A stretch of 64,000 bases of DNA. Source: Streptosporangiaceae bacterium. GTDB taxonomy: Bacteria; Actinomycetota; Actinomycetes; Streptosporangiales; Streptosporangiaceae. The translations under genes and the position numbers were made by a program. Position 1 is the first letter of the stretch, and each line of letters opens with the position of its first letter. This document shows, piece after piece, positions 1 through 64,000 of the stretch. Where the stretch lies: assembly GCA_019246795.1 (NCBI GenBank), contig JAFAPY010000210.1:13127-77126 (forward strand), in the 5' to 3' direction. The notes under the pieces were generated by a model. It worked only from the letters and a program-made list of their open reading frames with translations. It searched no databases and was not told the origin of the DNA.

Positions 1-1
1 C

Positions 2-1528
2 GACGGCCAGTCCCGTGGCGAGCTGCTGCCGAAGATGTTCGGGCCCGAGCTCGTCCGCGCGTTCGGCGAGATGAAGGACGCCTTCGACCCGGACAACCGG
101 ATGAACCCCGGCAAGGTGGTCCGCCCCTACCGGCTGGACGAGAACCTGGCGCTGCGCGGATGGTTCCCCAGGGAGCCGCAGACGTTCTTCGACTACCCGC
201 AGGACGGCGGCAGGTTCAGCGCCGCGGCATCGCGCTGCGTCGGCGTCGGCAAGTGCCGCGGCGACGAGGGCGGCGTGATGTGCCCGAGCTACCGGGTCAC
301 CAGGGAGGAGGAGCACTCCACCCGGGGCCGGGCCAGGCTGCTGATGGAGATGGTCCGCGGCGAGGTGGTCGCCGACGGGTGGGGATCGGCCGAGGTCCGC
401 GACGCGCTGGACCTGTGCCTGGCGTGCAAGGGCTGCCGCAAGGAATGCCCGGTGGGCGTGGACATGGCCACCTACAAGGCCGAGTTCCTCGCGCACCACT
501 ATGCGGGCCGGGTCAGGCCCGCCGCCCACTACTCGATGGGCTGGCTGCCGGCGATCGCACCCGCGGTGACCACCGTGCCCGGCGTGCCGTCAATGGTGAA
601 CGTGGCCGGCCGTACCCCGGGAATTTCATATCTTGCCAAACGAGCAGGGGGAATCGACCCCCGGCGAGACCTGCCCCGGTTCGCGGGGCAGCGGTTCACC
701 ACGTGGTACCTCCGCCACGGCCCGGGCAGCCTGCCGCAGCCGCGGGCGCCCCGCGGTGTCCGCCGCGGCACGGGCAAACCGCGTGTCGTGCTGTGGCCGG
801 ACACGTTCAGTAACTACTTCCATCCCGAGATACCGAAGGCGGCGCTGGCCGTGCTGCAGCGGGCGGGCTTCGCGGTCCAGGTGCCGACACGGCCGCTGTG
901 CTGCGGGCTGACCTGGATCTCCACCGGCCAGCTCGGCGTGGCCCGCCGGGTGCTGCGCCGTACCGTCAAGGCGCTGCTGCCCGACCTGAGGGCGGGCGTC
1001 CCGGTGGTGGTGCTGGAGCCGAGCTGCGCAGCGGTGTTCCGCGCCGACGCGGCGGAGCTGCTGGGCAGCGACAACGCCCGGCTGCTCGGCGACCGGACCA
1101 AGACACTGGCCGAGCTGCTCACCGAGGTCGGCTGGCAGCCCGAAGGGCTGCTGCAGGCGCTCGGCCGCGAAGGCGACGCCGGGGTGCGCGCGCACGCTAT
1201 CGCGCAGGTGCACTGCCACCAGCACGCGATCATGGGCTTCGATCCCGACGCGGAGCTGCTGCGCCGCTGCGGCGTGGACCTCGAGGTGCTGGACGCCGGC
1301 TGCTGCGGCCTGGCCGGGAACTTCGGCTTCGAGCGCGGGCACTACGATGTGTCGGTCGCCTGCGCCGAGCGGGGGCTGTGGCCGGCGGCTCGCGCGGCGG
1401 ACCCGCGGACCGTGGTGCTGGCCGACGGCTTTTCCTGCCGCACCCAGCTGGCGGCGGGCCGCACCGGACGCCAGGGATGGCACCTGGCGCAACTGCTTGA
1501 CCAGATCACGTCAGGCTCATCGCCCTAG
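2..1528 (+). CDS. FAD-linked oxidase fused to (Fe-S)/CCG-domain protein (GlcD/GlcF-like), 5' end outside window
   Basis: Frame is open from nt 2 (DGQSRGELLPKMFGPE...), so the M at 35 is internal. Cys clusters CVGVGKCRGDEGGVMCP and CLACKGCRKECPVG. CCG motifs PLCCGLTW and GCCGLAGNFGF. Confidence 0.8.
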   Translation, partial: DGQSRGELLPKMFGPELVRAFGEMKDAFDPDNRMNPGKVVRPYRLDENLALRGWFPREPQTFFDYPQDGGRFSAAASRCVGVGKCRGDEGGVMCPSYRVTREEEHSTRGRARLLMEMVRGEVVADGWGSAEVRDALDLCLACKGCRKECPVGVDMATYKAEFLAHHYAGRVRPAAHYSMGWLPAIAPAVTTVPGVPSMVNVAGRTPGISYLAKRAGGIDPRRDLPRFAGQRFTTWYLRHGPGSLPQPRAPRGVRRGTGKPRVVLWPDTFSNYFHPEIPKAALAVLQRAGFAVQVPTRPLCCGLTWISTGQLGVARRVLRRTVKALLPDLRAGVPVVVLEPSCAAVFRADAAELLGSDNARLLGDRTKTLAELLTEVGWQPEGLLQALGREGDAGVRAHAIAQVHCHQHAIMGFDPDAELLRRCGVDLEVLDAGCCGLAGNFGFERGHYDVSVACAERGLWPAARAADPRTVVLADGFSCRTQLAAGRTGRQGWHLAQLLDQITSGSSP

Positions 1529-1552
1529 CGATGCCAGGAGGAAAGATCCGTC

Positions 1553-1849
1553 ATGACGCTCACCTTGTCCGTCATCATCGCGTGGCTCGTCATCGGGCTG
1601 GTGATCGGCGGGCTCGCGCGGCTGGTGGTACCCGGCCGCCAGCACATCGGGCTGCTGCTGACCATGCTCATCGGCATCGTGGCCGCGCTGATCGGGGGCA
1701 TCATCACCACCGCCATCCTCGGCGCCGGGCACTCGGTGATCTCGTTCATCGTCGCGCTCGTCGCGGCCGCGCTGCTCGTCAGCGCGTTCACCACCCGCGG
1801 TTACCGGCGCTACCGCGGTTCCCGCGGCCGTCGCTGGCTGCGCTGGTAG
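1553..1849 (+). CDS. GlsB/YeaQ/YmgE-family stress-response membrane protein
   Basis: 98 aa, three Gly-rich TM helices (IIAWLVIGLVIGGLARLVVPG...). AGGAGG-like RBS (ccaggaggaaag) upstream. Confidence 0.8.
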   Translation: MTLTLSVIIAWLVIGLVIGGLARLVVPGRQHIGLLLTMLIGIVAALIGGIITTAILGAGHSVISFIVALVAAALLVSAFTTRGYRRYRGSRGRRWLRW

Positions 1850-1915
1850 CCGGAACTGGCAGGCCCGCCGGGCAACGGCGCCCGGCGGCCCTCCTTGTGC
1901 CACTAGGCTGCAGGC

Positions 1916-3805
1916 ATGTCGCACGAGACCTGGCCGAACGGCTTCGCCGACCTGGCGGACCTGGCGAGGCGGTGCCAGGCTCTCCACCATGCCTCGGCGT
2001 TGCCAGGCGCGGATCACAAGACCCTGCTTGCCGCGGCCTTCGCCGAACTCGACGCCGCGGTGGAGGCGCTGACCAAGCTGGCGATGCGCGACGAGGACGG
2101 CACCGGCGACGCGGAAGCCACGGCGGGCAGGCCGGACGGGCTCAGCGCCGAGCGGACCCTGCTCCGGGCCGTGTTCCAGCACGCACCGGCGCCGCTGTTC
2201 CTGCTCGAGCAGGACGGCACGATCCGGCGCGCGAACGCACGCGCCGGCGAGCTGATCGGCACGCCGCCCGGGTATGCGACCGGCAAGCCGCTGACCGCGT
2301 TCGTCGACCTGCCATCGCGTGCCGCGGTGGCCAGCCATCTGGCCGCCGCCGCGCGCACGGGTGAGTCCAGGCAGGTGGAGTGCACGCTGCTCGGCCCCGC
2401 CGACCCGGCCCGGATCGCCCTCGCTGTCGGCGTCGTCACGCTGCGCGATGACACCAGGCTGCTCGTCGCCGCCGCCGCGCCGGGTCACGGGGCCAGCGCG
2501 CAGCCGCCCCCGCCCGGGCCCCCGGCCCGTGTGGACGCGGTGCAGGCCATGACGCGCAGGATGGACACGGTGACGGCGGTCACCAGGCTGCTGCTGGACA
2601 ACAGCACGTTCAGCGAGGCGGTCACGCTGCAGCGCTGCGCCAGGTTGCTGGCCGGCGCCGTCGGCAGCTGGGCGATCGTCGACATGGACCGGGCGGGCCG
2701 ACTGCGCCGGCAGTTCGTGGTCGGCCCGCACGACGACCCGGCGGCGGAACTGACCAGGACGGTGCGCGCCGTCGACCCGCAGCCGGGCACGGTGGCGGCC
2801 CAGGTGCATTCCGCGGGCAAGGCAGTGCTGCTGGCGTACGCGGAGGATCCGGGGATCCTCGGCGCCGCCGCGGACGGGACGCCGCTGTCGCTGCTGCTCG
2901 GCGTGACGTCGCTGCTCAGCGTCCCGATTTCCGATGAGGGCACGGGCTATGGCGTGCTGACGCTGGCCCGCGTGGCCGGGGAGGGGCCCTTCCAGATCGC
3001 CGACCTGGCGCTGGCCGAGGAACTGGGCCAGCACCTCGGCGTCGCGATCCGGGTCGACCGGATGTTCCGGCACCGTTCGTCGGTGGCCGAGGCGCTGGCG
3101 GGAAGCCTCCTCCCGGCCCGGCTGCCGGACGTGCCCTGGCTCGACCTGTCCGCGGCGTACCTGCCGGCCAGCGAGGGAATGGAGGTCAGCGGCGATTTCT
3201 ACGACGTGTTCCCGGTCACCGGCGGCTGGGCGATCACCATCGGCGATGTCTGCGGCAAGGGGCAGGAGGCCGCCGCGATGACCGCAGCGGCACGGCACGC
3301 GATCCGGGTTCTGGCGCACTCGAATCCGGATCCGGCCGACGTGCTGGCCAAGGCAAACGAGATCATGCTGGCCGGTGACTACGAGGACCGCTTCGTCACC
3401 GCGAAGCTCGCCTACTTGCGCGCAGCAGACGGCGGAACCGTGCGGGTGACGCTGGCCAGCTCGGGCCATCCCGGACCCGCCGTGGTCCGGCCGGACGGGC
3501 GGGTCGACCTGCTGTCCGGCGGCGGCTTCCCGCTCGGCCTGTTCCCCGACGCGGAACCGGACACCGAGGTCCTGGAGCTTGCCGAGGGAGACCTGATCTT
3601 GTTCTACTCCGACGGAGTCACCGACGCGCGCAGCGCGGACATGCGCTACTTCGAGGAACGGCTGGCAGACGAGCTGGCCGGGCTGGCAGACAGCAGCGCC
3701 GCCGAGACCGCCCGGATGGTCCAGGGCCTCGTCACCGGCTTTTCCTCCGGCGAGCTACGCGACGACATGACGATCCTGGTCGCCAAGGTAAGGGCGCAGG
3801 CCTGA
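1916..3805 (+). CDS. PAS-GAF-PP2C (SpoIIE-family) protein serine/threonine phosphatase
   Basis: PAS-like N-terminal part (FLLEQDGTIRRANARAGELIG), central GAF-like part. C-terminal SpoIIE signature (SGDFYDVF...IGDVCGKG...LFYSDGVTDA...RDDMTILV). Confidence 0.85.
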   Translation: MSHETWPNGFADLADLARRCQALHHASALPGADHKTLLAAAFAELDAAVEALTKLAMRDEDGTGDAEATAGRPDGLSAERTLLRAVFQHAPAPLFLLEQDGTIRRANARAGELIGTPPGYATGKPLTAFVDLPSRAAVASHLAAAARTGESRQVECTLLGPADPARIALAVGVVTLRDDTRLLVAAAAPGHGASAQPPPPGPPARVDAVQAMTRRMDTVTAVTRLLLDNSTFSEAVTLQRCARLLAGAVGSWAIVDMDRAGRLRRQFVVGPHDDPAAELTRTVRAVDPQPGTVAAQVHSAGKAVLLAYAEDPGILGAAADGTPLSLLLGVTSLLSVPISDEGTGYGVLTLARVAGEGPFQIADLALAEELGQHLGVAIRVDRMFRHRSSVAEALAGSLLPARLPDVPWLDLSAAYLPASEGMEVSGDFYDVFPVTGGWAITIGDVCGKGQEAAAMTAAARHAIRVLAHSNPDPADVLAKANEIMLAGDYEDRFVTAKLAYLRAADGGTVRVTLASSGHPGPAVVRPDGRVDLLSGGGFPLGLFPDAEPDTEVLELAEGDLILFYSDGVTDARSADMRYFEERLADELAGLADSSAAETARMVQGLVTGFSSGELRDDMTILVAKVRAQA

Positions 3806-3814
3806 CCCTCCGGA

Positions 3815-3864
3815 GCTCAGTGCTTGCCGGAGCGCGCGCGTCGGGCAGGCCGCCGCGCGGCCGC
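3815..3864 (-). repeat. Copy A of a dispersed ~50-bp GC-rich hairpin repeat located just 3' of a stop codon
   Basis: gctcagtgcttgccggagcgcgcgcgtcgggcaggccgccgcgcggccgc matches 57077-57126 with 2 mismatches. It also matches, in reverse orientation, the core of 20123-20170. Folds as a GC-rich stem (GCTTGCCGG...CGGGCAGGC). Confidence 0.7.
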
Positions 3865-3872
3865 GCGGCCGT

Positions 3873-4256
3873 TCATTCCTCGTAGACGTCCTCGATGACC
3901 TCGGTGTCGCGGGGCAGCACCTCGCGCTGCGCCTCCGGGTTGCTGGGGGCATCCGGGTCATCAAGCACGCCGGGGGCGGGCAGCCCGGCCCGCACCCGGG
4001 TGTTGGCTGGGTTCCGGTTCACCGTGGTCGGGTAGATGACCTCTTCCACACCGCGGCCACGCCGTCGGGTCTGCCGGACGGACAGCCGCCGGCCGACCCA
4101 CTGATAGCCGCGGCGCGGCAGCGCCAGGCCGAGCAGGCCGATGAGCATGATCACCCAGCCGGCGGTGTGCAGGTCGAAGACGGAGGTGTTCGCCCTTACG
4201 GCGAACGCCAGGATCGCTCCAACGCCGATCAGCGCCAGTCCCACGCCGGTCTTCAT
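3873..4256 (-). CDS. Small membrane protein (DUF6458-like), probably co-transcribed with the upstream sigma factor
   Basis: 127 aa, two N-terminal TM helices (GLALIGVGAILAFAV, WVIMLIGLLGLAL), acidic C-terminus. Starts only 22 nt after the sigma gene stop. Confidence 0.65.
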   Translation of the reverse strand: MKTGVGLALIGVGAILAFAVRANTSVFDLHTAGWVIMLIGLLGLALPRRGYQWVGRRLSVRQTRRRGRGVEEVIYPTTVNRNPANTRVRAGLPAPGVLDDPDAPSNPEAQREVLPRDTEVIEDVYEE

Positions 4257-4278
4257 AATTGACCCCTCCGCTGCATCA

Positions 4279-5175
4279 TCATACCGCGGCCGGCGAATCG
4301 CAGGGCTCGGCCGGATCGAGCAGGCGGTTTCTCAGGTGCGCCAGCGCCCGCGCGAGCAGCCTGGAGACGTGCATCTGGGAAATGCCCAGCCGCTCGCCGA
4401 TCTCGGTCTGGGTGAGGTTGCCGTAAAAGCGCATGACCAGGATCCGCTGCTCGCGTTCCGGCAGCTCGTCCCAGTGGGCGTTGACGGCTTCCATGTCGAT
4501 CGTGTGCGAGACGCCCGGGTCGTCGTCGCCGAGAATGTCCGCGAGCAGGGCCGGGTCGTCACGGTCCGACAGCGGCGCGTCAAGCGAGTACGTGCTGAAC
4601 ACCAGGTCCGCCTGGCGGGCCTCCAGCATGTCGTCCTGGCTGACGCCCAGCCGCTCGGCAAGCTCGTCCTCCGCGGGCGCCCGGCCGAGCTGCTGGGTCA
4701 GCTCCTCGTTGGCCTTGCGCAGTTCCAGCAGCAGCTCCTGGGCGGACCGGCGCACGTGGATCTGCCACCGCTTGTCACGGAAGTGGCGCTTGATCTCGCC
4801 GCTGACGCAGGGCTGGGCGTAGGCGGACAGGCTGTCGCCAACCTCCGGGTCGTAGTTGTTGATGGCCTTGAGCAGGCCGACGTACCCGACCTGCATGAGG
4901 TCCTCGGTGGGCTCCGGGCTGCCCCGGTACTGCCGCACGCAGGAGCGGACCAGCTTGGCGTAGCGCTCGACGAGGATCTCGCACGCAGCCGCGCGCAGCT
5001 CGCTGTCCCGCGGCAGCGCGCGCACCTTGGCCAGCAGCTCGTTATCTGACAGCTCCTTGAGCTGCGCCCGCGACCACGGCACCGCGTCGTCCCCGGTGCC
5101 GGATCCGGTGATGCCCGACGAGGGCTCCGCGGCGAGCGTTCGGCTCGCGCGGGCCCTGTGGGTTGCCTGCGTCAA
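4279..5175 (-). CDS. SigB/SigF/SigG-family RNA polymerase sigma factor
   Basis: Regions 2-4 recognisable (DLMQVGYVGLLKAINNYDPEVG, YAQPCVSGEIKRHFRDKRW, LTQTEIGERLGISQMHVSRLL). Proposed TTG start at 5175 has GAAGGAGAG 6 nt upstream. The ORF is open up to 5424, so the start is uncertain. Confidence 0.85.
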   Translation of the reverse strand: MTQATHRARASRTLAAEPSSGITGSGTGDDAVPWSRAQLKELSDNELLAKVRALPRDSELRAAACEILVERYAKLVRSCVRQYRGSPEPTEDLMQVGYVGLLKAINNYDPEVGDSLSAYAQPCVSGEIKRHFRDKRWQIHVRRSAQELLLELRKANEELTQQLGRAPAEDELAERLGVSQDDMLEARQADLVFSTYSLDAPLSDRDDPALLADILGDDDPGVSHTIDMEAVNAHWDELPEREQRILVMRFYGNLTQTEIGERLGISQMHVSRLLARALAHLRNRLLDPAEPCDSPAAV

Positions 5176-5345
5176 CGTGGCCTCTCCTTCGACCCCCCGC
5201 AATGAACGGACACCTGCGGTGTGCCCGGCCGGTGTGCGATAAACATAGGCGGATGTGATCTTGGTCACGACTATCCCGGCGCTCGCACAGCCTTGGTCAC
5301 ATACACCCCGACAGTAGCGCTGGACGCGAGGGTCGGGCGGAGAAA

Positions 5346-5361
5346 TTTGCGGTACCGCAAA
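5346..5361. promoter_or_regulatory. Perfect 16-bp palindrome TTTGCGGTACCGCAAA in the sigma/whiB divergent intergenic region (candidate operator)
   Basis: Read directly. Lies between the divergent starts at 5175 (-) and 5486 (+). Confidence 0.5.
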
Positions 5362-5485
5362 GGTGTAGCCCGCCGGCGCGGGGGAAGCGAAGTGGCTGCT
5401 GGAAGCGCTGTTCAAAGAGGGCATGCCGCCAGCGGCGGGCGGCGCGGCCGCAGGATCAGCTCAGACCCTCACGAGGACGTAAACG

Positions 5486-5821
5486 ATGACCGAAACCGGG
5501 AGCTCCGGCAACTGGCGGATGATGGGCGCCTGCCTGTCAGCGGACCCCGATCTTTTCTTCCCCATTTCGGCCGCAGGCCCGGCGCTGCGGCAGACCGAGC
5601 AGGCCAAGGCGATCTGTTCTGGGTGTAGGGTGCGTCAGGAATGCCTGCAGTTCGCGCTGTCGCACGACCAGCTGTACGGCATCTGGGGCGGCACCACCCC
5701 CGACGACCGCCAGCGGTACCGGCGCCGCCAGCGCCGCCGGGCCGCGGCAGCCGCCGCGGCGGCCGCAACCGCGGCCCCCGCGCGGCCGGCGCCACCGCGA
5801 AAGCGCGCCGTCACCGTCTAG
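5486..5821 (+). CDS. WhiB-family (Wbl) transcriptional regulator
   Basis: Four-Cys pattern C-X29-CSGC-X5-C. Also the G(I/V)WGG turn (LYGIWGGTTPDDR) and a basic C-tail. Confidence 0.9.
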   Translation: MTETGSSGNWRMMGACLSADPDLFFPISAAGPALRQTEQAKAICSGCRVRQECLQFALSHDQLYGIWGGTTPDDRQRYRRRQRRRAAAAAAAAATAAPARPAPPRKRAVTV

Positions 5822-5894
5822 CGGCCGGTGCGGCCACGCGGCCATCCCGCAAGCCCTCTGAAATGCCGCCGCGACGACAGGCCAAGGAGGTCAC

Positions 5895-6920
5895 GTGAGC
5901 CAGACCGTTGCCATTACCGGCGCGAGCGCGGGCATCGGCCGCGCGACGGCGCGGTTGTTCGCCGCGCGCGGCGCGCGGGTGGGGCTGATCGCGAGGGGCA
6001 AGGCGGGGCTGGACGGGGCCGCGCGGGACGTGCAGCAGGCCGGAGGCACCCCGCTGGCCGTCCCCGCGGACGTGTCCGACTTCGCCGAGGTCGACGCCGC
6101 CGCCCGCCAGATCGAAGATGCCCTCGGCCCGATCGACGTATGGGTCAACGTGGCGTTCACGTCGGTGTTCGCCCCGTTCGCTGAGATCACCCCGGAGGAG
6201 TTCCGGCGCGTCACCGAGGTAAGCTACCTCGGCTTCGTGCACGGGACCATGGCCGCGCTGGCCCGGATGCGGCCGCGGGACCGCGGCGTCATCGTCCAGG
6301 TCGGCTCGGCGCTCGGCGAGCGGAGCATCCCGCTGCAGTCGGCCTACTGCGGGGCCAAGCACGCCATCAACGGGTTCACCTCCTCGCTGCGCTGCGAGCT
6401 GCTGCACGACAAGTCCGGCGTGCACGTCACCGTGGTGCAGATGCCCGCGGTCAACACGCCGCAGTTCTCCTGGGTGCGGTCCCGGCTGCCCAGGCATCCG
6501 CAGCCGGTGCCGCCGATTTACCAGCCGGAGGTGGCGGCCAGGGCCGTGGTCTACGCCGCCGACCACCCGCGCCGCAGGCAGTACCTGGCCGGGGGATCCA
6601 CCGCGGCGACGGTGCTGGCCAACCGGGTCGTGCCGGCGCTGCTTGACAGGTACCTGGCCAAGACCGGCTACTCCTCTCAGCAGACCAGCGGCACCGAGCA
6701 TCCCGGCAGGCCCAACAACCTGTGGCACCCCGTGGATCAGCCGCAGGGCAGCGACCACGGCGCGCACGGGGCTTTCGACGAGAAGTCGCACCCGCGCAGC
6801 GCGCAGCTGGGCCTGGCGCACCATCCGGTCGCGGCCACGGCGGCCGGCGCGACAGCGGCGGCCGCCGTGGCCGTCGGCGCCGCGCGCGCCATCAGGGCCC
6901 AGAAAGGCAGGAAGTCATGA
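5895..6920 (+). CDS. SDR-family oxidoreductase
   Basis: ITGASAGIGRA cofactor motif, YCGAK active-site motif. GTG start with AAGGAGG 6 nt upstream. Confidence 0.85.
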   Translation: MSQTVAITGASAGIGRATARLFAARGARVGLIARGKAGLDGAARDVQQAGGTPLAVPADVSDFAEVDAAARQIEDALGPIDVWVNVAFTSVFAPFAEITPEEFRRVTEVSYLGFVHGTMAALARMRPRDRGVIVQVGSALGERSIPLQSAYCGAKHAINGFTSSLRCELLHDKSGVHVTVVQMPAVNTPQFSWVRSRLPRHPQPVPPIYQPEVAARAVVYAADHPRRRQYLAGGSTAATVLANRVVPALLDRYLAKTGYSSQQTSGTEHPGRPNNLWHPVDQPQGSDHGAHGAFDEKSHPRSAQLGLAHHPVAATAAGATAAAAVAVGAARAIRAQKGRKS

Positions 6921-7045
6921 AAGCTGTGGTGTACCAGGGGCCGCACAAGGTCGCGGTGCACGACGTGCCCGATCCGCGGATCGGCTTCGACTTCGCTAAG
7001 CGGACCGGCGGATACACCAAGATCACCGTGCACCCGGCCGCGTGA
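6917..7045 (+). pseudogene. Remnant of a Zn-dependent alcohol/formaldehyde dehydrogenase (in-frame internal deletion, 42 codons left)
   Basis: MKAVVYQGPHKVAVHDVPDPRI (typical MDR N-terminus) joined directly to FDFAKRTGGYTKITVHPAA (typical MDR C-terminus). ATGA overlap with the SDR stop. Confidence 0.6.
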
Positions 7046-8469
7046 TGGCACTGCCTTTTCCGGATGGGCCTTCCCCGGACGGCCGGCTCCGGCTGACCGT
7101 GTTCGGCACTGGCTACCTGGGTACCGCACACGCGGCGTGCATGGCCGACGCCGGGTTCCACGTGCTCGGCGTGGACGCCGACCCGGCCAGGGTCAAGGAG
7201 CTGAGCGCCGGGGAGCCGGGGATATACGAGGCGGGCCTCGCGGTCCTGCTGCGGCGCGGGCTTGCGTCCGGGCGGCTGGCCTTCACCACGTCTTACCGGC
7301 GCGCCGCGGCGTTCGGCGACGTGCACTTCATCTGCGTCGGGACGCCGCAGCGCGCCGACGGCTCGGCCGCGGCCGAGCTGTCCCAGGTGGAAGCCTGCCT
7401 GGACACGCTGGCGCCGCTGCTGGACAAGCCGTGCCTGATCGTGGGCAAGTCCACCGTCCCGGTCGGCACGGCGGCCCGGCTCGCCCGTCGCGGACTGCCC
7501 GGCGGCGCCGAACTCGCCTGGAACCCGGAGTTCCTCCGCGAGGGGCACGCGGTGGCGGACACGCTGCGCCCGGACCGGATCGTGGCCGGAGTCGCCTCGG
7601 CCCGCGCGGAGGCGGTGCTGCGCCGCGTCTACTGGCGCCAGCTCATCGACGGCGTACCGTTCGTGGTGACCGATCTGGCCACCGCCGAGCTGGTCAAGCT
7701 GGCCGCCAACTCGTTCTTGGCGGCCAAGATCTCCTTCGTCAACGCCATGGCTGAGATCTGCGAGATCGTCGGCGCGGACTCCGCCATGCTGGCCCAGGCC
7801 CTCGGCTACGACCCGCGGATCGGCGGCTCCGCGCTGCGTCCCGGGCTCGGTTTCGGCGGCGGCTGCCTGCCTAAGGACACCCGGGCCTTCGCCGGCCAGG
7901 CCGCCGAGCTTGGCGCCGCGCAGCCTGCCGCCCTGCTGCGCTCCGTCGATGCCATCAACACCGGGCGGCGCGATCGCATGGTGCAGCTGGCGGCAGAACT
8001 GGCCGGCGGGTCGCTGGCCGGGACCCGGGTGGGCGTCCTCGGCCTGGCGTTCAAGCCGGGCACCGACGACATCAGGGACTCCCCGGCGATGGCGGTGGCG
8101 ACCGCGGTGAGCGACCTAGGCGCGCTGGTGACCGCCTTCGACCCGGCCGCGATGGACCGGGCGCGGGCGCAGCAGCCCCGGTTCCGCTACGCCCGCTCGG
8201 TGCTCGAGGCGGCGTGCGACGCGGACGTGCTGCTGGTGCTCACCGAATGGCCGCAGTTCGCCGCGGCCGACCCGTGTCAGCTGGCCGCCGTGGTGGCCAG
8301 GCGCAACGTCGCCGACGGGCGGCACGCGCTGGACCCGGCCCGCTGGCAGGCAGCCGGCTGGCGCTACCGCGCGCTGGGCCAGGGCCGCCCGCTGCACCCT
8401 CAGCGGCCGGCGAGCCAGCGTTCCATGCAGGCGAGCAGCTCCTCGGTGTCGACCGGCTTGGTCACGTAG
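7042..8469 (+). CDS. UDP-glucose/GDP-mannose dehydrogenase family protein (UDP-glucose 6-dehydrogenase-like)
   Basis: VFGTGYLGTAHAACMADAG Rossmann motif, catalytic GFGGGCLPKD, FKPGTDDIRDSP. GTG 7042 or ATG 7045 overlaps the upstream stop. The last ~25 codons overlap the convergent kinase gene. Confidence 0.85.
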   Translation: MMALPFPDGPSPDGRLRLTVFGTGYLGTAHAACMADAGFHVLGVDADPARVKELSAGEPGIYEAGLAVLLRRGLASGRLAFTTSYRRAAAFGDVHFICVGTPQRADGSAAAELSQVEACLDTLAPLLDKPCLIVGKSTVPVGTAARLARRGLPGGAELAWNPEFLREGHAVADTLRPDRIVAGVASARAEAVLRRVYWRQLIDGVPFVVTDLATAELVKLAANSFLAAKISFVNAMAEICEIVGADSAMLAQALGYDPRIGGSALRPGLGFGGGCLPKDTRAFAGQAAELGAAQPAALLRSVDAINTGRRDRMVQLAAELAGGSLAGTRVGVLGLAFKPGTDDIRDSPAMAVATAVSDLGALVTAFDPAAMDRARAQQPRFRYARSVLEAACDADVLLVLTEWPQFAAADPCQLAAVVARRNVADGRHALDPARWQAAGWRYRALGQGRPLHPQRPASQRSMQASSSSVSTGLVT

Positions 8470-11400
8470 TCGCTGGCGCCGGCCGCGATGCTCTTCTCCC
8501 GGTCGCCCGGCATGGCCCGGGCGGTCACCGCGATGATCGGCAGCGCCGCGAACGCGGGCATCTGCCGGATCTTGGTCATCGTCGCGTAGCCGTCCAGCTC
8601 CGGCATCATCACGTCCATCAGGATCAGGTCGGTGTCCTCGGCGGCAAGCAGCGCCTCGATGCCCTCGCGCCCGTTGGGCGCGTGGGTGACTGTCATACCC
8701 TGCAGCTCGAGCGTGCTGGTGATCGCGAACACGTTGCGCGGGTCGTCGTCGATTACCAGCACCCGCCTGCCGCGCAGCGCCTCGTGCCCGTCGGCCGCCG
8801 CGACGCGAAGGCCCGCGTCGGCATGCTCGCTGACCAGCGCGGGCACCTGCCCGGGCTGGGCCGCCGACAGGTGCAGGGTGATCCGCTCGCGCAGTTCGTC
8901 CAGCGAGGGCAGCAGCTCCAGCGGCCCGGAACCGAAACGCAGCCGGGCCAGCCGTCCCTGCGCGCTGTCCAGCTTGTCGCTGGCGTGGGCGAGCACCGGG
9001 ACGTCTCTCAGCTCGGGACAGCCCTCCAGCTGATCGAGGAAGGCCAACGCGGCCGCGCCCTGCTGGCCCAGGTCCACGACCACGCACTGGTGCGGCGCGG
9101 CGCGGAGCGCCTCGATGCCCTGCTGCGGGCTGACGGCCGTGCTGACCTGGACCGGGCCTCCCATGCCGCCCAGGTCAGAGACCGCGCTGTGCGTGAGCAG
9201 CGTGAGCAGCCCGCCGCGCGCGCCCTCGACCACGAGCACGCGCCGGCCTGGGATGGCACCCTCGCTGGCGCCGCCCGGCGTCGGCGGCTGCGTCGCCTGC
9301 GCCGCGCCGGCACTGCGTTGATCCGGTGGGGCGACCCTGCTGGCTCCCGGGAGGACTTCATCCCCCCGGAGCCCCCCGCTCACGAGGGGGCTGCCCGCCC
9401 CTCCGTTTCCCACTGGGGACAGCACGGCCGGAAGGTACAGCATGAAGGTGCTGCCCTTGCCCAGCTCGCTGCTCGCGGTGATCTCGCCGCCGAGCAGCGA
9501 GCCGACCTCGCGGGCGATGGACAGGCCCAGGCCGGTGCCGCCGTACCTGCGGCTGAGCGTGCCGTCGCCCTGCTGGAAGGCGCCGAAGATCGTGGTGAGG
9601 TTCTCCGGCGCGATGCCGATGCCGGTGTCGGTCACCGAGAACGCCACCATCGCGCCGCCGTCGCTGCCATGCCGGTCGGCGGGGCTGACCCGAAGCGCCA
9701 CGTGGCCGCGCCCGGTGAACTTGACCGCGTTCGACAGCAGGTTGCCGAGCACCTGGCGCAGCCGCTGCCGGTCGGTGACAAGTTCTGCCGGGGTCCCCGG
9801 CTCAGTTTCGACCGCGAACTGCAGGCCTTTTTCCGCGGTGAGCGGCTGGAAGGTGGCCTGGATGTCGTCCAGCAGGGCGCTGAGGCTGAACCGCTCCGCA
9901 TGGATGTCCAGTCGCCCTGCCTCGACCTTGGACAGGTCCAGGATGTCGTTGATGAGCTGGAGCAGGTCTGAGCCTGCCGAGTAGATGACGTTGGCGTACT
10001 CGACCTGCTTGGCGGTCAGGTTCCGGCCCGGATTCTGCGCCAGCAGCCGGGCCAGGATCAGCAGGCTGTTCAGCGGCGTGCGCAGTTCGTGGGACATGTT
10101 GGCCAGGAACTGCGACTTGTACTTCGACGCCAGCGCCAGCTGCCGGGCGCGCTCTTCGATCTCCTGCCTGGCCTGCTCGATCTCGGCGTTCTTCGTCTCG
10201 ATGTCCCGGTTCTGCGCGGCGAGCAGCGCTGCCTTGTCCCCGAGGTCGGCGTTGGACCACCGCAGCTCCTCCTGCTGCGCCTGCAACTCTTCGGAACGGG
10301 CCTGCAGCTCGGCGGCAAGCCGCTGCGACTCTCCGAGCAGCGCGTCGGTGCGCGCGTTGGCGATGATCGTGTTGAGGCTGACCCCGAGCGTCTCGGTCAG
10401 CTGCTCCAGGAAGTCGGTCTGCACCTGGGTGAAGGAGGTGAACGAGGCGAGCTCGATGACGCCGAGCACCTGGTCCTCGAACAGGATCGGCAAGATCGCC
10501 AGGTTGGCGGGAGTAGCCTCGCCGAGCCCGGAGGAGATCGTGATGTACCCCTCGGGGATGTCCGCCACGACGATGGACCGCTTGCTCCGGGCCACCTGCC
10601 CGATCAGGGACTGGCCGATCCGGTACTGGATCGGCGCGTCCTTGTCGGCGCGCAGCCCATAGCCGGCGATAAGGCGGAGGCTCCCCTCGCCGCCGGCCTG
10701 CTCGGCCAGGAAGAACGTGCCGTGCTGGGCCCCGACCAGCGGCGCGAGCTCCTCCATGATCAGCTCGGCGACGACGGCCAGGTCCCGGTGCCCCTGCATC
10801 ATGCCGGCGATCTGGGCCAGGTTGGTCTTCAGCCAGTCCTGCTGCTGGTTGGCCTGGATGTTCTCGCGCAGCGACGTGACCATCGCGTTGATGTTGTCCT
10901 TGAGCTCGGCGACCTCCCCCCGCGCCTCCACCGAGATGGAGCGGGTCAGGTCACCGGCGGCGACCGCGCTGGTCACCTCGGCGATCGCGCGCACCTGCCG
11001 GGTCAGGTTCCCGGCCAGCTCGTTCACGTTCTCGGTCAGCCGCTTCCAGGTGCCGGACACCCCTTCGACCTCGGCCTGGCCGCCCAGCCGCCCCTCGCTG
11101 CCGACCTCGCGGGCCACCCGGGTGACCTCCGCCGCGAACGCGGAGAGCTGGTCGACCATGGTGTTGATCGTCGTCTTCAGCTCCAGGATCTCGCCGCGCG
11201 CGTCCACGTCGATCTTCTTGGACAGGTCACCCTGCGCGACCGCGGTCGTGACCTGCGCGATGTTCCGCACCTGGCTGGTGAGGTTGTTCGCCATCGAGTT
11301 GACGTTGTCGGTGAGGTTCTTCCAGGTGCCCGCGACGCCCTTGACCTCGGCCTGGCCGCCCAGCCGTCCTTCGGTGCCGACCTCGCGGGCCACCCGGGTT

Positions 11401-12431
11401 ACCTCGTCGGCGAACGCGGACAGCGTGCCGACCATCCTGTTGATCGTCTGGGCCAGCGCGGCCACCTCGCCCTTGGCCTCGACGGTGATCTGCCGGGTCA
11501 GGTCGCCGCGCTCCACGGCGGTGGCCACCTGGGCGATGGACCGCACCTGGGCGGTCAGGTTGGACGCCATCACGTTGACGTTGTCGGTGAGATCCTTCCA
11601 GGTGCCGGACACCCCGCGGACCACGGCCTGGCCGCCGAGGTTGCCCTGGGTGCCGACCTCGCGGGCCACCCGGGTCACCTCGTCGGCGAACGCGGAGAGC
11701 TGGTCGACCATGGTGTTGATGGTCTCCTTCAGCTCCAGGATCTCGCCGCGGGCGTCGACCCGGATCTTCTGGCTCAGGTCACCCTTGGCCACCGCCGTGG
11801 TCACCTGCGCGATGGACCGTACCTGGGCGGTCAGGTTGGCCGCCATCACGTTGACGGACTCGGTGAGGTCCTTCCAGGTACCGGAGACGCCCTTGACGTC
11901 GGCCTGGCCGCCCAGCCGTCCTTCGGTGCCGACCTCGCGGGCCACCCGGGTCACCTCGTCGGCGAAGGAGGAAAGCTGGTCCACCATCGTGTTCAGGGTG
12001 GACTTCAGCTCCAGGATCTCGCCGCGCGCGTCCACGCCGATCTTCTGGCTCAGGTCGCCCCTGGCGACCGCGGTCGCCACCTGTGAGATGTTGCGGACCT
12101 GCGCGGTGAGGTTGCCTGCCATCGCGTTGACGGAGTCGGTGAGGTCCTTCCAGGTGCCGGACACCCCGGGGACGTAGGCCTGGCCGCCCAGTTTGCCCTC
12201 GGTGCCGACCTCGCGGGCCACCCGGGTCACCTCCGAGGTGAACAGGTCAAGCTGGTCCGCCATCCCGTTGAAGACCGTGGCGATCTCGTCCATCAGCGGG
12301 TCGCCGGTCTTGGCCAGGCGGGTGCTGAAGTCGCCGCCGCGGACCGCCGACAGCCCGGCGAGCAGCTGCTCCAGCCCTGACTCGTCAAGCCTCGGACCCG
12401 ACTGGACCGTATCAGTCACGAGCGCTCCCAT
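8400..12431 (-). CDS. Cytoplasmic poly-HAMP / GAF hybrid sensor histidine kinase with two C-terminal receiver domains
   Basis: No TM segment. About five 92-aa HAMP-pair repeats, then GAF. HisKA H-box ([15 protein letters not shown]), HATPase N/G boxes ([24 protein letters not shown]). A divergent REC, then a canonical REC ([13 protein letters not shown]...KP). Confidence 0.9.
10840..12250 (-). repeat. Tandem ~276-bp (92-aa) intragenic repeats encoding the HAMP array
   Basis: Unit [13 protein letters not shown](K/R)LGGQA.V.GV.GTWKDLT..VN.MA.NLT.QVR.IA.V..AVA.GDL..KI.V.A.GE...LK.T.N.MVDQLS.FA recurs five times plus a partial copy. Coordinates are approximate. Confidence 0.8.
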
Positions 12432-12445
12432 CTGTGTCTTCTACA

Positions 12446-12477
12446 CCGATGGTAGAACGGAAAGTAACTACCATTGG
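12446..12477. promoter_or_regulatory. Inverted repeat CCGATGGTAG-N12-CTACCATTGG between the divergent kinase and ANTAR-PP2C genes
   Basis: 10-bp arms with 1 mismatch in a 55-bp divergent intergenic region. Confidence 0.4.
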
Positions 12478-12486
12478 GCGGAACGG

Positions 12487-15006
12487 ATGCCGGTGACACC
12501 GCTCCGGACACCTTTTCCGGGCACGGGTCTCACGGGTCGAAGGCGGGTGATGATGGCGGCCGGCGACGACCAGGTGCGACGGCTGGCTGCGGTCATCGAC
12601 CGCCAGCGCCGCGAGCTCGACCGCCTGCGCGCCGAGGGCGGCCCCGACTCGGTCATCGCGATGGCCAGGGGAGCGCTGATGGAGCGGCTGGGCCTGTCCG
12701 CCGCAGAGGCAGCCCGCCAGCTCGCCGAGCTGTCCGAGGCGACCGGGACCCCGCTGGCCGAGATGGCGGCCACCGTGCTCGGCTCTGCGGAACCAGGCGG
12801 GAACGGGGAGCCAGGGGGGTCCGGGGGGATGGGTCCCCCCCAAGGGGGGTCCGGGGGGACGGGCAGTCCCCCCGGGAGCAGGGGGGGCCCAGGGGGGTTC
12901 GGGGGGACGGGCAGTCCCCCCCAAGGGGGGTCCGGGGGGATGGGTCCCCCCGGGAGCAGGGGAGGTCTGGGGGGGATCGTCACCCCGGGAAAACAGAGCG
13001 TGCTCGCCGAAGCCGCCGCGGAGACCGCGGCCGACGGCACGGAACTCGTCGGCATGCTGGCCGAACACGTGCTGCCCGGGGCGGGGGCCGACGCCGCGCT
13101 GTTGTGGCTGCTCCAGGCGGACGGGGCGCTGGAGCTGCTCGGCCAGGCGGGCCTGCCCAGCGGCGAGGTCAGCCGGTGGCGGCACGTGCCGCCGCAGCTC
13201 GACTGCCCGGCTCAGCGCGTCGCTCACGATGCCGCGGACCTGTGGTGGCATTCCGGCCGCCCGCGGCGCGACAGCGTACCGGTCGTCGGCCGCCCGGATG
13301 CCGCCAAGGCGGTCCTGGCACTGCGGGAGCCGACGGGCCAGCTGGTCGGCGTGCTCGAAGTGGCCTGGTCCGGGCCGCTGCCCGCGTTCGGCACCGAGGT
13401 CCGCCAGCGGCTGTCCGCGCTGGCGGACGGCTATGCGCGGGTCCTGGCCGCCCGGCTGGCACACGGCGACCTGGCGGCCGCGCAGCCCAAGGCGCCCCTG
13501 TTCACGCTGCTGGACAGCCTGGCCGATTCGGTGCTGGCCGCCGGGGCTATCAGGGACGATGCCGGGCAGGTGACCGACTTCCGCATCGAGCATGTCAGCC
13601 CGGGCTGTTACGACCCGGGGGGCCGCACGGAGACCGAGCTGGGCAGGCTCACGCTGCTGGAGGCGTATCCGCAGAGCGTGTCGGGGCAGGGCCTGTTCGC
13701 CCGGGCCGTGCAGGTGCTGGCCGACGGCGTGCCGCAGCATGTCCCCGGCGCGCTGGCCGGGCACGGGGGAAGCGGATCCACCCCGCTCGCCGACCTCCGC
13801 ATCGCCAGGTTCTTCGACGGGGTCATCGCCACCTGGCGCCGGGAACAGCCGGTCGGCCGGCTCGCCGTGCTCCATGACCACGCGCAGCGACTGGGGCGCC
13901 TGGGCGGCTGGGAGGAGAACCTGGTCACCGGCACCGTGAACTGGACCGAGTCGACGTTCGGCCTGTTCGGCCTGGCGCCGCGCCCCGGCGCGGAAATCCC
14001 GCTGGCGGAGCTGCACAGCTACGTGATAGCCGCCGACAAGCCCGCGATGCAGCGCTTCCGCCATGACCTGCTGGAGCAGCGCGAGACGCTGACCGCGACC
14101 TTCCGGGTGGTGCACCCCGAGGACCGCAGCATCCGGCAGATCCGGGTCTTCGCTGAGCCGGTCACCGACGGCTCAGGCACGCTGGTGGCGCTGCGCGGGG
14201 CGTTCCAGGATGTCTCGGCGCACTACCAGACCCAGGTCGCGCTGGCCGCAACCCGGGACCAGCTCGCGGACACCGAGCAGCGGGCCGCGGAGGAGCACTT
14301 GCTGGCGACGCGGCTGCAGCGGGCGATCATGCCGCCGGACGAGCCCCCGGCGGCGGCAGCCGGGATCGACGTCGCCGTCCGTTACCGGCCGGTCGGCGAG
14401 GGCCACCTGGTCGGCGGCGACTGGTACGACACGCTGCTGCTGCCGGGCAAGGGCGTGCTGCTCGCCGTCGGCGACGTGGCCGGCCACGGCATCGACGCGG
14501 TCACCGGCATGGTCGCGTCCCGCAACTCGCTGCGCGGCCTGGCCATCACCGGGACGGGCCCGGCCGAGCTGATCCGCATGCTCAACGGGATGACCTGCCA
14601 TCTCATCTCCGGAGTGGTCGGCACCGCGCTGTGCGGCATCTACGACCCGGCCGCCCGGGTGCTGCGCTGGGCCCGCGCCGGGCACCTGCCGCCGGTCCTG
14701 GTCCGGGCCGGGGCGGCCGCTGAGCTCCCGATGCCGGGCGGCGTGCTGCTCGGCATGGACCCGGACGCCGGCTACGAGGAGGCCGTGTGCTCGCTGCTGC
14801 CCGGCGACACGCTGCTGCTGTTCACCGACGGGCTCATCGAGCGGCGAGGGGAGCCAATCGACGACGTGCTCGGACAGTTCGCCGCGACGGTGGCCGCCGA
14901 CTCGGGCGGCGGGCTGACCGCCGCCGCCACGGCCGACCAAGTGCTGGCGCGTGCCGCCTCAGACACCGATGACGACGCCTGCCTGGTCGTGGTGCGCATC
15001 CTTTGA
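12487..15006 (+). CDS. ANTAR-domain / sensory (GAF/PAS-like) / PP2C (SpoIIE) phosphatase
   Basis: N-terminal coiled coil plus ANTAR motif (IAMARGALMERLGLSAAEAARQLAELSEATGTPLAEMA). Gly/Pro linker, then a PAS-like part (TVNWTESTFGLFGL...FRVVHPEDR). SpoIIE motifs (GGDWYD, VGDVAGHG, LFTDGLIERR, DDACLVV). ATG 12487 chosen because upstream codons overlap the kinase gene. Confidence 0.8.
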   Translation: MPVTPLRTPFPGTGLTGRRRVMMAAGDDQVRRLAAVIDRQRRELDRLRAEGGPDSVIAMARGALMERLGLSAAEAARQLAELSEATGTPLAEMAATVLGSAEPGGNGEPGGSGGMGPPQGGSGGTGSPPGSRGGPGGFGGTGSPPQGGSGGMGPPGSRGGLGGIVTPGKQSVLAEAAAETAADGTELVGMLAEHVLPGAGADAALLWLLQADGALELLGQAGLPSGEVSRWRHVPPQLDCPAQRVAHDAADLWWHSGRPRRDSVPVVGRPDAAKAVLALREPTGQLVGVLEVAWSGPLPAFGTEVRQRLSALADGYARVLAARLAHGDLAAAQPKAPLFTLLDSLADSVLAAGAIRDDAGQVTDFRIEHVSPGCYDPGGRTETELGRLTLLEAYPQSVSGQGLFARAVQVLADGVPQHVPGALAGHGGSGSTPLADLRIARFFDGVIATWRREQPVGRLAVLHDHAQRLGRLGGWEENLVTGTVNWTESTFGLFGLAPRPGAEIPLAELHSYVIAADKPAMQRFRHDLLEQRETLTATFRVVHPEDRSIRQIRVFAEPVTDGSGTLVALRGAFQDVSAHYQTQVALAATRDQLADTEQRAAEEHLLATRLQRAIMPPDEPPAAAAGIDVAVRYRPVGEGHLVGGDWYDTLLLPGKGVLLAVGDVAGHGIDAVTGMVASRNSLRGLAITGTGPAELIRMLNGMTCHLISGVVGTALCGIYDPAARVLRWARAGHLPPVLVRAGAAAELPMPGGVLLGMDPDAGYEEAVCSLLPGDTLLLFTDGLIERRGEPIDDVLGQFAATVAADSGGGLTAAATADQVLARAASDTDDDACLVVVRIL
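12805..12985 (+). repeat. G6-7/C6-8 homopolymer-rich duplicated ~60-bp segment encoding a Gly/Pro/Ser linker
   Basis: ggggggtccggggggatgggtccccccc / aaggggggtccggggggacgggcagtcccccc motifs occur twice. Encodes GGSGGMGPPQGGSGGTGSPPGSRGG... Confidence 0.8.
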
Positions 15007-15044
15007 CCGGGAACCGGTGCTTCGTACGGCAGCAAAACGGCCCT

Positions 15045-16418
15045 TCACCCGGCGCGGGCGGCGGCGGAGGCTATGCCGGACGTGGAGCGGCCGCTCAGGT
15101 ACGGCACGGTGACCACCCGGCCGCCCCATTCCCGCAGCGCGGCCGCTTCCGGCAGGTCGCTGCCGTCGTAGTCGCCGCCCTTGACCCAGATGGCGGGCCG
15201 TAGCTGGCGCAGCAGCCGTTCCGGTGTGTCCTCCTCGAAGATGGCGACCTGGTCCACGCAATCCAGCGCGGCCAGCACCGCAGCCCGGTCGGCGGCAGGG
15301 ACGAGCGGCCGTCCGGGTCCCTTCAGCCGCCGCACCGAGTCGTCGGAGTTCATGCAGACCACAAGGCGGTCGCCCAGCGACCTGGCCGCACGCAGCATGC
15401 TCACGTGGCCGGCGTGCAGCACGTCGAAGCACCCGCCCGCCGCGACGAGCACGCCGCCCGCCGCCCGGATCGCCTCGGCCGCCTCCGCGGGGGAGGGCTC
15501 ACCGGACCAGCGTGCGCCCGGCGCCGGGCCCCCGGGCAGGCCGTGTACGCCTCCGCCCGCGAGATAGCCGGTGGCCGCGGCCACCGCTGCCGTGACCGCC
15601 TCGGACATGGTGGCGCCGTCCCGCAGCGCAGCCGCCGCAGCGGCCGCGAACTGGTCGCCCGCGCCGCATGGATCGCTGACCTGGATTGCTGCCGCCGGGA
15701 TCGCCAGCGGTGCCTGCCCGGCGCTGGCGAGCAGCGCGCCCCGGCCGCCAAGCGTCACCGCCAGCGACCGGACCGGCCAGCTGCCCAGCAGCCGCTCGGC
15801 GGCCGCCGCCGCCGGCAGCACCGCGCCCCTGGGATCGGGCAGCCCGCAGGCGCGCGCCGCTTCGGCGCCGTTCGGGGTGGCAAGCCAGGTCCCGGCTACC
15901 GGTGCCGTCCCCCGGGGATGCGGGTCCCAGACCAGGGGGACACGGCCCGCGCGGGCGGCCACCGCCTCCCGCAGCCGCGGATCGGCGCTGGTGCCGTGAC
16001 CGTAGTCGCTGACCAGGACCGCCCCGGCATCCATGATGGCCTCAGCCGCGCGGCGGCCGGCCCGGCCCGGCGTGCCTGCGGGCCTGTCCACCCGCAGCAG
16101 GGTCTGGCCCGCCGCGCGGATGCGCGTCTTTTCCTGCATCCCGCCGTCGAGCGGCAGCGGGATGACCGTCACCGTGCCCGGCAGCAGGTCCCGTGCCGCG
16201 GCGCTGGCCGGGTCACCGCCGAACGGCGCGATCAGCACGATCTCGCCGGCATCGCGCGCGGCCAGCAGCGCCGCGAGCGCGGCGCCGCCCGGGCGCAGCC
16301 GCTCGGCCGCGTCCTCGACCACCGGCACCGGGGCGTCGGGGCACAGCCGCCCGGCGTGCCCGGTGACGTCCCTGTCCAGCAGGGCGTCCCCGACGATCAC
16401 CAGCGGCCCGCTGCTCAT
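15045..16418 (-). CDS. hldE: Bifunctional D-beta-D-heptose 7-phosphate kinase / D-beta-D-heptose 1-phosphate adenylyltransferase
   Basis: N-terminal PfkB kinase domain (VVGDALLDRD..., DPCGAGDQF). C-terminal cytidylyltransferase domain (GGCFDVLHAGHVSML...NSDDSVRRLKG). ATG 16418 forms an ATGA overlap with the upstream stop. The 857-aa listed ORF is a composite. Confidence 0.9.
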   Translation of the reverse strand: MSSGPLVIVGDALLDRDVTGHAGRLCPDAPVPVVEDAAERLRPGGAALAALLAARDAGEIVLIAPFGGDPASAAARDLLPGTVTVIPLPLDGGMQEKTRIRAAGQTLLRVDRPAGTPGRAGRRAAEAIMDAGAVLVSDYGHGTSADPRLREAVAARAGRVPLVWDPHPRGTAPVAGTWLATPNGAEAARACGLPDPRGAVLPAAAAAERLLGSWPVRSLAVTLGGRGALLASAGQAPLAIPAAAIQVSDPCGAGDQFAAAAAAALRDGATMSEAVTAAVAAATGYLAGGGVHGLPGGPAPGARWSGEPSPAEAAEAIRAAGGVLVAAGGCFDVLHAGHVSMLRAARSLGDRLVVCMNSDDSVRRLKGPGRPLVPAADRAAVLAALDCVDQVAIFEEDTPERLLRQLRPAIWVKGGDYDGSDLPEAAALREWGGRVVTVPYLSGRSTSGIASAAARAG

Positions 16419-18070
16419 CGCTCCTCCCGCCGGTCCGGCCAGCTCGGAATGGCCCGGCCGCCCAGGATGGCGGACACCGCCTCGGCCAGGCTGGGCGCGC
16501 ACGGCGCCCCTGCCTTCTCCTCCGGCTTCGTCGCCGCCGTGGGGACCAGCACCGCCCTGGCCCCGGCGGCGCGGGCCGCAGCCACGTCGGCGCCGATGTC
16601 GCCGATGACCACGCATTCGGCCGCGGTCACGCCCAGCGCCGCCGCCGCCGCGGTGATCAGCCCGGGCGCCGGCTTCCTGCAGCCGCAGCGATCCTCGGGA
16701 CGGTGCGGGCACACCAGCCACACGGCGAACGGGCCGCACGCCGCGTCCACCTCGGCGTTGACCGCCGCGACCTGTGCCGGGGTGATCAGGCCGTGGCCGA
16801 CACCGGACTGGTTGGTCACCACGCCGACGCCGATCCCGGCCTGCCGCACGGCCGCGACCGCGTCCGCGGCGCCCGGCACGGGTTGCACCAGCGCCGGGTC
16901 GCCGTTGTACGGGACGTCGTGGACCAGGGTCCCGTCGCGGTCGAACAAGACCGCAGCCGGACGCGGCGGCCACGGCCGGGCATGCCGGAACCGCCGCAGC
17001 CCGGCCAGCCAGTGCCAGGTCGCCAGCGGCGGTATCACCACGCTGGTGACGATCATCGCGCCGGCTTCCGGCCAGGTCCGGGGCCCGGCAAGCACCCGCC
17101 GCGTGGCGAACTCGCCGGTGATCGCGGCCCAGCCCGCTGCCGCGGCGGCCGCGGCGGTGCTGGTCTGGGTCATCGGGCGGCCCCTGCGCCCCCGGGGGGT
17201 CGACCTCCCCAGGCCCCCTCGCAGGGTGCTGGCCCGGGGGGACGATCCCCTCCGGCCCTCCCGGCGGGGACGGCTGGCCGCCGCACACGCTATCGCGGCG
17301 GCAGCCAGCGCGCAGGCGGCCAGGTGAGCCGGGCGCCGACCCGGGCTGGCGCCCGCGCGCTCCCGCCAGCGCCGCCCGTGCAGCCGGAACATCGCCGCGT
17401 CGTCGGCGTTCCCCGCCTGCGCCGGGATGCTCGCCCACAGGCTCGGCGGGCGCACCGGGTGGCTGGTGCGCCGCGCGCCGCGGCGCAGCGACCAGCCCAG
17501 GCGCTGCAGCCGCAGCGCCAGGTCGCTGTCCTCGCGGTAGGCGCGGGGAAAGCGCTCGTCGAAGCCGCCGGCATCGGCGAGCGCCGCGCGCCGGTACGCC
17601 ATGTCGGCGGTGATCCACGATGCGCCGGCCAGCCCGAGGGTGGCCCGCTGCGAGTCCGCGGGCCTGCGGCCTTCCGGCCAGGGCACCTCGATGACCCCCT
17701 GCACTGCGGCCACGTCTGCGGGCACGTCCCGCAGGTCGTCGGCCAGCTCGTCCGCCCAGGCGGCCCCGACCTGCACGTCATCGTCGAGGAACACCACCCA
17801 CTCGGCGGGCGGCGCGGCGCGCCAGCCGGCGTTGCGGGCGGCGGCCGGCCCGCGGCCCTCCAGCGTGACGATCGTGGTGCGGCCGGCCAGCGGCTCGGGC
17901 AGCCGGGCCGGCAGCGGGTCGGCGGTGTCCTTCCTGTCGTCCGCGAGGACCAGCCCGGCAAGCGTGTCCACCTCGGCGGCGCCGACCGCGGCGCCGAGCG
18001 CGTCCAGGCACGCCTGCAGGCAGGGCCGGCCGATGGTGGGGATCACGCATACGTAACGTGGCGCGGTCAT
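16415..18070 (-). CDS. Fusion ORF: GT2 glycosyltransferase, hydrophobic linker, HAD-IIIA heptose 1,7-bisphosphate phosphatase (GmhB-like)
   Basis: N-terminal GT2 (VCVIPTIGRP...VFLDDDV). C-terminal HAD-IIIA motifs (VLFDRDGTLV, VVTNQSGV, CGCRKPAPG, IGD). No stop between the two halves across 551 codons. Confidence 0.75.
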   Translation of the reverse strand: MTAPRYVCVIPTIGRPCLQACLDALGAAVGAAEVDTLAGLVLADDRKDTADPLPARLPEPLAGRTTIVTLEGRGPAAARNAGWRAAPPAEWVVFLDDDVQVGAAWADELADDLRDVPADVAAVQGVIEVPWPEGRRPADSQRATLGLAGASWITADMAYRRAALADAGGFDERFPRAYREDSDLALRLQRLGWSLRRGARRTSHPVRPPSLWASIPAQAGNADDAAMFRLHGRRWRERAGASPGRRPAHLAACALAAAAIACAAASRPRREGRRGSSPRASTLRGGLGRSTPRGRRGRPMTQTSTAAAAAAAGWAAITGEFATRRVLAGPRTWPEAGAMIVTSVVIPPLATWHWLAGLRRFRHARPWPPRPAAVLFDRDGTLVHDVPYNGDPALVQPVPGAADAVAAVRQAGIGVGVVTNQSGVGHGLITPAQVAAVNAEVDAACGPFAVWLVCPHRPEDRCGCRKPAPGLITAAAAALGVTAAECVVIGDIGADVAAARAAGARAVLVPTAATKPEEKAGAPCAPSLAEAVSAILGGRAIPSWPDRREER

Positions 18071-18081
18071 CGGGCCCGCTG

Positions 18082-18106
18082 CTACCCGGGGCGCGCACGT
18101 GCAAAC
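18082..18106 (-). promoter_or_regulatory. SigB/SigF-type promoter GTTT-N15-GGGTAG, 11 nt upstream of the ATG at 18070 (leaderless-type)
   Basis: Minus strand reads GTTTGCACGTGCGCGCCCCGGGTAGCAGCGGGCCCGATG. Same architecture as the promoters at 33325-33349 and 33515-33538. Confidence 0.6.
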
Positions 18107-18155
18107 AGCCGTTCTTACGTTTGAACTCGTCCTTTCTCAGCAAGTAACACAGGTG

Positions 18156-19159
<1,004 letters not shown>

Positions 19160-19163
<4 letters not shown>

Positions 19164-20080
19164 CCGTGCCGGTTACGGTCGTCATCGCCACGCGGAACCG
19201 GGCGGCCGAGCTGTGCCGTACCCTCGGCAGGCTGGCAGCCCTGAGCGAGGCGCCCGATGTCATCGTGGTCGACAACGGATCGGCCGACGGGACCGCGACC
19301 GCGGTACGGGATTCCTATCCGGCGGTGCAGGTGGTCACCCTGCCGGGCAACCGCGGCGCGTGGGCGCGGAACGTGGGCGTGGCACGCGCCCGTACTCGAT
19401 ATGTGGCGTTCAGCGACGATGACTCCTGGTGGGAGCCGGGATCGCTGCGGCTGGCCTGTGATCTGCTCGACGCCTATCCCGGGATCGGCCTGATCGTCGG
19501 CCGGATCCTGGTGGGCGAGCACCGGGCCGACGACCCGCTGAACGCCGTGCTCGCCGCCAGCCCGCTGCCGCGGGACGGGCTGCCGGGTCCCCGCGTGCTC
19601 GGGTTTCTCGGCTGCTCCGCCGTGGCCCGGCGTTCGGCATACCTGAGCGTCGGCGGGTACAGCGCCTTGTTCGGCATCGGCGGCGAGGAGGAACTGCTGG
19701 CGCTGGACCTGGCCGCGGCGGGCTGGGCCGCCGTGTACGTGGACCGGATGATCGTCCGGCACATTCCCTCCACGGCCAGGAACACGGCCAGGCGCCGCGC
19801 CGTGGAACAGCGCAACGCGGTGCTGGTGCAGTGGCTGCGCCGCCCGGCGGCCCGGGCCGCGGTCGGCACGGCGCTGCTCGCTGCACGGGCGCTGCGGGAC
19901 CCGGCCGCGCGCAGCGCGCTGGCCGCCCTGCTCCGGATGCTGCCGCGCGCGCTGCCGGGCCGGCGTCGGGTCCCGGCCGGCCTGGAGGCGGAGCTGCGCC
20001 TGCTGGAGCAGGCGGGCCGTCGCGCGCAACCTGGCGGTACGGCAGATACGCACCCCCTACGGCGCATTCTGCGAGGATGA
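19160..20080 (+). CDS. GT2-family glycosyltransferase
   Basis: VTVVIATRNRAAEL...VIVVDNGSADGT...FSDDDSWW. GTG start in a GTGA overlap with the kinase stop. Confidence 0.85.
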
Positions 20081-20122
20081 CACCTGGTGGGACCCGGGAC
20101 GCTGCGCCGCTACGCCGGCTAA

Positions 20123-20170
20123 GCGGCCGCGGCGGCTTGCCGGGAGCGCGCGCTCCGGCAGGCACTGAGC
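20123..20170 (+). repeat. Copy C (opposite genomic orientation) of the dispersed GC-rich hairpin repeat
   Basis: ggcggcttgccgggagcgcgcgctccggcaggcactgagc is homologous to the reverse complement of 3815-3864 and 57077-57126. Contains the perfect palindrome GGAGCGCGCGCTCC and is flanked by direct GCGGCCGCGGCG repeats. Lies 42 nt after the GT2 stop. Confidence 0.65.
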
Positions 20171-20190
20171 GGCCGCGGCGCCCCAGGGCG

Positions 20191-20229
20191 GGCCCGGAGC
20201 CCCGGGGAGGGGTACCGGGGCTCCGGGCC
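20191..20229. terminator. Perfect 15-bp-stem hairpin between convergent genes
   Basis: GGCCCGGAGCCCCGG-ggaggggta-CCGGGGCTCCGGGCC between the GT2 (+) and TPP-enzyme (-) 3' ends. Confidence 0.6.
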
Positions 20230-20252
20230 GGCTTTCGGGGGAGGGCAGCCGG

Positions 20253-22004
20253 TCACGCCCGCAGCTGCTGGATCTTGTCCTTGAACAGCGTGGTCGCGAT
20301 CGTGGCCTTGCGCGGCTGCCCCCGCAGGAACGCCTCGGCGAACTTCTTCGCCTGCTCGTAAGAGACCTTGCCCGGCATCGGCGGCTCGTCCGGGTTGACG
20401 TGCACGTCGACCAGCGCTGGCCCGTCGTGGCTCAGCGCCTGCCGGACCGCCTCCGCCAGCTCGCCCGGCTGGGTCACCTTGACGCCGTGAGCGCCGTTGG
20501 CGACGGCGAAGGAAGAGAAGTCGGCGAACGGCTGCGGGTAGCGCACGCCGTGCTCAGGGTAGCCGAGGATCATCTGCTCCCACAGGATCTGGCCGAGGGA
20601 GTTGTTGTTGTTGATGATGACCTTGACCGGCAGGTCGTGCTGGATGGCGGTGAGGAACTCGGCCATCAGCATGGCGAAGCCGCCGTCACCGACAAACGCG
20701 ATCACCTGCCGGCCGGGGAAGGCATGCTGGATCGCGACCGCGTAGGGCAGCCCGGGCGCCATCGTGGCCAGGTTGCCGGACAGGTAGAACCGGCGGTCGC
20801 CGCGGATCCTCCAGTGCCGGGCCGCCCAGGTCGCGATCGTGCCGCTGTCGCAGGTGAGCACGGCGTCGTCGGTGGCCGCCCGGTTGACCACGCTCATCAG
20901 GTACTGCGGCGCGATCGGGTCGCGCTGGGCATCTTCAAGGGCCGCCATGTTCGTGCGCCAGGTGTCCATTTCCTGGGAGTACCTGGCGAGGAACGACGTG
21001 TCTGACCGGCGCTTGAGCAGCGGCAGCAGCGCGCGCAGCCCGTCGCGGGCGTCGCCGACCACCGGGACATCGGTGGCGATCCTGGCGCCGGCCCGCGCCG
21101 GATCGACGTCGAGCTGCGCGGCGCGCACCTGGGACGGCAGGTGCTTGGTATAGGGGAAGTTCGTGCCGACGAGGAACAGGGTGTCGATCTCGTCCATCAG
21201 ATCTTCTGACGGCTTGGTGCCGAGCAGCCCGATCCCGCCCGTGGTGTACGGCGAGTCGTCGGGGACCACGGCCTTGCCCGGCAGCGTCTTCACGATCGGC
21301 GCGGCCAGGGCCTCGGCAAGCGCCAGCACTTCCTCCCGCGCGTGCAGCGCCCCGGCGCCGGCCAGGATGGCGATCTTGTCCCCCTCGTTGAGGAACTCGG
21401 CGAGCCGCTGGAGGTCCTCTGCGCGCGGCTGGCCCGGCGGCTCCGCGTATACCGCGGCCGTCCTCGGTGAGGCAGCCGGGGCGACGTGCTGCCATGGGTC
21501 GGCGTCGGCGTCGGCCACCTGGATGTCGTTCGGCACGGTGATGTGCGACACGCCGCGCCGGGCGTAGCAGGTGCGGATCGCCAGGTCGACCACGGCAGGG
21601 ACCTGCACCGGGTTATAGATCATCTGGTCGTATTCGGCCACGTCGGCGTACAGCTTGGTGAGATCCACCTCCTGCTGGTACGCGGTGCCGAGCAGTGACG
21701 TTTCCTGCATGCCGGTGATCGCGAGCACCGGAGCATGGTCCAGCTTGGCGTCGTACAGCCCGTTGAGCAGGTGAATGCCGCCCGGCCCGGAGGTCGCCAG
21801 GCACACGCCCACCTTCCCGGTCGCCTTGGCGTGCGCGGTGGCCATGAACGCGGCGGCTTCCTCGTGATGGACCAGGACGAACCGGACCTTGTCCTGGTGC
21901 CGCCGCAGCCCTTCCATGATCCCGTCTCCGGGCAGGCCGAAGACGGTGTCGACGCCCCAGTCCGCAAGCCGCTCCACCAGGGCTTCCGATACGATCTGTG
22001 CCAC
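20253..22004 (-). CDS. Thiamine-pyrophosphate-dependent enzyme (pyruvate oxidase / PoxB-like)
   Basis: N-terminal TPP-Pyr domain (VFGLPGDGIMEGL...HEEAAAFMATAHAK..GPGGIHLLNGLYDA). C-terminal TPP-binding GDGGF...NN motif. Confidence 0.85.
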   Translation of the reverse strand: MAQIVSEALVERLADWGVDTVFGLPGDGIMEGLRRHQDKVRFVLVHHEEAAAFMATAHAKATGKVGVCLATSGPGGIHLLNGLYDAKLDHAPVLAITGMQETSLLGTAYQQEVDLTKLYADVAEYDQMIYNPVQVPAVVDLAIRTCYARRGVSHITVPNDIQVADADADPWQHVAPAASPRTAAVYAEPPGQPRAEDLQRLAEFLNEGDKIAILAGAGALHAREEVLALAEALAAPIVKTLPGKAVVPDDSPYTTGGIGLLGTKPSEDLMDEIDTLFLVGTNFPYTKHLPSQVRAAQLDVDPARAGARIATDVPVVGDARDGLRALLPLLKRRSDTSFLARYSQEMDTWRTNMAALEDAQRDPIAPQYLMSVVNRAATDDAVLTCDSGTIATWAARHWRIRGDRRFYLSGNLATMAPGLPYAVAIQHAFPGRQVIAFVGDGGFAMLMAEFLTAIQHDLPVKVIINNNNSLGQILWEQMILGYPEHGVRYPQPFADFSSFAVANGAHGVKVTQPGELAEAVRQALSHDGPALVDVHVNPDEPPMPGKVSYEQAKKFAEAFLRGQPRKATIATTLFKDKIQQLRA

Positions 22005-22133
22005 CGCTGCCTCCGTCAGGGTTCCGCTCGGCTGCCCACCTGTCCACCGTGAGCCGGGTCAAACATCGCGTGCCGCACCGCTCCGGAAGGCACGCAGGGC
22101 CGGTCCTTTCCCGGCAGGGCCCCGTGCGCGGTA

Positions 22134-23480
22134 ATGTCGGGGATCATGACCATGCGGCTTGCCCAGGCGCCCGGCAACGAGCCCTCAGGTGCCCGCGGAG
22201 TTCCGGGCGACGAACCCGGTGCCGTCGCACGCGAGGACCGGCTCAGGGACATCCAGGCGATCGCCGACGCCGCGCTGTCCCGGCTGCAGGCGCCGGAGCT
22301 GCTGCGCGAGCTGCTGGAGCGCGTCAGGGAGGTGCTGCGCGCCGACACCGCGGCGGTGCTGCTGCTGGACCGCGCGTCCGGGCAGCTCGTCGCCACCGCA
22401 GCCTGCGGTATCGAGGAGGAAGTACAGCAGGGAGTCCGCATCCCGGTCGGCATGGGATTCGCGGGCCGGGTGGCCGCCGAGCGGCGCCCGGTGATGCTCG
22501 AGCATGTTGACCACGGCACGGTGCTCAATCCGCTGCTGCTGGCCAGGGGCATCCGCTCGCTGCTCGGCGTGCCGCTGCTCGCGGGCGGGGACGTGCTCGG
22601 CGTGCTGCACGTCGGTTCGCTGCAGCACCGGGCGTTCACCGCTGACGAGACGGTTCTGCTGCAGCTTGCCGCCGACCGCGCGGCCGTTGCCGTGCAGTCG
22701 ATGACGTCACAGGACGACCGGATGGCCGCGGTGGCGCTGCAGCGTAGCCTGCTCCCCCCCACGCTGCCCGCCGTGGCGGGGCTGGACATGGCGGCGCGAT
22801 ACGTGACCGGTGCCGGGATCGTCGGCGGCGACTGGTACGACGTGTTCGTGCTGCCGTCAGGCAGGCTGGGCCTGGTGATCGGGGACGTGGCCGGCAGCGG
22901 GCTGCCGGCGGCGGTGATCATGGGCCGGGTACGCAGCGCGTTGCGCGCGTACGCGCTCGAGGGCGCCGACCCGGGCGAGGTGCTGCGCAAGCTCGACCGC
23001 AAGATCCAGTACTTCGAGGCCGAGGCCATGGCCACCGTGCTGTACGCGGTCTGCGAGCCCGGCAGCGGGCAGTTCGCCGTCGCCTCGGCCGGGCACCTGC
23101 CGCCGGTCGTCTCGGTCCCCTGCCGGCCTGCGGGCCCTGTCGACGTCGAGGTGGGGCCGCCGATCGGCGTGGCCGAGGACCGGCCGCGGCGGTCCAGCCC
23201 GATCTCGCTGCCGCCGGGCGCGATGATCTGCTTCTACACCGACGGCCTGGTGGAAAGGCGGGACAGGCCGCTGGACCACGGTATCGCCGCCCTGGCGGCA
23301 GCGCTCAGCGAGGCGCAGACCGTGACAACGCCGCCGAGCGGGGCCGAGGCCGCCTGCGCCACGATCATGAGCGCGCTCATCGGCCACGACCCGGCCCCCG
23401 ACGATGCCGCGGTGCTGGTGCTGCGGCGCGAGCCGACAGCACCCGCGGAACCGTCCGCGGCGGTTCCGGCAGGCCGCTAG
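22134..23480 (+). CDS. GAF-PP2C (SpoIIE-family) phosphatase
   Basis: GAF-like N-terminal part (LLERVREVLRADTAAVLLLD...GFAGRVAAERRPV). SpoIIE motifs (GGDWYDVF, IGDVAGSG, FYTDGLVERR, DDAAVLVL). Confidence 0.85.
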   Translation: MSGIMTMRLAQAPGNEPSGARGVPGDEPGAVAREDRLRDIQAIADAALSRLQAPELLRELLERVREVLRADTAAVLLLDRASGQLVATAACGIEEEVQQGVRIPVGMGFAGRVAAERRPVMLEHVDHGTVLNPLLLARGIRSLLGVPLLAGGDVLGVLHVGSLQHRAFTADETVLLQLAADRAAVAVQSMTSQDDRMAAVALQRSLLPPTLPAVAGLDMAARYVTGAGIVGGDWYDVFVLPSGRLGLVIGDVAGSGLPAAVIMGRVRSALRAYALEGADPGEVLRKLDRKIQYFEAEAMATVLYAVCEPGSGQFAVASAGHLPPVVSVPCRPAGPVDVEVGPPIGVAEDRPRRSSPISLPPGAMICFYTDGLVERRDRPLDHGIAALAAALSEAQTVTTPPSGAEAACATIMSALIGHDPAPDDAAVLVLRREPTAPAEPSAAVPAGR

Positions 23481-24684
23481 GCGGCCTTCGCGGTCGCGTT
23501 GCCGTAAACCGCGAGCGTCTCCCCGGCGATCCGGTCCCAGGAGTAGCGGGACCTGGCCCGGTCGGCTGCCGCCACCCCGTAGGCCTCTAGCAGCATCGGG
23601 TGCGCCAGGAGCTGCCTGATCCGCTGGGCCAGCAGTGCCGGCTTGGTCGGCGGGACCAGGATGCCCGTCGTCCCGTCGACCACGGCGTCCACGTGGCCGC
23701 CGACCGGCGGCGCGACCACCGGGGTGCCGCAGGCCATCGCCTGCAGGGACGTGGTGCCGGACGGCTCGTAGGTGCAGGTGCTGACCACCAGGTCGGCGGA
23801 GCGCAGCAGCGCGGGCAGCGCGCCGTACTCCACCTTCCCGGTGAACGCTACCCGGTCGGAGATGCCCAGCTTGCCGGAGAACCGGGCCGCGTCGACATAG
23901 TCGCCGTGGCGGGGGAGCTCGGCGCGGGGCGGCCCGCCGACGATCACGAGTTCCGCGCCAGGGACCTTGGTCAGCGCCAGCAGCAGCGTCTGCAGCGCCT
24001 CGCGTTCGGAGAAGTCGGCCGTGGCGAGCAGCCGCGGACGGCCGTTGCGCTCAGCGGCCGGCCCTTCCGGCGCGAACGTGTCGGTGTCCACGCCCCAGGG
24101 CACCACCCTGATCGAGGACCGGTGCACGCCCAGGCTGGCCAGGTCAGAAACCTCCGCCGAGTTCGTCGCGACCACGGCCGCGGCGCTGCGCCCGATCGCG
24201 GGCTCCAGTCTCCTCCGCGCCGCCGCCGCGCTGTCTGCCATCGACCGCCCGCGCCGCTCGGCGACGCCGAGTGAGTTGAACTCCTGCACCACCGGGATGC
24301 TGAGGTCCCGCGCCGCGGCGAGCGCCGCCAGCCCGCTGGTCCAGCGCAGCGCGTGCACCACATCCGGCCGGTCCCGCAGCCAGCGGGTGCGCAGCGGGCC
24401 GCTGAACGCCGGCACCTGCTGCAGCAGGTCGGTGTCGCCGCGTTCGCGGGCTGCCGGCCCGGGGGGGAGCTGGCCAGCGGTGATGTGCTCGACGCGCGCC
24501 CCGTCGGGGAGCGCGGCCTCGTCGGGCAGGTCCGGGTGGTGCTTCTGGGCGTACAGCGTTACCTGGTGACCTTGCTGGGCGAGCTTCCTGGTGAGCTCGG
24601 TAAGCCCGATGTCATCGCTGTCAGGTCCGGAGCCTGCCCGCGGACGCAGCGGCGTCGCATGCTGGGCGACCAGGGCTATCTTCA
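23477..24684 (-). CDS. GT4-family glycosyltransferase (independently initiated at ATG 24684)
   Basis: MKIALVAQH... preceded by GAGGAGG 7 nt upstream. C-terminal EX7E-type region (YEPSGTTSLQAMACGTPVV). The same frame stays open upstream into the STAS ORF. Confidence 0.8.
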
Positions 24685-25225
24685 TGCAGCGGCCTCCTCG
24701 CCGACGAACTTCGCTCGGCACGGTGTCATCGGCGGGGCCGGGAAACAAAAGAAAGGCAGTGCCACGTCGGCACGCCCCGCGAGAACACCGTAACGCGGTC
24801 AGCGTGCCTGCGTCGTAGGCACCGCTAGGGGAAGCATATCCCATACGCACGCGCGGCAAACACCGGCTGGCGGATAAGCCCGCGGCGGCTGCTGCGACGC
24901 TCTCGAAGACGGGGATCAGCCGGTCCGCAGTGGTCAGCCTGAGGATCTTCGCGACCGCAGGCTGCGGGGACACCAGCGCGAGCACGCCGCCTTGCCGGTC
25001 CAGCTCCCGGTTTACCCGCAGCAGCGCGTGCAGCGCGGAAGAGTCCAGGAAGCGCAGCCCGGACAGGTCGATGATCAGCGTGCGCGGCTGCTGCGCAACC
25101 TCCTCCTCCAGAAGGCGGCGCAACTCGTCGGTGTTGGTCACGTCGGCCTCTCCGGCGATCTCCACCAGCGTGTACGGCTGGCCGGCGGATTCCCGGGCCT
25201 TGACCAAGACCGTCAGCAGATCCAC
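24685..25225 (-). CDS. STAS-domain anti-sigma-factor antagonist (RsbV/SpoIIAA-like) with no in-frame stop; reads through into the GT4 ORF
   Basis: VDLLTVLV...LIIDLSGLRFLDSSALHALLRV...ILRLTTADRLIPVF, with a phosphorylatable Ser in the DSS motif. GTG at 25225 or 25243. No stop codon before 23477. Confidence 0.7.
24743..24776 (-). terminator. Intrinsic-terminator-like hairpin plus U-tract between the STAS domain and the GT4 start
   Basis: Minus-strand RNA GGCGUGCC-GACGU-GGCAC(U)GCC followed by UUUCUUUUGUUU. Confidence 0.55.
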
Positions 25226-25296
25226 GCACTTGTTGTACCACACAGCGCATTACCGCGGGGTAGCCCGCGCCCATGTTGACTCGGCCCCCGAGCCGG

Positions 25297-25740
25297 TCAC
25301 CAGCCCGGCAGCGCCATGTGCATCGTGATCGTGGTCCCCGATGTGCCCGAGCGCACGTCCACCTTGTCGCAGACCTCGTGCACGATCCACAGCCCGTGAC
25401 CGCCGGGGCCGTCCAGGGAAGGCCGGCGCCGGCCCGCGAGCGGATCGGAGATCGCGCCCTCGTCGCTGACCTGGCAGACGATCTCCCCGGCGTCGTGCCA
25501 GATCCGCAGGCAGCCAGGGGACCTGGCGTGGCGGACGGTGTTGGCGGCCACCTCGCTGACCGCCAGCACCAGGTCGACCGTGCGGGCCTCGCTCAGCCCG
25601 GCAGCGCCGGCGTGACGGCGTACCACGGCACGCAGTGCGGACAGATCCGTGGTGAAGCTGAACGTCACCGGGCGCGCGCGTCGTGCGGATTCTGCCTCCC
25701 CGGTCACCAGCCACACGATACACTGCGGCCCCGCGGGCAC
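25297..25740 (-). CDS. Anti-sigma factor / STAS kinase (RsbW/SpoIIAB-like HATPase)
   Basis: VSEVAANTVRHA (N-box-like), DEGAISDP, GGHGLWIVHEVCD (G-box-like). Sits immediately upstream of the STAS ORF. Confidence 0.8.
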   Translation of the reverse strand: MPAGPQCIVWLVTGEAESARRARPVTFSFTTDLSALRAVVRRHAGAAGLSEARTVDLVLAVSEVAANTVRHARSPGCLRIWHDAGEIVCQVSDEGAISDPLAGRRRPSLDGPGGHGLWIVHEVCDKVDVRSGTSGTTITMHMALPGW

Positions 25741-25817
25741 ATCGACGGGCGCCGCGGCGGTAGCAATCAGTGACGAGTTCGCAGCTCGCCGGCGCGGGCT
25801 GCCGGTCTGCGGAGGTC

Positions 25818-26021
25818 AGGATGCGACGGGTCGGCGGCCTGGTGTTGGCGATATGGCTGATCATCGGGGCGATAGCGGCAGGCCAGCGCGGTTACTACGG
25901 GTCGTCGCCGTCGAACTGCGCCCATGCGGGCACGATCGTGCTCACGATCGCCGCCGGACCGCTCAACTACCTCGGGGTCAACCCCAAGCTTTCCTGCCAC
26001 GTGCCGCAGCCAAGCAGCTAG
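25818..26021 (+). CDS. Small membrane protein (hypothetical)
   Basis: MRRVGGLVLAIWLIIGAIAAGQRGYYG... has one or two TM helices. ATG 25818 is internal to the listed ORF. Overlaps the convergent GT9 3' end by 44 nt. Confidence 0.45.
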   Translation, partial: RMRRVGGLVLAIWLIIGAIAAGQRGYYGSSPSNCAHAGTIVLTIAAGPLNYLGVNPKLSCHVPQPSS

Positions 26022-27033
26022 TGGCATCGAGAACGGCACGGGCGGCCGCGATCACCTCCGCGGTGCTCAGCGCGAGAAGCCCCGGGTCAGGCTGGTCCGC
26101 GTGCGGGTCGCCGTCCCGGCCGGCCCACAGCACCCGGTGCCACGGCCGCGGCGGCGGCCCCCACAGCCGCGGTGCCACCGGCCCGGCCAGCGTCACCGCC
26201 GGCCTGGCGTAGGCGGCGGCCAGGTGCGCCATGCCGGTGTCGCCGCTGAGCACCAGGGCGGCGTCCGCGGTGAGCGCGGCCAGTTCCAGCAGCCCGGTGC
26301 GGCCGGCGAGCACGCCGCCGGCGTCCAGCCCCGCCAGGTCCGCGACGCGGCGGGCCAGCGGCCGCTCCTGTGCGGTGCCGGTGACCACGAGCCGGCCCGG
26401 GCCCGCCGACGAAGCCAGCGCCCGGGCCACCTCGGCCCACCGGCTGGGCGGCCAGCGGCGGGCGGCCGAGGCCGCCCCGGGGTGGATGATCACCGCGCCG
26501 GGCCGCGGTGACGGCACCGGCGGGCGGGGCAGCCCCAGCGCGCCCGGATCGGCCGGGATCCCGGTCTCGGCCAGCAGCCGGCACCACCGGGCCACCTCGT
26601 GCTCGTCGGCGTGCCACCGCGGCAGCCCGCGCGTGGCGGGCACGTCGCGGTGCTCGAATGCGATCAGCCGCCACGGCGCGGTCGCCAGCAGCAGCCGGCT
26701 GCTCTGCGGACCGCGGCCGTGCAGGTTGACCGCGACATCGGCGCCGTGCAGCGCGCGGTCCAGCGGCTCTGCTGCCCCGGGGGGACGACCCTGGCCGTTC
26801 AGCCGCTCCTGGCGGCGGGCCCAGACCCCCCCGACGTAGAGCGCCCCGGTGTCCGTGACGTCGTCCACCGCGCCGGACAGCGCGGCCAGCGGCGCGAGCA
26901 CGGCGGGCGCCGCCAGCGTGACACGTGCCTGGCCGAACGCGGCGCGCAGCCCGCGCAGCGCCGGGATCGCAGTCAGCAGGTCACCAAGGCCCAGCGCGCG
27001 CAGCACCACGACACGCGGCTTCGCTGCGGTCAT
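25978..27033 (-). CDS. GT9-family glycosyltransferase (heptosyltransferase-like)
   Basis: VVVLRALGLGDLLTAIPALRGL N-terminus, GDTGMAHLAAAYARP motif. ATGA overlap with the upstream gene. Confidence 0.85.
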   Translation of the reverse strand: MTAAKPRVVVLRALGLGDLLTAIPALRGLRAAFGQARVTLAAPAVLAPLAALSGAVDDVTDTGALYVGGVWARRQERLNGQGRPPGAAEPLDRALHGADVAVNLHGRGPQSSRLLLATAPWRLIAFEHRDVPATRGLPRWHADEHEVARWCRLLAETGIPADPGALGLPRPPVPSPRPGAVIIHPGAASAARRWPPSRWAEVARALASSAGPGRLVVTGTAQERPLARRVADLAGLDAGGVLAGRTGLLELAALTADAALVLSGDTGMAHLAAAYARPAVTLAGPVAPRLWGPPPRPWHRVLWAGRDGDPHADQPDPGLLALSTAEVIAAARAVLDATSCLAAARGRKAWG

Positions 27034-27971
27034 GAGCCCGCCAGCTCGGCGAGCAGCCGGTCCCAGTCACGCAGGAAGCGGCCCAGACCGTACCTGCCCA
27101 GCGCGTGCTCGCGGGCGGCCATGCCGGCCAGCCTGGCCCGCCCGGGATCGGCGAGCAGCTCGGCGCAGGCACCGGCAAGGGCGTCCACGTTCGTGGACAC
27201 CGCGCCCGCGGACGGCGGCACCGCCTCCGGCGCCTCGGTGGCGGCCAGCGCGACCACGGGCATGCCCAGGTGCATCGCCTCGATGAGCGACAGGCCCAGC
27301 GACGTCCAGCGGACCGGGTGCAGGTAGAGCCGCCGCCGCGGCATTTCGTCCAGCAGCAGCTTGTGCGGCAGGTCCACGCCGCCGAGCGGCTCGGTGCCCA
27401 TGCCGAACAGGTCCACGCGCATCCGGCGCCGGAACTGTCCGAGCAGGTCGGTACCGGTCACCCGGCCGCGGCGCAGCGGATCGTTCACCACCATCACCGC
27501 GGCGTCCAGCTCGCCGGTGTACCGGTAGCCGGGGTCGGGCACGCCGTGCTCGATCACCACCGTCGGTGTGGCGCCGCAGTCCCAGAACAGCCGGTTGAAG
27601 TGCGTCACGTGCACGATAACGAGCCCGGGCCGGCCCGCGGCCGGATGGCGCATGCTGGCTACCGGCGCGGCCGGGGTGTTGTGCTCGACGTAGGCGACCG
27701 GCAGGTCGTGTCCTGGTCGCCGGCCGGTCCACCGGGCGATCAGCTCCAGCTCATGGGGACGCTGCGCGATCGCCACGTCGATGGCGGCACCGGGCAGCTC
27801 GCCCGGGGTGACCTCGGCGGCGTTCGGCGGCCAGTCGAAGGTGCCCGGCCGGGACGGGCGTCCCCGCCCGTCCGGCGGCCGCCCGGGCAGCACCGGGATC
27901 AGGTAGTCGTGGCCGCCTTGCACCAGCGCCGTGGTCCAGGAGCCGTGTACGTGCCACAGCAGTACCTTCAC
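27030..27971 (-). CDS. Glycosyltransferase (GT1/GT4-like fold)
   Basis: GTG 27971 in a GTGA overlap with the carbamoyltransferase stop. C-terminal SLIEAMHLGMPVVALA motif. Confidence 0.7.
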   Translation of the reverse strand: MKVLLWHVHGSWTTALVQGGHDYLIPVLPGRPPDGRGRPSRPGTFDWPPNAAEVTPGELPGAAIDVAIAQRPHELELIARWTGRRPGHDLPVAYVEHNTPAAPVASMRHPAAGRPGLVIVHVTHFNRLFWDCGATPTVVIEHGVPDPGYRYTGELDAAVMVVNDPLRRGRVTGTDLLGQFRRRMRVDLFGMGTEPLGGVDLPHKLLLDEMPRRRLYLHPVRWTSLGLSLIEAMHLGMPVVALAATEAPEAVPPSAGAVSTNVDALAGACAELLADPGRARLAGMAAREHALGRYGLGRFLRDWDRLLAELAGS

Positions 27972-29611
27972 CGGGTCAGGCCCGCGCGGTGAATCAGGAA
28001 CGGGCCAAGCGCCAGCGCGTCGACAGGGGCCGACCCGAAGCATTCCAGCGCGTCCCTCGGATCGTCGGCCATGGGCCGCCCGGCCGTGTTCAGGCTGGTG
28101 TTGACCACCACTGGCAGGCCGGTGAGCTGCTCGAAGCGCTCGAGCAGCCGGGCGGTGAGCGGCTCGTGCCGCGGGTCGACCGTCTGCACCCTGGCGCTGC
28201 CGTCGACGTGGGTGACCGCGGGGATCCGGTCCCGCCAGGCGCGGCTGACGTGGTGGGTGAACAGCATGTACGGCGACGGCAGCGGCCCGCCGGAGAAGAT
28301 CTCGCCTGCCCGCCCTGCCAGCACCATCGGCGCTACCGGCCGGAACTGCTCCCGGCCCTTGATGTCGTTCAGCCGCTCCAGATTCGCCTTGTGCCCGGGG
28401 TGGGCGAGCAGCGACCTGCGGCCAAGCGCCCGTGGCCCGTATTCGGACCTGCCCTGAAACCAGGCGACGACGCCGTTGGCGGCGAGTTGCTCGGCGGCGG
28501 CCGCCGCGACGTCCGCCGGGCGCCGGTGGCCGATCGCGGCGCTGACCAGCCAGGCCTCGAGCTCATCGTCGGTCCACGAGCGGCCGAGCGCAGCCGTGCC
28601 CATGGGCGCGCACGCGTCGCCGAGGCTGTGCGCGACCGCGAGCGCGGCGCCGAGCGCGGTGCCGGCGTCCCCGGCGGCGGGCTGCACCCAGACGCGCTCG
28701 AACGGGCCCTCACGGTAGATGCGCGAATTCGCCACGCAGTTGAGCGCGACCCCGCCGGCCATGGTCAGCACGGGCTCGCCGGTCCGCTTGTGCAGCCAGC
28801 CTGCCAGCTCGATCAGGACCTCTTCCAGCCGGAGCTGCACGCTGGCGGCCAGGTTGGCGTGCTCAGCCGTCCATTCGGCGCCCTGGTCCACCCGTTTGGC
28901 GAAGCTGCCCCAGTCCACGGGCTCCACCCGGAACCCCCCGTCACCGGTCGGATACACCAGGCGGCGGAAATCGCCGATCCAGGCGGGCTCGCCGTAGGCG
29001 GCCAGCGCCATCACCTTGTACTCGTCGCTGGACCGCCGGAAGCCCAGATGCTCGGTTGCCTCCTCGTAGAAAAGCCCGAGCGAGTCCGGCAGCGGCTGCG
29101 CGGCCAGCTGCTCGAGCTCGCCGCGGCGCGACCGGCCCGCCCAGTGCGAGCATGCCTCGCCGCGCCCGTCGCAGACCAGCACCGCGGAGTCGGGGAACGG
29201 CGCCGCCAGCGCCGTCGAGGCGGCGTGTGCGATGTGGTGCGGGACGAACCTGACGATGGCCGGGTCCAGGCCGGGCAGCACGGACCGCAGGAACCGCGGC
29301 GCGCGCGCGGCGTACAGGGTGCGCAGCCCGTCCCAGGCGTCGGCGGTGATGTCGGCGCCGGGCTGCGGCGCCAGCGCCGGGTCGTAGGAGTAGGCCACCG
29401 CGTCCAGGTCGCCGGGACCGAGCCCTGCGCGGCGCAGGCACCAGCGCGCCGCGTTCTCCGGCAGTTCCCAGGTGGCAAACGGCACCGGCGGCTTGCCGTG
29501 CTTGCGCCGGGTGAACCGCTCCTCCTCGGCCGCCGCGACGATCTCGCCGTCGGCGACGAGCGCCGCCGCCGGGTCGTGGAAGACCGCGTTGATGCCGAGC
29601 ACCACGCTCAC
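27968..29611 (-). CDS. Carbamoyltransferase (NodU/CmcH family)
   Basis: LGINAVFHDPAAALVADGEIVAAAEEERFTRRKH N-terminus, NTSLN motif near the C-terminus. GTG start with GGGAGGTG RBS. Confidence 0.9.
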   Translation of the reverse strand: MSVVLGINAVFHDPAAALVADGEIVAAAEEERFTRRKHGKPPVPFATWELPENAARWCLRRAGLGPGDLDAVAYSYDPALAPQPGADITADAWDGLRTLYAARAPRFLRSVLPGLDPAIVRFVPHHIAHAASTALAAPFPDSAVLVCDGRGEACSHWAGRSRRGELEQLAAQPLPDSLGLFYEEATEHLGFRRSSDEYKVMALAAYGEPAWIGDFRRLVYPTGDGGFRVEPVDWGSFAKRVDQGAEWTAEHANLAASVQLRLEEVLIELAGWLHKRTGEPVLTMAGGVALNCVANSRIYREGPFERVWVQPAAGDAGTALGAALAVAHSLGDACAPMGTAALGRSWTDDELEAWLVSAAIGHRRPADVAAAAAEQLAANGVVAWFQGRSEYGPRALGRRSLLAHPGHKANLERLNDIKGREQFRPVAPMVLAGRAGEIFSGGPLPSPYMLFTHHVSRAWRDRIPAVTHVDGSARVQTVDPRHEPLTARLLERFEQLTGLPVVVNTSLNTAGRPMADDPRDALECFGSAPVDALALGPFLIHRAGLTR

Positions 29612-29636
29612 GTCGGCTGTTCACCTCCCGTGCGTA

Positions 29637-30380
29637 TCACGGCCAGCTCTCCTCCCACGACGAGGTGACGACGATCTCCTTGATCTCGCAGCCGACCGGC
29701 TGGCGCAGCGCGAACAGCACCGATTGCGCGACGTCCTCGGGCACGTTGAGCTTGGCGCCGCGCGGCGGCTTGTACCGCTCCTCCCTGCCGTCGAAGAACG
29801 AGGTGTGCATGCCGCCGGGCACCAGCATGGTGACCCGCACCGCCCCCTTCAGTTCCGCGGCCAGCGCCCGGGTGAAGCCGACCACGCCCCATTTGGACGC
29901 GCAGTACGCGGTCGCATCGGCCACCGCGCGGAAGGCGAGGGTGGACGCGCACGTCACCACGATGCCCTTGCTCCGCCGCAGGTAGGGCAGCGCGGCACGG
30001 ACCACCGCGGCGGTGCCGAGCAGGTTGACCGCGACGATCCGGTCCCAGCTTTCCCCCGGAAGGTCGCCCAGCGGCGCGGGATAGTCGATGCCTGCCGCGG
30101 TGAACACCGCGTCCAGCCCGCCGTGCCGTTCCGCGGCCCGGCATACCGCGGCCTCGGCGGCGCGCGCGTCGGCGAGGTCGACCAGTTCCCCGTCGAAATC
30201 CGGCGCCGCGGCGATGTCCAGCACCACCGGGGTCCCGCCCGCGTCGCGTACGGCCCTGGCCACCGCCTGGCCGAGCCCGGCGGCGCCCCCGGTCACCAGC
30301 ACGGTCCCGGGTCCCGCGGACCGCTTGCCCGCGCGGGCCTGCCGCACCTGTTCCGCGAGCGTGCGTTCGGCATCGTTCAC
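29637..30380 (-). CDS. Classical SDR-family oxidoreductase
   Basis: VLVTGGAAGLGQA, YCASK. GTG 30380 in a GTGA overlap with the gmhA stop. The listed 295-aa ORF is over-extended. Confidence 0.8.
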   Translation of the reverse strand: MNDAERTLAEQVRQARAGKRSAGPGTVLVTGGAAGLGQAVARAVRDAGGTPVVLDIAAAPDFDGELVDLADARAAEAAVCRAAERHGGLDAVFTAAGIDYPAPLGDLPGESWDRIVAVNLLGTAAVVRAALPYLRRSKGIVVTCASTLAFRAVADATAYCASKWGVVGFTRALAAELKGAVRVTMLVPGGMHTSFFDGREERYKPPRGAKLNVPEDVAQSVLFALRQPVGCEIKEIVVTSSWEESWP

Positions 30381-31057
30381 CCGGGTCCCCCCTCTCCTGG
30401 CGTGCCGTCCCGTACCGCGGCCGCCCGCGCGTCGAACGCCAGGCAGATCAGGTGCAGCGCGACCTCGTGCGCTTCTTGTACCGTCGCGGTCTGCGCCGGC
30501 GCGGCGCCGGCGCAGCGCACGCACACCGCCTCGTCGCAGGCGTCGGCCAGCGGGTTCGGCGCCGGGCCGGTCAGCGCCCAGGCTGCGAGGCCGAGCTGGC
30601 GCGCCGCGCCGACTGCGCGCAGCAGGTTCTGGCTGCGCCCGGAGGTGGACATCGTCAGCAGCACGTCGCCGGGCCTGCCGTGCCCGAGTACCTGCCGGGC
30701 GAAGACCTCGGAGTAGCCGTAGTCGTTGGCGATCGCGGTCACCGCAGAGGTATCGGCGTGCAGCGCTATCGCCGAGTACGGCCTCCGGTCGGCGGCGAAC
30801 CTGCCGGTGAACTCGGCCGTCAGGTGCTGCGCCTGCGCCGCCGATCCGCCGTTGCCGGCCACCAGCAGCCGCCCGCCGCGGCCGAGGATCACCGCCAGCC
30901 GCCGGCCCCAGTCATCGAGCAGCCGGGTGTCCAGCCCGGCCAGCGCACGGACGAGCGCCCCGATGTGCCGCTGGGCCGTGCTCGCGGCCGCGGCGCCGTT
31001 CGGGGGTGCGGCGCCGTTCGGCGGCGCGGCGCTGTTCGGGGGCGCGGCGCTGTTCAT
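30377..31057 (-). CDS. gmhA: SIS-domain phosphoheptose isomerase
   Basis: LLVAGNGGSAAQAQHLTAEF, ALHADTSAVTAIANDYGY, LLTMSTSGRSQN. ATG 31057 in an ATGA overlap with the upstream GT4 stop. Confidence 0.85.
   Translation of the reverse strand: MNSAAPPNSAAPPNGAAPPNGAAAASTAQRHIGALVRALAGLDTRLLDDWGRRLAVILGRGGRLLVAGNGGSAAQAQHLTAEFTGRFAADRRPYSAIALHADTSAVTAIANDYGYSEVFARQVLGHGRPGDVLLTMSTSGRSQNLLRAVGAARQLGLAAWALTGPAPNPLADACDEAVCVRCAGAAPAQTATVQEAHEVALHLICLAFDARAAAVRDGTPGEGGPG
30987..31056 (-). repeat. 18-bp tandem repeat (about 4 copies) encoding (N-S/G-A-A-P-P)n at the GmhA N-terminus
   Basis: gcggcgc(c/t)gttcgg(g/c) units on the plus strand. Protein reads MNSAAPPNSAAPPNGAAPPNGAA. Confidence 0.75.
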
Positions 31058-32283
31058 GCGCGGAGCTCCGGCAGCACCGGCACCACCAGGCTGCGCGCGC
31101 TCGTGCCGGCGTACGCGTCCAGGGCGTCGCTGACCACGCGGTCCATCGCGTACCGCGCCGAGGCGCGGGCCCGCCCGGCGGCGCCCATGCTGCGCCGCAG
31201 CCCGGGATCGGCGAGCAGCCTCCGGATAGCGGCGGCCACCAGGTCGGGGCGGCGGGGCGGCACGTGGATCCCGGTCACCCCGTTGACCACGCTGTCCGAC
31301 AGGCCGCCGACCGCCGAGACGACCACGGGAAGACCGCACGCCATCGCCTCCACCGCCGCGATGCCGAACGGCTCGTACCACGGCACGCAGACCACCGCGT
31401 CCGCGGAGCGGTACAGCCCGGGCAGCACCGACCGGTTCACCCGGCCGAGGAGCCGGACCCGGTTGCTGACGCCGAGCGCATCGGCGAGATCGCGCAGCCG
31501 GCTCACGTCCCGGTCCAGGTGCAGCTCGGCGGGGGCCGGGCCGCCGGCGATGACGAGCTCGGCGCCGGGCAGCTCGGCCAGCGCCGAGATGGTGTTGCCG
31601 ATGCCCTTGCGCTGCACCAGCCTGCCGACATACAGCAGCCGGTGGGGCGCCGTGCGCGGCACGGCCGTACAGGCGGGTCCCTGCGGCGTGTAGTGGCCGA
31701 CGTCGACGCCGCACGGGATCACCACGACCCGGCTGGTGTCGGCGCCCAGCCTGGTCAGCTCGACCACCTCATCGGGGCAGGTGGCCACGATCCTGTCGGC
31801 GTCTTGCAGCAGGCTGGTCTCGATGGCGATCCGCTGCGGCGGCGAGGTGTCCAGCACCCCCTGCTCGCGCCGCTTGACCACGCCGAGCGCATGGAAGGTG
31901 TGCAGCACCGGGATGCCCAGCGGCCGCGCCGCGCGCACCGAGGCATACCCGGACATCCAGAAGTGGGAGTGCACCACGTCTGGCCGGTCCAGCGACCACT
32001 GCCGGTACAGGTCGGCGGCGAACTCGTCCATGTACGGCAGCAGCAGGTCCTTGCACATCGGCTCCGGCGGACCCGCGCTGACGTGGTCGACCGTCACCCC
32101 GGGCCCCAGCGGTACCCGGCGCGGCATGCCGAGGTCGTCACGGCGGGTGTGCACCACGACCTCATGGCCCCGTTCGGCCAGCCCGGCCGCCAGGGCGGCC
32201 ACGTGCACGTTCTGGCCGCCCGCATCGGCGCCGCCCAGCACCGCCAGCGGGCTGGCGTGCTCGGAGACAATCGCGATCCTCAT
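31054..32283 (-). CDS. GT4-family glycosyltransferase (MshA-like fold)
   Basis: MRIAIVSEHASPL...GGQNVHVAALA. EX7E region (YEPFGIAAVEAMACGLPVV). ATGA overlaps at both ends. Confidence 0.85.
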   Translation of the reverse strand: MRIAIVSEHASPLAVLGGADAGGQNVHVAALAAGLAERGHEVVVHTRRDDLGMPRRVPLGPGVTVDHVSAGPPEPMCKDLLLPYMDEFAADLYRQWSLDRPDVVHSHFWMSGYASVRAARPLGIPVLHTFHALGVVKRREQGVLDTSPPQRIAIETSLLQDADRIVATCPDEVVELTRLGADTSRVVVIPCGVDVGHYTPQGPACTAVPRTAPHRLLYVGRLVQRKGIGNTISALAELPGAELVIAGGPAPAELHLDRDVSRLRDLADALGVSNRVRLLGRVNRSVLPGLYRSADAVVCVPWYEPFGIAAVEAMACGLPVVVSAVGGLSDSVVNGVTGIHVPPRRPDLVAAAIRRLLADPGLRRSMGAAGRARASARYAMDRVVSDALDAYAGTSARSLVVPVLPELRA

Positions 32284-33314
32284 CCGGCCGCCATCCCCGC
32301 CGCCTCCACCGCGGCAACCCCTGCGAGCGCCCGCACCGCCTCGGTCACCTGGGCCGCGGTGATCCCGGCCAGGCACGGGTGGCCGGGCACGGGGCATTGC
32401 CGGGCCCGGGATCCGGCGCACGGCGCGTCCTGGTCGCCGAGCACCACCGCCGGGACCAGCCAGGGGCGCCAGCGCTCCAGCGGGACCGTGGGCGCGAACA
32501 GCGACACGACCGGGGTGCCGACCGCCGCCGCCAGGTGCGCTGGCCCGGTGTTGCCGGTCACCACCGCGGCGGCGCCCGCGATGACCGAGGCGAGCTGGGC
32601 CAGGCTGGTCTGGCCGCCGAGGTCGGTGCCGTGCTCTCCGGCCACCGCGGCGGTCAGCGCTCGTTCCGCTGGCGAGCCGGTGACCAGCACATGCCAGCCG
32701 TCCCGGGCCAGCGCGGCGACGAAGCCCGAGGCGTGCCCGGGCAGCGGCGCCCGCGCGGGCACCGAGGCACCCGGGTGCACCACCACGTACCGGCCGCCGG
32801 GCAGTCCGCTGACCGGGGGGAGCGGCGAGCGCAGCCGCAGCCGCCGGTCGGCGGGCGGCGGGAAGCCGGCGGCCTGCGCGACCGACAGCATCCGCTCCAC
32901 CTCGTGCAGGCCGCCGGCCGGCAGCCGGTGCCGCACGTCGAGCAGCGAGCCCGGGTAGTCCTCCGGCGCCGCGGTGATATGCGGCACCCCGGCGAGCCGC
33001 AGCAGGAGCGCGGTCGGCAGCGGATCCTGGTGGTAGGAGGTAAGGATGACCGCCTGGTCGGCGCGCTGTGCCCGGATCGCGTCCGCGGCCCGCAGCACGT
33101 CCTGCCGCAGCACCGGCCCCGGCTCGGGGTCCACCCAGGGGCACTGCCAGGTCAGCACCGTGTCCACGCCGGGCAGCAGCCGGGCCGCCGGCAGTCCCCG
33201 TGGCCCCGCGAGCAGCACGACACGGTCCGCGCCCGCGGCCACCGCCCGGACCGCCGGGCCGGCCAGCAGAACATCGCCCGTGCTGTCCAGCCGGACGACA
33301 ACTACGCTCGGCAT
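32280..33314 (-). CDS. GT9-family glycosyltransferase (heptosyltransferase-like), first gene of a 7-gene operon
   Basis: VVVRLDSTGDVLLAGPAVRAV, GNTGPAHLAAAVGTPVV. ATG 33314 lies 10 nt downstream of GGGTAG. The listed 565-aa ORF is over-extended. Confidence 0.85.
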   Translation of the reverse strand: MPSVVVVRLDSTGDVLLAGPAVRAVAAGADRVVLLAGPRGLPAARLLPGVDTVLTWQCPWVDPEPGPVLRQDVLRAADAIRAQRADQAVILTSYHQDPLPTALLLRLAGVPHITAAPEDYPGSLLDVRHRLPAGGLHEVERMLSVAQAAGFPPPADRRLRLRSPLPPVSGLPGGRYVVVHPGASVPARAPLPGHASGFVAALARDGWHVLVTGSPAERALTAAVAGEHGTDLGGQTSLAQLASVIAGAAAVVTGNTGPAHLAAAVGTPVVSLFAPTVPLERWRPWLVPAVVLGDQDAPCAGSRARQCPVPGHPCLAGITAAQVTEAVRALAGVAAVEAAGMAAG

Positions 33315-33324
33315 GCGGCGGGGG

Positions 33325-33349
33325 CTACCCAGCACCAGGAACCGGAAAC
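33325..33349 (-). promoter_or_regulatory. SigB/SigF-type promoter GTTT-N15-GGGTAG, 10 nt upstream of the ATG at 33314
   Basis: Minus strand reads GTTTCCGGTTCCTGGTGCTGGGTAGCCCCCGCCGCATG. Confidence 0.6.
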
Positions 33350-33350
33350 A

Positions 33351-33364
33351 CTTTGAGCTCAAAG
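33351..33364. promoter_or_regulatory. Perfect 14-bp palindrome CTTTGAGCTCAAAG abutting the -35 element
   Basis: Read directly. AT-richer than its surroundings. Confidence 0.5.
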
Positions 33365-33371
33365 ATGCGGC

Positions 33372-33462
33372 GCCCCAGCTCGCCGCCGACGCCCAGCTCT
33401 CCGCCGGCGCCCAGCTCTCCGCCGGCGCCCAGCTCTCCGTCGGCGCCCAGCTCTCCGCGGGC
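33372..33462. repeat. Five tandem 18-bp repeats (gcccagctctccgccggc) in the divergent promoter region
   Basis: Units at 33372, 33391, 33409, 33427 and 33445. Copies 2 and 3 are identical; the others differ by 1-3 nt. Confidence 0.85.
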
Positions 33463-33514
33463 GCCGTGGCGTCGCCGCGTGCCGCGCCGTGACCGCAAAC
33501 TGCCGCGCCGGCGG

Positions 33515-33538
33515 GTTTCGCCTCCGGCCAGTGGGTAC
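33515..33538 (+). promoter_or_regulatory. SigB/SigF-type promoter GTTT-N14-GGGTAC, 10 nt upstream of the ATG at 33549
   Basis: GTTTCGCCTCCGGCCAGTGGGTACCCGCACTGGCATG. Confidence 0.6.
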
Positions 33539-33548
33539 CCGCACTGGC

Positions 33549-34136
33549 ATGTCCGTTCTCGCTGACGTCAAATCCCGGCTGGCCGGCCTGGCCCGTTCGG
33601 AGACCGATCGCTACGGCGGCGACGAGGAGCGCCCGCTCGGCGGCTACCTGGGCACGATGGCCGCCTACAGCGCGGTCGTGGCCGCGCTGGCCGGGGTGAC
33701 CCGGGCCACCAGGCGCGACATCCCCGACGCCCTCGGCGCCAGGGATATGGTGCTGTACGCCGTGGCGACCCACAAGCTGAGCAGGCTGCTGACCAAGGAT
33801 TCTGTGACCAGCCCGCTGCGCGCGCCCTTTACCTCCTACCGCGGCACCCAGGGGCCGGCGGAGCTCAAGGAAGAGGTGCGCGGGCACGGAGCGCAGAAGG
33901 CGATCGGCGAGCTGATCACCTGCCCGTTCTGCACCAGCGTCTGGGTGGCCACCGGCCTGATGGCCGGGCTCATCCACCTGCCGCGGACCACCAGGCTCGC
34001 CATCGACACCCTGGCCGCGACCGCCGGCGCCGACATGCTGCAGTTCGGCTACGCCTGGCTGGAGAAGGCGTCGTCGTTACCCGCGCCGGGCGTCAGCTTC
34101 CCGCGGCGGCCTGCCTGGCCACGACGAGATCGCTGA
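33549..34136 (+). CDS. DUF1360-domain membrane protein
   Basis: LYAVATHKLSRLLTKDSVTSPLRAPF...ELITCPFCTSVWVA signature. ATG 33549 is internal to the listed ORF. Confidence 0.75.
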   Translation: MSVLADVKSRLAGLARSETDRYGGDEERPLGGYLGTMAAYSAVVAALAGVTRATRRDIPDALGARDMVLYAVATHKLSRLLTKDSVTSPLRAPFTSYRGTQGPAELKEEVRGHGAQKAIGELITCPFCTSVWVATGLMAGLIHLPRTTRLAIDTLAATAGADMLQFGYAWLEKASSLPAPGVSFPRRPAWPRRDR

Positions 34137-34695
34137 CCAGGCCGGCATAGGCGCGGTCCCTGCTGTCCGCGTCCGGCCCCCGCAGCACGGCGGAGGGGTG
34201 GATGGTGGTCACGGCGAGTCCCTGCCAGCCGCCGAGCGCCGCCTCCTCGGCCTTGCCGCGATGCTCGCCGACCCGGAACCGGGAGCCGAACATGGCCTCG
34301 CCGGCCACGGCGCCGAGCAGCACCACCAGCCGGGGGCGCACCGCGCCGAGCTCGGCGTCCAGCCAGAACCCGCAGGCCCTGATCTCGGTGGTGTTCGGGC
34401 GCTGGTGGATGCGGCGCTTGCCGCGCTCGGTCCACTTGAAGTGCTTGACCGCGTTGGTCACGTACACGTCGGCGCGGCTGATGTCGGCTTCGTCGAGGGC
34501 ACGGTCCAGCAGCCGGCCCGCCGGCCCGACGAACGGATGACCCTGCTTGTCCTCCTGGTCGCCGGGCTGCTCGCCGAGCAGCATGATCGCCGCGCCGGGC
34601 TGTCCCTCGCCGAAGACGGTCTGCGTGGCCCGCGCATACAGGTCGCAGCGGGTGCACCCGGCTGCTTCATCTGCGAGTTCGGTCAGCGTGTCCAC
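34093..34695 (-). CDS. udgX: UdgX-type family-4 uracil-DNA glycosylase (covalent uracil-DNA binding protein)
   Basis: CxxC Fe-S ligands (GCTRCDL), motif [21 protein letters not shown]. Diagnostic R-loop insert GKRRIH after VKHFKW. Motif [11 protein letters not shown] start. Confidence 0.85.
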
Positions 34696-34789
34696 GGGAT
34701 GGCTCTACCCGGTGCCGCCGTTCCCACGCCCGCCAGGTGGTGTAGCCAGCCAGGCCCTGGGTAACCGGCGGGCACCGAAGGAGGGAACG

Positions 34790-35194
34790 ATGCCCAAGAC
34801 CACCAAGAGCGGCAAGCCGCGCGAAGAGGAACTGCCCGGCACGCTGCAGCGCTCGCCCGAAAAGGCGCAGCGGACCTTCGCCAAGGCCCACGACAGCGCG
34901 GTGGACAGCTACGGCGAGGGGGAGCGGGCGCACCGGGTCGCCTTTTCGGCGGTCAAGCACACGTTCCAGAAGGTCGGCGACCACTGGGAGCCCAAGGGTC
35001 ACAAGGGGCCGTCCGACGAGAGGGCGAAGAATCCCAGGGCCCGGCAGAACCGCGGCAGGACCGCGGGCGGCGTGGACGTCGAGGGCAGCTCCAGGCAGGA
35101 ACTGCTGGACCGTGCCGCCAAGCTCGGCATCCGCGGCCGCTCGAAGATGACCAAGCAGGAACTGGGCGAGGCCATCGCCCGCAAGCAGGACTGA
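34790..35194 (+). CDS. ChaB-like protein with C-terminal Rho-N/SAP-like domain
   Basis: [47 protein letters not shown] (ChaB) and [29 protein letters not shown] (Rho_N). GGAGGG RBS. Confidence 0.75.
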
Positions 35195-35229
35195 CGCGGC
35201 CGCCCGGCACCAGCGGTTATCGTGGGCGC

Positions 35230-35600
35230 GTGGACGAACTGGCCGACTCCACGGACCTGCTCGATGATGCCGCCGGGCTGCGCGCCCGGCTAGGCGCCGA
35301 CGGGTACCTGTTCTTCCGCGGGCTGCTGCCCCGCGCGGAGGTCCGGAACGCGGGCCGCGCGGTGCTGGACCGGCTGCGGGCGGGCGGCTGGGCCGACCGC
35401 GACGGGACACCCTCGGTCCGGCCGTGCCGTCAACCCCATGGATGCGCTGGCCGACCCGGCGTTCCGCGCGGCGGTGACAGATACCGCGTTCAACCGCATT
35501 CCCTACCTGCCGACGGTGCGCGCGGCGGTCCGCCGCGTCATCGGGCCTGCGGCGTTCTCCTACCCGGTGAAGGTGCTGCGCGCTGTCTACCCGGAACGGC
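35230..35600 (+). pseudogene. Phytanoyl-CoA dioxygenase (PhyH)-family remnant, frameshifted near 35420 and 3'-truncated
   Basis: LRARLGADGYLFFRGLLPRAEVRNAGRAVLDRLRAGGW in one frame continues as NPMDALADPAFRAAVTDTAFNRIPYLPTVRAAVRRVIG...LRAVYPERP in another. No His/Asp catalytic half follows. Confidence 0.5.
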
Positions 35601-35678
35601 CCGATGCCCGGGCCGTCCCGGTTGGTGGCCGTGCATCCCGGCTGGCAGCGCTGGCAGCCGCCTGCGGCGGTGCACTGA

Positions 35679-36641
35679 TCACCGTCTCATTCCCGGCGTC
35701 CCGGCATCACCCCGCGCCACCGCCAGCACGCCGACCAGCGCGACCAGCGGGACGGCGAGCGCGATGAAGTCGCCGGAGCTGAGGTTCCCCAGCGCTGCCA
35801 GGGCCCCGGCGAACCCGACCACCAGGACCGCGACGACGACCAGGGCCCAGCCCTGCAGGAACAGCCGCAGCGGGAACGGCGGCGTCACGGTCGTCACGTC
35901 CGGCACCGCGGTGACCGTCTTGGTCTCGCGGCGCTCGGTCAGCCCCTCACGCACCCGGACGCTGACGATCAAGCTGCCCGGCTGGTCCGCGACCAGCAGC
36001 AGGTCCTCCGGGTGGGCCGGGTCCACGGCCTGCGACACCGCGCCCCCGCCGACCGCCCACGCCACCACCTGACCCCCGCCAGCCGTCCGGGCCCGGTATC
36101 GGACCTGCTCCCCGGCGACCACTGTGTCAGGTCCTTCGATCACGACCGGCTGTGCCGCTCTGGCCGCCTGCGGCGTTGGCCTGGCCGCCCTCGCTCTGGC
36201 CGCCTCCGGCGGCGGGGCTGATCTGGCCGCCTCCGGCGGCCCTGCTGATCGAGCCGCCTCCGGCGGCGGGCCTGGCCTAGCCGCCTCCGGCGGCAGGAAG
36301 GCCGACCCGGCCGCGGCGTCCAGCGGCAGCGCTGCCTGGGAATTCGTCCTGCCGGCGGCGCTCCTGTTCCGCGCGCCGCTGAAGGCTCCGTTGCGTGCGC
36401 CCGCGGCCCCGTTCTGCGCGGCTGCCGCTCCGGCGTCGCTCCCGGCCTCCGCGCCGTCCGCCCTGTCCGCCGCGGAGGTCACGATGAGCTGGCGGCGGGC
36501 AAGCCGCTCGGCCAGCCGTATCTGGTGCGCGTGCACGCTCCATGCCATGGCCACCACGGCGCCCGCGACCCCGGCCGCCCCCAGCCCGAGCAGCCCGGCC
36601 ACCACCTGGCTTCCAGTGCTTACAGTCGCCGCTTCAAGCAT
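35679..36641 (-). CDS. Hypothetical membrane protein with PPEAAR repeats
   Basis: N-terminal TM helix, Ala/Pro-rich repeat region (PPEAARPGPPPEAARSAGPPEAARSAPPPEAAR, DNA about 36180-36300). A beta-rich middle part and two C-terminal TM helices. Confidence 0.55.
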   Translation of the reverse strand: MLEAATVSTGSQVVAGLLGLGAAGVAGAVVAMAWSVHAHQIRLAERLARRQLIVTSAADRADGAEAGSDAGAAAAQNGAAGARNGAFSGARNRSAAGRTNSQAALPLDAAAGSAFLPPEAARPGPPPEAARSAGPPEAARSAPPPEAARARAARPTPQAARAAQPVVIEGPDTVVAGEQVRYRARTAGGGQVVAWAVGGGAVSQAVDPAHPEDLLLVADQPGSLIVSVRVREGLTERRETKTVTAVPDVTTVTPPFPLRLFLQGWALVVVAVLVVGFAGALAALGNLSSGDFIALAVPLVALVGVLAVARGDAGTPGMRR

Positions 36642-36772
36642 GTCGTCTCCCGATCGCCGGTCACGGCCACAGACCGTCTATGACGGTATTAAAACACATA
36701 ATCGAATGCCTGGGAAACCGGCGATCCTGGCCAAACGAGGTTCCGGATGATGGCCACGGTCGCAGGAAGGGG

Positions 36773-36830
36773 ATCATTGGCGCAACGTATCCCATCGGGG
36801 GGCGTTGGTGGCGCAACCTAGCCCATCGCC
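36773..36830 (+). repeat. Two tandem 31-bp units of a small hairpin repeat (GGG..TTGGCGCAAC....CCC), locus D
   Basis: gggatcattggcgcaacgtatccc and gggcgttggtggcgcaacctagccc. Related units lie in inverted orientation at 49057-49115. Confidence 0.7.
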
Positions 36831-36858
36831 GGACCGGGTGTCGTCTGGGCAGACGGAC

Positions 36859-37443
36859 TCATGACGATGGGTGCGCGAGCATGAGGTAAGCCACGGCTGC
36901 CGCGGCAGCGCCGAGCACTGCGCCGGCTGCCGCCTGGGCGATGGTATGGTCGCCAAGCGTCACCCGGGACCAGGCGAGCAGCGCGACCAGCAGGTAGCAG
37001 GCCAGCACCGGCGGCCCGAAGCTGAACGCGAGGATCGCCACCGAGCCTGACGCGACAGCGCAGTGGATGGAGATCTTCCACACCGTGGTGACCGCGGCCA
37101 GCACCGCCACGCTGGCCAGCATGAACGCGAGGTATCCCGTCAGCAGGCGAGGCGCGCCGCCCGCGGCGAGCACGATCAGCCCGGCCGCTACCGACGCGGC
37201 AATGAACCCGAGCACGGCCACCCTGGGCCGCCGCTCGCCCACGTTCCGGTCGCTCCAGCGGCCGCGGCGCATGCCGTAGCCGATGAACACCGTCGGCAGC
37301 ACGGCGGTGAACAGCGCGGCGACCAGGCCCCAGCGCAGGCCGGCCAGGCCGCCGACATGCCAGCCGGTCATCACCACGGTGACGAACAGCCAGTTCTTCG
37401 GCTCCAGCAGGTAGGTGCACAACCCGGCGTGACGCGGGCCCAT
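36859..37443 (-). CDS. Integral membrane protein, PAP2-superfamily-like
   Basis: Six predicted TM helices. KISIHCAVASGS and WSRVTLGDHTIAQAAAG resemble PAP2 motifs C2/C3. Confidence 0.5.
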   Translation of the reverse strand: MGPRHAGLCTYLLEPKNWLFVTVVMTGWHVGGLAGLRWGLVAALFTAVLPTVFIGYGMRRGRWSDRNVGERRPRVAVLGFIAASVAAGLIVLAAGGAPRLLTGYLAFMLASVAVLAAVTTVWKISIHCAVASGSVAILAFSFGPPVLACYLLVALLAWSRVTLGDHTIAQAAAGAVLGAAAAAVAYLMLAHPSS

Positions 37444-37510
37444 GAGCGAAAGCTACCGCCGAGGCTGTCCGGTGGGCAGGCACCACCGTCCGTTCGGGAA
37501 AAAAGATCTC

Positions 37511-39145
37511 TTATCCCGAACGAGCCTGCAGCGTCTCCTCAGCGATCTGCCTGAGCCGGTAGCGCTGGGTTTTCCCGCTGATCGTCTTGGGCAGCTCCGG
37601 CACGAACTCGACCACCCGCGGGTACTTGTAGGGGGCGATGCTGCGTTTGGTGAAGGTCTGCAGCTCGACGGCCTTCTCCGGCCCGGCCGCGGCCGCATCG
37701 CGCAGCACCACGAACGCGCCGACGACCGTGCCGCGCTCGGGATCCGGCACGCCGACAACCGCGCACTCGACCACGTCCGGGTGGCCGAGCAGCGCCTCCT
37801 CCACCTCAGGGCCCGCGATGTTGTAGCCGGAGGAGATGATCATGTCATCGCTGCGTGCCTGGAACCAGTAGTAGCCGTCAGCGTCGCGGACGTAGGTGTC
37901 CCCGGTGATGTTCCAGCCGTGCTGCACGTAGCTGGCCTGGCGGTCGCCGGACAGGTACCGGCATCCGGTGGGGCCCTGCACGGCGAGCCGCCCCGGCTGG
38001 CCGTCGGGGACCGGGCTGCCGCCGGGATCCAGGACCGCAGCGCGGTAGCCCGGAACCGGCCTGCCGGTGGCGCCGGGCCGGATGTCGTCGTCGGCTGCGG
38101 CGATGAAGATGTGCAGCATCTCCGTTGAGCCGATGCCGTCGATGATCGCGATGCCGGTGGCGTCGCGGAAGTCCTGCCACACCGACCTGGGCAGGTGCTC
38201 GCCTGCCGAGACGCACCGCCTCAGGTTCCTCAGTGCGGACGCCGGGCCGGCGGCGAGCATGGCCCGGTAGGCGGTGGGCGCCGTGGACAGCACCGTGACG
38301 CCGTGCGCCGCGATCGCGTCGGCCAGCTCCCCGGGCGTCGCGCGCTCGATGAGCACCGTCGACGCGCCCGCCCGCAGCGGGAACAGCAGCACGCCGCCCA
38401 GCCCGTAGGTGAAGCCGAGCGGGGGAGTGCCGGTGAACACGTCGTCGCTGCGCGGCCGCAGCAGGCGGCCGGAGAAGGTGTCGGCGACGGCCAGCACGTC
38501 CCGGTGGAAGTGCATGGTGACTTTCGGCTGCCCGGTGGTGCCCGAGGTGGGCGCCAGCATCGCCACGTCGTCGGCGGCGGTATCGACCGCGGTGAACACG
38601 CCGTCGGCGGCGGCGCACCGGGCCGTCGCGTCGTCCGGCTCGCCGCTGCCGTACCGCAGCATGGCCAGTCCCGGCGCGCCGGCGGCCAGGTCGGCGGCGA
38701 AACGGTGGTCGCAGATCGCCAGGCTCGGCTCTGTCAGCGCGGCGATCGCGGCGATCTCCCTGGGCCGCAGCAGCGCCATCGTGGTGACCGCCACCCCGCC
38801 TGCCTTGAGCACCGCGAGCCAGGCCGCGGCAAGCCAGGGATTGTTCGGGCCGCGCAGCAGCACCCGGTTGCCGGGCACCAAGCCGAAGTCGCCGGTCAGC
38901 ACCTGCGCCAGCTTGTTCGTGATGGCCACGACGTCGCCGTAACTCCAGGCCTGCTCCGGTGAACGCAGGCAGGGGCGGTCGTGGCCCAGGCGGTCCGCGG
39001 TCGCGTCCAGCAACTCCGTCGCGCAGTTGAGCCGCTCCGGGTAGGCCAGCTCCGGCAGGTCGAACCGGAATCCGGGCCACTGCTCCGGCGCGGGCAGCCG
39101 GTCCCGGCAGAAGGTGTCGAGATGCGCTGAAGGGGAGAGCCGCAT
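37511..39145 (-). CDS. Aryl-CoA ligase (AMP-binding; 2-aminobenzoate/benzoate-CoA ligase-like)
   Basis: N-terminus SAHLDTFCRDRLPAPEQWPGFRFDLPELAYPERLNCATELLD. AMP motif TSGTTGQPK, and GDTYVRDADGYYWFQARSDDMI. Confidence 0.85.
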   Translation of the reverse strand: MRLSPSAHLDTFCRDRLPAPEQWPGFRFDLPELAYPERLNCATELLDATADRLGHDRPCLRSPEQAWSYGDVVAITNKLAQVLTGDFGLVPGNRVLLRGPNNPWLAAAWLAVLKAGGVAVTTMALLRPREIAAIAALTEPSLAICDHRFAADLAAGAPGLAMLRYGSGEPDDATARCAAADGVFTAVDTAADDVAMLAPTSGTTGQPKVTMHFHRDVLAVADTFSGRLLRPRSDDVFTGTPPLGFTYGLGGVLLFPLRAGASTVLIERATPGELADAIAAHGVTVLSTAPTAYRAMLAAGPASALRNLRRCVSAGEHLPRSVWQDFRDATGIAIIDGIGSTEMLHIFIAAADDDIRPGATGRPVPGYRAAVLDPGGSPVPDGQPGRLAVQGPTGCRYLSGDRQASYVQHGWNITGDTYVRDADGYYWFQARSDDMIISSGYNIAGPEVEEALLGHPDVVECAVVGVPDPERGTVVGAFVVLRDAAAAGPEKAVELQTFTKRSIAPYKYPRVVEFVPELPKTISGKTQRYRLRQIAEETLQARSG

Positions 39146-39185
39146 CTGGCCGCACCTCCGTCTGTCGGCGTAGGGTAACCACCAC

Positions 39186-40049
39186 ATGAGCCCGTTCCGA
39201 GCCTCGGCACCGCTGACCGATCAGTGGCGGCACTTCCGGTTCTCCGTCGCCGACGGCGTCGGCACGGTGGTCCTGGACCGGCCGGACAAGCTGAACGCGC
39301 TCACCTTCGAAGCGTACGCCGACCTGCGTGATTTGCTCACCGAGCTGCCGCACCATGATCAGGTGCGGGCGCTGGTGCTGCGCGGCAGCGGCCGCGCGTT
39401 CAGTTCCGGCGGGGACGTCAACGAGATCATCGGCGCCACGCTGGCCATGGCGCCGGATGAGCTGCTCGCCTTCACCAGGATGACCGGCGAGGTGACCCGG
39501 GCGATGCGGGAGGTCCCGGTGCCGGTGATCGCGGCCGTGCACGGCATCGCGGCGGGCGCCGGCGCAGTGCTCGCGCTCGCGGCCGACTTGCGGGTATGCA
39601 CCCCCGCGGCACGGTTCGCGTTCCTGTTCACCAAGGTGGGGCTGTCCGGCGGTGATATGGGGGCGGCCTACCTGCTGCCCCGGCTGGTCGGGCTGGGCCA
39701 TGCCACCCGGCTGCTGATGCTCGGGGACACAATCGGCGCAGCCGAAGCCGAACGGATCGGGCTGATCTCCTTCCTGGTCGAGGCGGAAACCTTCGACGAG
39801 GCCGTGGACGGGCTCGCCCGGCGGCTGGCGTCCGGGCCTGCCCAGGCATACGCGCAGACCAAGGCGCTGCTGACCAAGGAGCAAGACATGGGTCTTGCCG
39901 CCGCGGTCGAGCTTGACGCGATGACCCAGGCGCTGCTGATGAAAGGGCAGGACTACGCGGAGTTCCACGCGGCGTTCGCCGCCGGGCGAGAACCCGTCTG
40001 GAAAGGGCGCTTACTGCTTTCCGCTACCGCAGGTCAGCAGCCGTCGTAG
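39186..40049 (+). CDS. Enoyl-CoA hydratase/isomerase family protein
   Basis: VVLDRPDKLNALT...LRGSGRAFSSGGDV...AAVHGIAAGAGAVLALAAD. Confidence 0.85.
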   Translation: MSPFRASAPLTDQWRHFRFSVADGVGTVVLDRPDKLNALTFEAYADLRDLLTELPHHDQVRALVLRGSGRAFSSGGDVNEIIGATLAMAPDELLAFTRMTGEVTRAMREVPVPVIAAVHGIAAGAGAVLALAADLRVCTPAARFAFLFTKVGLSGGDMGAAYLLPRLVGLGHATRLLMLGDTIGAAEAERIGLISFLVEAETFDEAVDGLARRLASGPAQAYAQTKALLTKEQDMGLAAAVELDAMTQALLMKGQDYAEFHAAFAAGREPVWKGRLLLSATAGQQPS

Positions 40050-40840
40050 GCCGACCAGTTGGACTCGCCGCCCTCCGCCAGGGCGTTGGCGAACACCTGG
40101 TTCTGCTCAGCGACGCTGGCGTTCCCGAAGTCAGCCGGGTTTCCGCCGTACGCGGCCCAGGTGGACGCGCTGAACTGGTACAGGCCGTAGTGGCCCGTGG
40201 CGTTCATGACCTGAGCGTTCCCGCCGGACTCGGCGGCGACCACGCAGGCCCCGAACGCCCCGCCGGGGTAGGCGCCGGAGTAGCTGGCCACGCTCGCTGC
40301 CGGGGCGGCCTGGACCGGGGCGGCCTGGACCGGGGCGTACTGCGCCGGCTGCTCCGCCTGCACGGCCGGCTGGACCACGTCGGCCGTGGCCGTCGGCGCG
40401 CTCGGGGCCACCATCGACGGCCCGAGCTGCGCCGGCGGCGCAGGGATGCGGGCCGGCAGCGCCGGGACCTGCAGCACCTGCCCGGCGACGATGACGTCAG
40501 CCCAGCGGATCTGGTGGCGGTTGGCCCAGTACAGCACCGGCCATGCGTCCGGATTACGGTACACCCGGCCGGCGATCGCGGACAGCGAGTCACCAGGCCG
40601 TACGGTGTAGGTTGCCGGGGCCTGCTGCTGCAGCGCTACCGTCCTGGTCGCTGCAAACAGCCGCGCGGCCTGCGGCTGGGGTGCGGCCTCCGCGGCCGCG
40701 GCGGGAGGCACGGCCGCATCCGCGGCGTGCAGTTCCGCGGCGTGCGCGTGCGGAGACATGCAAAGTGCCGCGGCCACGCCGGCGAGGGCGGGAACAGCGG
40801 CACCCGAGACGATGCGTGATGGCTTACTGTGGCGGCCCAA
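40034..40840 (-). CDS. Secreted LysM-domain transglycosylase-like cell-wall protein
   Basis: Signal peptide (GRHSKPSRIVSGAAVPALAGVAAALCMSPHAHA), LysM (YTVRPGDSLSAIAGRVY...VAGQVLQVP). C-terminal ESGGN...GHYGLYQFSASTW motif. TTG 40840 preceded by GGAAGGAG; GTG 40870 is the alternative start. Confidence 0.75.
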   Translation of the reverse strand: MGRHSKPSRIVSGAAVPALAGVAAALCMSPHAHAAELHAADAAVPPAAAAEAAPQPQAARLFAATRTVALQQQAPATYTVRPGDSLSAIAGRVYRNPDAWPVLYWANRHQIRWADVIVAGQVLQVPALPARIPAPPAQLGPSMVAPSAPTATADVVQPAVQAEQPAQYAPVQAAPVQAAPAASVASYSGAYPGGAFGACVVAAESGGNAQVMNATGHYGLYQFSASTWAAYGGNPADFGNASVAEQNQVFANALAEGGESNWSAYDGC

Positions 40841-40862
40841 TGGGCTCCTTCCCGAGCAGTTC

Positions 40863-40952
40863 GCGCTCACCGGAAGGCTTACGGCGGTGCCGGAGTGCTG
40901 GACCCAGCGGGCCCAATCCTCCCTGTGGCACCATCTGCTCCCTTCAGAGCGC
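40863..40952 (-). promoter_or_regulatory. About 90-nt nested-stem RNA structure in the 5' leader of the LysM/transglycosylase gene
   Basis: Minus strand: GCGCUC-U-GAAGG-..-GGUGCC-..-GGAG-..-UGG-G-CCC-GCU-GGG-U-CCA-..-CUCC-GGCACC-..-CCUUC-..-GAGCGC. The 3' arm ends about 15 nt before the RBS. Confidence 0.45.
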
Positions 40953-40967
40953 CTGACTCAGGAGAGA

Positions 40968-42095
40968 CTAATCGGTATGTTCTGGGCACATAGGGCAAAT
41001 TGCCGAAATTGCGTCAAATCCGCCCGGAGATGCTAAACTGCGCTTCCCCGTAGCTTGGTCACCGGCATACGCCCTGATCACAGAGTCGAGGTCCGGGTCA
41101 GGAACGAGCCCGAGCCGGGCCGCCCGGTCGGCGCGGACGCGGGCCGGCCAGCTGGCCACGATCTGCTGCACCGCCGGGTCGGGCACCCAGTCGATCAACG
41201 CGCTGACCTCGGCTCCGGCCACGCGCTGCAGCGCGGCGGCCATGTCAGCGACGGTCACCGTGAGCGCGGGCATGGTCAGCGCGCTGCGGCCGCCCCAGGC
41301 CTGATCCGACGCCGTCGCGGCGCACAGCAGCGCGGCAACGGCCTTGCCGGGTGACGCGAGCGCGACCATGGTGCCCGGCTGCACCGGGCAGGTCACCCGC
41401 CGGCCTGCCAGCGGCTCCCGGATGATGCTGGACGCGAAACCCGACGCGGCGGCGTTGGGCCGTCCCGGCCGCACCGCCACGGTCGCCAGGCGCACCGCCC
41501 GCCCGCGCAGGAACCCCTTCCTGGTGTAATCGGCGAGCAGCAGCTCGCCGACGGCCTTCTGCGTGCCGTAGCTGGTCTGCGGGTTCGGCAGCGTGTCGTC
41601 GTCGATGACCGCAGGCAGCGGGTGGTCGGCCGAATCCCCGAACACGGCCAGCGAGCTGGCGTACACGAACACCGGCCTGTCGCTCAGTGCTGGCTGGAGC
41701 GCGCGCGTCGGGCGAGCCGCCGCGCGGCCGCTCAGTGCGTTGGCCGACGCAAGCAGCGATTCGGTCCCGCCGAGGTTCACCCGCATGCCCAGCATGAAGT
41801 CGGCCTCACATTCCGCGCTGACCGCGGCGGCAAGGTGGAAGAGCACGTCGGCTCCGCGCAGCGCCTCCCGGGCCGCGCCGCGGGGCATCAGCAGCTCCAG
41901 CAGGTCGCCCTGGACGGCGGTCACCCGCCCGTCGGCCGCCAGGTCCGGCGGCACCGGGACCTGGTCGATGAGCGTCACCCGTTCCAGCTGCCGCGGCGCT
42001 TCCCCCGCCAGCGCCAGCTCACCCGCGGCGAGCAGCTCCCTGGCCAGCCGCGAGCCGAGGAAGCCCGCCCCCCCGGTCATCACCACGTTGACCAC
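40968..42095 (-). CDS. NAD-dependent epimerase/dehydratase family protein (DenD-like)
   Basis: VVMTGGAGFLGSRLARELL Rossmann motif, YGTQK active site. The last ~25 codons run into the neighbouring leader/promoter region. Confidence 0.75.
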   Translation of the reverse strand: MVNVVMTGGAGFLGSRLARELLAAGELALAGEAPRQLERVTLIDQVPVPPDLAADGRVTAVQGDLLELLMPRGAAREALRGADVLFHLAAAVSAECEADFMLGMRVNLGGTESLLASANALSGRAAARPTRALQPALSDRPVFVYASSLAVFGDSADHPLPAVIDDDTLPNPQTSYGTQKAVGELLLADYTRKGFLRGRAVRLATVAVRPGRPNAAASGFASSIIREPLAGRRVTCPVQPGTMVALASPGKAVAALLCAATASDQAWGGRSALTMPALTVTVADMAAALQRVAGAEVSALIDWVPDPAVQQIVASWPARVRADRAARLGLVPDPDLDSVIRAYAGDQATGKRSLASPGGFDAISAICPMCPEHTD

Positions 42096-42288
42096 GCCGC
42101 CTCCATGCCGAGTCGCTCGTCCCGGCTGACCAGGCTAGCCGCCTGATCGCCGTTTCCATCGCCTTGCTCCGGGCCGCACCGGCATCCTGGCCGCTTTCAT
42201 GTTCGCCAGCGGTACATGAACCATCATGCATGCGCGGTACCCTGGCTCGGTCCGGTAGTTCCCCGAGCGCCGGCATTTTGGGGGCGGC

Positions 42289-43230
42289 ATGCGCGCCGAT
42301 GAGGTCCGCCGGGTCCTGGTGATCGGCGGCGGCACGATGGGCCTGCAGATCGGGCTGCAGGCAGCGACCCACGGCCTGGACGTGGTGCTGCACGATGCTG
42401 ATCCAGCTGCGCTGGAGGGGGCGGAGCGGCGCCTTCGTGGCTACGGTGAGGCGCCCGTAGCGGCGGGAACCATCAGCGCCGACGCGCTGGAGCATGCCCT
42501 GGCCAGGATCGAGCGCATCGCCGATCCGGCGGCAGCTGCGGCCGACGTCGACCTTGTCAGCGAGTCGGTGCCCGAGGACCCGGTGCTCAAGGGGCGTGTG
42601 CTCGGGCAGTTTCATGAGCTGTGCCCGGAGCGGGCGGTATTCACCACGAACACCTCGACGCTGGTTCCGTCGATGTTCGCTGAGGCCACCGGCCGGCCCG
42701 ACCGGTTCGCGGCGCTGCACTTCCACACCCCGGTGTGGCTGTGCAACGTGGTGGACGTTATGCCGCACCCTGGCACGTCAGCGGAGACGACTGAGTGCTT
42801 GATGGGCTTTGCCCGGCGGATCGGGCAGATCCCGATCCGGCTGCGCCGGGAGAGCTTCGGTTACGTCTTCAACGCGCTGTACAACGCGATGAACCGGGAG
42901 GCGCTCACACTCGCCGCGAACGGGATGGCATCTGTGCAGGACGTTGACCGCGCCTGGATGGGCATCATGAAGATGCCGATCGGCCCGTTCGGGATGCTCG
43001 ACGGCGTCGGGCTGGACACCGTCTGGCACATCACCGATTACTGGGCCCGGCAGACGGGTGACCCGCAGCTGCGCGCCAACGCCGAGTTCGTCCGGACCTA
43101 CGTTGACCGCGGCCGCCTGGGCGTCAAGACCGGCCAGGGCTTCTACCGTTACCCCGATCCCGCCTACCAGGCGCCCGGCTTCGTGGAATCTGGCCCTGGC
43201 AGCGCCGAAGACGCCGGCCAGCGACCCTGA
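42289..43230 (+). CDS. 3-hydroxyacyl-CoA dehydrogenase (NAD-binding) family protein
   Basis: VLVIGGGTMGLQIGLQAA Rossmann motif, TNTSTL, and FVFNALYNAM-type C-terminal domain. Confidence 0.85.
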   Translation: MRADEVRRVLVIGGGTMGLQIGLQAATHGLDVVLHDADPAALEGAERRLRGYGEAPVAAGTISADALEHALARIERIADPAAAAADVDLVSESVPEDPVLKGRVLGQFHELCPERAVFTTNTSTLVPSMFAEATGRPDRFAALHFHTPVWLCNVVDVMPHPGTSAETTECLMGFARRIGQIPIRLRRESFGYVFNALYNAMNREALTLAANGMASVQDVDRAWMGIMKMPIGPFGMLDGVGLDTVWHITDYWARQTGDPQLRANAEFVRTYVDRGRLGVKTGQGFYRYPDPAYQAPGFVESGPGSAEDAGQRP

Positions 43231-43336
43231 AGCCTGGCCTGCGACTGTGCGGCAGAAGCGGTCAAGGCGCGCAGTTGCGCGGCACTCCGGCTCCCCGAGC
43301 CGTTACGGTCCCGTGCGCGGTACCGAGGGGGCCGGC

Positions 43337-43825
43337 TCAGCCGGGCTCTATGCACCGCCCGCTGATCCGCGTGAGCGCGATGCGCACGTACACGTCGCGG
43401 GCGCCGCCTGCCCACGGCTCCAGGTGGATGCTGTCTTCAAGGCGCTTCACTTCACGCTCATCTGTGATCGTGTGTGCATGACCGTGTACCAGGACGCTCC
43501 AGCCTTCACGGAGCGCCTCGTCGAGGTGGTCGACTTCGAAGCTGACCTGAGCGTCGGCGTACAGTGCCAGCAGCGTGTCCGGTGCGGTGCGGAAGACGAT
43601 GCCCTTTCCCGTCACCGCAAAATTGACCGGCAGCATCATAATCCCGTCTGCGGATGCGAACCCGACGCGGCCGACGCCGCCCAATTCCAGCAGGCCAAAG
43701 CACTCAGCTGCGCTAAGCGCCCGCAGGGCACGCCCATGGGCAGCGAGCCTGGGGGGCTTGGACTCCCGGTCGGGCATGGCGGTTAGCGCGTCCCGGCCAT
43801 TGGCCGGTCCCTTCCCGGCGGTCAT
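43337..43825 (-). CDS. Pyridoxamine 5'-phosphate oxidase-family (split-barrel flavin/F420) protein
   Basis: ECFGLLELGGVGRVGF...PVNFAV.GKGIVFRTA...SFEVDHLDEALREGWSVLVHG. GGAGGTG RBS 7 nt before the ATG. Confidence 0.8.
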   Translation of the reverse strand: MTAGKGPANGRDALTAMPDRESKPPRLAAHGRALRALSAAECFGLLELGGVGRVGFASADGIMMLPVNFAVTGKGIVFRTAPDTLLALYADAQVSFEVDHLDEALREGWSVLVHGHAHTITDEREVKRLEDSIHLEPWAGGARDVYVRIALTRISGRCIEPG

Positions 43826-44090
43826 CTGCAGTCACCTCCGCCATTTGCGGGCTGTCTCGTTTCTCCAGCCTTGCCGTGTGGGCGAGCGGACGCTGCGGCC
43901 CGACGTCCCGGTTGGGCGGGCCGTTCGGCCCTAGGCGGCATCTGCGGCACCATGGCCAGGGCCCCGGCAGATCGCAGCGCAGTCCTCCAGGCTGCGCGCC
44001 CGCCTCGACTCTCCCGCCGCCGGCTACTACGCGGCACCCGAGCACAGCGGCCCTGGATCGTTGACTCGCAACGGCACAAGACCAACGATC

Positions 44091-45104
44091 ATGGCTATGG
44101 AGTCGTTCGCAGGCAAGCTCGCGGTGGTGACCGGCGGCGGCTCGGGCATGGGCCGCGAGCTTACCCGTCAGCTGGCGGCGGAGGGCTGCTCGGTGGCGGC
44201 CTGTGACCTGAACCCGGACACGATGGCGGAGACCGTGGCGATGGCCCGGGCGGAGGCGCCGCACGGCGTCCGGGTCACCGGCCATGCCTGTGACGTAGCG
44301 GACGAGGCGCAGGTGCTACGGTTCCGCGACGAGCTGCTCGCCGCGCACGCCAGCGACCACGTCGGCTTGGTCTTCGCCAACGCCGGGGCCGGCGGCGGGG
44401 AGAGCTTCGCGGCGAGTCGGCGCGAGGTGTGGGAACGCATCTTCGCCATTGACTGGTGCGGCGTCTACTACTGCGCCCGCGTATTCTTGCCGCTGCTGAT
44501 CGCAGGCGGCGGCGGGGTGCTGGTCAACACCAGCAGCGTGAACGGGCTCTGGGCGTCGCTGGGTCCGGGCAGGCCGCAGACCGCCTACAGCGCGGCCAAG
44601 TTCGCCGTGCGGGGATTCACCGAGGCGCTGATCGAGGACCTGCGGACGAACGCGCCGGAGGTCCGGGCCGTATTGGTGCTGCCCGGGCACGTGGGCACCA
44701 ACATCGTCTCGAACAGCCTCATCGCCTGGGGCCTGCCCGCGCCAGAGCAGATGAGCGATGCCCAGGTGCAGCAGGTGGTCCCGCCGCAGGTGCGGGACGC
44801 GCTGATCCGGGCCGGCGCGCTGCCGGAGGGGGCGGTCCCCGACGACCTGCGCCAGTTCCTGGTGCGGGCGAACGCGGACTTCCGGGACAAGGCCCCGGTC
44901 AGCGCGGCCCAGGCGGCGACCATCATCCTGGACGGGGTGCGGGCGGGGGCCTGGCGGATCCTGATCGGTGAGGACGCCAAGATGATCGACGCGGCGGTGC
45001 GAGCCAAGCCCGAGGCGGCATACGACTATGCCGAGCTGTTCGCCGGGCTAACCGGGAGCAGCGGCGACCAGACCAGCCAGGCGCAGGCCGCTGATCCCAT
45101 CTGA
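44091..45104 (+). CDS. SDR-family oxidoreductase
   Basis: KLAVVTGGGSGMGRE, YSAAK. ATG 44091 preferred to the listed TTG 44061. Confidence 0.8.
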   Translation: MAMESFAGKLAVVTGGGSGMGRELTRQLAAEGCSVAACDLNPDTMAETVAMARAEAPHGVRVTGHACDVADEAQVLRFRDELLAAHASDHVGLVFANAGAGGGESFAASRREVWERIFAIDWCGVYYCARVFLPLLIAGGGGVLVNTSSVNGLWASLGPGRPQTAYSAAKFAVRGFTEALIEDLRTNAPEVRAVLVLPGHVGTNIVSNSLIAWGLPAPEQMSDAQVQQVVPPQVRDALIRAGALPEGAVPDDLRQFLVRANADFRDKAPVSAAQAATIILDGVRAGAWRILIGEDAKMIDAAVRAKPEAAYDYAELFAGLTGSSGDQTSQAQAADPI

Positions 45105-45344
45105 GACGTTTCCAGCCAAGACCTCCACACCGCCGCCAGCGCCCTCGGCGAGCTTGCCCGGCCCCGCAGCTCCAGGACATCCGAGGTTGTCCCCATGTCT
45201 CCGCACTAATCGAATGTGCCAGCGTATCGCCGCGAGAATGTCAGCGGTGCCTGCTAACCTGGATTAGAAAACAGCAGCGAAGAAGACCGGAAGGAGTCCT
45301 GATTAAGGCGCATACAGATCCGGAAAGGAGGTGAGATAGGCGGC

Positions 45345-46902
45345 ATGTGCACCGGGACGGTTCCCGCGACCGGGGACGAGGCGCTGGACAGGATCGAGTC
45401 GGGGCTGCGCTACCTGGCCGCCGCCGACGCAGCGGAGCTGCCGGCCGAGACGTTTGGCCGGTGGCTGCGGGGCCTGGAGCGGGCCGCCGCGATAGAGGCC
45501 GCGGCAAGGGGCCGTCTGCTGGAGGCGTTCGACGCTCAGGACGGGCACCTGGCCGATGGGCAGCGGACCTCCCGGGTGTGGCTGGTGTACTCCCTGGGCG
45601 TGACCCGGCCGGGGGCAGGCCGCCGGGCATAAGGCGGTGCAGGGCCTGGCCCGTGAGCACCCGGTGCTGCTGGCCGCGCTGGCCGAAGGGCACGTGGTCA
45701 CCAAGTCGGTCACGTTGCAGCTGGCGAAGTGGACCCGGGCCATCCCGGAGGAATACCGGGGCCAAGCCGAGGAAATCGTGATGGCGGCGGCCCGGGCCGG
45801 GGCGGACCTGCGGGCGCTGGCCGCGATCTGCGCGGAGATCCGCTGCCGCACCGCCCCGCCCGACCAGGACCCGGAACGCGATCCCGGCCTGGACCGAGGC
45901 CTGTGCCTGGACACCACGATCGACGGCGCCGGGGTGCTACGCGGCGACCTCACTCCCGCCTGTGCCGCGAAGGTGCAGGCGGTCCTCGACGCCTTGGCGG
46001 CGCCGCACGGCGGGGACGATCTGCGTACCCGGTCGCAGCGTCTGCATGACGCCCTCGAAGACGCCGTGAACCGGCTGCTGGCCTCCGACTTGCTGCCGCG
46101 GCGGGCCGGGCAGCCGGTCAAGGCCCTGGTCCACGTGCATTTCTCCGAGCTGCTGGACCTCGATGAAGGCTCGGCGCTGCAGGACAAGTGGATCGCGGAC
46201 TACCGGGCCCGGTGGTCCGCCCGCCGCGCCGCCGCCTCGATCGGCCCCGGCGACGGCGGGGCCTGGCTGGACGGCAACACCGCCCGCGCCATCACCGCCG
46301 ATGCCATGATCGTCCCGGTGGTCAGCGGCGACATCGACCCCGGCGCGGTCGAGGAGCTGGTCGGGCTGTGCGTCCGCTACCACCACACCCGCAGCCGGGC
46401 CGCCGCGGGCCGACCCGGCGATGAACACCAGCCGGACGCCGCCGCGGCGGAGCGGGTAGCCGAAGTGCTGGCCCGGCTGGAACAGCAGATCCTGGCCAAG
46501 GTCCTGCAGGTGGTCTCCGGCCCGGGCGGGGCCGCCTCCTTCCTGCGCCGCGAACTGCTCGGCAAGGGACTCAACGGCCCGTCGCTGCCGTTGGACGTCG
46601 GCCATACCGACGAGATCCCTGTGCACCTGCGTCGGCTGGTCGCGCTGCGCGACCAGGGCTGCCGGTTCCCCGGCGGCTGCGGCCAGCCCGCCTCCGGCTG
46701 CGAGCCGCACCATGTGACCCACCGCGCCGACGGCGGGCGCACTAGCCTGGGCAACCTGCAGGACTGGTGCTGGTGGCACCACCACGTTGTGCTGCACCAG
46801 ATGGGCTGGCAGCTCACCGCCCACCCCGACGGCACCAGCCACGTCAAAACCCCGGACGACAAGGTCATCCGCAGCCACAGCCCGCCGACACGCGCTGGGT
46901 GA
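45345..46902 (+). pseudogene. DUF222 / HNH endonuclease (REP13E12-like family), interrupted by a +1 frameshift in a G5 run (45611-45615)
   Basis: N-terminal part (45345-45632) ends ...YSLGVTRPGAGRRA*. The other frame reads GQAAGHKAVQGLAREHPVLLAAL... through to the HNH motif (CRFPGGCGQPASGCEPHHVTHRADGGRTSLGNLQDWCWWHHHVVLH). Preceded by a lower-GC region. Confidence 0.75.
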
Positions 46903-47140
46903 CCCGGATAACGGGCATGGCCCCGAGAACCGGTCGACGTCAGCGCACTTGGCCGATGCCAGCGACGGTCTCTCCAGCCGTCATGACCTGTCCTGGTTGC
47001 CAGTCAAAACTCGGTCTTGAGCCGCTCGATCTCGCGAGCCCGCTCGCGCAGGTCCCGGTATGCCGGCCGCTCCCGGATGCGTGCCAGTGCCCACCGCAGG
47101 TGCGAGGGCGGAGGCCGTCGGCGCTTACGCTTGATGGTCT

Positions 47141-48142
47141 ATGAGCACAGCGCAAGCGCCGACGAGCACGGCCGGGCCGCCCGGCCAACAGGCCGACGCG
47201 GTCATCCACACCGCGGACCTGACCAAGGTCTACCAGGGGACCGATTTCGCCGCGGTGGACAAGCTCAACCTCGACGTGCGGGCCGGTGAGATCTTCGGCC
47301 TGCTCGGGCCGAACGGGGCGGGCAAGACCACCACCGCCGGGATGCTCACCACCCGCGTCGTGCCGACGTCCGGCCGGGCCTTCCTCGGCGGGATCGACGT
47401 AGCGGCCCACCCGGCCCTGGCCAAGCAGCTGAGCGGGATCATCTCGCAGCAGAACACCCTGGACCGCCAGCTCACCGTCTGGGAGAACTTGTACTTCCAC
47501 GGCCGGCTGTTCGGTATGGGGGCCAAGGCTTCCCGGCAGACCGCCGACGAGCTGCTGGCGCAGTTCCAGCTATCGCGGTGGGCCAACGCGTCGGTGTACG
47601 CGCTGTCCGGCGGCATGGCCCAGCGGCTGATGGTGGCGCGGGCCATCTTCCACCGGCCCGCGGTGCTGTTCCTTGACGAGCCCACGGCGGGGCTCGACCC
47701 GCAGAGCAGGCTCGCGCTGTGGGACCTGCTCGGTGAGCTGCACCACCAGGGTCAGACGATCCTGCTCACCACGCATTACATGGAAGAAGCCGACCGGCTC
47801 TGCCAGCGGGTGGCGATCATGGATCACGGCCGCATCCTGGCGCTGGATACCCCGGCCGCGCTCAAGCAGAGCACCGGCGCCGACACCATCGTCACCGTGC
47901 GGACGACCGGGGACTCCGGCCAGCTGGCTGAGCTGCTGGCCGGCGACGTCGAGGGGGTCACCCGGACCCGGACCGCGGACGACCGGGCCGAGCTGCACGT
48001 CCAGGGCGGCGACCGGCTGGTCCCGCGCATCGTGCTGGCGGCTGAACGCGGCGGCTTCGACCTGCTCGACGTCTCAGTCGCCGAGCCCACCCTGGAGACG
48101 GTGTTCATCAACCTGACCGGAAGGGAGCTGCGAGAGGAATGA
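47141..48142 (+). CDS. ABC transporter ATP-binding protein (ABC-2/DrrA-like)
   Basis: Walker A GPNGAGKTT, signature LSGGMAQR, Walker B VLFLDEPT. Confidence 0.9.
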   Translation: MSTAQAPTSTAGPPGQQADAVIHTADLTKVYQGTDFAAVDKLNLDVRAGEIFGLLGPNGAGKTTTAGMLTTRVVPTSGRAFLGGIDVAAHPALAKQLSGIISQQNTLDRQLTVWENLYFHGRLFGMGAKASRQTADELLAQFQLSRWANASVYALSGGMAQRLMVARAIFHRPAVLFLDEPTAGLDPQSRLALWDLLGELHHQGQTILLTTHYMEEADRLCQRVAIMDHGRILALDTPAALKQSTGADTIVTVRTTGDSGQLAELLAGDVEGVTRTRTADDRAELHVQGGDRLVPRIVLAAERGGFDLLDVSVAEPTLETVFINLTGRELREE

Positions 48143-49029
48143 CCACCGCCCCGGTAACCTCGCAGGCCCCGGCGCCGGCCCGGCGGATCGGCGGCGCTCC
48201 GCTGCGTTCGGTCGCCGCTGCCAGCTGGACCGCGCTCGGCGCGCTGCTGCTGCGCGACGTGGTGGTGCTGCGCAAGCACTTCTGGGAGTTCGTGCTGCGC
48301 ACCCTGATCCAGCCGTTCCTGCTCTGCTTCGTGTTCCTGTACGTCTTCCCGAAGATCGGGCAGGGCATCGGCGGCCGCGATGCGGCGCAGCAGTCGGCCT
48401 TCGCCACCATCCTGGTGCCCGGGGTGGTCGGCATCTCGGTCATGTTCCAGGGCGTTCAGTCCATCGCACTGGCCATGGCGCAGGAGTTCGGCTTCACCCG
48501 GGAGATCGAGGACCGGGTGCAGGCACCGTGCCCGATCTGGCTGGTGGCCATCGAGAAGGTGCTGTCCGGCGCCGCCCAGGGCATCGTGTCCGCGGCCATC
48601 GTGCTGCCGATCGCCTCGGTCGTGCACGCGCCCGGGGTGCAGGCCCACCTGAACCTGCACTGGTGGCTGATCGTCACGTTCGTGCCGCTGGCCAGCTTGG
48701 CCATGGCCGGTCTGGGGCTCGTGCTCGGCACCAGCTTCGAGCCGAGGAACATCGGCCTGATGTTCGGCTTCATCATCCTGCCGATCACGTTCCTCGGCGG
48801 CACCTACTACTCGTGGACAAAGCTGGCGCCGGTCACCGTGGGCGGTTGGCACTGGCTGCAGACCCTGGTGCTCATCAACCCGCTGATCTACGTGAACGAG
48901 GGGATGCGGGCCGCCTTCACCGAGATCCCGCACATGCATCTGTACGTGATCTACCCGGTGGTCGCCGGGTTCGGCGCGGTGTTCCTGGCCATCGGTCTGC
49001 GCAACTTCCGCCGCCGCGTGCTGTCCTAG
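48139..49029 (+). CDS. ABC-2-type transporter permease
   Basis: Six TM helices. ATGA overlap with the ATPase gene. Confidence 0.85.
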   Translation: MTTAPVTSQAPAPARRIGGAPLRSVAAASWTALGALLLRDVVVLRKHFWEFVLRTLIQPFLLCFVFLYVFPKIGQGIGGRDAAQQSAFATILVPGVVGISVMFQGVQSIALAMAQEFGFTREIEDRVQAPCPIWLVAIEKVLSGAAQGIVSAAIVLPIASVVHAPGVQAHLNLHWWLIVTFVPLASLAMAGLGLVLGTSFEPRNIGLMFGFIILPITFLGGTYYSWTKLAPVTVGGWHWLQTLVLINPLIYVNEGMRAAFTEIPHMHLYVIYPVVAGFGAVFLAIGLRNFRRRVLS

Positions 49030-49056
49030 CCGATTCGGCCATCAGGGCTCATTGCG

Positions 49057-49115
49057 GATGGGCACTGTTGCGCCAATCATGCCCGCAGGGGGACACTGTT
49101 GCGCCAACCATGCCC
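49057..49115 (-). repeat. Two tandem 31-bp units of the GGG..TTGGCGCAAC....CCC hairpin repeat, locus E (inverted relative to locus D)
   Basis: gggcactgttgcgccaatcatgccc and ggggacactgttgcgccaaccatgccc between the convergent ABC permease and acyl-CoA dehydrogenase genes. Confidence 0.7.
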
Positions 49116-49132
49116 TCAGGAGGACGCCGCGG

Positions 49133-50308
49133 TTAGCGGTAGAGTTCGCGGGCGATGATGGTGCGCTGGACCTCGGAGGCGCCCTCGTAGATGCGCGGGG
49201 CGCGCACTTCCCGGTACAGGTGCTCGAGCAGGTGGCCCCGCTGCAGCGCGCGGGCCCCGTGGACCTGCACCGCCGCGTCCACCACGTACTGCGCGGTCTC
49301 GGTGGCGAACAGCTTGGCCATCGCCGACCGCGCGGCGGTCCCCGATCCGCCGGCATCGTGGGCAGCGGCGGCCGCGTAGACCAGTAGCCTGGCCGCCTCG
49401 GTGCGGGTCGCCATCTCGGCGAGCAGGTGCGCGACGGCTTGCTGGCGGATCAGCGGCCCGCCGAACGCGGTCCTGGTACCCGCGTGGCGCACGGCCGCGT
49501 CCAGGGCCGCCTGGGCCATGCCGACCGCGAACGCGCCCACGCTGGGCCGGAACAGGTCCAGCGTGCGCATCGCGACACCGAAGCCGCGGTCCGGCTCGCC
49601 AAGCATCTCGCCGCGGTAGACCGGGACGCCGTCGAAGGTCAGGGTGCCGATCGGGTGCGGGCTGAGCATGTCCAGGTGCTCGCCGTGCAGGCCCGTGCGG
49701 TCCGCGGGTACCGTGAACGCGGTCACGCCGCGGGCGCCCGCGCCGTCGGTCGTCCGGGCGAAGACCGTGTATACGTCGGCTTCCGGCGCGTTGGAGATCC
49801 AGGTCTTCTGGCCGGTCAGCCGCCAGCCGGCGCCGTCGGGTTCGGCCCGCAGTGCCAGCGCGGCGGCGTCCGAGCCCGCGTCAGGCTCGGTGAGCGCGAA
49901 GGCCGCGACCGCGTCGCCGGCGGCGATGGCGGGCAGCCAGCGGCGGACGGCCTCGTCGGTGCCGGACTGCAGGATGGGGTAGCCGCCGAGGCCCTGCAGC
50001 GCCAGCGCGGTCTCCGCCTCGGTGCACTGGGTGGCCAGGGATTCGCGGAGCAGGCACAGGTCGGTGGCGCTGGCCTGCCTGGACAAAGGGGCCTCCCTCG
50101 ACAGTGGTGCGCCCCTGGACGGCGAGCCGCCGGATATCCCTGGGAACAGCCGGGCGAGCAGGCCCAGGTCGCCCATTGCCTTGATCAGCTCGCGGTTCAG
50201 CTGGCCCGGCTGGCCGGCGTCGGCGATCGGCCGGAGCTGCTCGGCTGCGGCCTGGCGGACCTGCCGGGCGAACGCCTGTTGCTGCTCGCTCAGCGCGAAC
50301 GCCGTCAT
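49133..50308 (-). CDS. Acyl-CoA dehydrogenase family protein
   Basis: FALTEPDAGSD, KTWISNAP, IYEGASEVQR motifs. ATG 50308 in an ATGA overlap with the upstream stop. The listed 467-aa ORF is over-extended. Confidence 0.85.
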   Translation of the reverse strand: MTAFALSEQQQAFARQVRQAAAEQLRPIADAGQPGQLNRELIKAMGDLGLLARLFPGISGGSPSRGAPLSREAPLSRQASATDLCLLRESLATQCTEAETALALQGLGGYPILQSGTDEAVRRWLPAIAAGDAVAAFALTEPDAGSDAAALALRAEPDGAGWRLTGQKTWISNAPEADVYTVFARTTDGAGARGVTAFTVPADRTGLHGEHLDMLSPHPIGTLTFDGVPVYRGEMLGEPDRGFGVAMRTLDLFRPSVGAFAVGMAQAALDAAVRHAGTRTAFGGPLIRQQAVAHLLAEMATRTEAARLLVYAAAAAHDAGGSGTAARSAMAKLFATETAQYVVDAAVQVHGARALQRGHLLEHLYREVRAPRIYEGASEVQRTIIARELYR

Positions 50309-52704
50309 GGGGCGCGGCCTGCAGAAGGCCGCCAGCGGGCGTGCGCGGTCCGGCGCGGGCCAGAGCGGATGAGTTCCAGCCGTGGCCGCGGGCCGTCGGT
50401 GCGTCCCGCCTGCGGCCTGCGGCTGCCCGCGGCGAACTGGACGGGCCAGACCGCGCCGGGGCCGGTGTATCCCTGTTCGGCGGCTGCGTGCAGGGTCCAC
50501 TGCGGGTCGTACAGGTGGGTGCGGCCAAGCGCGCACAGGTCCGCCCGGCCGGCACCGATGATGGAATTCACGTCGTCGTAGGAGGAGATCGCCCCGACGG
50601 CGATCACCGCGACGCCGTACTTGCAGCCGATCTCGTTACGGATCCGGTCCGCGTACGGCGTCTGGTAGCTGCGGCCGAACGCCGGCCTTTCCTCGCTGAC
50701 CACCTGCCCGGTGGACACGTCAATGCCGGCCGCGCCGTGCTCGGCGAAGGCGCGGGCGATCTCCACCGCGTCGTCGATGTCCAGGCCGCCGGGGCACCAG
50801 TCCGTCGCCGAGATCCGCACCGTCACCGGGCGTTCCTCGGGCCAGGCGGCACGGACCGCGTCGAAGACCTCCAGCGGGTAGCGGAGCCTGTTGGCCAGGG
50901 GTCCCCCGTACCGGTCGGCGCGGCGGTTGCTCAGCGGGGACAGGAACGACGACAGCAGGTAGCCGTGCGCGCAGTGCAGCTCGCACAGGTCGAAGCCTGC
51001 CCGCGCGCCCGCCCGCGCCGCGGCCGCGAACTGCTCCTTTATCAGTTCCATCTCCGCCGCGGTGAGCTCGCGCGGCGTCTGGCTGGCTGGCCCGTACCGG
51101 ACCGGCGACGGCCCGCACACCTCCCAGTTGCCCTCGGGCAGCGGGCTGTCCATGCCCTCCCACATCAGCCTGGTCGAGCCCTTCCGGCCGGAATGCCCGA
51201 GCTGGATGCCGATCTTGGCGCCGGTGCTGCCGTGGACGAAACCGACGATCCGGCGCCAGGCCTCCTCCTGCTCGACGGTGTAGATACCGGCGCAGCCGGG
51301 GGTGATCCGCCCGGTCGCGGACACGCAGACCATCTCGGTCATCACCAGCCCGGCGCCGCCCAGCGCCTTGCTGCCCAGGTGCACCTGGTGGAAGTCGCCG
51401 GGCACGCCGTCCTGGGCGGAGTACATGTCCATCGGGGACACGATGACCCGGTTGGCCAGCTCAAGGCGGCCCAGCCGGAACGGCTGGAACATCGGCGGGG
51501 ACGGCGGAAGCGGGATGTCAGCGCCGGCTGCCCGGCTGGCCTCGGCGGCGAACCAGCGGTCCAGGTCCGCCACGAACTCCGGATCGCGCAGCCGCAGGTT
51601 GTCATAGGTGACCCGGCGGCTGCGCGTCACGATGTTGAAGGCGAACTGGTGCGGGTCCTGCCCGGCGTACTGCCCGATGTTCTCGAACCACTCCAGGCTG
51701 GCTTGCGCGGCGCGCTGCGTTGAGGCGACCACCGGCCGGCGCTCGGCCTCGTAGGCGGCCAGCGCCCGCTCGACGCCCGGCTGCTCGTGCAGGCAGGCGG
51801 CCAGGGCCAGCGCGTCCTCCATGGCCAGCTTGGTGCCCGAGCCGATGGAGAAGTGCGCGGTGTGCGCGGCGTCGCCGAGCAGCACGATGGTGCCGTGGTG
51901 CCAGCTCGCGCACCGGACGGTGGTGAAGCTGGTCCACCGTGAGTTGTTGCCGAAAAGCTCATGCCCGGCCAGCACGTCGGCGCACAGGTCACCGATGCGC
52001 TCGATGGACCGCTCGTCGCTGCGCCCCGGCGGGAGGCCAGCGACGCCCTCCGCGATCGCGGCGAACCCGGCCCGGCGCCAGACGTCTTCGTGCATCTCCA
52101 GGATGAAGGTGCTCGCATCCCGGCTGTACGGGTAGCCGTGGACCTGCATGATCCCGGCCGGCGTGTCCAGGATGTAGAACGTGAACGCGTCGAAGACCCG
52201 GCTGGTGCCGAGCCAGATGTAGCGGGACCGCCGTTTGTCGCAGTTTTGACCGAACGAGCCAGCGAACGCGGCCCGGGTCCCCGAGTTGGCCCCGTCGGCG
52301 GCGACCACCAGGTCGTGGCCGGCCGACAGCGCCGCCGCATCGGGCGCCGGGGTGCGGAACAGCATCCGCACGCCGAGTTCCGCGCACCGGTCCTGCAGGA
52401 TGGCCAGCAGCGTCTTGCGGCCCATCGCGGCGAATCCGTGCCCGCCGGAGGTGATCGTGGTGCCGCGGAAGACCACGTCGATGTCGTCCCACCGGGCGAA
52501 TCCCCGGCGCATCCGTGCGAAGATCTCGATGTCAGCGTGCTCGATGCCGCCCAGCGTCTCATCGGAGAACACCACCCCGAAGCCGAACGTGTCATCGGGC
52601 GCGTTGCGCTCCCACACGGTGATGTCGTCCCGGGGGTCGAGTTGCTTGGCGAGAGCCGCGAAGTACAGGCCGCCCGGGCCGCCGCCAAGCACGGCGATGC
52701 GCAC
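50305..52704 (-). CDS. Bifunctional FAD monooxygenase / Old-Yellow-Enzyme reductase (salicylyl-CoA 5-hydroxylase or 2-aminobenzoyl-CoA monooxygenase/reductase type)
   Basis: N-terminal IAVLGGGPGGLYFA...GDAAHTAHFSIGSGTKLAMEDA. C-terminal OYE half (SPMDMYSA..., HCAHGYLLSSFLSP, ATDW). GTG 52704 with AAGGAG RBS. The listed 874-aa ORF is over-extended. Confidence 0.85.
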   Translation of the reverse strand: MRIAVLGGGPGGLYFAALAKQLDPRDDITVWERNAPDDTFGFGVVFSDETLGGIEHADIEIFARMRRGFARWDDIDVVFRGTTITSGGHGFAAMGRKTLLAILQDRCAELGVRMLFRTPAPDAAALSAGHDLVVAADGANSGTRAAFAGSFGQNCDKRRSRYIWLGTSRVFDAFTFYILDTPAGIMQVHGYPYSRDASTFILEMHEDVWRRAGFAAIAEGVAGLPPGRSDERSIERIGDLCADVLAGHELFGNNSRWTSFTTVRCASWHHGTIVLLGDAAHTAHFSIGSGTKLAMEDALALAACLHEQPGVERALAAYEAERRPVVASTQRAAQASLEWFENIGQYAGQDPHQFAFNIVTRSRRVTYDNLRLRDPEFVADLDRWFAAEASRAAGADIPLPPSPPMFQPFRLGRLELANRVIVSPMDMYSAQDGVPGDFHQVHLGSKALGGAGLVMTEMVCVSATGRITPGCAGIYTVEQEEAWRRIVGFVHGSTGAKIGIQLGHSGRKGSTRLMWEGMDSPLPEGNWEVCGPSPVRYGPASQTPRELTAAEMELIKEQFAAAARAGARAGFDLCELHCAHGYLLSSFLSPLSNRRADRYGGPLANRLRYPLEVFDAVRAAWPEERPVTVRISATDWCPGGLDIDDAVEIARAFAEHGAAGIDVSTGQVVSEERPAFGRSYQTPYADRIRNEIGCKYGVAVIAVGAISSYDDVNSIIGAGRADLCALGRTHLYDPQWTLHAAAEQGYTGPGAVWPVQFAAGSRRPQAGRTDGPRPRLELIRSGPRRTAHARWRPSAGRAP

Positions 52705-52747
52705 GGCGATAATCTCCTTTCGCCTGCGCCAATCGTAACCTTCAGCC

Positions 52748-53218
52748 ATGAGCGCGCAGCGAATCAATCCGGCAGAACTCGGCCGACCCTCCGGCTTCGC
52801 GCACGCGGTATCGGTGACCGCGAGCCGGATGGTGTTCCTCGCGGGCCAGACCGCGCACGACGGTGAAGGGAAGATCGTCGCCGGGGGAGTGGTGGCCCAG
52901 TTCGAGCGGGCGCTGGGCAACCTGCTCACCGCGCTCGCCGCGGCGGGCGGGCGCCCCGGCGACCTGGTCAGCCTGACCGTCTACCTCACCGACATCGACG
53001 CCTACCAGGCACACAGCCGCCAGATCGGCGCGGTCTGGCGGCGCCTGGCCGGGACCGAGTATCCCGCCATGGCCGCCGTCGCGGTATCGCGGCTGTGGGA
53101 CCCCGAGGCTCTGATCGAGATCCAGGGTATCGCCGCGCCTGCTGGCTTAGCAGGTGTGGTTACCCCCCGGAAACGGGGGGTAACCACGCTTCTGATCGGC
53201 GGTCCGTTCAGGCGGTGA
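52748..53218 (+). CDS. RidA/YjgF-family protein with an unusual ~25-aa C-terminal extension
   Basis: FAHAVSV...VFLAGQTA...AMAAVAVSRLWDPEALIEIQGIA is the normal family end. The ORF continues through the hairpin at 53156-53187 to 53218. Confidence 0.8.
   Translation: MSAQRINPAELGRPSGFAHAVSVTASRMVFLAGQTAHDGEGKIVAGGVVAQFERALGNLLTALAAAGGRPGDLVSLTVYLTDIDAYQAHSRQIGAVWRRLAGTEYPAMAAVAVSRLWDPEALIEIQGIAAPAGLAGVVTPRKRGVTTLLIGGPFRR
53156..53187. terminator. Perfect 14-bp stem with GAAA tetraloop between convergent RidA and hsp20 genes
   Basis: GTGGTTACCCCCCG-GAAA-CGGGGGGTAACCAC. Confidence 0.6.
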
Positions 53219-53627
53219 CCTCCTTGGATTCGGTGCTGGTCACCTCGACCTTGCGCGGCTTGGCGGCCTCGTGCACCGGGATGGCCAGCGTGAGCACGCC
53301 GGCGGTGTAGTCCGCCTTGATGTTGTCGGCGTCGAGGGTGTCGCCGAGGAAGACGGTGCGGGTGAATGTCCCGACGGGCCGTTCGGCCACGATCATCTCG
53401 GTGCCCTCGGGCTGCGTCAGGCCACGCTCGGCCCGCACGGTGAGCACGTTCTGCTCCACGGTCAGGTCGATGGTGTCCAGCCCCATGCCCGGCAGGTCGA
53501 ACTTGACGTAGAAGGTGTCCCCCTGGCGGTAGGCATCCATCGGCATCGCGGCCGGGCGGGCCGTCGTGCCGAACACCTGCTGGGCCAGCCGGTCAAGGTC
53601 CCTGAACGGGTCGGTGCGCATCAGCAT
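53208..53627 (-). CDS. Hsp20/alpha-crystallin family small heat-shock protein
   Basis: DAYRQGDTFYVKFDLPGM...LTVRAER...FTRTVFLGD...ADYTAGVLTLAIPV. ATG 53627 with AAGGAG RBS. Confidence 0.9.
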   Translation of the reverse strand: MLMRTDPFRDLDRLAQQVFGTTARPAAMPMDAYRQGDTFYVKFDLPGMGLDTIDLTVEQNVLTVRAERGLTQPEGTEMIVAERPVGTFTRTVFLGDTLDADNIKADYTAGVLTLAIPVHEAAKPRKVEVTSTESKEVTA

Positions 53628-53672
53628 CGTCGCTTGCTCCTTTGACTGCTCGACACTGTTGTCCACGCCTAG

Positions 53673-53718
53673 GGTCTCCTGGCGAGACCTATATAGCATG
53701 TGTCCGGACCCTTGACAA
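53673..53718 (-). promoter_or_regulatory. Sigma70-like promoter for hsp20 (TTGTCA-N17-TATATA) followed by IR GGTCTC-N5-GAGACC
   Basis: -35 at 53713-53718, -10 at 53690-53695, IR at 53673-53689, all read on the minus strand. Confidence 0.55.
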
Positions 53719-53760
53719 GGGGCCACTTAGATTTTGTAATGGTGAAGGGCAGCCTTCACC
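53712..53760 (+). promoter_or_regulatory. Sigma70-like promoter TTGACA-N17-TGTAAT followed by perfect IR GGTGAAGG-GCAG-CCTTCACC
   Basis: -35 at 53712-53717 overlaps the hsp20 -35 on the other strand. -10 at 53735-53740, IR at 53741-53760. Confidence 0.55.
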
Positions 53761-53810
53761 CCAATGCTCCTGCGTGGGGGGCCGCGGGCCGCGAGGGAAG
53801 GGGGCAACAG

Positions 53811-54323
53811 ATGCCTGGATCGGGCCAGCATCAGCAGCGACCGGACCTGTACGGCGTCCTCGGCCTGGACCAGGAAGCCTCCCGCGCGGATATCATCCGC
53901 GCCTACCGCCAGCAGGCCCGGGCCATGCACCCGGACGCCAGGCCGGACGACCCCGATGCGGCGGCCAGGTTCCAGGCGCTGACCGACGCCTACGACGTGC
54001 TCAGCGACCCGGCCCGGCGCGACGCCTACGACCGGCGGAACCCGGGACCCGGGGTCGCCCGGCCGGCCGCGCCGGGGCCGCCTGCGCGGGCCTGGGCGAC
54101 CTCGCGCCCGCGCGGCGCGGGCCCGTCCGGCGCGACGATATGGGCCGGGCCTGTTCACGTGCAGCCGCCCGGCGGCCCTGCGCAGGCACAGCCCCCCGCC
54201 GGGGCAGAGCCTGGCCTGCGCGGGGATCCAGTCCGCCTTCCCCCGGACGCGGCTGCGGCACTGCTCGCCGACCTGATCAGCCGCTACTTCGATGACGAAC
54301 CGGGATGGCCGCTATGGCAGTGA
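53811..54323 (+). CDS. J-domain-only protein (DnaJ-like, lacks Zn-finger and C-terminal domains)
   Basis: DLYGVLGLDQEASRADIIRAYRQQARAMHPDARPDD...RFQALTDAYDVLSDPARRDAYD with the HPD motif. The rest is Pro/Ala-rich. Confidence 0.8.
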   Translation: MPGSGQHQQRPDLYGVLGLDQEASRADIIRAYRQQARAMHPDARPDDPDAAARFQALTDAYDVLSDPARRDAYDRRNPGPGVARPAAPGPPARAWATSRPRGAGPSGATIWAGPVHVQPPGGPAQAQPPAGAEPGLRGDPVRLPPDAAAALLADLISRYFDDEPGWPLWQ

Positions 54324-54649
54324 CCCCCGGCTGGGCCGAGCCGGACCGCGGCCTGTTCAGCATCTCGGTCGCGGCGGAGCTGGCCGGCGTGCACCCGCAG
54401 ACCTTGCGCATCTATGAGCGGGAGGGGCTGCTGGATCCGGCGAGGACCGCGGGCGGCACCCGCCGCTACAGCCCTGACGACATCGACCGGCTCAAGGAGA
54501 TCATCATGCTGACCGCGGGCGGTCTCAACCTTGCCGGAGTGCGCCGGGTCCTGGAACTGCAGGAGCAAACCCGCCAGATGCAGGCCGAGATCGACCGGCT
54601 GCGCAAGCGGGCCACGCAGCCCGAGGCCCCAGGGAAAGCGCGCGGCTGA
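54305..54649 (+). CDS. hspR: MerR-family heat-shock repressor HspR-like
   Basis: FSISVAAELAGVHPQTLRIYEREGLLDPARTAGGTRRYSPDDIDRLKEI. The start may instead be GTG 54320 (GTGA overlap with the J-protein stop). Confidence 0.85.
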   Translation: MAAMAVTPGWAEPDRGLFSISVAAELAGVHPQTLRIYEREGLLDPARTAGGTRRYSPDDIDRLKEIIMLTAGGLNLAGVRRVLELQEQTRQMQAEIDRLRKRATQPEAPGKARG

Positions 54650-54797
54650 CCGCGTCGTCGGGTCCCCGGCGCCGCCCGCCTCCGCCGCGGCATCGGCGGC
54701 GGGCATCCCATGCTGCACATGCCAAGCATGCGCTTGACATCGCAATCATCTGCTTGGTAAAGTTTGCACGAACGAGAATCCCAGAGGAAGGCACATA

Positions 54798-55172
54798 ATG
54801 GCCAGCTACCCGACCAAGGAACTGCAGGACGAGTTCCTCAACGCGATCCGCAGGGGCCAGGAAGCCGTCATCGAGGCGGTCAGGACCTGGGTCGACACCA
54901 TCCAGTCCGTGACGCCCAGGATGCCGTCGGTTCAGCTGCCGCTCGCGGACCAGCTGCCGAGCCCGCGCGAGGTCGTGGACGGCGCCTATGACTTCGCCGA
55001 GAAGCTGCTCGCCGGCCAGCGCCGGTTCGCCGAGGACATGCTGAAGGCGACGGCCCCGCTGCTGCCGGGCAACGGCCGCAGCGAGCAGACGGCCCCGCGG
55101 CCTCAGCCTGGCGCTGTGCGGCCTCAGCCTGGCACCGCGCGGCCTCATGCTGCCGCTGCCAAGGCAGAGTGA
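54798..55172 (+). CDS. Conserved hypothetical protein (helical N-terminal part, Pro-rich tail)
   Basis: Own TTGACA-N18-TAAAGT promoter-like sequence at about 54735, AGAGGAAGG RBS, and a strong terminator downstream. Confidence 0.6.
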   Translation: MASYPTKELQDEFLNAIRRGQEAVIEAVRTWVDTIQSVTPRMPSVQLPLADQLPSPREVVDGAYDFAEKLLAGQRRFAEDMLKATAPLLPGNGRSEQTAPRPQPGAVRPQPGTARPHAAAAKAE

Positions 55173-55210
55173 CAACTGACGCGACGGCGTTAGTGCTGAT
55201 CGGAGCCGTG

Positions 55211-55250
55211 ACGCGGCAGCACCGGGAATCCCGGTGCTGCCGCGTTGTTT
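55211..55250 (+). terminator. Rho-independent terminator (16-bp perfect stem, T-rich tail)
   Basis: ACGCGGCAGCACCGGG-aat-CCCGGTGCTGCCGCGT followed by TGTTTCG. Confidence 0.8.
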
Positions 55251-55269
55251 CGTGTGCGGCTCGCGGGGT

Positions 55270-56166
55270 TCACGGGGCCGCGTCGGCCAGCGTGGGACCC
55301 GCCTGGGTGGCGCGGCCCGGCATCACCGACCAGCATGCCTGCAGCAGCACCTCGGCGAACAACTGCGGTGCGGTGATGCACACCGCGTGATCGGCGGCGA
55401 TCTCGTGGACCGAGGCGCCGGGGATGGCCCGGGCCAGCTTGAGCTGGCGGTTCACCGGCACGATCCGGTCACCGGTGGTGACGATCACCGCGGCGGGCAC
55501 ACCGACCTGGCTGATCCAGGTGTGCGACGAGAAGTCGCAGACGGCCTGGACGGCGGCGATGGCGGTGGCAAGGGAGGTCCGGCTCAGCTGGGCGCGGACC
55601 CAGGCCGCGGTTGCCGGGTCGCCGACGGGACCGAGCAGCGCCATCCCGAGAACCTCGGCGCTTACCGGCCGCAGCAGCGGGTTCCACTGGAGAGCGGCGG
55701 CGATCCCCGGCAGCGTCAGGGCGGCCAGCCTTTCCGCCGGTGTCCCCAGGACGTTGCGCGCGGTGGCGCACAGCACCAGCCCGGACAGCAGCGCGGCGTG
55801 CCGCCGGTACAGCAGCTGAGCGATCATCCCACCCATGGAATAGCCCACGGCGGCGAAGCTGCCGATGCCCAGGTACTGCGCCAGCACGGCCACGTCGTCG
55901 GCGCAGTCCTCAAGCCGGAAGGCCCAGCCGGGACGGATCCCGTCGCCGTGGCCGCGCAGGTCGAGCGCGATGACACGGAAATGACCGGACAGCGGCTCCA
56001 GGACCTTGCCCCAATTGAGCTCGGCGGTGAAGGTGAGACCGTGGATGAGCACGAGCGTGCCGGCACCGGGGGGACCGGGGCACTCCCACACCCGGGTGAC
56101 GCCGCGGCCCGGCAGTTCCACCAGCCGGCTTCGCGGAGCCGCTGCGTTGCTGAGCGCGTGCCGCAC
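55270..56166 (-). CDS. Alpha/beta-fold hydrolase
   Basis: LVLIHGL...DLRGHGDG, nucleophile elbow GYSMGG, C-terminal DH. Confidence 0.85.
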   Translation of the reverse strand: MRHALSNAAAPRSRLVELPGRGVTRVWECPGPPGAGTLVLIHGLTFTAELNWGKVLEPLSGHFRVIALDLRGHGDGIRPGWAFRLEDCADDVAVLAQYLGIGSFAAVGYSMGGMIAQLLYRRHAALLSGLVLCATARNVLGTPAERLAALTLPGIAAALQWNPLLRPVSAEVLGMALLGPVGDPATAAWVRAQLSRTSLATAIAAVQAVCDFSSHTWISQVGVPAAVIVTTGDRIVPVNRQLKLARAIPGASVHEIAADHAVCITAPQLFAEVLLQACWSVMPGRATQAGPTLADAAP

Positions 56167-56316
56167 TGCTCCTCGCTCTCGCGATACCGGTCAGCGAGAG
56201 CCGGCGACCGGCCGCAGCGCCGACAAGACCGAAAGGCCCGAATAGAGAGAGTATTCCCCGTGCGGGTGGTAAATATGCGCGCTGACTGACCCATCGAGCC
56301 TGCGCGACAGGTGTGA

Positions 56317-56955
56317 TTATGGATGCGCTGGCGTCTGGCCAGTCAGGATGTACCCGCCGCCGAACCCCATCTCGCGCACCTGCACATCGTGGAGCAGGCG
56401 CTCCAGATGCCTCCACGGCCGGTCAAATCCGCTGAAGCTCCGCACGTACGGGGCGTGCAGCATGCCAACCATCCAGTTGACAGCCATCATCATCGGGTCA
56501 GGCCACTTCGACCACGTGGCCCACTTGCCGCCGCCGGCCGCCACCCACGCCCCGGGGCGCAGCGTCGACAGCACGTTGCGCAGCGCGCCGGGGGACTGCA
56601 GGATGTCATGGACGGCGCAGAAAAGCGCTGCGTCTGCGGTGAGCGCGATCTGGGCATCCTCGGCGGAGGACTGCACGACCGTGACGTTATGCCACCCTTC
56701 GCCCGCGATGTGCTCGCGCGCCACTGCGGCCATCTCAGCTGACTCCTCGATGCCGAGCACGCTGCCCCGCGGTCCCACCTTTTCCCGCAGCAAGCCGCAG
56801 CACAGCCCGGTCCCGCAGCCCACGTCGAGGACCACCTGCCCGCGGGTCAGCGGGAGCGCGTCGACAATCGCGTGGCGGTAGGGCTGGAATGCACCGGTGT
56901 CCTGGTTGTAGGAATGGGCCTGCCCCGTGTAGGCCGACAACCGCCGTGTGCCCAT
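56317..56955 (-). CDS. Class I SAM-dependent methyltransferase
   Basis: VLDVGCGTGLCCGLL motif I. Confidence 0.85.
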   Translation of the reverse strand: MGTRRLSAYTGQAHSYNQDTGAFQPYRHAIVDALPLTRGQVVLDVGCGTGLCCGLLREKVGPRGSVLGIEESAEMAAVAREHIAGEGWHNVTVVQSSAEDAQIALTADAALFCAVHDILQSPGALRNVLSTLRPGAWVAAGGGKWATWSKWPDPMMMAVNWMVGMLHAPYVRSFSGFDRPWRHLERLLHDVQVREMGFGGGYILTGQTPAHP

Positions 56956-57076
56956 GGCTCCTCACCTGCCTTCGATGGAGCAGCATTCCCCGGCGTGTTC
57001 CCTACGGAACCTAGCTCCGATGTGCCCCATCGGGGTAAACGGCGTGTGAGTTTCACGTTACCGCGCAGCCCAGCGC

Positions 57077-57126
57077 GCTCAGTGCTTTCCGGAGCGCGCG
57101 CGTCGGGCAAGCCGCCGCGCGGCCGC
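57077..57126 (-). repeat. Copy B of the dispersed GC-rich hairpin repeat, directly abutting the stop codon at 57127
   Basis: gctcagtgctttccggagcgcgcgcgtcgggcaagccgccgcgcggccgc; 48 of 50 nt identical to 3815-3864. Confidence 0.7.
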
Positions 57127-58704
57127 TCAGGTGGTGCCGAGCAGCGGCGGGCGGCCGCCGCTGCTCGGAATCAGCTCGCGGGCCGGGTGCGTCGTCGCCG
57201 CCGGCCCGGCGGCGAAGGCCAGCAGGACGTTCCGGGTGGCGGCCTGGACCGCGCGGCTGGCCGCTGCCGGGACGGCCGGGCAGCCCGCGGCGTCGGGCAG
57301 CCCGCAGACCCAGTCCTCGGTACCGGAGTCGAACACTCCGGCGCCGCTGGCGGCGGTGTAGTAGCTGACGTCGCTGTAGGTGGGGCCCTGCGCGCCGCAC
57401 AAGACCGGGGACCTGGCGATCACCTCGATCGGGCTCGGCGTCGGCTCATCCGGGTTGACCTGGTCGAATTCAGGCCCGACCAGGCCGGGCAGCGACTCGC
57501 CGGCCCGTACCCCGCTGGCCGCCCACACCCAGCTATCCGGGTCGGTGACCACCATCGGGAAGTTGGCGGTGACCGAGCAGACATAGGACTGCCCGATCAG
57601 CGAGCTCTCCGGGTCGGCGTCCGGCGGGAGGGGCCAGTCGCCGGTGACGAGCGCGTTGTCCTTGCCATACAGCGGGTCTTCCTGCGGGATCTTGTAGTTG
57701 ACCTCGATACGGTCCGGGCCGAGCGGCGAGGACTCGAACCTGATCTTGCGGAAGATCGCGTTGGCGCCGAAAAAGGCCAGGTTCGCGCCCGAGTCCCGGG
57801 CTCGGGTCAGCGTGGCGCGCATCGCCGGTGACCAGTACTCATCGTGCGCCTCGCTGACCACCGCCCTCGCGCCGTTGAGCACGTTCGGGTCCAGGTCGAG
57901 ATCGATGCTGGTGAGAAAGGCCAGCGGCAGGCCCAGCCGGGAGGCGTACACGACGATCGGCAGCTCGATCTGGAAGTAGGCGCCGGCGCCGTTGTCGTAG
58001 GAAAGCGGGCGGTCGAAGCTGACCCGGCGGCCGCGGTCGGCGCAGCTGCCGCCCGGTCCGCCGTACAGGCTGTAGCCGCCCCAGCCGTTGTAGGCCTGGT
58101 AGGAGGTGACCGGCGAGATGAGCACCACCCGGCCGGCCACCGAGGGCGAGCGGACCACGAACGGCACGTAGTTCTGCACGCCGCTGGAGGCGTCCAGGCG
58201 CAGCAGGTACGAGCCGGGTGGCCAGTGCGCCGTCGGCACGGTCAGGCTCGGCCTCCATGGCGCGACCGCCATGGAGCCCGGCTGCTCGATCCGCTCCGCC
58301 GCCTGGTAGTGGCCGGGCACCGGGGGTGAGGTCCACACCAGGCTGGCCAGATCCCCGCCGTACCAGCCCATCCGGAACGCCAGCACCCGGAAGCCGGGCG
58401 CCGTGGTGGACACGTAGAGCCGGAACGGCGTGCCGGGCGGCACGTCGGCCGGGTCGGGGTATCCCTCCAGCTGGTACAGGTGGCCAGGCCGGGTGATCCG
58501 CCAGCCCGGGTCTCCCCGTGCGGCATTCCCCTGGCGCGCGGGACTGGCCGCCGTGCTGGCGGCCCGGCGCGGCGGCCCTTCGCGGTGCGCCGGCGCCGCT
58601 GAGCACCCCGCGACCGCGAGGACAGCCGCCACCACGCCGGCGACCACCAGCCGGAGGACCGGATCAGCGGGCGGAAACGCGTCACCACCGTCCCTTCTGG
58701 CCAT
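57127..58704 (-). CDS. Secreted/lipoprotein, N,N-dimethylformamidase beta-subunit-like (DUF6605) family
   Basis: Lipobox-like LAVAGCSAAP. SYQAYNGWGGYSLYGG and HDEYWS motifs. ATG 58704; the listed 874-aa ORF is a composite. Confidence 0.65.
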   Translation of the reverse strand: MARRDGGDAFPPADPVLRLVVAGVVAAVLAVAGCSAAPAHREGPPRRAASTAASPARQGNAARGDPGWRITRPGHLYQLEGYPDPADVPPGTPFRLYVSTTAPGFRVLAFRMGWYGGDLASLVWTSPPVPGHYQAAERIEQPGSMAVAPWRPSLTVPTAHWPPGSYLLRLDASSGVQNYVPFVVRSPSVAGRVVLISPVTSYQAYNGWGGYSLYGGPGGSCADRGRRVSFDRPLSYDNGAGAYFQIELPIVVYASRLGLPLAFLTSIDLDLDPNVLNGARAVVSEAHDEYWSPAMRATLTRARDSGANLAFFGANAIFRKIRFESSPLGPDRIEVNYKIPQEDPLYGKDNALVTGDWPLPPDADPESSLIGQSYVCSVTANFPMVVTDPDSWVWAASGVRAGESLPGLVGPEFDQVNPDEPTPSPIEVIARSPVLCGAQGPTYSDVSYYTAASGAGVFDSGTEDWVCGLPDAAGCPAVPAAASRAVQAATRNVLLAFAAGPAATTHPARELIPSSGGRPPLLGTT

Positions 58705-58824
58705 AGGCACCCACGCTAGCCCCGGCGCGCGCCCGCTTTCGCAAGGAGGCGTCGAGGTTGGCAGGAACGCGGCGGGTACGCTGCTTGGCGGCCTTGATAT
58801 CACGCCATCCGGAGCCGCCCGCTC

Positions 58825-60849
58825 ATGCTCAGCCGCGACCTCGTCGATTCCCTGTTCCCGCCGGACCTGCCCGGGCCGCAGCACTGGGAGCGCCGCTACC
58901 CGCCGCGCGGCCTGCCCGAGGGCGCCGAGGTCACCCGGTTCTCGCCGAGCCCGACCGGCTTCCTGCACATCGGCGGGGTGTACACGGCGATGATCGACAA
59001 GGACATCGCGCACCACTCCGGCGGCCGCTACCTGGTCCGGGTGGAGGACACCGACCAGGCCCGGGTCACCGCGGGCGCCGCCGAGCAGTTCGCCGAGGCG
59101 TTCGGCTACTTCGGCATCGGCCCGGACAAGGACCACGCCACCGGCGGCTACGGCCCGTACACGCAGTCCGCGCGCGAGCAGGTCTATCTCAGCTACGTCC
59201 GTGAACTCCTGCGCCAGGGCAAGGCGTACCTGGACTTCGAGACCCAGCAGGAGGCGGGGGAGAGGACCGCCAGGCAGCGGGCGGCTGGAGCGCTGCCCGG
59301 CTACTACGGGCAGTGGGCGGTCTGGCGCGACGCCCCGCAGCAGCGCGTCGCCGAACAGCTGGCGGCTGGCCGCCCCTACGCGGTCAGGTTCCGCTCGCCG
59401 GGGCTTGCCGGGAGGCGGGTCAGCTTCACCGACGCAATCCGCGGCGAGCTGACCATGGAGGACAACCGCAACGACGCGGTGATCCTCAAGCGCAGCGACA
59501 CCCGTCCGCGGCTGCCCACCTACCACTTCGCGCACGCGGTGGACGACCACCTGATGCGGGTCACGCTGGTAATCCGCGGCGAAGAGTGGATCTCCTCGGT
59601 ACCGCTGCACCTGCAGCTGTTCGCCGCGCTTGGATTCCCCCCGATCCGGTATGCGCACATCGCGCCGCTGATGAAGCAGGCCGGCGGCAGCCGCCGCAAG
59701 CTGTCCAAGCGCCACGACCCCGAGGCCAGCGTCAGCTTCTACATCGCCCACGGGTACCCGGCGCCGGCGGTGGAGTACTACCTGCGCGGCCTGGCCAACG
59801 GTCGGCTCGCCGAGATGCCCTTGCCGCAGGCCCTGGCCGAGCCGATCCGGCTATCAGAGATGGGCACCGCCGGGCCGCTGGCCGATCTGGTCAAGCTCGA
59901 CGACATCTGCGCCGACTACGTGGCCACCCTGTCCGGGCGGACGATCCTCGCCGATGTCACCGCCTGGGCGCGCCGCTATGACCCCGACCTCGCCCGGGTC
60001 CTGGACGCCGAGCCGGACCTGGCGCTGCGGGCGCTGGCCATCGAGAGGGAAGGCGTGGCCAACCCGCGCAAGGACCTGCGGAAATGGGCGGACTTCCGGA
60101 ACGTCTACGGGTACTTCTTCCCGGAGTTCTTCCAGCTGGTCACCGACCCGGCCGATCCGCGGTTCGGCGGCCTGGACCCGGACTTGGTCCGCGCCGTGGC
60201 CGCCGAGTTCGCCGGCAACTATCAGCCAACCGCGGAGGACTGGTTCGGCCAGATCCGGCGGCTCGCCGCGGAGCTGGGATTCGCGCCCAGCGGGAAGGCC
60301 TACAAGCAGGACCCGGCCGCCTACCCCGGCTCGATCGTTGAGGCATCTGCCGTCATCAGGGTGCTGCTCACCGGAGCGCGGGACAGCCCCGGCCTGCCCG
60401 CCGTCGCCGCCGCGCTCGGCCCCGGCGAGGTGCTGCGCCGCGTCGGCGCGCTGCGGTTACGGGTAAGCCTGCCCGGGGAAGATCACCGGCCCCACGCCGT
60501 GGATGGCCTGGGACCGGGCCCGGGCCAGCAGCGCCTGCGCGGCCTGAGGGCCGTTCTCGCCGGTCTGCGAAATCCGTGCCGCGATGAGCCCCGCGACCAG
60601 CGGCGTGGCGAACGACGTCCCGCTCCACCGGGCCATCCCATCGAAGTTCCGCCACGTGCCGGCGTCCGGCGGCTCGGTGCACTGGTACCGCCCCTTCGCG
60701 AACGCGTTGACCAGTCCCTCGCCGGGCGCGAAGACGTCCACCCACGACCCGTAGTTGCTGAACCGTGCCCGGCCCTGCCGGTCGGCGCTGAGGGCGCCCA
60801 CGCCGACCGCCCAGGGATAGGCGGCCGGCCAGAACGGGCGCCTCGATGA
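58825..60849 (+). CDS. Glutamate--tRNA ligase family paralog; recognisable similarity ends near 60450 but the first stop is at 60849
   Basis: Class-I signatures [13 protein letters not shown] (HIGH) and RKLSKR (KMSKS). The 3' ~390 nt overlap the convergent S8 peptidase gene. Confidence 0.75.
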
Positions 60850-61740
60850 GTCGTTCCCCGCCGCCGCCACCAGGACCGTGCCGGCGTGGCTGCGCAGCCG
60901 CTCCTCGATGACCTCGAAGCCGAGCAGCGGGATGTCCTTCCTGCTGTTGGTGCCGAACGACAGCGATATGACCTCCGCGCCCATCTTCAGCGCGTCGCAG
61001 ACCTGCTTGGCCAGGTCGGCCTCGAAGACCGCGCCGAACTTGGCGAACGTCCTGTCCACCCACACATCGGCGCTGGGCGCCATGGTCCGCGCGACGCCCG
61101 CCGCGAATGTCCCGTGACCGGCATAGGGAAGGATGCGCGGCGGGTACCCGCCGGTCGGGTTCTCCTTCTCGCCGTCCACACCTTCCAGCCACGCGTGCTC
61201 GGCGTCCGCGCCCGGCAGCAGGCCGCTGTCGGGGATCACGATGAGCACCCCTTCGCCGTCGGACGGCTCTGCGGACACGCCCGGGTCGGGCGGCGCGTCA
61301 CCTGCGACCTCCTCCGGCTCCGTGGCGGGGCAGGTGCTGGTGGTGCAGACATAGAGGATGTGCTCTGGTGTGGCAACCCCCGTGCCGAGGGCCTGGTCGA
61401 TGTCGGTGCAGGCTTCCTCCACGCTCCGTCGTTCGTCCGCGTTGAACTCCAGCCGGGTCAGGCCACGCAGGTTGTTGTCATGCGCGACGGGGGCGCCGGA
61501 CACGATCCGGGTCACCCGGTCGATGTCGGCGTCGCGGACCAGCAGGGTACGGTGCCGGTGAAGGTAGTCGACGTTGCCGGGGTCGGCCCGGTCGGCCGGG
61601 TGAGCCGCAGCGCCTTGCAGGCCGTCCAGGATCCCAGCAATGCCGGCCAAGACCAGGCTGAGCTGCGCGTCGAGACGGCTCCGCGGCTGGTCAGGTCCCT
61701 CGTCACCGATCGTCATGGCCAACCCCATCTCCCATTTCAT
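60457..61740 (-). CDS. S8-family (subtilisin-like) serine peptidase without signal peptide
   Basis: Catalytic triad motifs VIPDSGL (Asp), HGTFAAGVA (His), [11 protein letters not shown] (Ser). About 150-aa non-catalytic N-terminal region. The start may be 61716. Confidence 0.85.
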
Positions 61741-61770
61741 CGATATTGGGAACTGTCTAGCATTATCGGA

Positions 61771-64000
61771 GTGACGCCGGGAGATCCTGATACGGGAAAC
61801 CTGCCATTGGACCCGGCTCGGTTGCTCCCCCTTGCGCTATCGCGGCCACGGGACGCTGTGCTCGCCGCCCGCACCGTGCTGGCCGGCCAGCCCGGCGCGT
61901 ACGACGCCTCGCTGGCTCACCACGCGATCGGGATCGTCCTGCGTGACCACGGGAACCTTCCCGGAGCCATCGCGGAGTTGAGGACGGCAGTGAGGCTGGC
62001 TCGTGGGTCCGGCCACCCTGAGCGCGAGATAGACGTGCAGGCCACGCTCGGCGTCGCGCTGGCGTGGACGGGCCGCAGCCGGGAAGGGCTCGCGCTCCTG
62101 GATAAGGCGGTTGAAGCTTCGCGTGGCCATGCGGCCGGGCGTGCGCTGATGCGGCGCGCGTCGGTGCTCAGAGACCTGGGCCGCTTCTATGAGGCATATC
62201 AGGACCTGAGTCACGCCCTGCCTGCATTCCGCCGGGCGGGCGACACGGTATGGGAGGCACGATCGCTGATGCACCGAGCCGAGGTCTTCCTCGCGTTCGG
62301 CGTGCCGCGGCGGGCCGTTGCGGACTTCGTCAGGGCCGAAGAGCTGTTCGCCGCCACCGGGCAGGAACTCGAGTACGCCAAAGCCCGGCACAACCGCGGA
62401 CTGACCGCGCTGAGCCTGGGCGACCTTCCCGAGGCGCTGACCTATCTTGACGAGGCAGGGAATCGCTACAACGTACTCGGTGAGACCAACCCCGATCTGG
62501 CCCTCGACCGGTGCGTGGCGCTGCTGGCCGCCGGGCTGGCCGAAGAGGCGGCGCAAGAGACAGACACCGCGCTGAGCCGGATACCTCCGGGAGGAGGCAT
62601 AGCATTCAAGCGGGCGGAACTGTCTTTGGCGGCGGCCACCGCCGCCCTGGCCGCGGGCGACCCGGCCAACGCCAGACAGCGGGCGGCTCAGGCGCGGCGG
62701 ATGTTCCGGGCGCAGGGCCGCGCCCTCTGGGAGGCGCGCGCCGGCCTGGTCCTCGCCGACGCCAGGTACGCCGCCGGGGAGCACTCGGCTGCCCTGCTCC
62801 GTTCCGCCGAGGAGGTCGCCGCCCGTCTCGACGCGTTCCGGGCCGCCGATGCGATGCAGGCGCACCTGCTCGCCGGGCGAATCGCGCTGCGCCGGGACAG
62901 CGTGGCAGCGGCCGGTCCGCACCTCGAGCGCGCCGCCAGGTCTCGCCGCCGCGGGCCGCCGCTGACCCGCAGCGTGGCCTGGCTGGCCCGGGCGCTGCAG
63001 GCCGACGCACGGGGCAGCGCCAGGGCCACCGCCGCCGCCTGCGGCCGCGGGCTGGACGCCCTGCAAGAGCACCAGGGCAGGCTCGGTGCCACCGAGCTGC
63101 GCGCCTACGGCACGGCGCACGGCGGCGAACTGGCCGAGCTGGCCCAGCGCGACGCGCTGAGGCGCGGCGACGTGCGGCGGCTGCTGTTCTGGAGCGAGCG
63201 GTGGCGGGCGACCGCGCTGGCGGCGCGCAGCGCACCGCTGCGCGGGGACACCGAGCTGGCGGCCGAGCTGGAGGCCCTGCGCAGCGTGAGCCGGCTGCTC
63301 CGGCAGACCGAGATGGCCGCCTCCCGCCGCAACGCGCTGGAGCGGGAGCGGCGCCGGCTTGAGGCCGGGGTCCGGGCCCGTACCCGCCGGGCGCTGGGCA
63401 GCCGCAAGCTGGGGGAGGAAGGCTTCGACGTCGACGCGCTCGCCGCCGACCTGGACGGGACCACGCTGATCGAGCTGGTCACGGTCGATGACGTGCTGCA
63501 CGCGGTCGTGGTGGCGGGCCGGCGGGTGCGCCTGCACACGGTGGGCGGCGTTCCGGAACGCGAGGCGCAGCTGAGCCGCTTCATGCTGCGCCGCCTCGCC
63601 CATCGTCGCCCGCAGCCGGGCGACGAGAGCGCGCTGGATTACCGGGGCGCCGTCCTGGAGTCCGAGCTGCTCGGCGCCGCCGCGGCGGACCTCGGCGACG
63701 GCCCCGTCGTCGTCGTACCGCCGGGCCGGCTCCGCGCCGTGCCGTGGACCCTGATGCCGTCCCTGCGCGGCCGTGCCGTGACCGTGGCACCGTCGGCGGC
63801 GACCTGGATGCGCGCCCGCCGCACGACACCCCCGGCGCAGCGGCGCGTCGCCCTCGTCGCCGGGCCCGGGCTGGGCACGGGGGGCGCGGAGGTCGTGCAG
63901 CTGCGCGGTCGCTATCCCCAGGCGGAGATGCTCGGCGACGGCACCGCGACGGCCGCCCGGGTGCTCGGTGCCCTGGACGGCGCGTGGCTCGCGCACATCG
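61771..64000 (+). CDS. TPR-repeat / CHAT-domain protein, 3' end outside window (absent from the ORF track because it has no stop in the window)
   Basis: Manual translation from GTG 61771 gives an uninterrupted frame: [14 protein letters not shown]...TPR-like helices ([45 protein letters not shown])...[14 protein letters not shown]...[16 protein letters not shown]...LDGAWLAHI. The last part is the CHAT catalytic-His region. Confidence 0.75.

What the first reader, a model, noticed from the sequence alone, without database searches (positions are those of the whole stretch)
18071..18110. Third copy of the same promoter architecture in front of the GT2-GmhB/HldE operon
Minus strand reads GTTTGCACGTGCGCGCCCCGGGTAGCAGCGGGCCCGATG, that is GTTT-N15-GGGTAG-N11-ATG. 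It has the same hexamers and spacing as the two promoters at 33.3-33.5 kb, although the operons are 15 kb apart.

Three independent occurrences placed exactly in front of start codons argue for a common regulon linking both heptose operons and DUF1360.

Weaker relatives:
- GGGTAG-N9-GTG before udgX (34705-34710).
- GTGT-N15-GGGTAA before the ChaB-like gene (34740-34764).
- GGTT-N14-GGGTAC before the GluRS paralog (58756-58779).
Basis: partly seen in the sequence, partly recalled or inferred. Interest (0 to 1): 0.62.

Follow-up and report, generated by a model that had tools for sequence, protein, structure and literature searches.

The report
Stress-sigma (SigF/SigB-type) leaderless promoter
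The motif in front of the GT2-GmhB/HldE heptose operon is a real promoter of the well-known SigF/SigB stress-sigma type that starts its mRNA at or next to the ATG. The same promoter type sits in front of the equivalent heptose operon in many other actinomycetes, so the promoter class is ordinary but the heptose-to-stress-regulon link appears not to have been reported.

Summary
On the minus strand, 18106-18082 reads GTTT-N15-GGGTAG, followed by 11 nt and the first possible ATG (18070) of a GT2+GmhB fusion gene. That gene is translationally coupled (ATGA overlap) to HldE.

The two sites at 33.3-33.5 kb are also exact. The window holds 3 hits against 0.07 expected.

Genome-wide, GTTT-N14-16-GGGTA occurs 27 times against about 8 expected (p~1e-7). 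The spacing peak is sharp, and more than half of the hits lie within 40 nt of gene starts. About ten hits sit 8-11 nt before a start codon, the leaderless arrangement.

This is the published consensus of SigF (mycobacteria) and the SigB homologues (Streptomyces, Bacillus). The genome encodes two SigB/F/G-family sigma factors, one of them in this window, plus RsbW-like, STAS and PP2C partner-switching proteins. The other predicted targets (CsbD, ChaB, OtsA, topoisomerase IB, a BON protein) resemble known SigF/SigB regulons.

In 75 other actinobacterial loci, the strict motif lies upstream of whichever gene leads the heptose operon in 36 cases, against 0.4 expected.

The promoter type is already known. 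No transcript data exist for this organism, so sigma dependence and start sites remain inferred.

The parts
18103..18106 (-). -35 element GTTT of the GT2-GmhB/HldE operon promoter
   Evidence: -35 of the SigF/SigB consensus (PMC4694148, PMC8346170)
18082..18087 (-). -10 element GGGTAG, 15 nt downstream of the -35 element
   Evidence: GGGTA is the TSS-mapped SigF -10 motif in M. smegmatis (PMC6448022)
18068..18081 (-). 11-nt stretch without a Shine-Dalgarno sequence, plus the ATG; predicted start site 0-4 nt before the ATG (leaderless or nearly so)
   Evidence: Mapped start sites of S. coelicolor SigB-type promoters lie 8-10 nt after the -10 hexamer. The start codon position is conserved in Amycolatopsis orthologues.
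16415..18070 (-). GT2 glycosyltransferase fused to a HAD-IIIA/GmhB-like heptose bisphosphate phosphatase (551 aa); first gene of the operon
   Evidence: Pfam; NCBIfam
15045..16418 (-). HldE-like bifunctional kinase/adenylyltransferase; its start overlaps the upstream stop (ATGA) and follows a GGGAGGAG Shine-Dalgarno sequence
33325..33349 (-). Second promoter, GTTT-N15-GGGTAG, N10 before ATG 33314 of GT9 heptosyltransferase (32280-33314). GT4, GmhA, SDR and carbamoyltransferase follow on the same strand.
33515..33538 (+). Third promoter, GTTT-N14-GGGTAC, N10 before ATG 33549 of DUF1360 (33549-34136)
   Evidence: conserved at DUF1360 orthologues
34740..34764 (+). Candidate weaker promoter GTGT-N15-GGGTAA, 25 nt (with a GAAGGAGGG Shine-Dalgarno sequence) before ChaB ATG 34790
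   Evidence: ChaB is SigF-dependent in M. smegmatis. The GTGT class is not enriched genome-wide.
34705..34710 (-). GGGTAG-N9-GTG before the UDG-family gene (34093-34695); -10-like only, with no GTTT-type -35
58756..58779 (+). GGTT-N14-GGGTAC, 45 nt before ATG 58825 of a GluRS-like paralogue; weak candidate
4279..5175 (-). SigB/SigF/SigG-family sigma factor gene (298 aa); candidate reader of these promoters
   Evidence: TIGR02980: 254 bits against a cut-off of 234; Pfam regions r2, r3 and r4
5221..5244 (-). GTTT-N14-GGGCAC upstream of the sigma gene; possible autoregulatory promoter, weak evidence
   Evidence: the GGGCA class is not enriched genome-wide
22053..23480 (+). GAF-SpoIIE (PP2C) phosphatase, RsbU/RsbP-like partner-switching input
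23477..25249 (-). STAS anti-sigma antagonist domain in one open frame with a GT4 glycosyltransferase
   Evidence: in same-genus genomes the two are adjacent but separated by stop codons
25297..25815 (-). RsbW/RsbA-like anti-sigma factor kinase (HATPase_c_2)

Best explanation
The site at 18106-18082(-) is a promoter read by RNA polymerase carrying a group-3 stress sigma factor of the SigB/SigF/SigG family. The sigma contacts GTTT at -35 and GGGTAG at -10, which are 15 nt apart.

Transcription should start 8-12 nt after the -10 hexamer, which is at or up to 4 nt before ATG 18070. The mRNA for GT2-GmhB and the translationally coupled HldE is therefore leaderless or nearly so, and would be translated without a Shine-Dalgarno sequence.

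The same sigma type reads the promoters of the GT9-GT4-GmhA-SDR-carbamoyltransferase operon and of DUF1360 at 33.3-33.5 kb. Both halves of the ADP-heptose glycan island would then be switched on together with a general-stress regulon (CsbD, OtsA, trehalase-like GH15, topoisomerase IB, a BON protein, probably ChaB).

Sigma activity is most likely set by partner switching, meaning an RsbW-like anti-sigma kinase, a STAS antagonist and a PP2C phosphatase. All three are encoded in this window.

Shown here:
- motif identity and statistics;
- gene-proximal geometry;
- presence of the sigma factors and the regulators;
- cross-genus conservation.

Inferred, not shown:
- actual transcription start sites;
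- which of the two sigma paralogues acts;
- the inducing signal.
For: 1. The motif is exact, and the window holds 3 hits against 0.07 expected.

2. Genome-wide there are 27 hits against about 8 expected, with a spacing peak at N14-16 and the top observed/expected ratio among 80 permuted pairs.

3. About 14-16 of the 27 hits lie within 40 nt upstream of a plausible start codon, and about 10 lie at 8-11 nt. Chance hits with that leaderless geometry are expected at about 0.02 genome-wide (my estimate from the counts).

4. The motif matches published consensus sequences:
- M. smegmatis SigF is GTTT-N14-19-GGGTA, with many sites 8-11 nt from the start codon (PMC4694148).
- GGGTA is the -10 of 56 TSS-mapped promoters (PMC6448022).
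- The nine S. coelicolor SigB homologues recognise GTTT..GGGTA(G/C/T), with start sites 8-10 nt after the hexamer (PMC8346170).

5. Two sigma factors exceed the TIGR02980 SigBFG cut-off: window 4279-5175 and contig C206, the latter with an rsbW-like gene upstream. RsbW-like, STAS and PP2C genes lie at 22-26 kb.

6. Genes downstream of the other hits are typical SigB/SigF targets: CsbD, CoxG, OtsA, a GH15 trehalase-like protein, topoisomerase IB, a BON protein and GAF-ANTAR.

7. Conservation of the heptose operon promoter:
- In 75 assessable loci with a GT2-GmhB orthologue, the strict motif lies within 200 nt upstream of whichever gene leads the operon in 36 loci (carbamoyltransferase in 21, GT2-GmhB in 15), and a relaxed form in 8 more.
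- 36 of the 60 strict hits in 1.1 Mb fall in these 17 kb, against 0.4 expected.
- The taxa include Nocardia, Amycolatopsis, Saccharopolyspora, Saccharomonospora, Actinomadura, Propionibacteriaceae and Modestobacter (names).

8. 15 of 30 DUF1360 loci, including this genome's own, carry a SigF-like motif, mostly N9-10 before ATG or GTG.

9. 5 of the 27 genome hits lie on this one 80.6-kb contig, which also carries a sigma gene (binomial p = 1.4e-4).
Against: - There are no transcript data. Only DNA metagenome runs hold this sequence and no RNA runs were found. Start sites and sigma dependence are therefore inferred.
- The GT9-side promoter has no counterpart in relatives. There GT9 is operon-internal, which explains the absence but removes that conservation test.
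- About 8 of the 27 genome hits are expected by chance, and several lie inside genes or antisense to them.
- 31 of the 75 orthologous operons show no recognisable motif.
- Neither sigma paralogue can be assigned. The rsbW-sigF-like operon on C206 has no such motif upstream.
- The A of the ATG is the 11th or 12th nt after the hexamer in these three promoters, slightly further than the 8-10 nt mapped in Streptomyces. A 1-4-nt leader is as likely as a truly leaderless mRNA.
Confidence: 0.85

Rival explanations
1. These are housekeeping (SigA-type) leaderless promoters. The TA of GGGTAG would be the start of an ordinary actinobacterial TANNNT -10 box, and the GTTT would be incidental.
For: - Leaderless genes with TA at -12/-11 and T at -7 are common here: 188 of 1661 first-start genes without a Shine-Dalgarno sequence.
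- About 25 genes carry GGGTAG-N9-ATG without a clear GTTT -35, for example udgX.
Against: - In the three promoters the TA sits at -13/-14 from the ATG, not -12, and the sixth hexamer position is not T (TAGCAG, TAGCCC, TACCCG).
- GGG precedes the TA in only 15 of the 188 general leaderless sites.
- The GTTT co-occurrence at N14-16 is 3.3-fold enriched and position-specific.
- Both GTTT and GGGTA are conserved across genera in front of the operon.
Confidence: 0.06
2. The bipartite motif is the operator of a DNA-binding regulator, or the promoter of a different sigma class (ECF or WhiG/FliA), rather than a SigB/SigF-type promoter.
For: No experimental sigma assignment exists for this uncultured organism. 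The genome has further sigma-70 family genes (13 weaker TIGR02980 matches).
Against: - A fixed distance to start codons and a variable 14-16-nt spacer are promoter properties, not operator properties.
- The hexamers match the SigF/SigB consensus letter for letter.
- From my own knowledge, they do not resemble the ECF consensus (GGAAC..GTT/CGTC) or the WhiG consensus (TAAA..GCCGATAA).
- The predicted regulon content matches SigB/SigF regulons.
Confidence: 0.06
3. The three matches are chance occurrences in GC-rich intergenic DNA.
For: The motif has only 9-10 specified bases, and about 8 chance hits are expected per genome.
Against: - The window holds 3 hits against 0.07 expected, and no shuffle reached 3.
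- Chance hits with leaderless geometry are expected at about 0.02 genome-wide, against at least 10 observed (my estimate).
- The orthologous promoters are conserved in dozens of genera.
Confidence: 0.02

Closest known systems
SigF-dependent promoters of Mycobacterium smegmatis and M. tuberculosis (GTTT-N14-19-GGGTA)
   Same: - Identical -35 and -10 core and the same spacer range.
- Many sites lie 8-11 nt before the start codon.
- The regulon includes ChaB, topoisomerase IB, trehalose genes and a GT2 glycosyltransferase.
- Targets cluster around the sigF locus, and control is by an RsbW anti-sigma factor and STAS antagonists (PMC4694148, PMC6448022, PMC7693655).
   Different: - The organism here is an uncultured 71% GC actinomycete found in rock and soil metagenomes.
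- The sigma genes score below the SigF-specific NCBIfam cut-off (318 and 221 bits against 372), so orthology to mycobacterial SigF is not established.
- No paper in the searched library mentions both heptose and SigF in this sense.
Promoters of the nine SigB homologues of Streptomyces coelicolor, and Bacillus subtilis SigB (GTTTAA-N12-14-GGG(A/T)A(A/T))
   Same: - GTTT at -35 and GGGTA(G/C/T) at -10, including GGGTAG and GGGTAC variants.
- Mapped start sites lie 8-10 nt after the hexamer.
- Paralogous sigmas cross-recognise one promoter type.
- The system responds to osmotic and general stress, and CsbD is a target (PMC8346170).
   Different: This genome has only two clear family members, not nine. 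Start sites are unmapped. Most targets here have no leader, whereas Bacillus SigB targets normally have Shine-Dalgarno leaders (my own knowledge).
Leaderless mRNAs of Actinobacteria
   Same: There is no Shine-Dalgarno sequence, and the start codon lies within a few nt of the predicted start site. The genome shows the general TANNNT signal at -12 to -7 from start codons.
   Different: Here the -10 box is the stress-sigma GGGTA type rather than the SigA TANNNT type. In these three promoters the ATG is 1-2 nt further from the hexamer than in the main N9 class.

Membership tests
SigF/SigB-type (group 3 sigma) promoter | -35 GTTT and -10 GGGTA(N) hexamers | tested here: met
   Exact at 18106-18103 and 18087-18082, and at both 33-kb sites; consensus.
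SigF/SigB-type (group 3 sigma) promoter | Spacer of 14-17 nt between GTTT and GGGTA, with the motif enriched at that spacing only | tested here: met
   The three sites have N15, N15 and N14. The genome-wide spacing profile peaks at 14-16: 27 against about 8.
SigF/SigB-type (group 3 sigma) promoter | Cognate SigB/SigF/SigG-family sigma factor encoded in the genome | tested here: met
   Two genes exceed the TIGR02980 cut-off (311 and 254 bits against 234). One is in the window, at 4279-5175.
SigF/SigB-type (group 3 sigma) promoter | Partner-switching regulators (RsbW-type anti-sigma kinase, STAS antagonist, PP2C phosphatase) | tested here: met
   HATPase_c_2 at 25297-25815, STAS at 23477-25249, GAF-SpoIIE at 22053-23480, and an rsbW-like gene upstream of the C206 sigma gene. 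Their functional link to these promoters was not tested.
SigF/SigB-type (group 3 sigma) promoter | Transcription starts 7-10 nt downstream of the -10 and depends on the sigma factor | not testable with these tools
   No RNA runs hold this sequence, and the organism is uncultured.
SigF/SigB-type (group 3 sigma) promoter | Motif located upstream of genes, with a regulon resembling known general-stress regulons | tested here: met
   More than half of the 27 hits lie within 40 nt of a start codon. Targets include CsbD, OtsA, TopIB, a BON protein, CoxG and ChaB.
SigF/SigB-type (group 3 sigma) promoter | Conservation at orthologous positions | tested here: met
   Heptose operon leader: 36 of 75 strict, plus 8 relaxed. 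DUF1360: 15 of 30. The GT9-side promoter cannot be assessed, because GT9 is operon-internal in relatives.
Leaderless mRNA | 5' UTR of 0-5 nt and no Shine-Dalgarno sequence | tested here: inconclusive
   The 10-11 nt between the hexamer and the ATG contain no Shine-Dalgarno sequence. The predicted start site is 0-4 nt before the ATG, by analogy with mapped promoters. No 5'-end data are available.

The most novel reading that the evidence does not exclude
The conserved actinobacterial ADP-heptose glycan cluster (carbamoyltransferase, GT2-GmhB, GT9, GT4, GmhA, HldE) may be a core, phylum-wide member of the SigF/SigB general-stress regulon. Gram-positive actinomycetes would then make an as yet uncharacterised carbamoylated heptose glycoconjugate specifically under stress or in stationary phase.

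In this genome the cluster has been split into two operons, and each half carries its own copy of the stress promoter. This suggests selection to keep the two halves co-regulated.
Probability: 0.55. Interest if true: 0.45.

Novelty: new member of a known kind. Interest (0 to 1): 0.3.

Why it matters
The promoter class itself is textbook, so the finding does not reveal a new mechanism. It has two uses.

First, it gives a sequence-only definition of a stress regulon in an uncultured soil and rock actinomycete, about 20 promoters in all.

Second, it links a widespread but functionally uncharacterised heptose-glycan gene cluster of actinobacteria to the SigF/SigB stress response. That link tells experimenters when the glycan should be made (stress, stationary phase, hypoxia or osmotic shock), and so how to find it in cultured relatives such as Amycolatopsis, Saccharopolyspora or Modestobacter.

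One report fits this link. In Frankia under salt stress, a SigF-domain sigma factor and a heptosyltransferase were both up-regulated (PMC5563000).

Tried and rejected
- **RNA evidence.** Two run searches found only DNA metagenomes (rock, rhizosphere, root, soil) and no RNA runs.
- **Conservation of the GT9-side promoter.** No motif lies upstream of 15 GT9 orthologues. Inspection showed that GT9 there follows another coding gene and is operon-internal. The test is therefore uninformative rather than negative.
- **Autoregulation of the rsbW-sigF-like operon on contig C206.** No motif lies upstream.
- **One-mismatch variants as classes.** GTTT..GGGCA (34 against 32) and GTGT..GGGTA (19 against 27) are not enriched. 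Only GTTA and GGTT..GGGTA are mildly enriched. The candidate promoters of the sigma gene and of ChaB therefore cannot be supported by statistics alone.
- **Raw count comparison with permuted hexamers**. This was misleading until normalised by single-motif frequency.
- **Literature.** There are no papers on DUF1360 regulation, and none linking heptose genes to SigF/SigB apart from the circumstantial Frankia report.
- **Simple sigma-70 consensus scan of 14.5-18.4 kb.** It found no promoter.
- **Is the partner-switching module part of the heptose island?** STAS-GT4 adjacency is present in nearly all same-genus genomes, whereas GT9 is present in only 12 of 36. The module is probably not specific to the heptose genes.

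Full report
**1. Observation**

The minus strand of the window reads GTTT (18106-18103), 15 nt, GGGTAG (18087-18082), 11 nt, then ATG (18070-18068). That ATG is the first start codon after the in-frame stop of a 551-aa ORF, 16415-18070(-).

Pfam and NCBIfam show this ORF to be a GT2 glycosyltransferase fused to a HAD-IIIA/GmhB-type heptose bisphosphate phosphatase. The next gene (15045-16418) is an HldE-like PfkB kinase plus cytidylyltransferase. Its ATG overlaps the upstream TGA (ATGA) and follows a GGGAGGAG Shine-Dalgarno sequence, so the two genes form one operon.

The two comparison sites are also exact:
- 33349-33325(-): GTTT-N15-GGGTAG-N10-ATG, in front of a GT9 heptosyltransferase.
- 33515-33538(+): GTTT-N14-GGGTAC-N10-ATG, in front of DUF1360.

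The pattern GTTT-N14-16-GGGTAB has 3 hits in the window against 0.07 expected. No shuffle reached 3.

**2.

The window lies on contig C115 of a 4.28-Mb, 424-contig, 71% GC assembly.

GTTT-N14-16-GGGTA occurs 27 times on both strands:
- Expected from single-motif frequencies: 7.8. Expected from the other spacings of the same two words: 8.1 (p = 6e-8 and 1e-7).
- Counts by spacer are 14, 7 and 6 at N14, N15 and N16, against about 2.6 elsewhere.
- The true pair has the highest observed/expected ratio of 80 permuted hexamer pairs.

The hits concentrate at gene starts:
- More than half lie within 40 nt upstream of a plausible start codon, and about ten lie at 8-11 nt.
- Among all GGGTA sites, the distance to a good start codon has a sharp peak at N9-N10.
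- Chance hits with that leaderless geometry are expected at about 0.02 per genome. This is my estimate: the chance rate, times about 3,900 gene starts, times 5 positions.
- Five of the 27 hits lie on contig C115, which is 1.9% of the assembly (p = 1.4e-4). They include a second back-to-back pair about 9 kb upstream of the window.

**3. What the motif is**

It is the published consensus of the group-3 stress sigma factors.
- M. smegmatis SigF is GTTT-N14-19-GGGTA. Many regulon members have the motif 8-11 nt from the start codon. ChaB, a type I topoisomerase, trehalose genes and a GT2 glycosyltransferase are among the targets (PMC4694148).
- GGGTA is the -10 motif of 56 hypoxia-induced, TSS-mapped promoters in M. 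smegmatis (PMC6448022).
- The nine S. coelicolor SigB homologues recognise GTTT..GGGTA(G/C/T) promoters, with start sites mapped 8-10 nt after the hexamer. B. subtilis SigB uses GTTTAA-N12-14-GGG(A/T)A(A/T) (PMC8346170).

The genome has the machinery:
- Two genes exceed the curated cut-off of TIGR02980 (the SigB/SigF/SigG family). One lies on contig C206 behind an rsbW-like gene. The other is in this window at 4279-5175(-), divergent from a WhiB-like gene.
- The window also encodes a GAF-SpoIIE PP2C phosphatase (22053-23480), a STAS antagonist domain (in 23477-25249) and an RsbW/RsbA-like anti-sigma kinase (25297-25815). Together these are the components of a partner-switching module.

Genes behind the other strict hits include CsbD, CoxG/SRPBCC, OtsA, a GH15 trehalase-like protein, topoisomerase IB, an NTP-transferase-BON protein, DUF1264, GAF-ANTAR, a Zn-dehydrogenase, Sua5/YrdC and a Ser/Thr kinase. 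This is typical general-stress content and overlaps the mycobacterial SigF regulon.

**4. Why the motif sits "exactly in front of start codons"**

The genome shows the general actinobacterial leaderless signature. TA at -12/-11 and T at -7 from first start codons without a Shine-Dalgarno sequence occurs in 188 of 1661 genes.

GGG precedes that TA in only 15 of the 188, so GGGTA is a distinct subclass and not the housekeeping -10 box.

In the three promoters the A of the ATG is the 11th or 12th nt after the hexamer, and the interval has no Shine-Dalgarno sequence. With start sites at the 8th-10th nt, as mapped in Streptomyces, the leader would be 0-4 nt long.

**5. Conservation**

A scan of GTDB species genomes returned 80 loci with a GT2-GmhB orthologue at 45-60% identity. 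tblastn mapping shows a conserved operon: carbamoyltransferase, GT2-GmhB, GT9, then GT4 or GmhA-HldE.

The strict motif GTTT-N14-17-GGGTA lies within 200 nt upstream of whichever gene comes first:
- It is present in 36 of 75 assessable loci. The leading gene is carbamoyltransferase in 21 of these and GT2-GmhB in 15. A relaxed form is present in 8 more.
- 36 of the 60 strict hits in 1.1 Mb of locus sequence fall in these 17 kb, against 0.4 expected.
- The taxa include Nocardia, Amycolatopsis, Saccharopolyspora, Saccharomonospora, Actinomadura, Actinophytocola, Propionibacteriaceae, Pseudonocardiales, Modestobacter and the closest uncultured relatives (names).
- Where GT2-GmhB leads, the arrangement is the same as here, for example GTTTGC-N13-GGGTA(N)-N9-12-GTG/ATG in Amycolatopsis.

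GT9 orthologues in relatives have no promoter of their own because they are operon-internal. In this genome the cluster has been split into two operons, and each half carries its own copy of the promoter.

For the other targets:
- DUF1360: 15 of 30 loci across the class, including this genome's own, carry a SigF-like motif, mostly N9-10 before ATG or GTG. The background is 0.024 per 240-nt window.
- ChaB: 8 of 29 orthologues carry a relaxed motif and 3 carry the strict one.

**6. Weaker relatives named in the finding**

- **ChaB** (34740-34764, GTGT-N15-GGGTAA, then 25 nt with GAAGGAGGG before ATG 34790). It is plausible on biological grounds. The GTGT class is not enriched genome-wide.
- **udgX.** It has only the -10-like GGGTAG-N9-GTG, with GCGT in place of GTTT.
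- **The GluRS-like paralogue** has GGTT-N14-GGGTAC 45 nt upstream. This class is 1.6-fold enriched.

These three remain candidates only.

**7. Limits**

- No RNA data exist for this organism. Only rock, rhizosphere, root and soil DNA metagenomes hold the sequence. Start sites, sigma dependence and the inducing signal are therefore inferred.
- Neither sigma paralogue can be assigned. The sigma gene in the window has a GTTT-N14-GGGCAC site upstream (5244-5221), but that class is not enriched. The C206 operon has no such site.
- The STAS-GT4 pair is conserved throughout the genus, whereas the heptose genes are not. The partner-switching module may not be dedicated to the heptose island.

**8. Comparison and verdict**

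The site is a new instance of a well-known promoter class, so its novelty is "new member of a known kind".

An earlier follow-up on the neighbouring divergent pair (e1-3827881) reached the same classification. I reached mine from the sequence, the genome statistics and the literature before reading that note.

What may be new is the consistent placement of this promoter in front of the actinobacterial heptose-glycan operon. The full-text searches returned no paper reporting such a link. One Frankia salt-stress study reports co-induction of a SigF-domain sigma factor and a heptosyltransferase, without connecting them (PMC5563000).

Scores: interest 0.3; confidence in the explanation 0.85.

Noticed in passing
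window 33368-33465: There are 5.4 tandem copies of an 18-bp unit (CGGCGCCCAGCTCTCCGC, 91% matches) in the 234-bp spacer between the divergent GT9 and DUF1360 promoters. No function was tested. This is covered by another finding (e1-3827881).
   Followed up: no
window 53158-53185: A perfect palindrome, GGTTACCCCCCGGAAACGGGGGGTAACC, matches the relaxed promoter pattern on both strands. It looks like a hairpin or terminator rather than a promoter, and is a false-positive source for relaxed motif scans.
   Followed up: no
genome contig C115:3873-3945 (about 9.2 kb before window position 1): A second back-to-back pair of strict SigF-type promoters, with only 24 nt between their -35 elements. One is GTTT-N14-GGGTAG-N9-ATG of an NTP_transf_5+BON protein. 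The other is GTTT-N15-GGGTAG with a 69-nt leader and a GGAGGTG Shine-Dalgarno sequence before a 58-aa ORF and then a 218-aa ORF.
   Followed up: partly
window 18121-18158: The divergent PfkB kinase gene (start GTG 18153 or ATG 18156) is preceded by TTGAAC-N18-TAACAC, ending 2-5 nt before the start codon. This may be a SigA-type leaderless promoter sharing the 85-bp intergenic region with the SigF-type promoter. It was read by eye only, and the sigma-70 consensus scan did not list it.
   Followed up: no
window 23477-25249: The STAS antagonist domain and a GT4 glycosyltransferase form one 590-codon open frame here. In essentially all 36 same-genus genomes, homologous STAS and GT4 genes are adjacent but separated by 1-3 stop codons. 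The fusion is therefore either specific to this genome or an assembly error.
   Followed up: partly
window 25821-26020 (+): A small ORF with high third-position GC encodes a hydrophobic protein of about 66 aa (MRRVGGLVLAIWLIIGAIAAG...). It lies between the RsbW-like gene and the second GT9 gene, on the opposite strand, and overlaps the 3' end of GT9b. It was not searched.
   Followed up: no
whole genome: About 25 genes have GGGTAG-N9-ATG/GTG, with the TAG in frame, but no GTTT at -35. They may be SigB-like GNNT-type promoters, or a separate extended -10 class. This is unresolved.
   Followed up: partly
window 5486-5821 (+) and 5221-5244 (-): A WhiB-family gene lies divergent from the SigB/F/G-family sigma gene. 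GTTT-N14-GGGCAC sits 45 nt upstream of the sigma gene's TTG start, which has a GAAGGAGAGG Shine-Dalgarno sequence. This resembles the GGGCA-type promoter of chaB-rsbW-sigF in M. smegmatis.
   Followed up: partly
loci L001-L080: The operon carbamoyltransferase, GT2-GmhB, GT9, then GT4 or GmhA-HldE is conserved across many actinobacterial families. The window's genome is unusual in having it split and rearranged, with HldE directly behind GT2-GmhB.
   Followed up: partly

Follow-up and report, generated by a model that had tools for sequence, protein, structure and literature searches.

Conserved SigB/SigF-type promoter motifs directly precede a heptosyltransferase-family operon and a DUF1360 gene in an uncultured actinomycete

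The spacer between the GT9 gene and the DUF1360 gene carries two back-to-back promoters, and the comparative data strongly support the interpretation that these are genuine and evolutionarily conserved promoters of the SigB/SigF type. The spacer covers the 234 bp between the two start codons (33315-33548; positions refer to the window, the whole 64-kb stretch of DNA that was analysed). On the minus strand, the promoter of the GT9 operon (33325-33349) is made up of the -35 element GTTT (33349-33346), a 15-nt spacer and the -10 hexamer GGGTAG (33330-33325), and the ATG of GT9 (33314-33312) begins 10 nt past the hexamer. On the plus strand, the DUF1360 promoter (33514-33538) is made up of GGTTT (33514-33518), a 14-nt spacer and GGGTAC (33533-33538), and the ATG (33549-33551) is again 10 nt away. 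An earlier note on this DNA had claimed GTTT-N15-GGGTAG-N10-ATG in front of the GT9 operon and GTTT-N14-GGGTAC-N10-ATG in front of the DUF1360 gene, and both were located where it had placed them. No sigma-70-type promoter was detectable across the intergenic region, no terminators were found in it, and Rfam covariance models gave no match at E <= 1 against positions 33150-33750.

Two further features lie between the promoters. The first is the A/T-rich palindrome CTTTGAGCTCAAAG (33351-33364), a candidate operator. It is perfect and 14 bp long, as claimed, but does not touch the -35 element of the operon promoter, since one base intervenes. The second is a tandem repeat of the 18-bp unit GCCCAGCTCTCCGCCGGC (33368-33465), of which five copies had been reported and for which TRF gives a period of 18, 5.4 copies and 91% matches.

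The motif GTTT-N14-17-GGGTA is found three times in the window against 0.13 expected, an enrichment of about 23-fold, and three matches were attained in 0 of 100 shuffled windows. All three are positioned 10-11 nt upstream of the ATG of a gene. The third match, GTTT-N15-GGGTAG on the minus strand (18083-18106), is 11 nt before the ATG at 18070 of a gene for a GT2-GmhB fusion.

The short boxes are conserved in position while spacers and neighbouring genes vary, and the two promoters were judged functional for this reason. In counts that overstate the number of independent observations, many of the relatives being metagenomic and phylogenetically close, GTTT-N15-GGGTAG-N9-11-ATG was found in six of six distinct loci with GT9 as first gene and with unrelated spacers (L001, L002 and L171-L174); GGGTA(G/A) was found in all 36 distinct orthologous upstream regions of DUF1360 whose proteins align from residue 1, at a distance of 9 nt from the ATG in 9 cases and of 10 nt in 27, with GGTTT at equal spacing in 30 of the regions; and GTTT-N15-GGGTAG-N9-12-ATG/GTG was found in all four relatives of the GT2-GmhB operon, which have three different upstream neighbours. 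GGGTAG is still present, further upstream, in more distant DUF1360 orthologues, and in three loci (L004, L024 and L051) the motif stands before a HAD gene that heads the operon there. No strict motif was found within 4 kb upstream of the Streptomyces orthologues of the GT9 operon, and the putative regulon would therefore be restricted to a clade.

The pairing of the two genes is not shared by the relatives. GT9 was found beside DUF1360 in none of the 80 genome loci, nor in the closer metagenome relatives. Relatives with 77-82% GT9 identity have the same five-gene operon, with a PF07332 membrane-protein gene as divergent neighbour, and DUF1360 orthologues with 74-76% identity follow an Mrp antiporter operon at a gap of 36-43 nt and still have the promoter. 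In L171-L176, the PF07332 (Phage_holin_3_6 family) gene opposite GT9 is preceded by a conserved GTTT-N15-CGGTAG and a leader with a Shine-Dalgarno sequence. Similar promoters thus form a divergent pair there too, with another partner gene.

The GT9 gene (32280-33314, minus strand) belongs to the heptosyltransferase family (Pfam PF01075, E = 1e-25), with matches to the NCBIfam heptosyltransferase models that are below the model cutoffs. It is the first gene of an operon that continues on the same strand with genes assigned by Pfam/NCBIfam to a GT4 (32283-31054), the sedoheptulose-7-phosphate isomerase GmhA (31057-30377), an SDR (30380-29637) and a carbamoyltransferase (about 29620-27968). Overlaps of stop and start codons take the form ATGA/GTGA, and the gene order GT9-GT4-GmhA-SDR-carbamoyltransferase is repeated in L171-L174. 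The DUF1360 gene (33549-34136, plus strand; Pfam PF07098, E = 1e-34) encodes a membrane protein of 195 amino acids, for which a search found 4284 homologues.

The steps of ADP-heptose synthesis that are missing from the GT9 operon are supplied by the operon behind the third promoter (15045-18070, minus strand). According to Pfam/NCBIfam it contains the GT2-GmhB fusion gene, with a part resembling HAD-IIIA heptose bisphosphate phosphatases (18070-16415), and an HldE-like heptose kinase/adenylyltransferase gene (16427-15045). Going by these assignments, GmhA, HldE and GmhB together with the heptosyltransferase, spread over two operons, make up a complete ADP-heptose route plus transferases. Since both heptose operons and DUF1360 have one promoter type and the pathway is complete, the three promoters appear to form a single regulon. 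The gene for a PfkB-family sugar kinase (18099-19163, plus strand) diverges from the third promoter over a gap of about 90 bp and may belong with the heptose cluster as a further gene for sugar activation.

A fourth candidate promoter, GTGT-N15-GGGTAA (34740-34764, plus strand), was observed before a ChaB/Rho_N gene (34790-35194). It is followed by a 25-nt leader with the Shine-Dalgarno sequence aaggaggg. The GGGTAA box upstream of ChaB is kept in L086-L089, where the -35 element is GATT.

The start codons of GT9 and DUF1360 are fixed by the coinciding N-termini of their homologues. For all 80 GT9 homologues from GTDB species genomes the alignment starts at query residue 1-5, and the closer metagenome homologues have the N-terminus MxxVLVVRLDSxGDVLL. 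For the DUF1360 orthologues it begins at residue 1 (MSV...), and the gap between the -10 hexamer and the ATG is invariably 9-10 nt. The hexamers in the window are only 10 nt from the ATG, too close for a Shine-Dalgarno sequence, and nothing like GGAGG occurs in the two gaps, cccccgccgc and ccgcactggc. Judged from this spacing, from which the transcription starts were deduced, both mRNAs would be leaderless or near-leaderless. This had been claimed before, and the comparative evidence and published regulons lend it strong support. At both promoters, the A of the start codon falls on nucleotide 11 downstream of the hexamer. A gap of 10 nt is near the upper limit of those published, which makes a leader of 1-3 nt and a true +1 AUG equally likely.

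The window also encodes a sigma factor of the SigB/SigF/SigG family (4279-5175, minus strand). It scores 253.9 bits with TIGR02980, against a cutoff of 234.35, and the Sigma70 regions r2, r3 and r4 were all found. A gene for a PAS-GAF-PP2C (SpoIIE-domain) phosphatase, of the type that feeds partner-switching cascades, is located at 1916-3805 on the plus strand. The sigma factor is a candidate for the cognate one, and paralogues elsewhere in the genome may serve instead. In actinomycetes there are usually several SigB/F paralogues, whose specificities overlap (PMC8346170), and the sigma factor encoded in the window may therefore not be the one used.

The two promoters belong to a class that is already well described, and the GGGTAG variant is no departure from it. 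Both spacers and both hexamers agree with published regulon motifs, which bears out the fit to the SigB/SigF consensus proposed in the earlier note. The SigF promoters of M. smegmatis and M. tuberculosis (GTTT-N14-19-GGGTA) have the same -35 element, -10 element and spacer length as found here. In a study of an M. smegmatis sigF mutant, many down-regulated genes had GTTT-N15-16-GGGTA 8-11 nt from the start codon, for example MSMEG_0521 and MSMEG_1758, and the GT2 gene MSMEG_1097 had the variant GTGT-N15-GGGTT at 11 nt (PMC4694148, Table 1). The M. smegmatis regulon thus shares the short gaps between motif and start codon, and its members include a GT2 glycosyltransferase and conserved hypothetical proteins. 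In M. smegmatis, GGGTA also serves as the -10 motif at 56 mapped transcription starts that hypoxia induces (PMC6448022). Mycobacterial SigF is under partner switching, and the window likewise has a PP2C phosphatase gene. The differences are that the host here is an uncultured actinomycete, with Streptosporangiaceae/Trebonia-like MAGs as nearest relatives, that the transcription starts are predicted, and that ADP-heptose operons and DUF1360 were not found tied to SigF in the literature searched. Nothing specific was found in the literature that links DUF1360 or heptose genes with SigF/SigB, and the nearest hint is a salt-induced heptosyltransferase in Frankia.

The promoters of the SigB homologues of S. 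coelicolor (GNNT/GTTT-N12-15-GGGTA[C/T/G]) share the hexamers, the -35 element and the sigma family TIGR02980 with the window. For nine such homologues the promoters include GTTT...GGGTAG and GGGTAC, and the S1-mapped starts are 8-11 nt after the hexamer (PMC8346170, Table 2). As several S. coelicolor paralogues cross-recognise these promoters, they cannot be assigned to any one sigma factor. The Streptomyces GT9 orthologues examined are located inside an operon, unlike the GT9 gene of the window, which is the first in its operon.

The classical description of leaderless mRNAs in Actinomycetota concerns housekeeping TANNNT promoters. As in those mRNAs, the start codon here is an ATG and the -10 element is too near it for a 5' UTR or a Shine-Dalgarno sequence. 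The promoter here differs in being of the alternative-sigma type, and such cases have been documented in M. smegmatis also.

The 18-bp array was compared among the independent metagenome contigs L081-L085, which encode an identical DUF1360 protein. Four of these (L081-L084) span the array. Together with the window they have three alleles, with five units in the window and L084, four in L083 and five reordered units in L081 and L082; the reordered allele is consistent with unequal exchange. Across about 150 bp of flanking intergenic sequence only 2 SNPs were found among the strains, and both promoters and the palindrome are identical. The comparison of copy number in related strains that the earlier note had proposed accordingly gave 4 or 5 copies, with varying unit order. 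Because copy number and order differ among near-identical strains, the array is best read as a hypervariable minisatellite, and it is lineage- or strain-specific. The repeat is absent from the relatives examined (83% GT9 identity or below), and elsewhere in the window the unit has chance-level matches with 3 mismatches only. Both promoters point away from the array, which is transcribed by neither. The unit contains the self-complementary CGCCGGCG (GCCGGC, GGCGCC), which accounts for the plus-strand fold z-score of -3.2. Like the VNTRs of M. tuberculosis (MIRU-VNTR; promoter repeats), the array is an intergenic head-to-tail minisatellite with strain-variable copy number, but in the M. tuberculosis cases a promoter sequence is inside the repeated unit, while here the unit has no promoter motif and is placed between two promoters (PMC12817950).

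The palindrome is statistically unusual only marginally, and the case for it is weaker than that for the promoter motif. The window has 29 perfect 14-bp palindromes against about 16 expected. No second copy of CTTTGAGCTCAAAG was found in the window with up to 3 mismatches. A partly similar sequence, GAGTTCAAAC, upstream of the promoter at 18 kb is at a different distance and was judged a chance resemblance. Upstream of GT9 in L001, L002 and L171-L176 the palindrome is absent, with other sequence in its place, and it is absent upstream of every DUF1360 orthologue examined. It is invariant in five strain contigs, which are near-identical overall. The comparisons lend no support to it, and it is kept as a candidate operator. 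The description of the spacer in the earlier note as a dense, clearly non-random regulatory architecture was thus not upheld: the juxtaposition, the palindrome and the repeats are not conserved, the array is polymorphic and the palindrome is marginal.

Other readings of the spacer were weighed against the one given above. The promoter-like motifs could be chance matches or dead relics, the genes being read from other signals, as the consensus is short, with 9 specified bases, and the promoters are predicted here from sequence. This is scarcely credible given the enrichment with three of three matches just before start codons, the motif position kept in dozens of orthologous regions though spacers and neighbours differ, and the lack of an alternative promoter of the sigma-70 type. 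That the repeats are coding is also very improbable. They would then give GT9 an (APAESW)n extension at its N-terminus or encode a small plus-strand protein, with an ORF of 59 aa for (AQLSAG)n (33313-33492) and one of 66 aa for (PSSPPA)n (33365-33565). The GT9 frame is stop-free through the repeats, the unit has 100% third-position G+C in the +AQLSAG and -PAESWA frames, the 59-aa ORF was called on L081 by JGI's gene caller, and other repeats in the window with a period divisible by three are coding (for example at the N-terminus of GmhA). The GT9 frame has, however, no ATG, GTG or TTG from the repeats to the start of DUF1360, and the start would have to be antisense inside DUF1360. The homologues share one N-terminus, as the 80 from genomes and all closer ones from metagenomes begin at MxxVLVVRLDS, directly after the conserved promoter. 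An N-terminal extension through the repeats, which the earlier note had considered, was rejected on these observations. The plus-strand ORFs, including that called by JGI, have no promoter, ribosome-binding site or Pfam match. Their starts would lie within or across the GT9 start codon, they would extend over both promoters, and they find no support in conservation, the repeat being absent from all relatives.

A regulatory role for the sequence between the promoters is a somewhat less remote alternative. The palindrome may be the operator of a dimeric transcription factor acting on one or both promoters, with the spacing or phase of the operator relative to the DUF1360 promoter set by the repeat array. 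This is regarded as unlikely. The palindrome is perfect and A/T-rich in a genome of 73% G+C, with 0.07 such 14-bp palindromes expected per window, it lies 1 nt upstream of the GT9 -35 element and is unchanged in the five strain contigs, and a variable repeat copy number could in principle tune the spacing. Against this, both palindrome and repeat are absent upstream of GT9 at 70-83% identity and of all DUF1360 orthologues, the palindrome has no second copy in the window even when 3 mismatches are allowed, its invariance says little among strains that are near-identical overall, the repeat unit has no promoter-like motif, and a period of 18 bp is not a whole number of helical turns. It is more doubtful still that the minisatellite acts as a phase-variable spacer, where gain or loss of units would alter the distance and helical phase from a palindrome-bound regulator, or from the GT9 promoter complex, to the DUF1360 promoter. 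If this were true, it would give heritable, reversible cell-to-cell differences in stress-induced surface heptose glycosylation in a Gram-positive actinomycete.

The explanation of two SigB/SigF/SigG-type promoters with leaderless mRNAs, a regulon of heptose genes and DUF1360, and lineage-specific spacer DNA is, as a whole, considered probable. RNA polymerase with a group 3 sigma factor of the SigB/SigF/SigG family, controlled by partner switching, would read both promoters, and transcription of both genes would start at the A of the ATG or a few nucleotides from there. The leftward transcript would carry the translationally coupled GT9, GT4, GmhA, SDR and carbamoyltransferase genes and the rightward transcript the gene for the DUF1360 membrane protein, while the third promoter (18106-18083) would drive GT2-GmhB and HldE. 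When the sigma factor is released, as may happen in stress, stationary phase or development, DUF1360 and the whole pathway for synthesis and transfer of ADP-heptose would be switched on. The approximately 165 bp between the two -35 elements would be outside the transcripts of both promoters. The minisatellite most likely has no sequence-specific function, and the palindrome is possibly an operator.

These promoters leave the current understanding of promoter types unchanged. The predicted regulon would assign a Gram-positive ADP-heptose glycosylation pathway and a widespread membrane protein, DUF1360, the functions of which are poorly understood, to the regulon of a sigma factor for stress or development, in a clade of uncultured actinomycetes. 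The DUF1360 promoter, invariant across dozens of lineages, is a lead on when DUF1360 is needed. One promoter type before both halves of the heptose pathway predicts a heptose-containing surface glycoconjugate that is made on demand. The two genes would also provide a clear-cut case of an alternative-sigma promoter that gives leaderless mRNA.

In the DUF1360 upstream regions of L086-L128 (window 33508-33529), the -35 sequence GGTTTCG is flanked by a short inverted repeat, with stems of up to 7-9 bp and sequences that differ between lineages. The mean stem was 4.97 against 4.26-4.48 in shuffled or permuted controls (P ~0.001-0.004, for sequences that are related). A covarying hairpin was rejected, as the excess is weak and the stem of the window itself, 5 bp, is at the null level. 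The inverted repeat may be the terminator of an upstream co-directional operon that overlaps the promoter.

Tandem repeats were observed at several other places. A second 18-bp repeat of about 4 copies is located at the GT4/GmhA junction (30989-31067, minus strand), where it encodes the low-complexity N-terminus (NSAAPP)n of GmhA; its unit is unrelated to the intergenic one. In L001 (3721-3822), the 13-bp unit GCGCGAACACGAA, unrelated to the 18-bp unit, is repeated about 6 times some 170-245 bp upstream of the GT9 -35 element. Because an unrelated tandem repeat is found in this equivalent region, the data suggest that long upstream spacers tolerate slippage-prone DNA. In L002, where 3703-3757 and 3400-3545 were noted, there are two direct copies of GGGGCCARATGCGCCARCGGCCCC, and the upstream co-directional gene resembles an anti-sigma-factor antagonist of the STAS type, as seen from the C-terminal sequence alone.

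Elsewhere in the window, TRF found a 276-bp repeat of 4.7 copies (10946-12233) inside a 1347-codon ORF on the minus strand (8400-12440), and a G-rich 78-bp repeat of 2 copies (12811-12979) in the N-terminal region of a PP2C-domain ORF (12193-15006). A 31-bp direct repeat (49063-49125) has 2 copies that are 90% identical; it falls between two ORFs that end at 49029 and 49133, in what looks like intergenic DNA. At 53145-53195 there is a strong inverted repeat rich in G/C, GGTTACCCCCCG-(tttc)-CGGGGGGTAACC. It has one relaxed match to the promoter motif on each strand and resembles an intergenic hairpin rather than a promoter.
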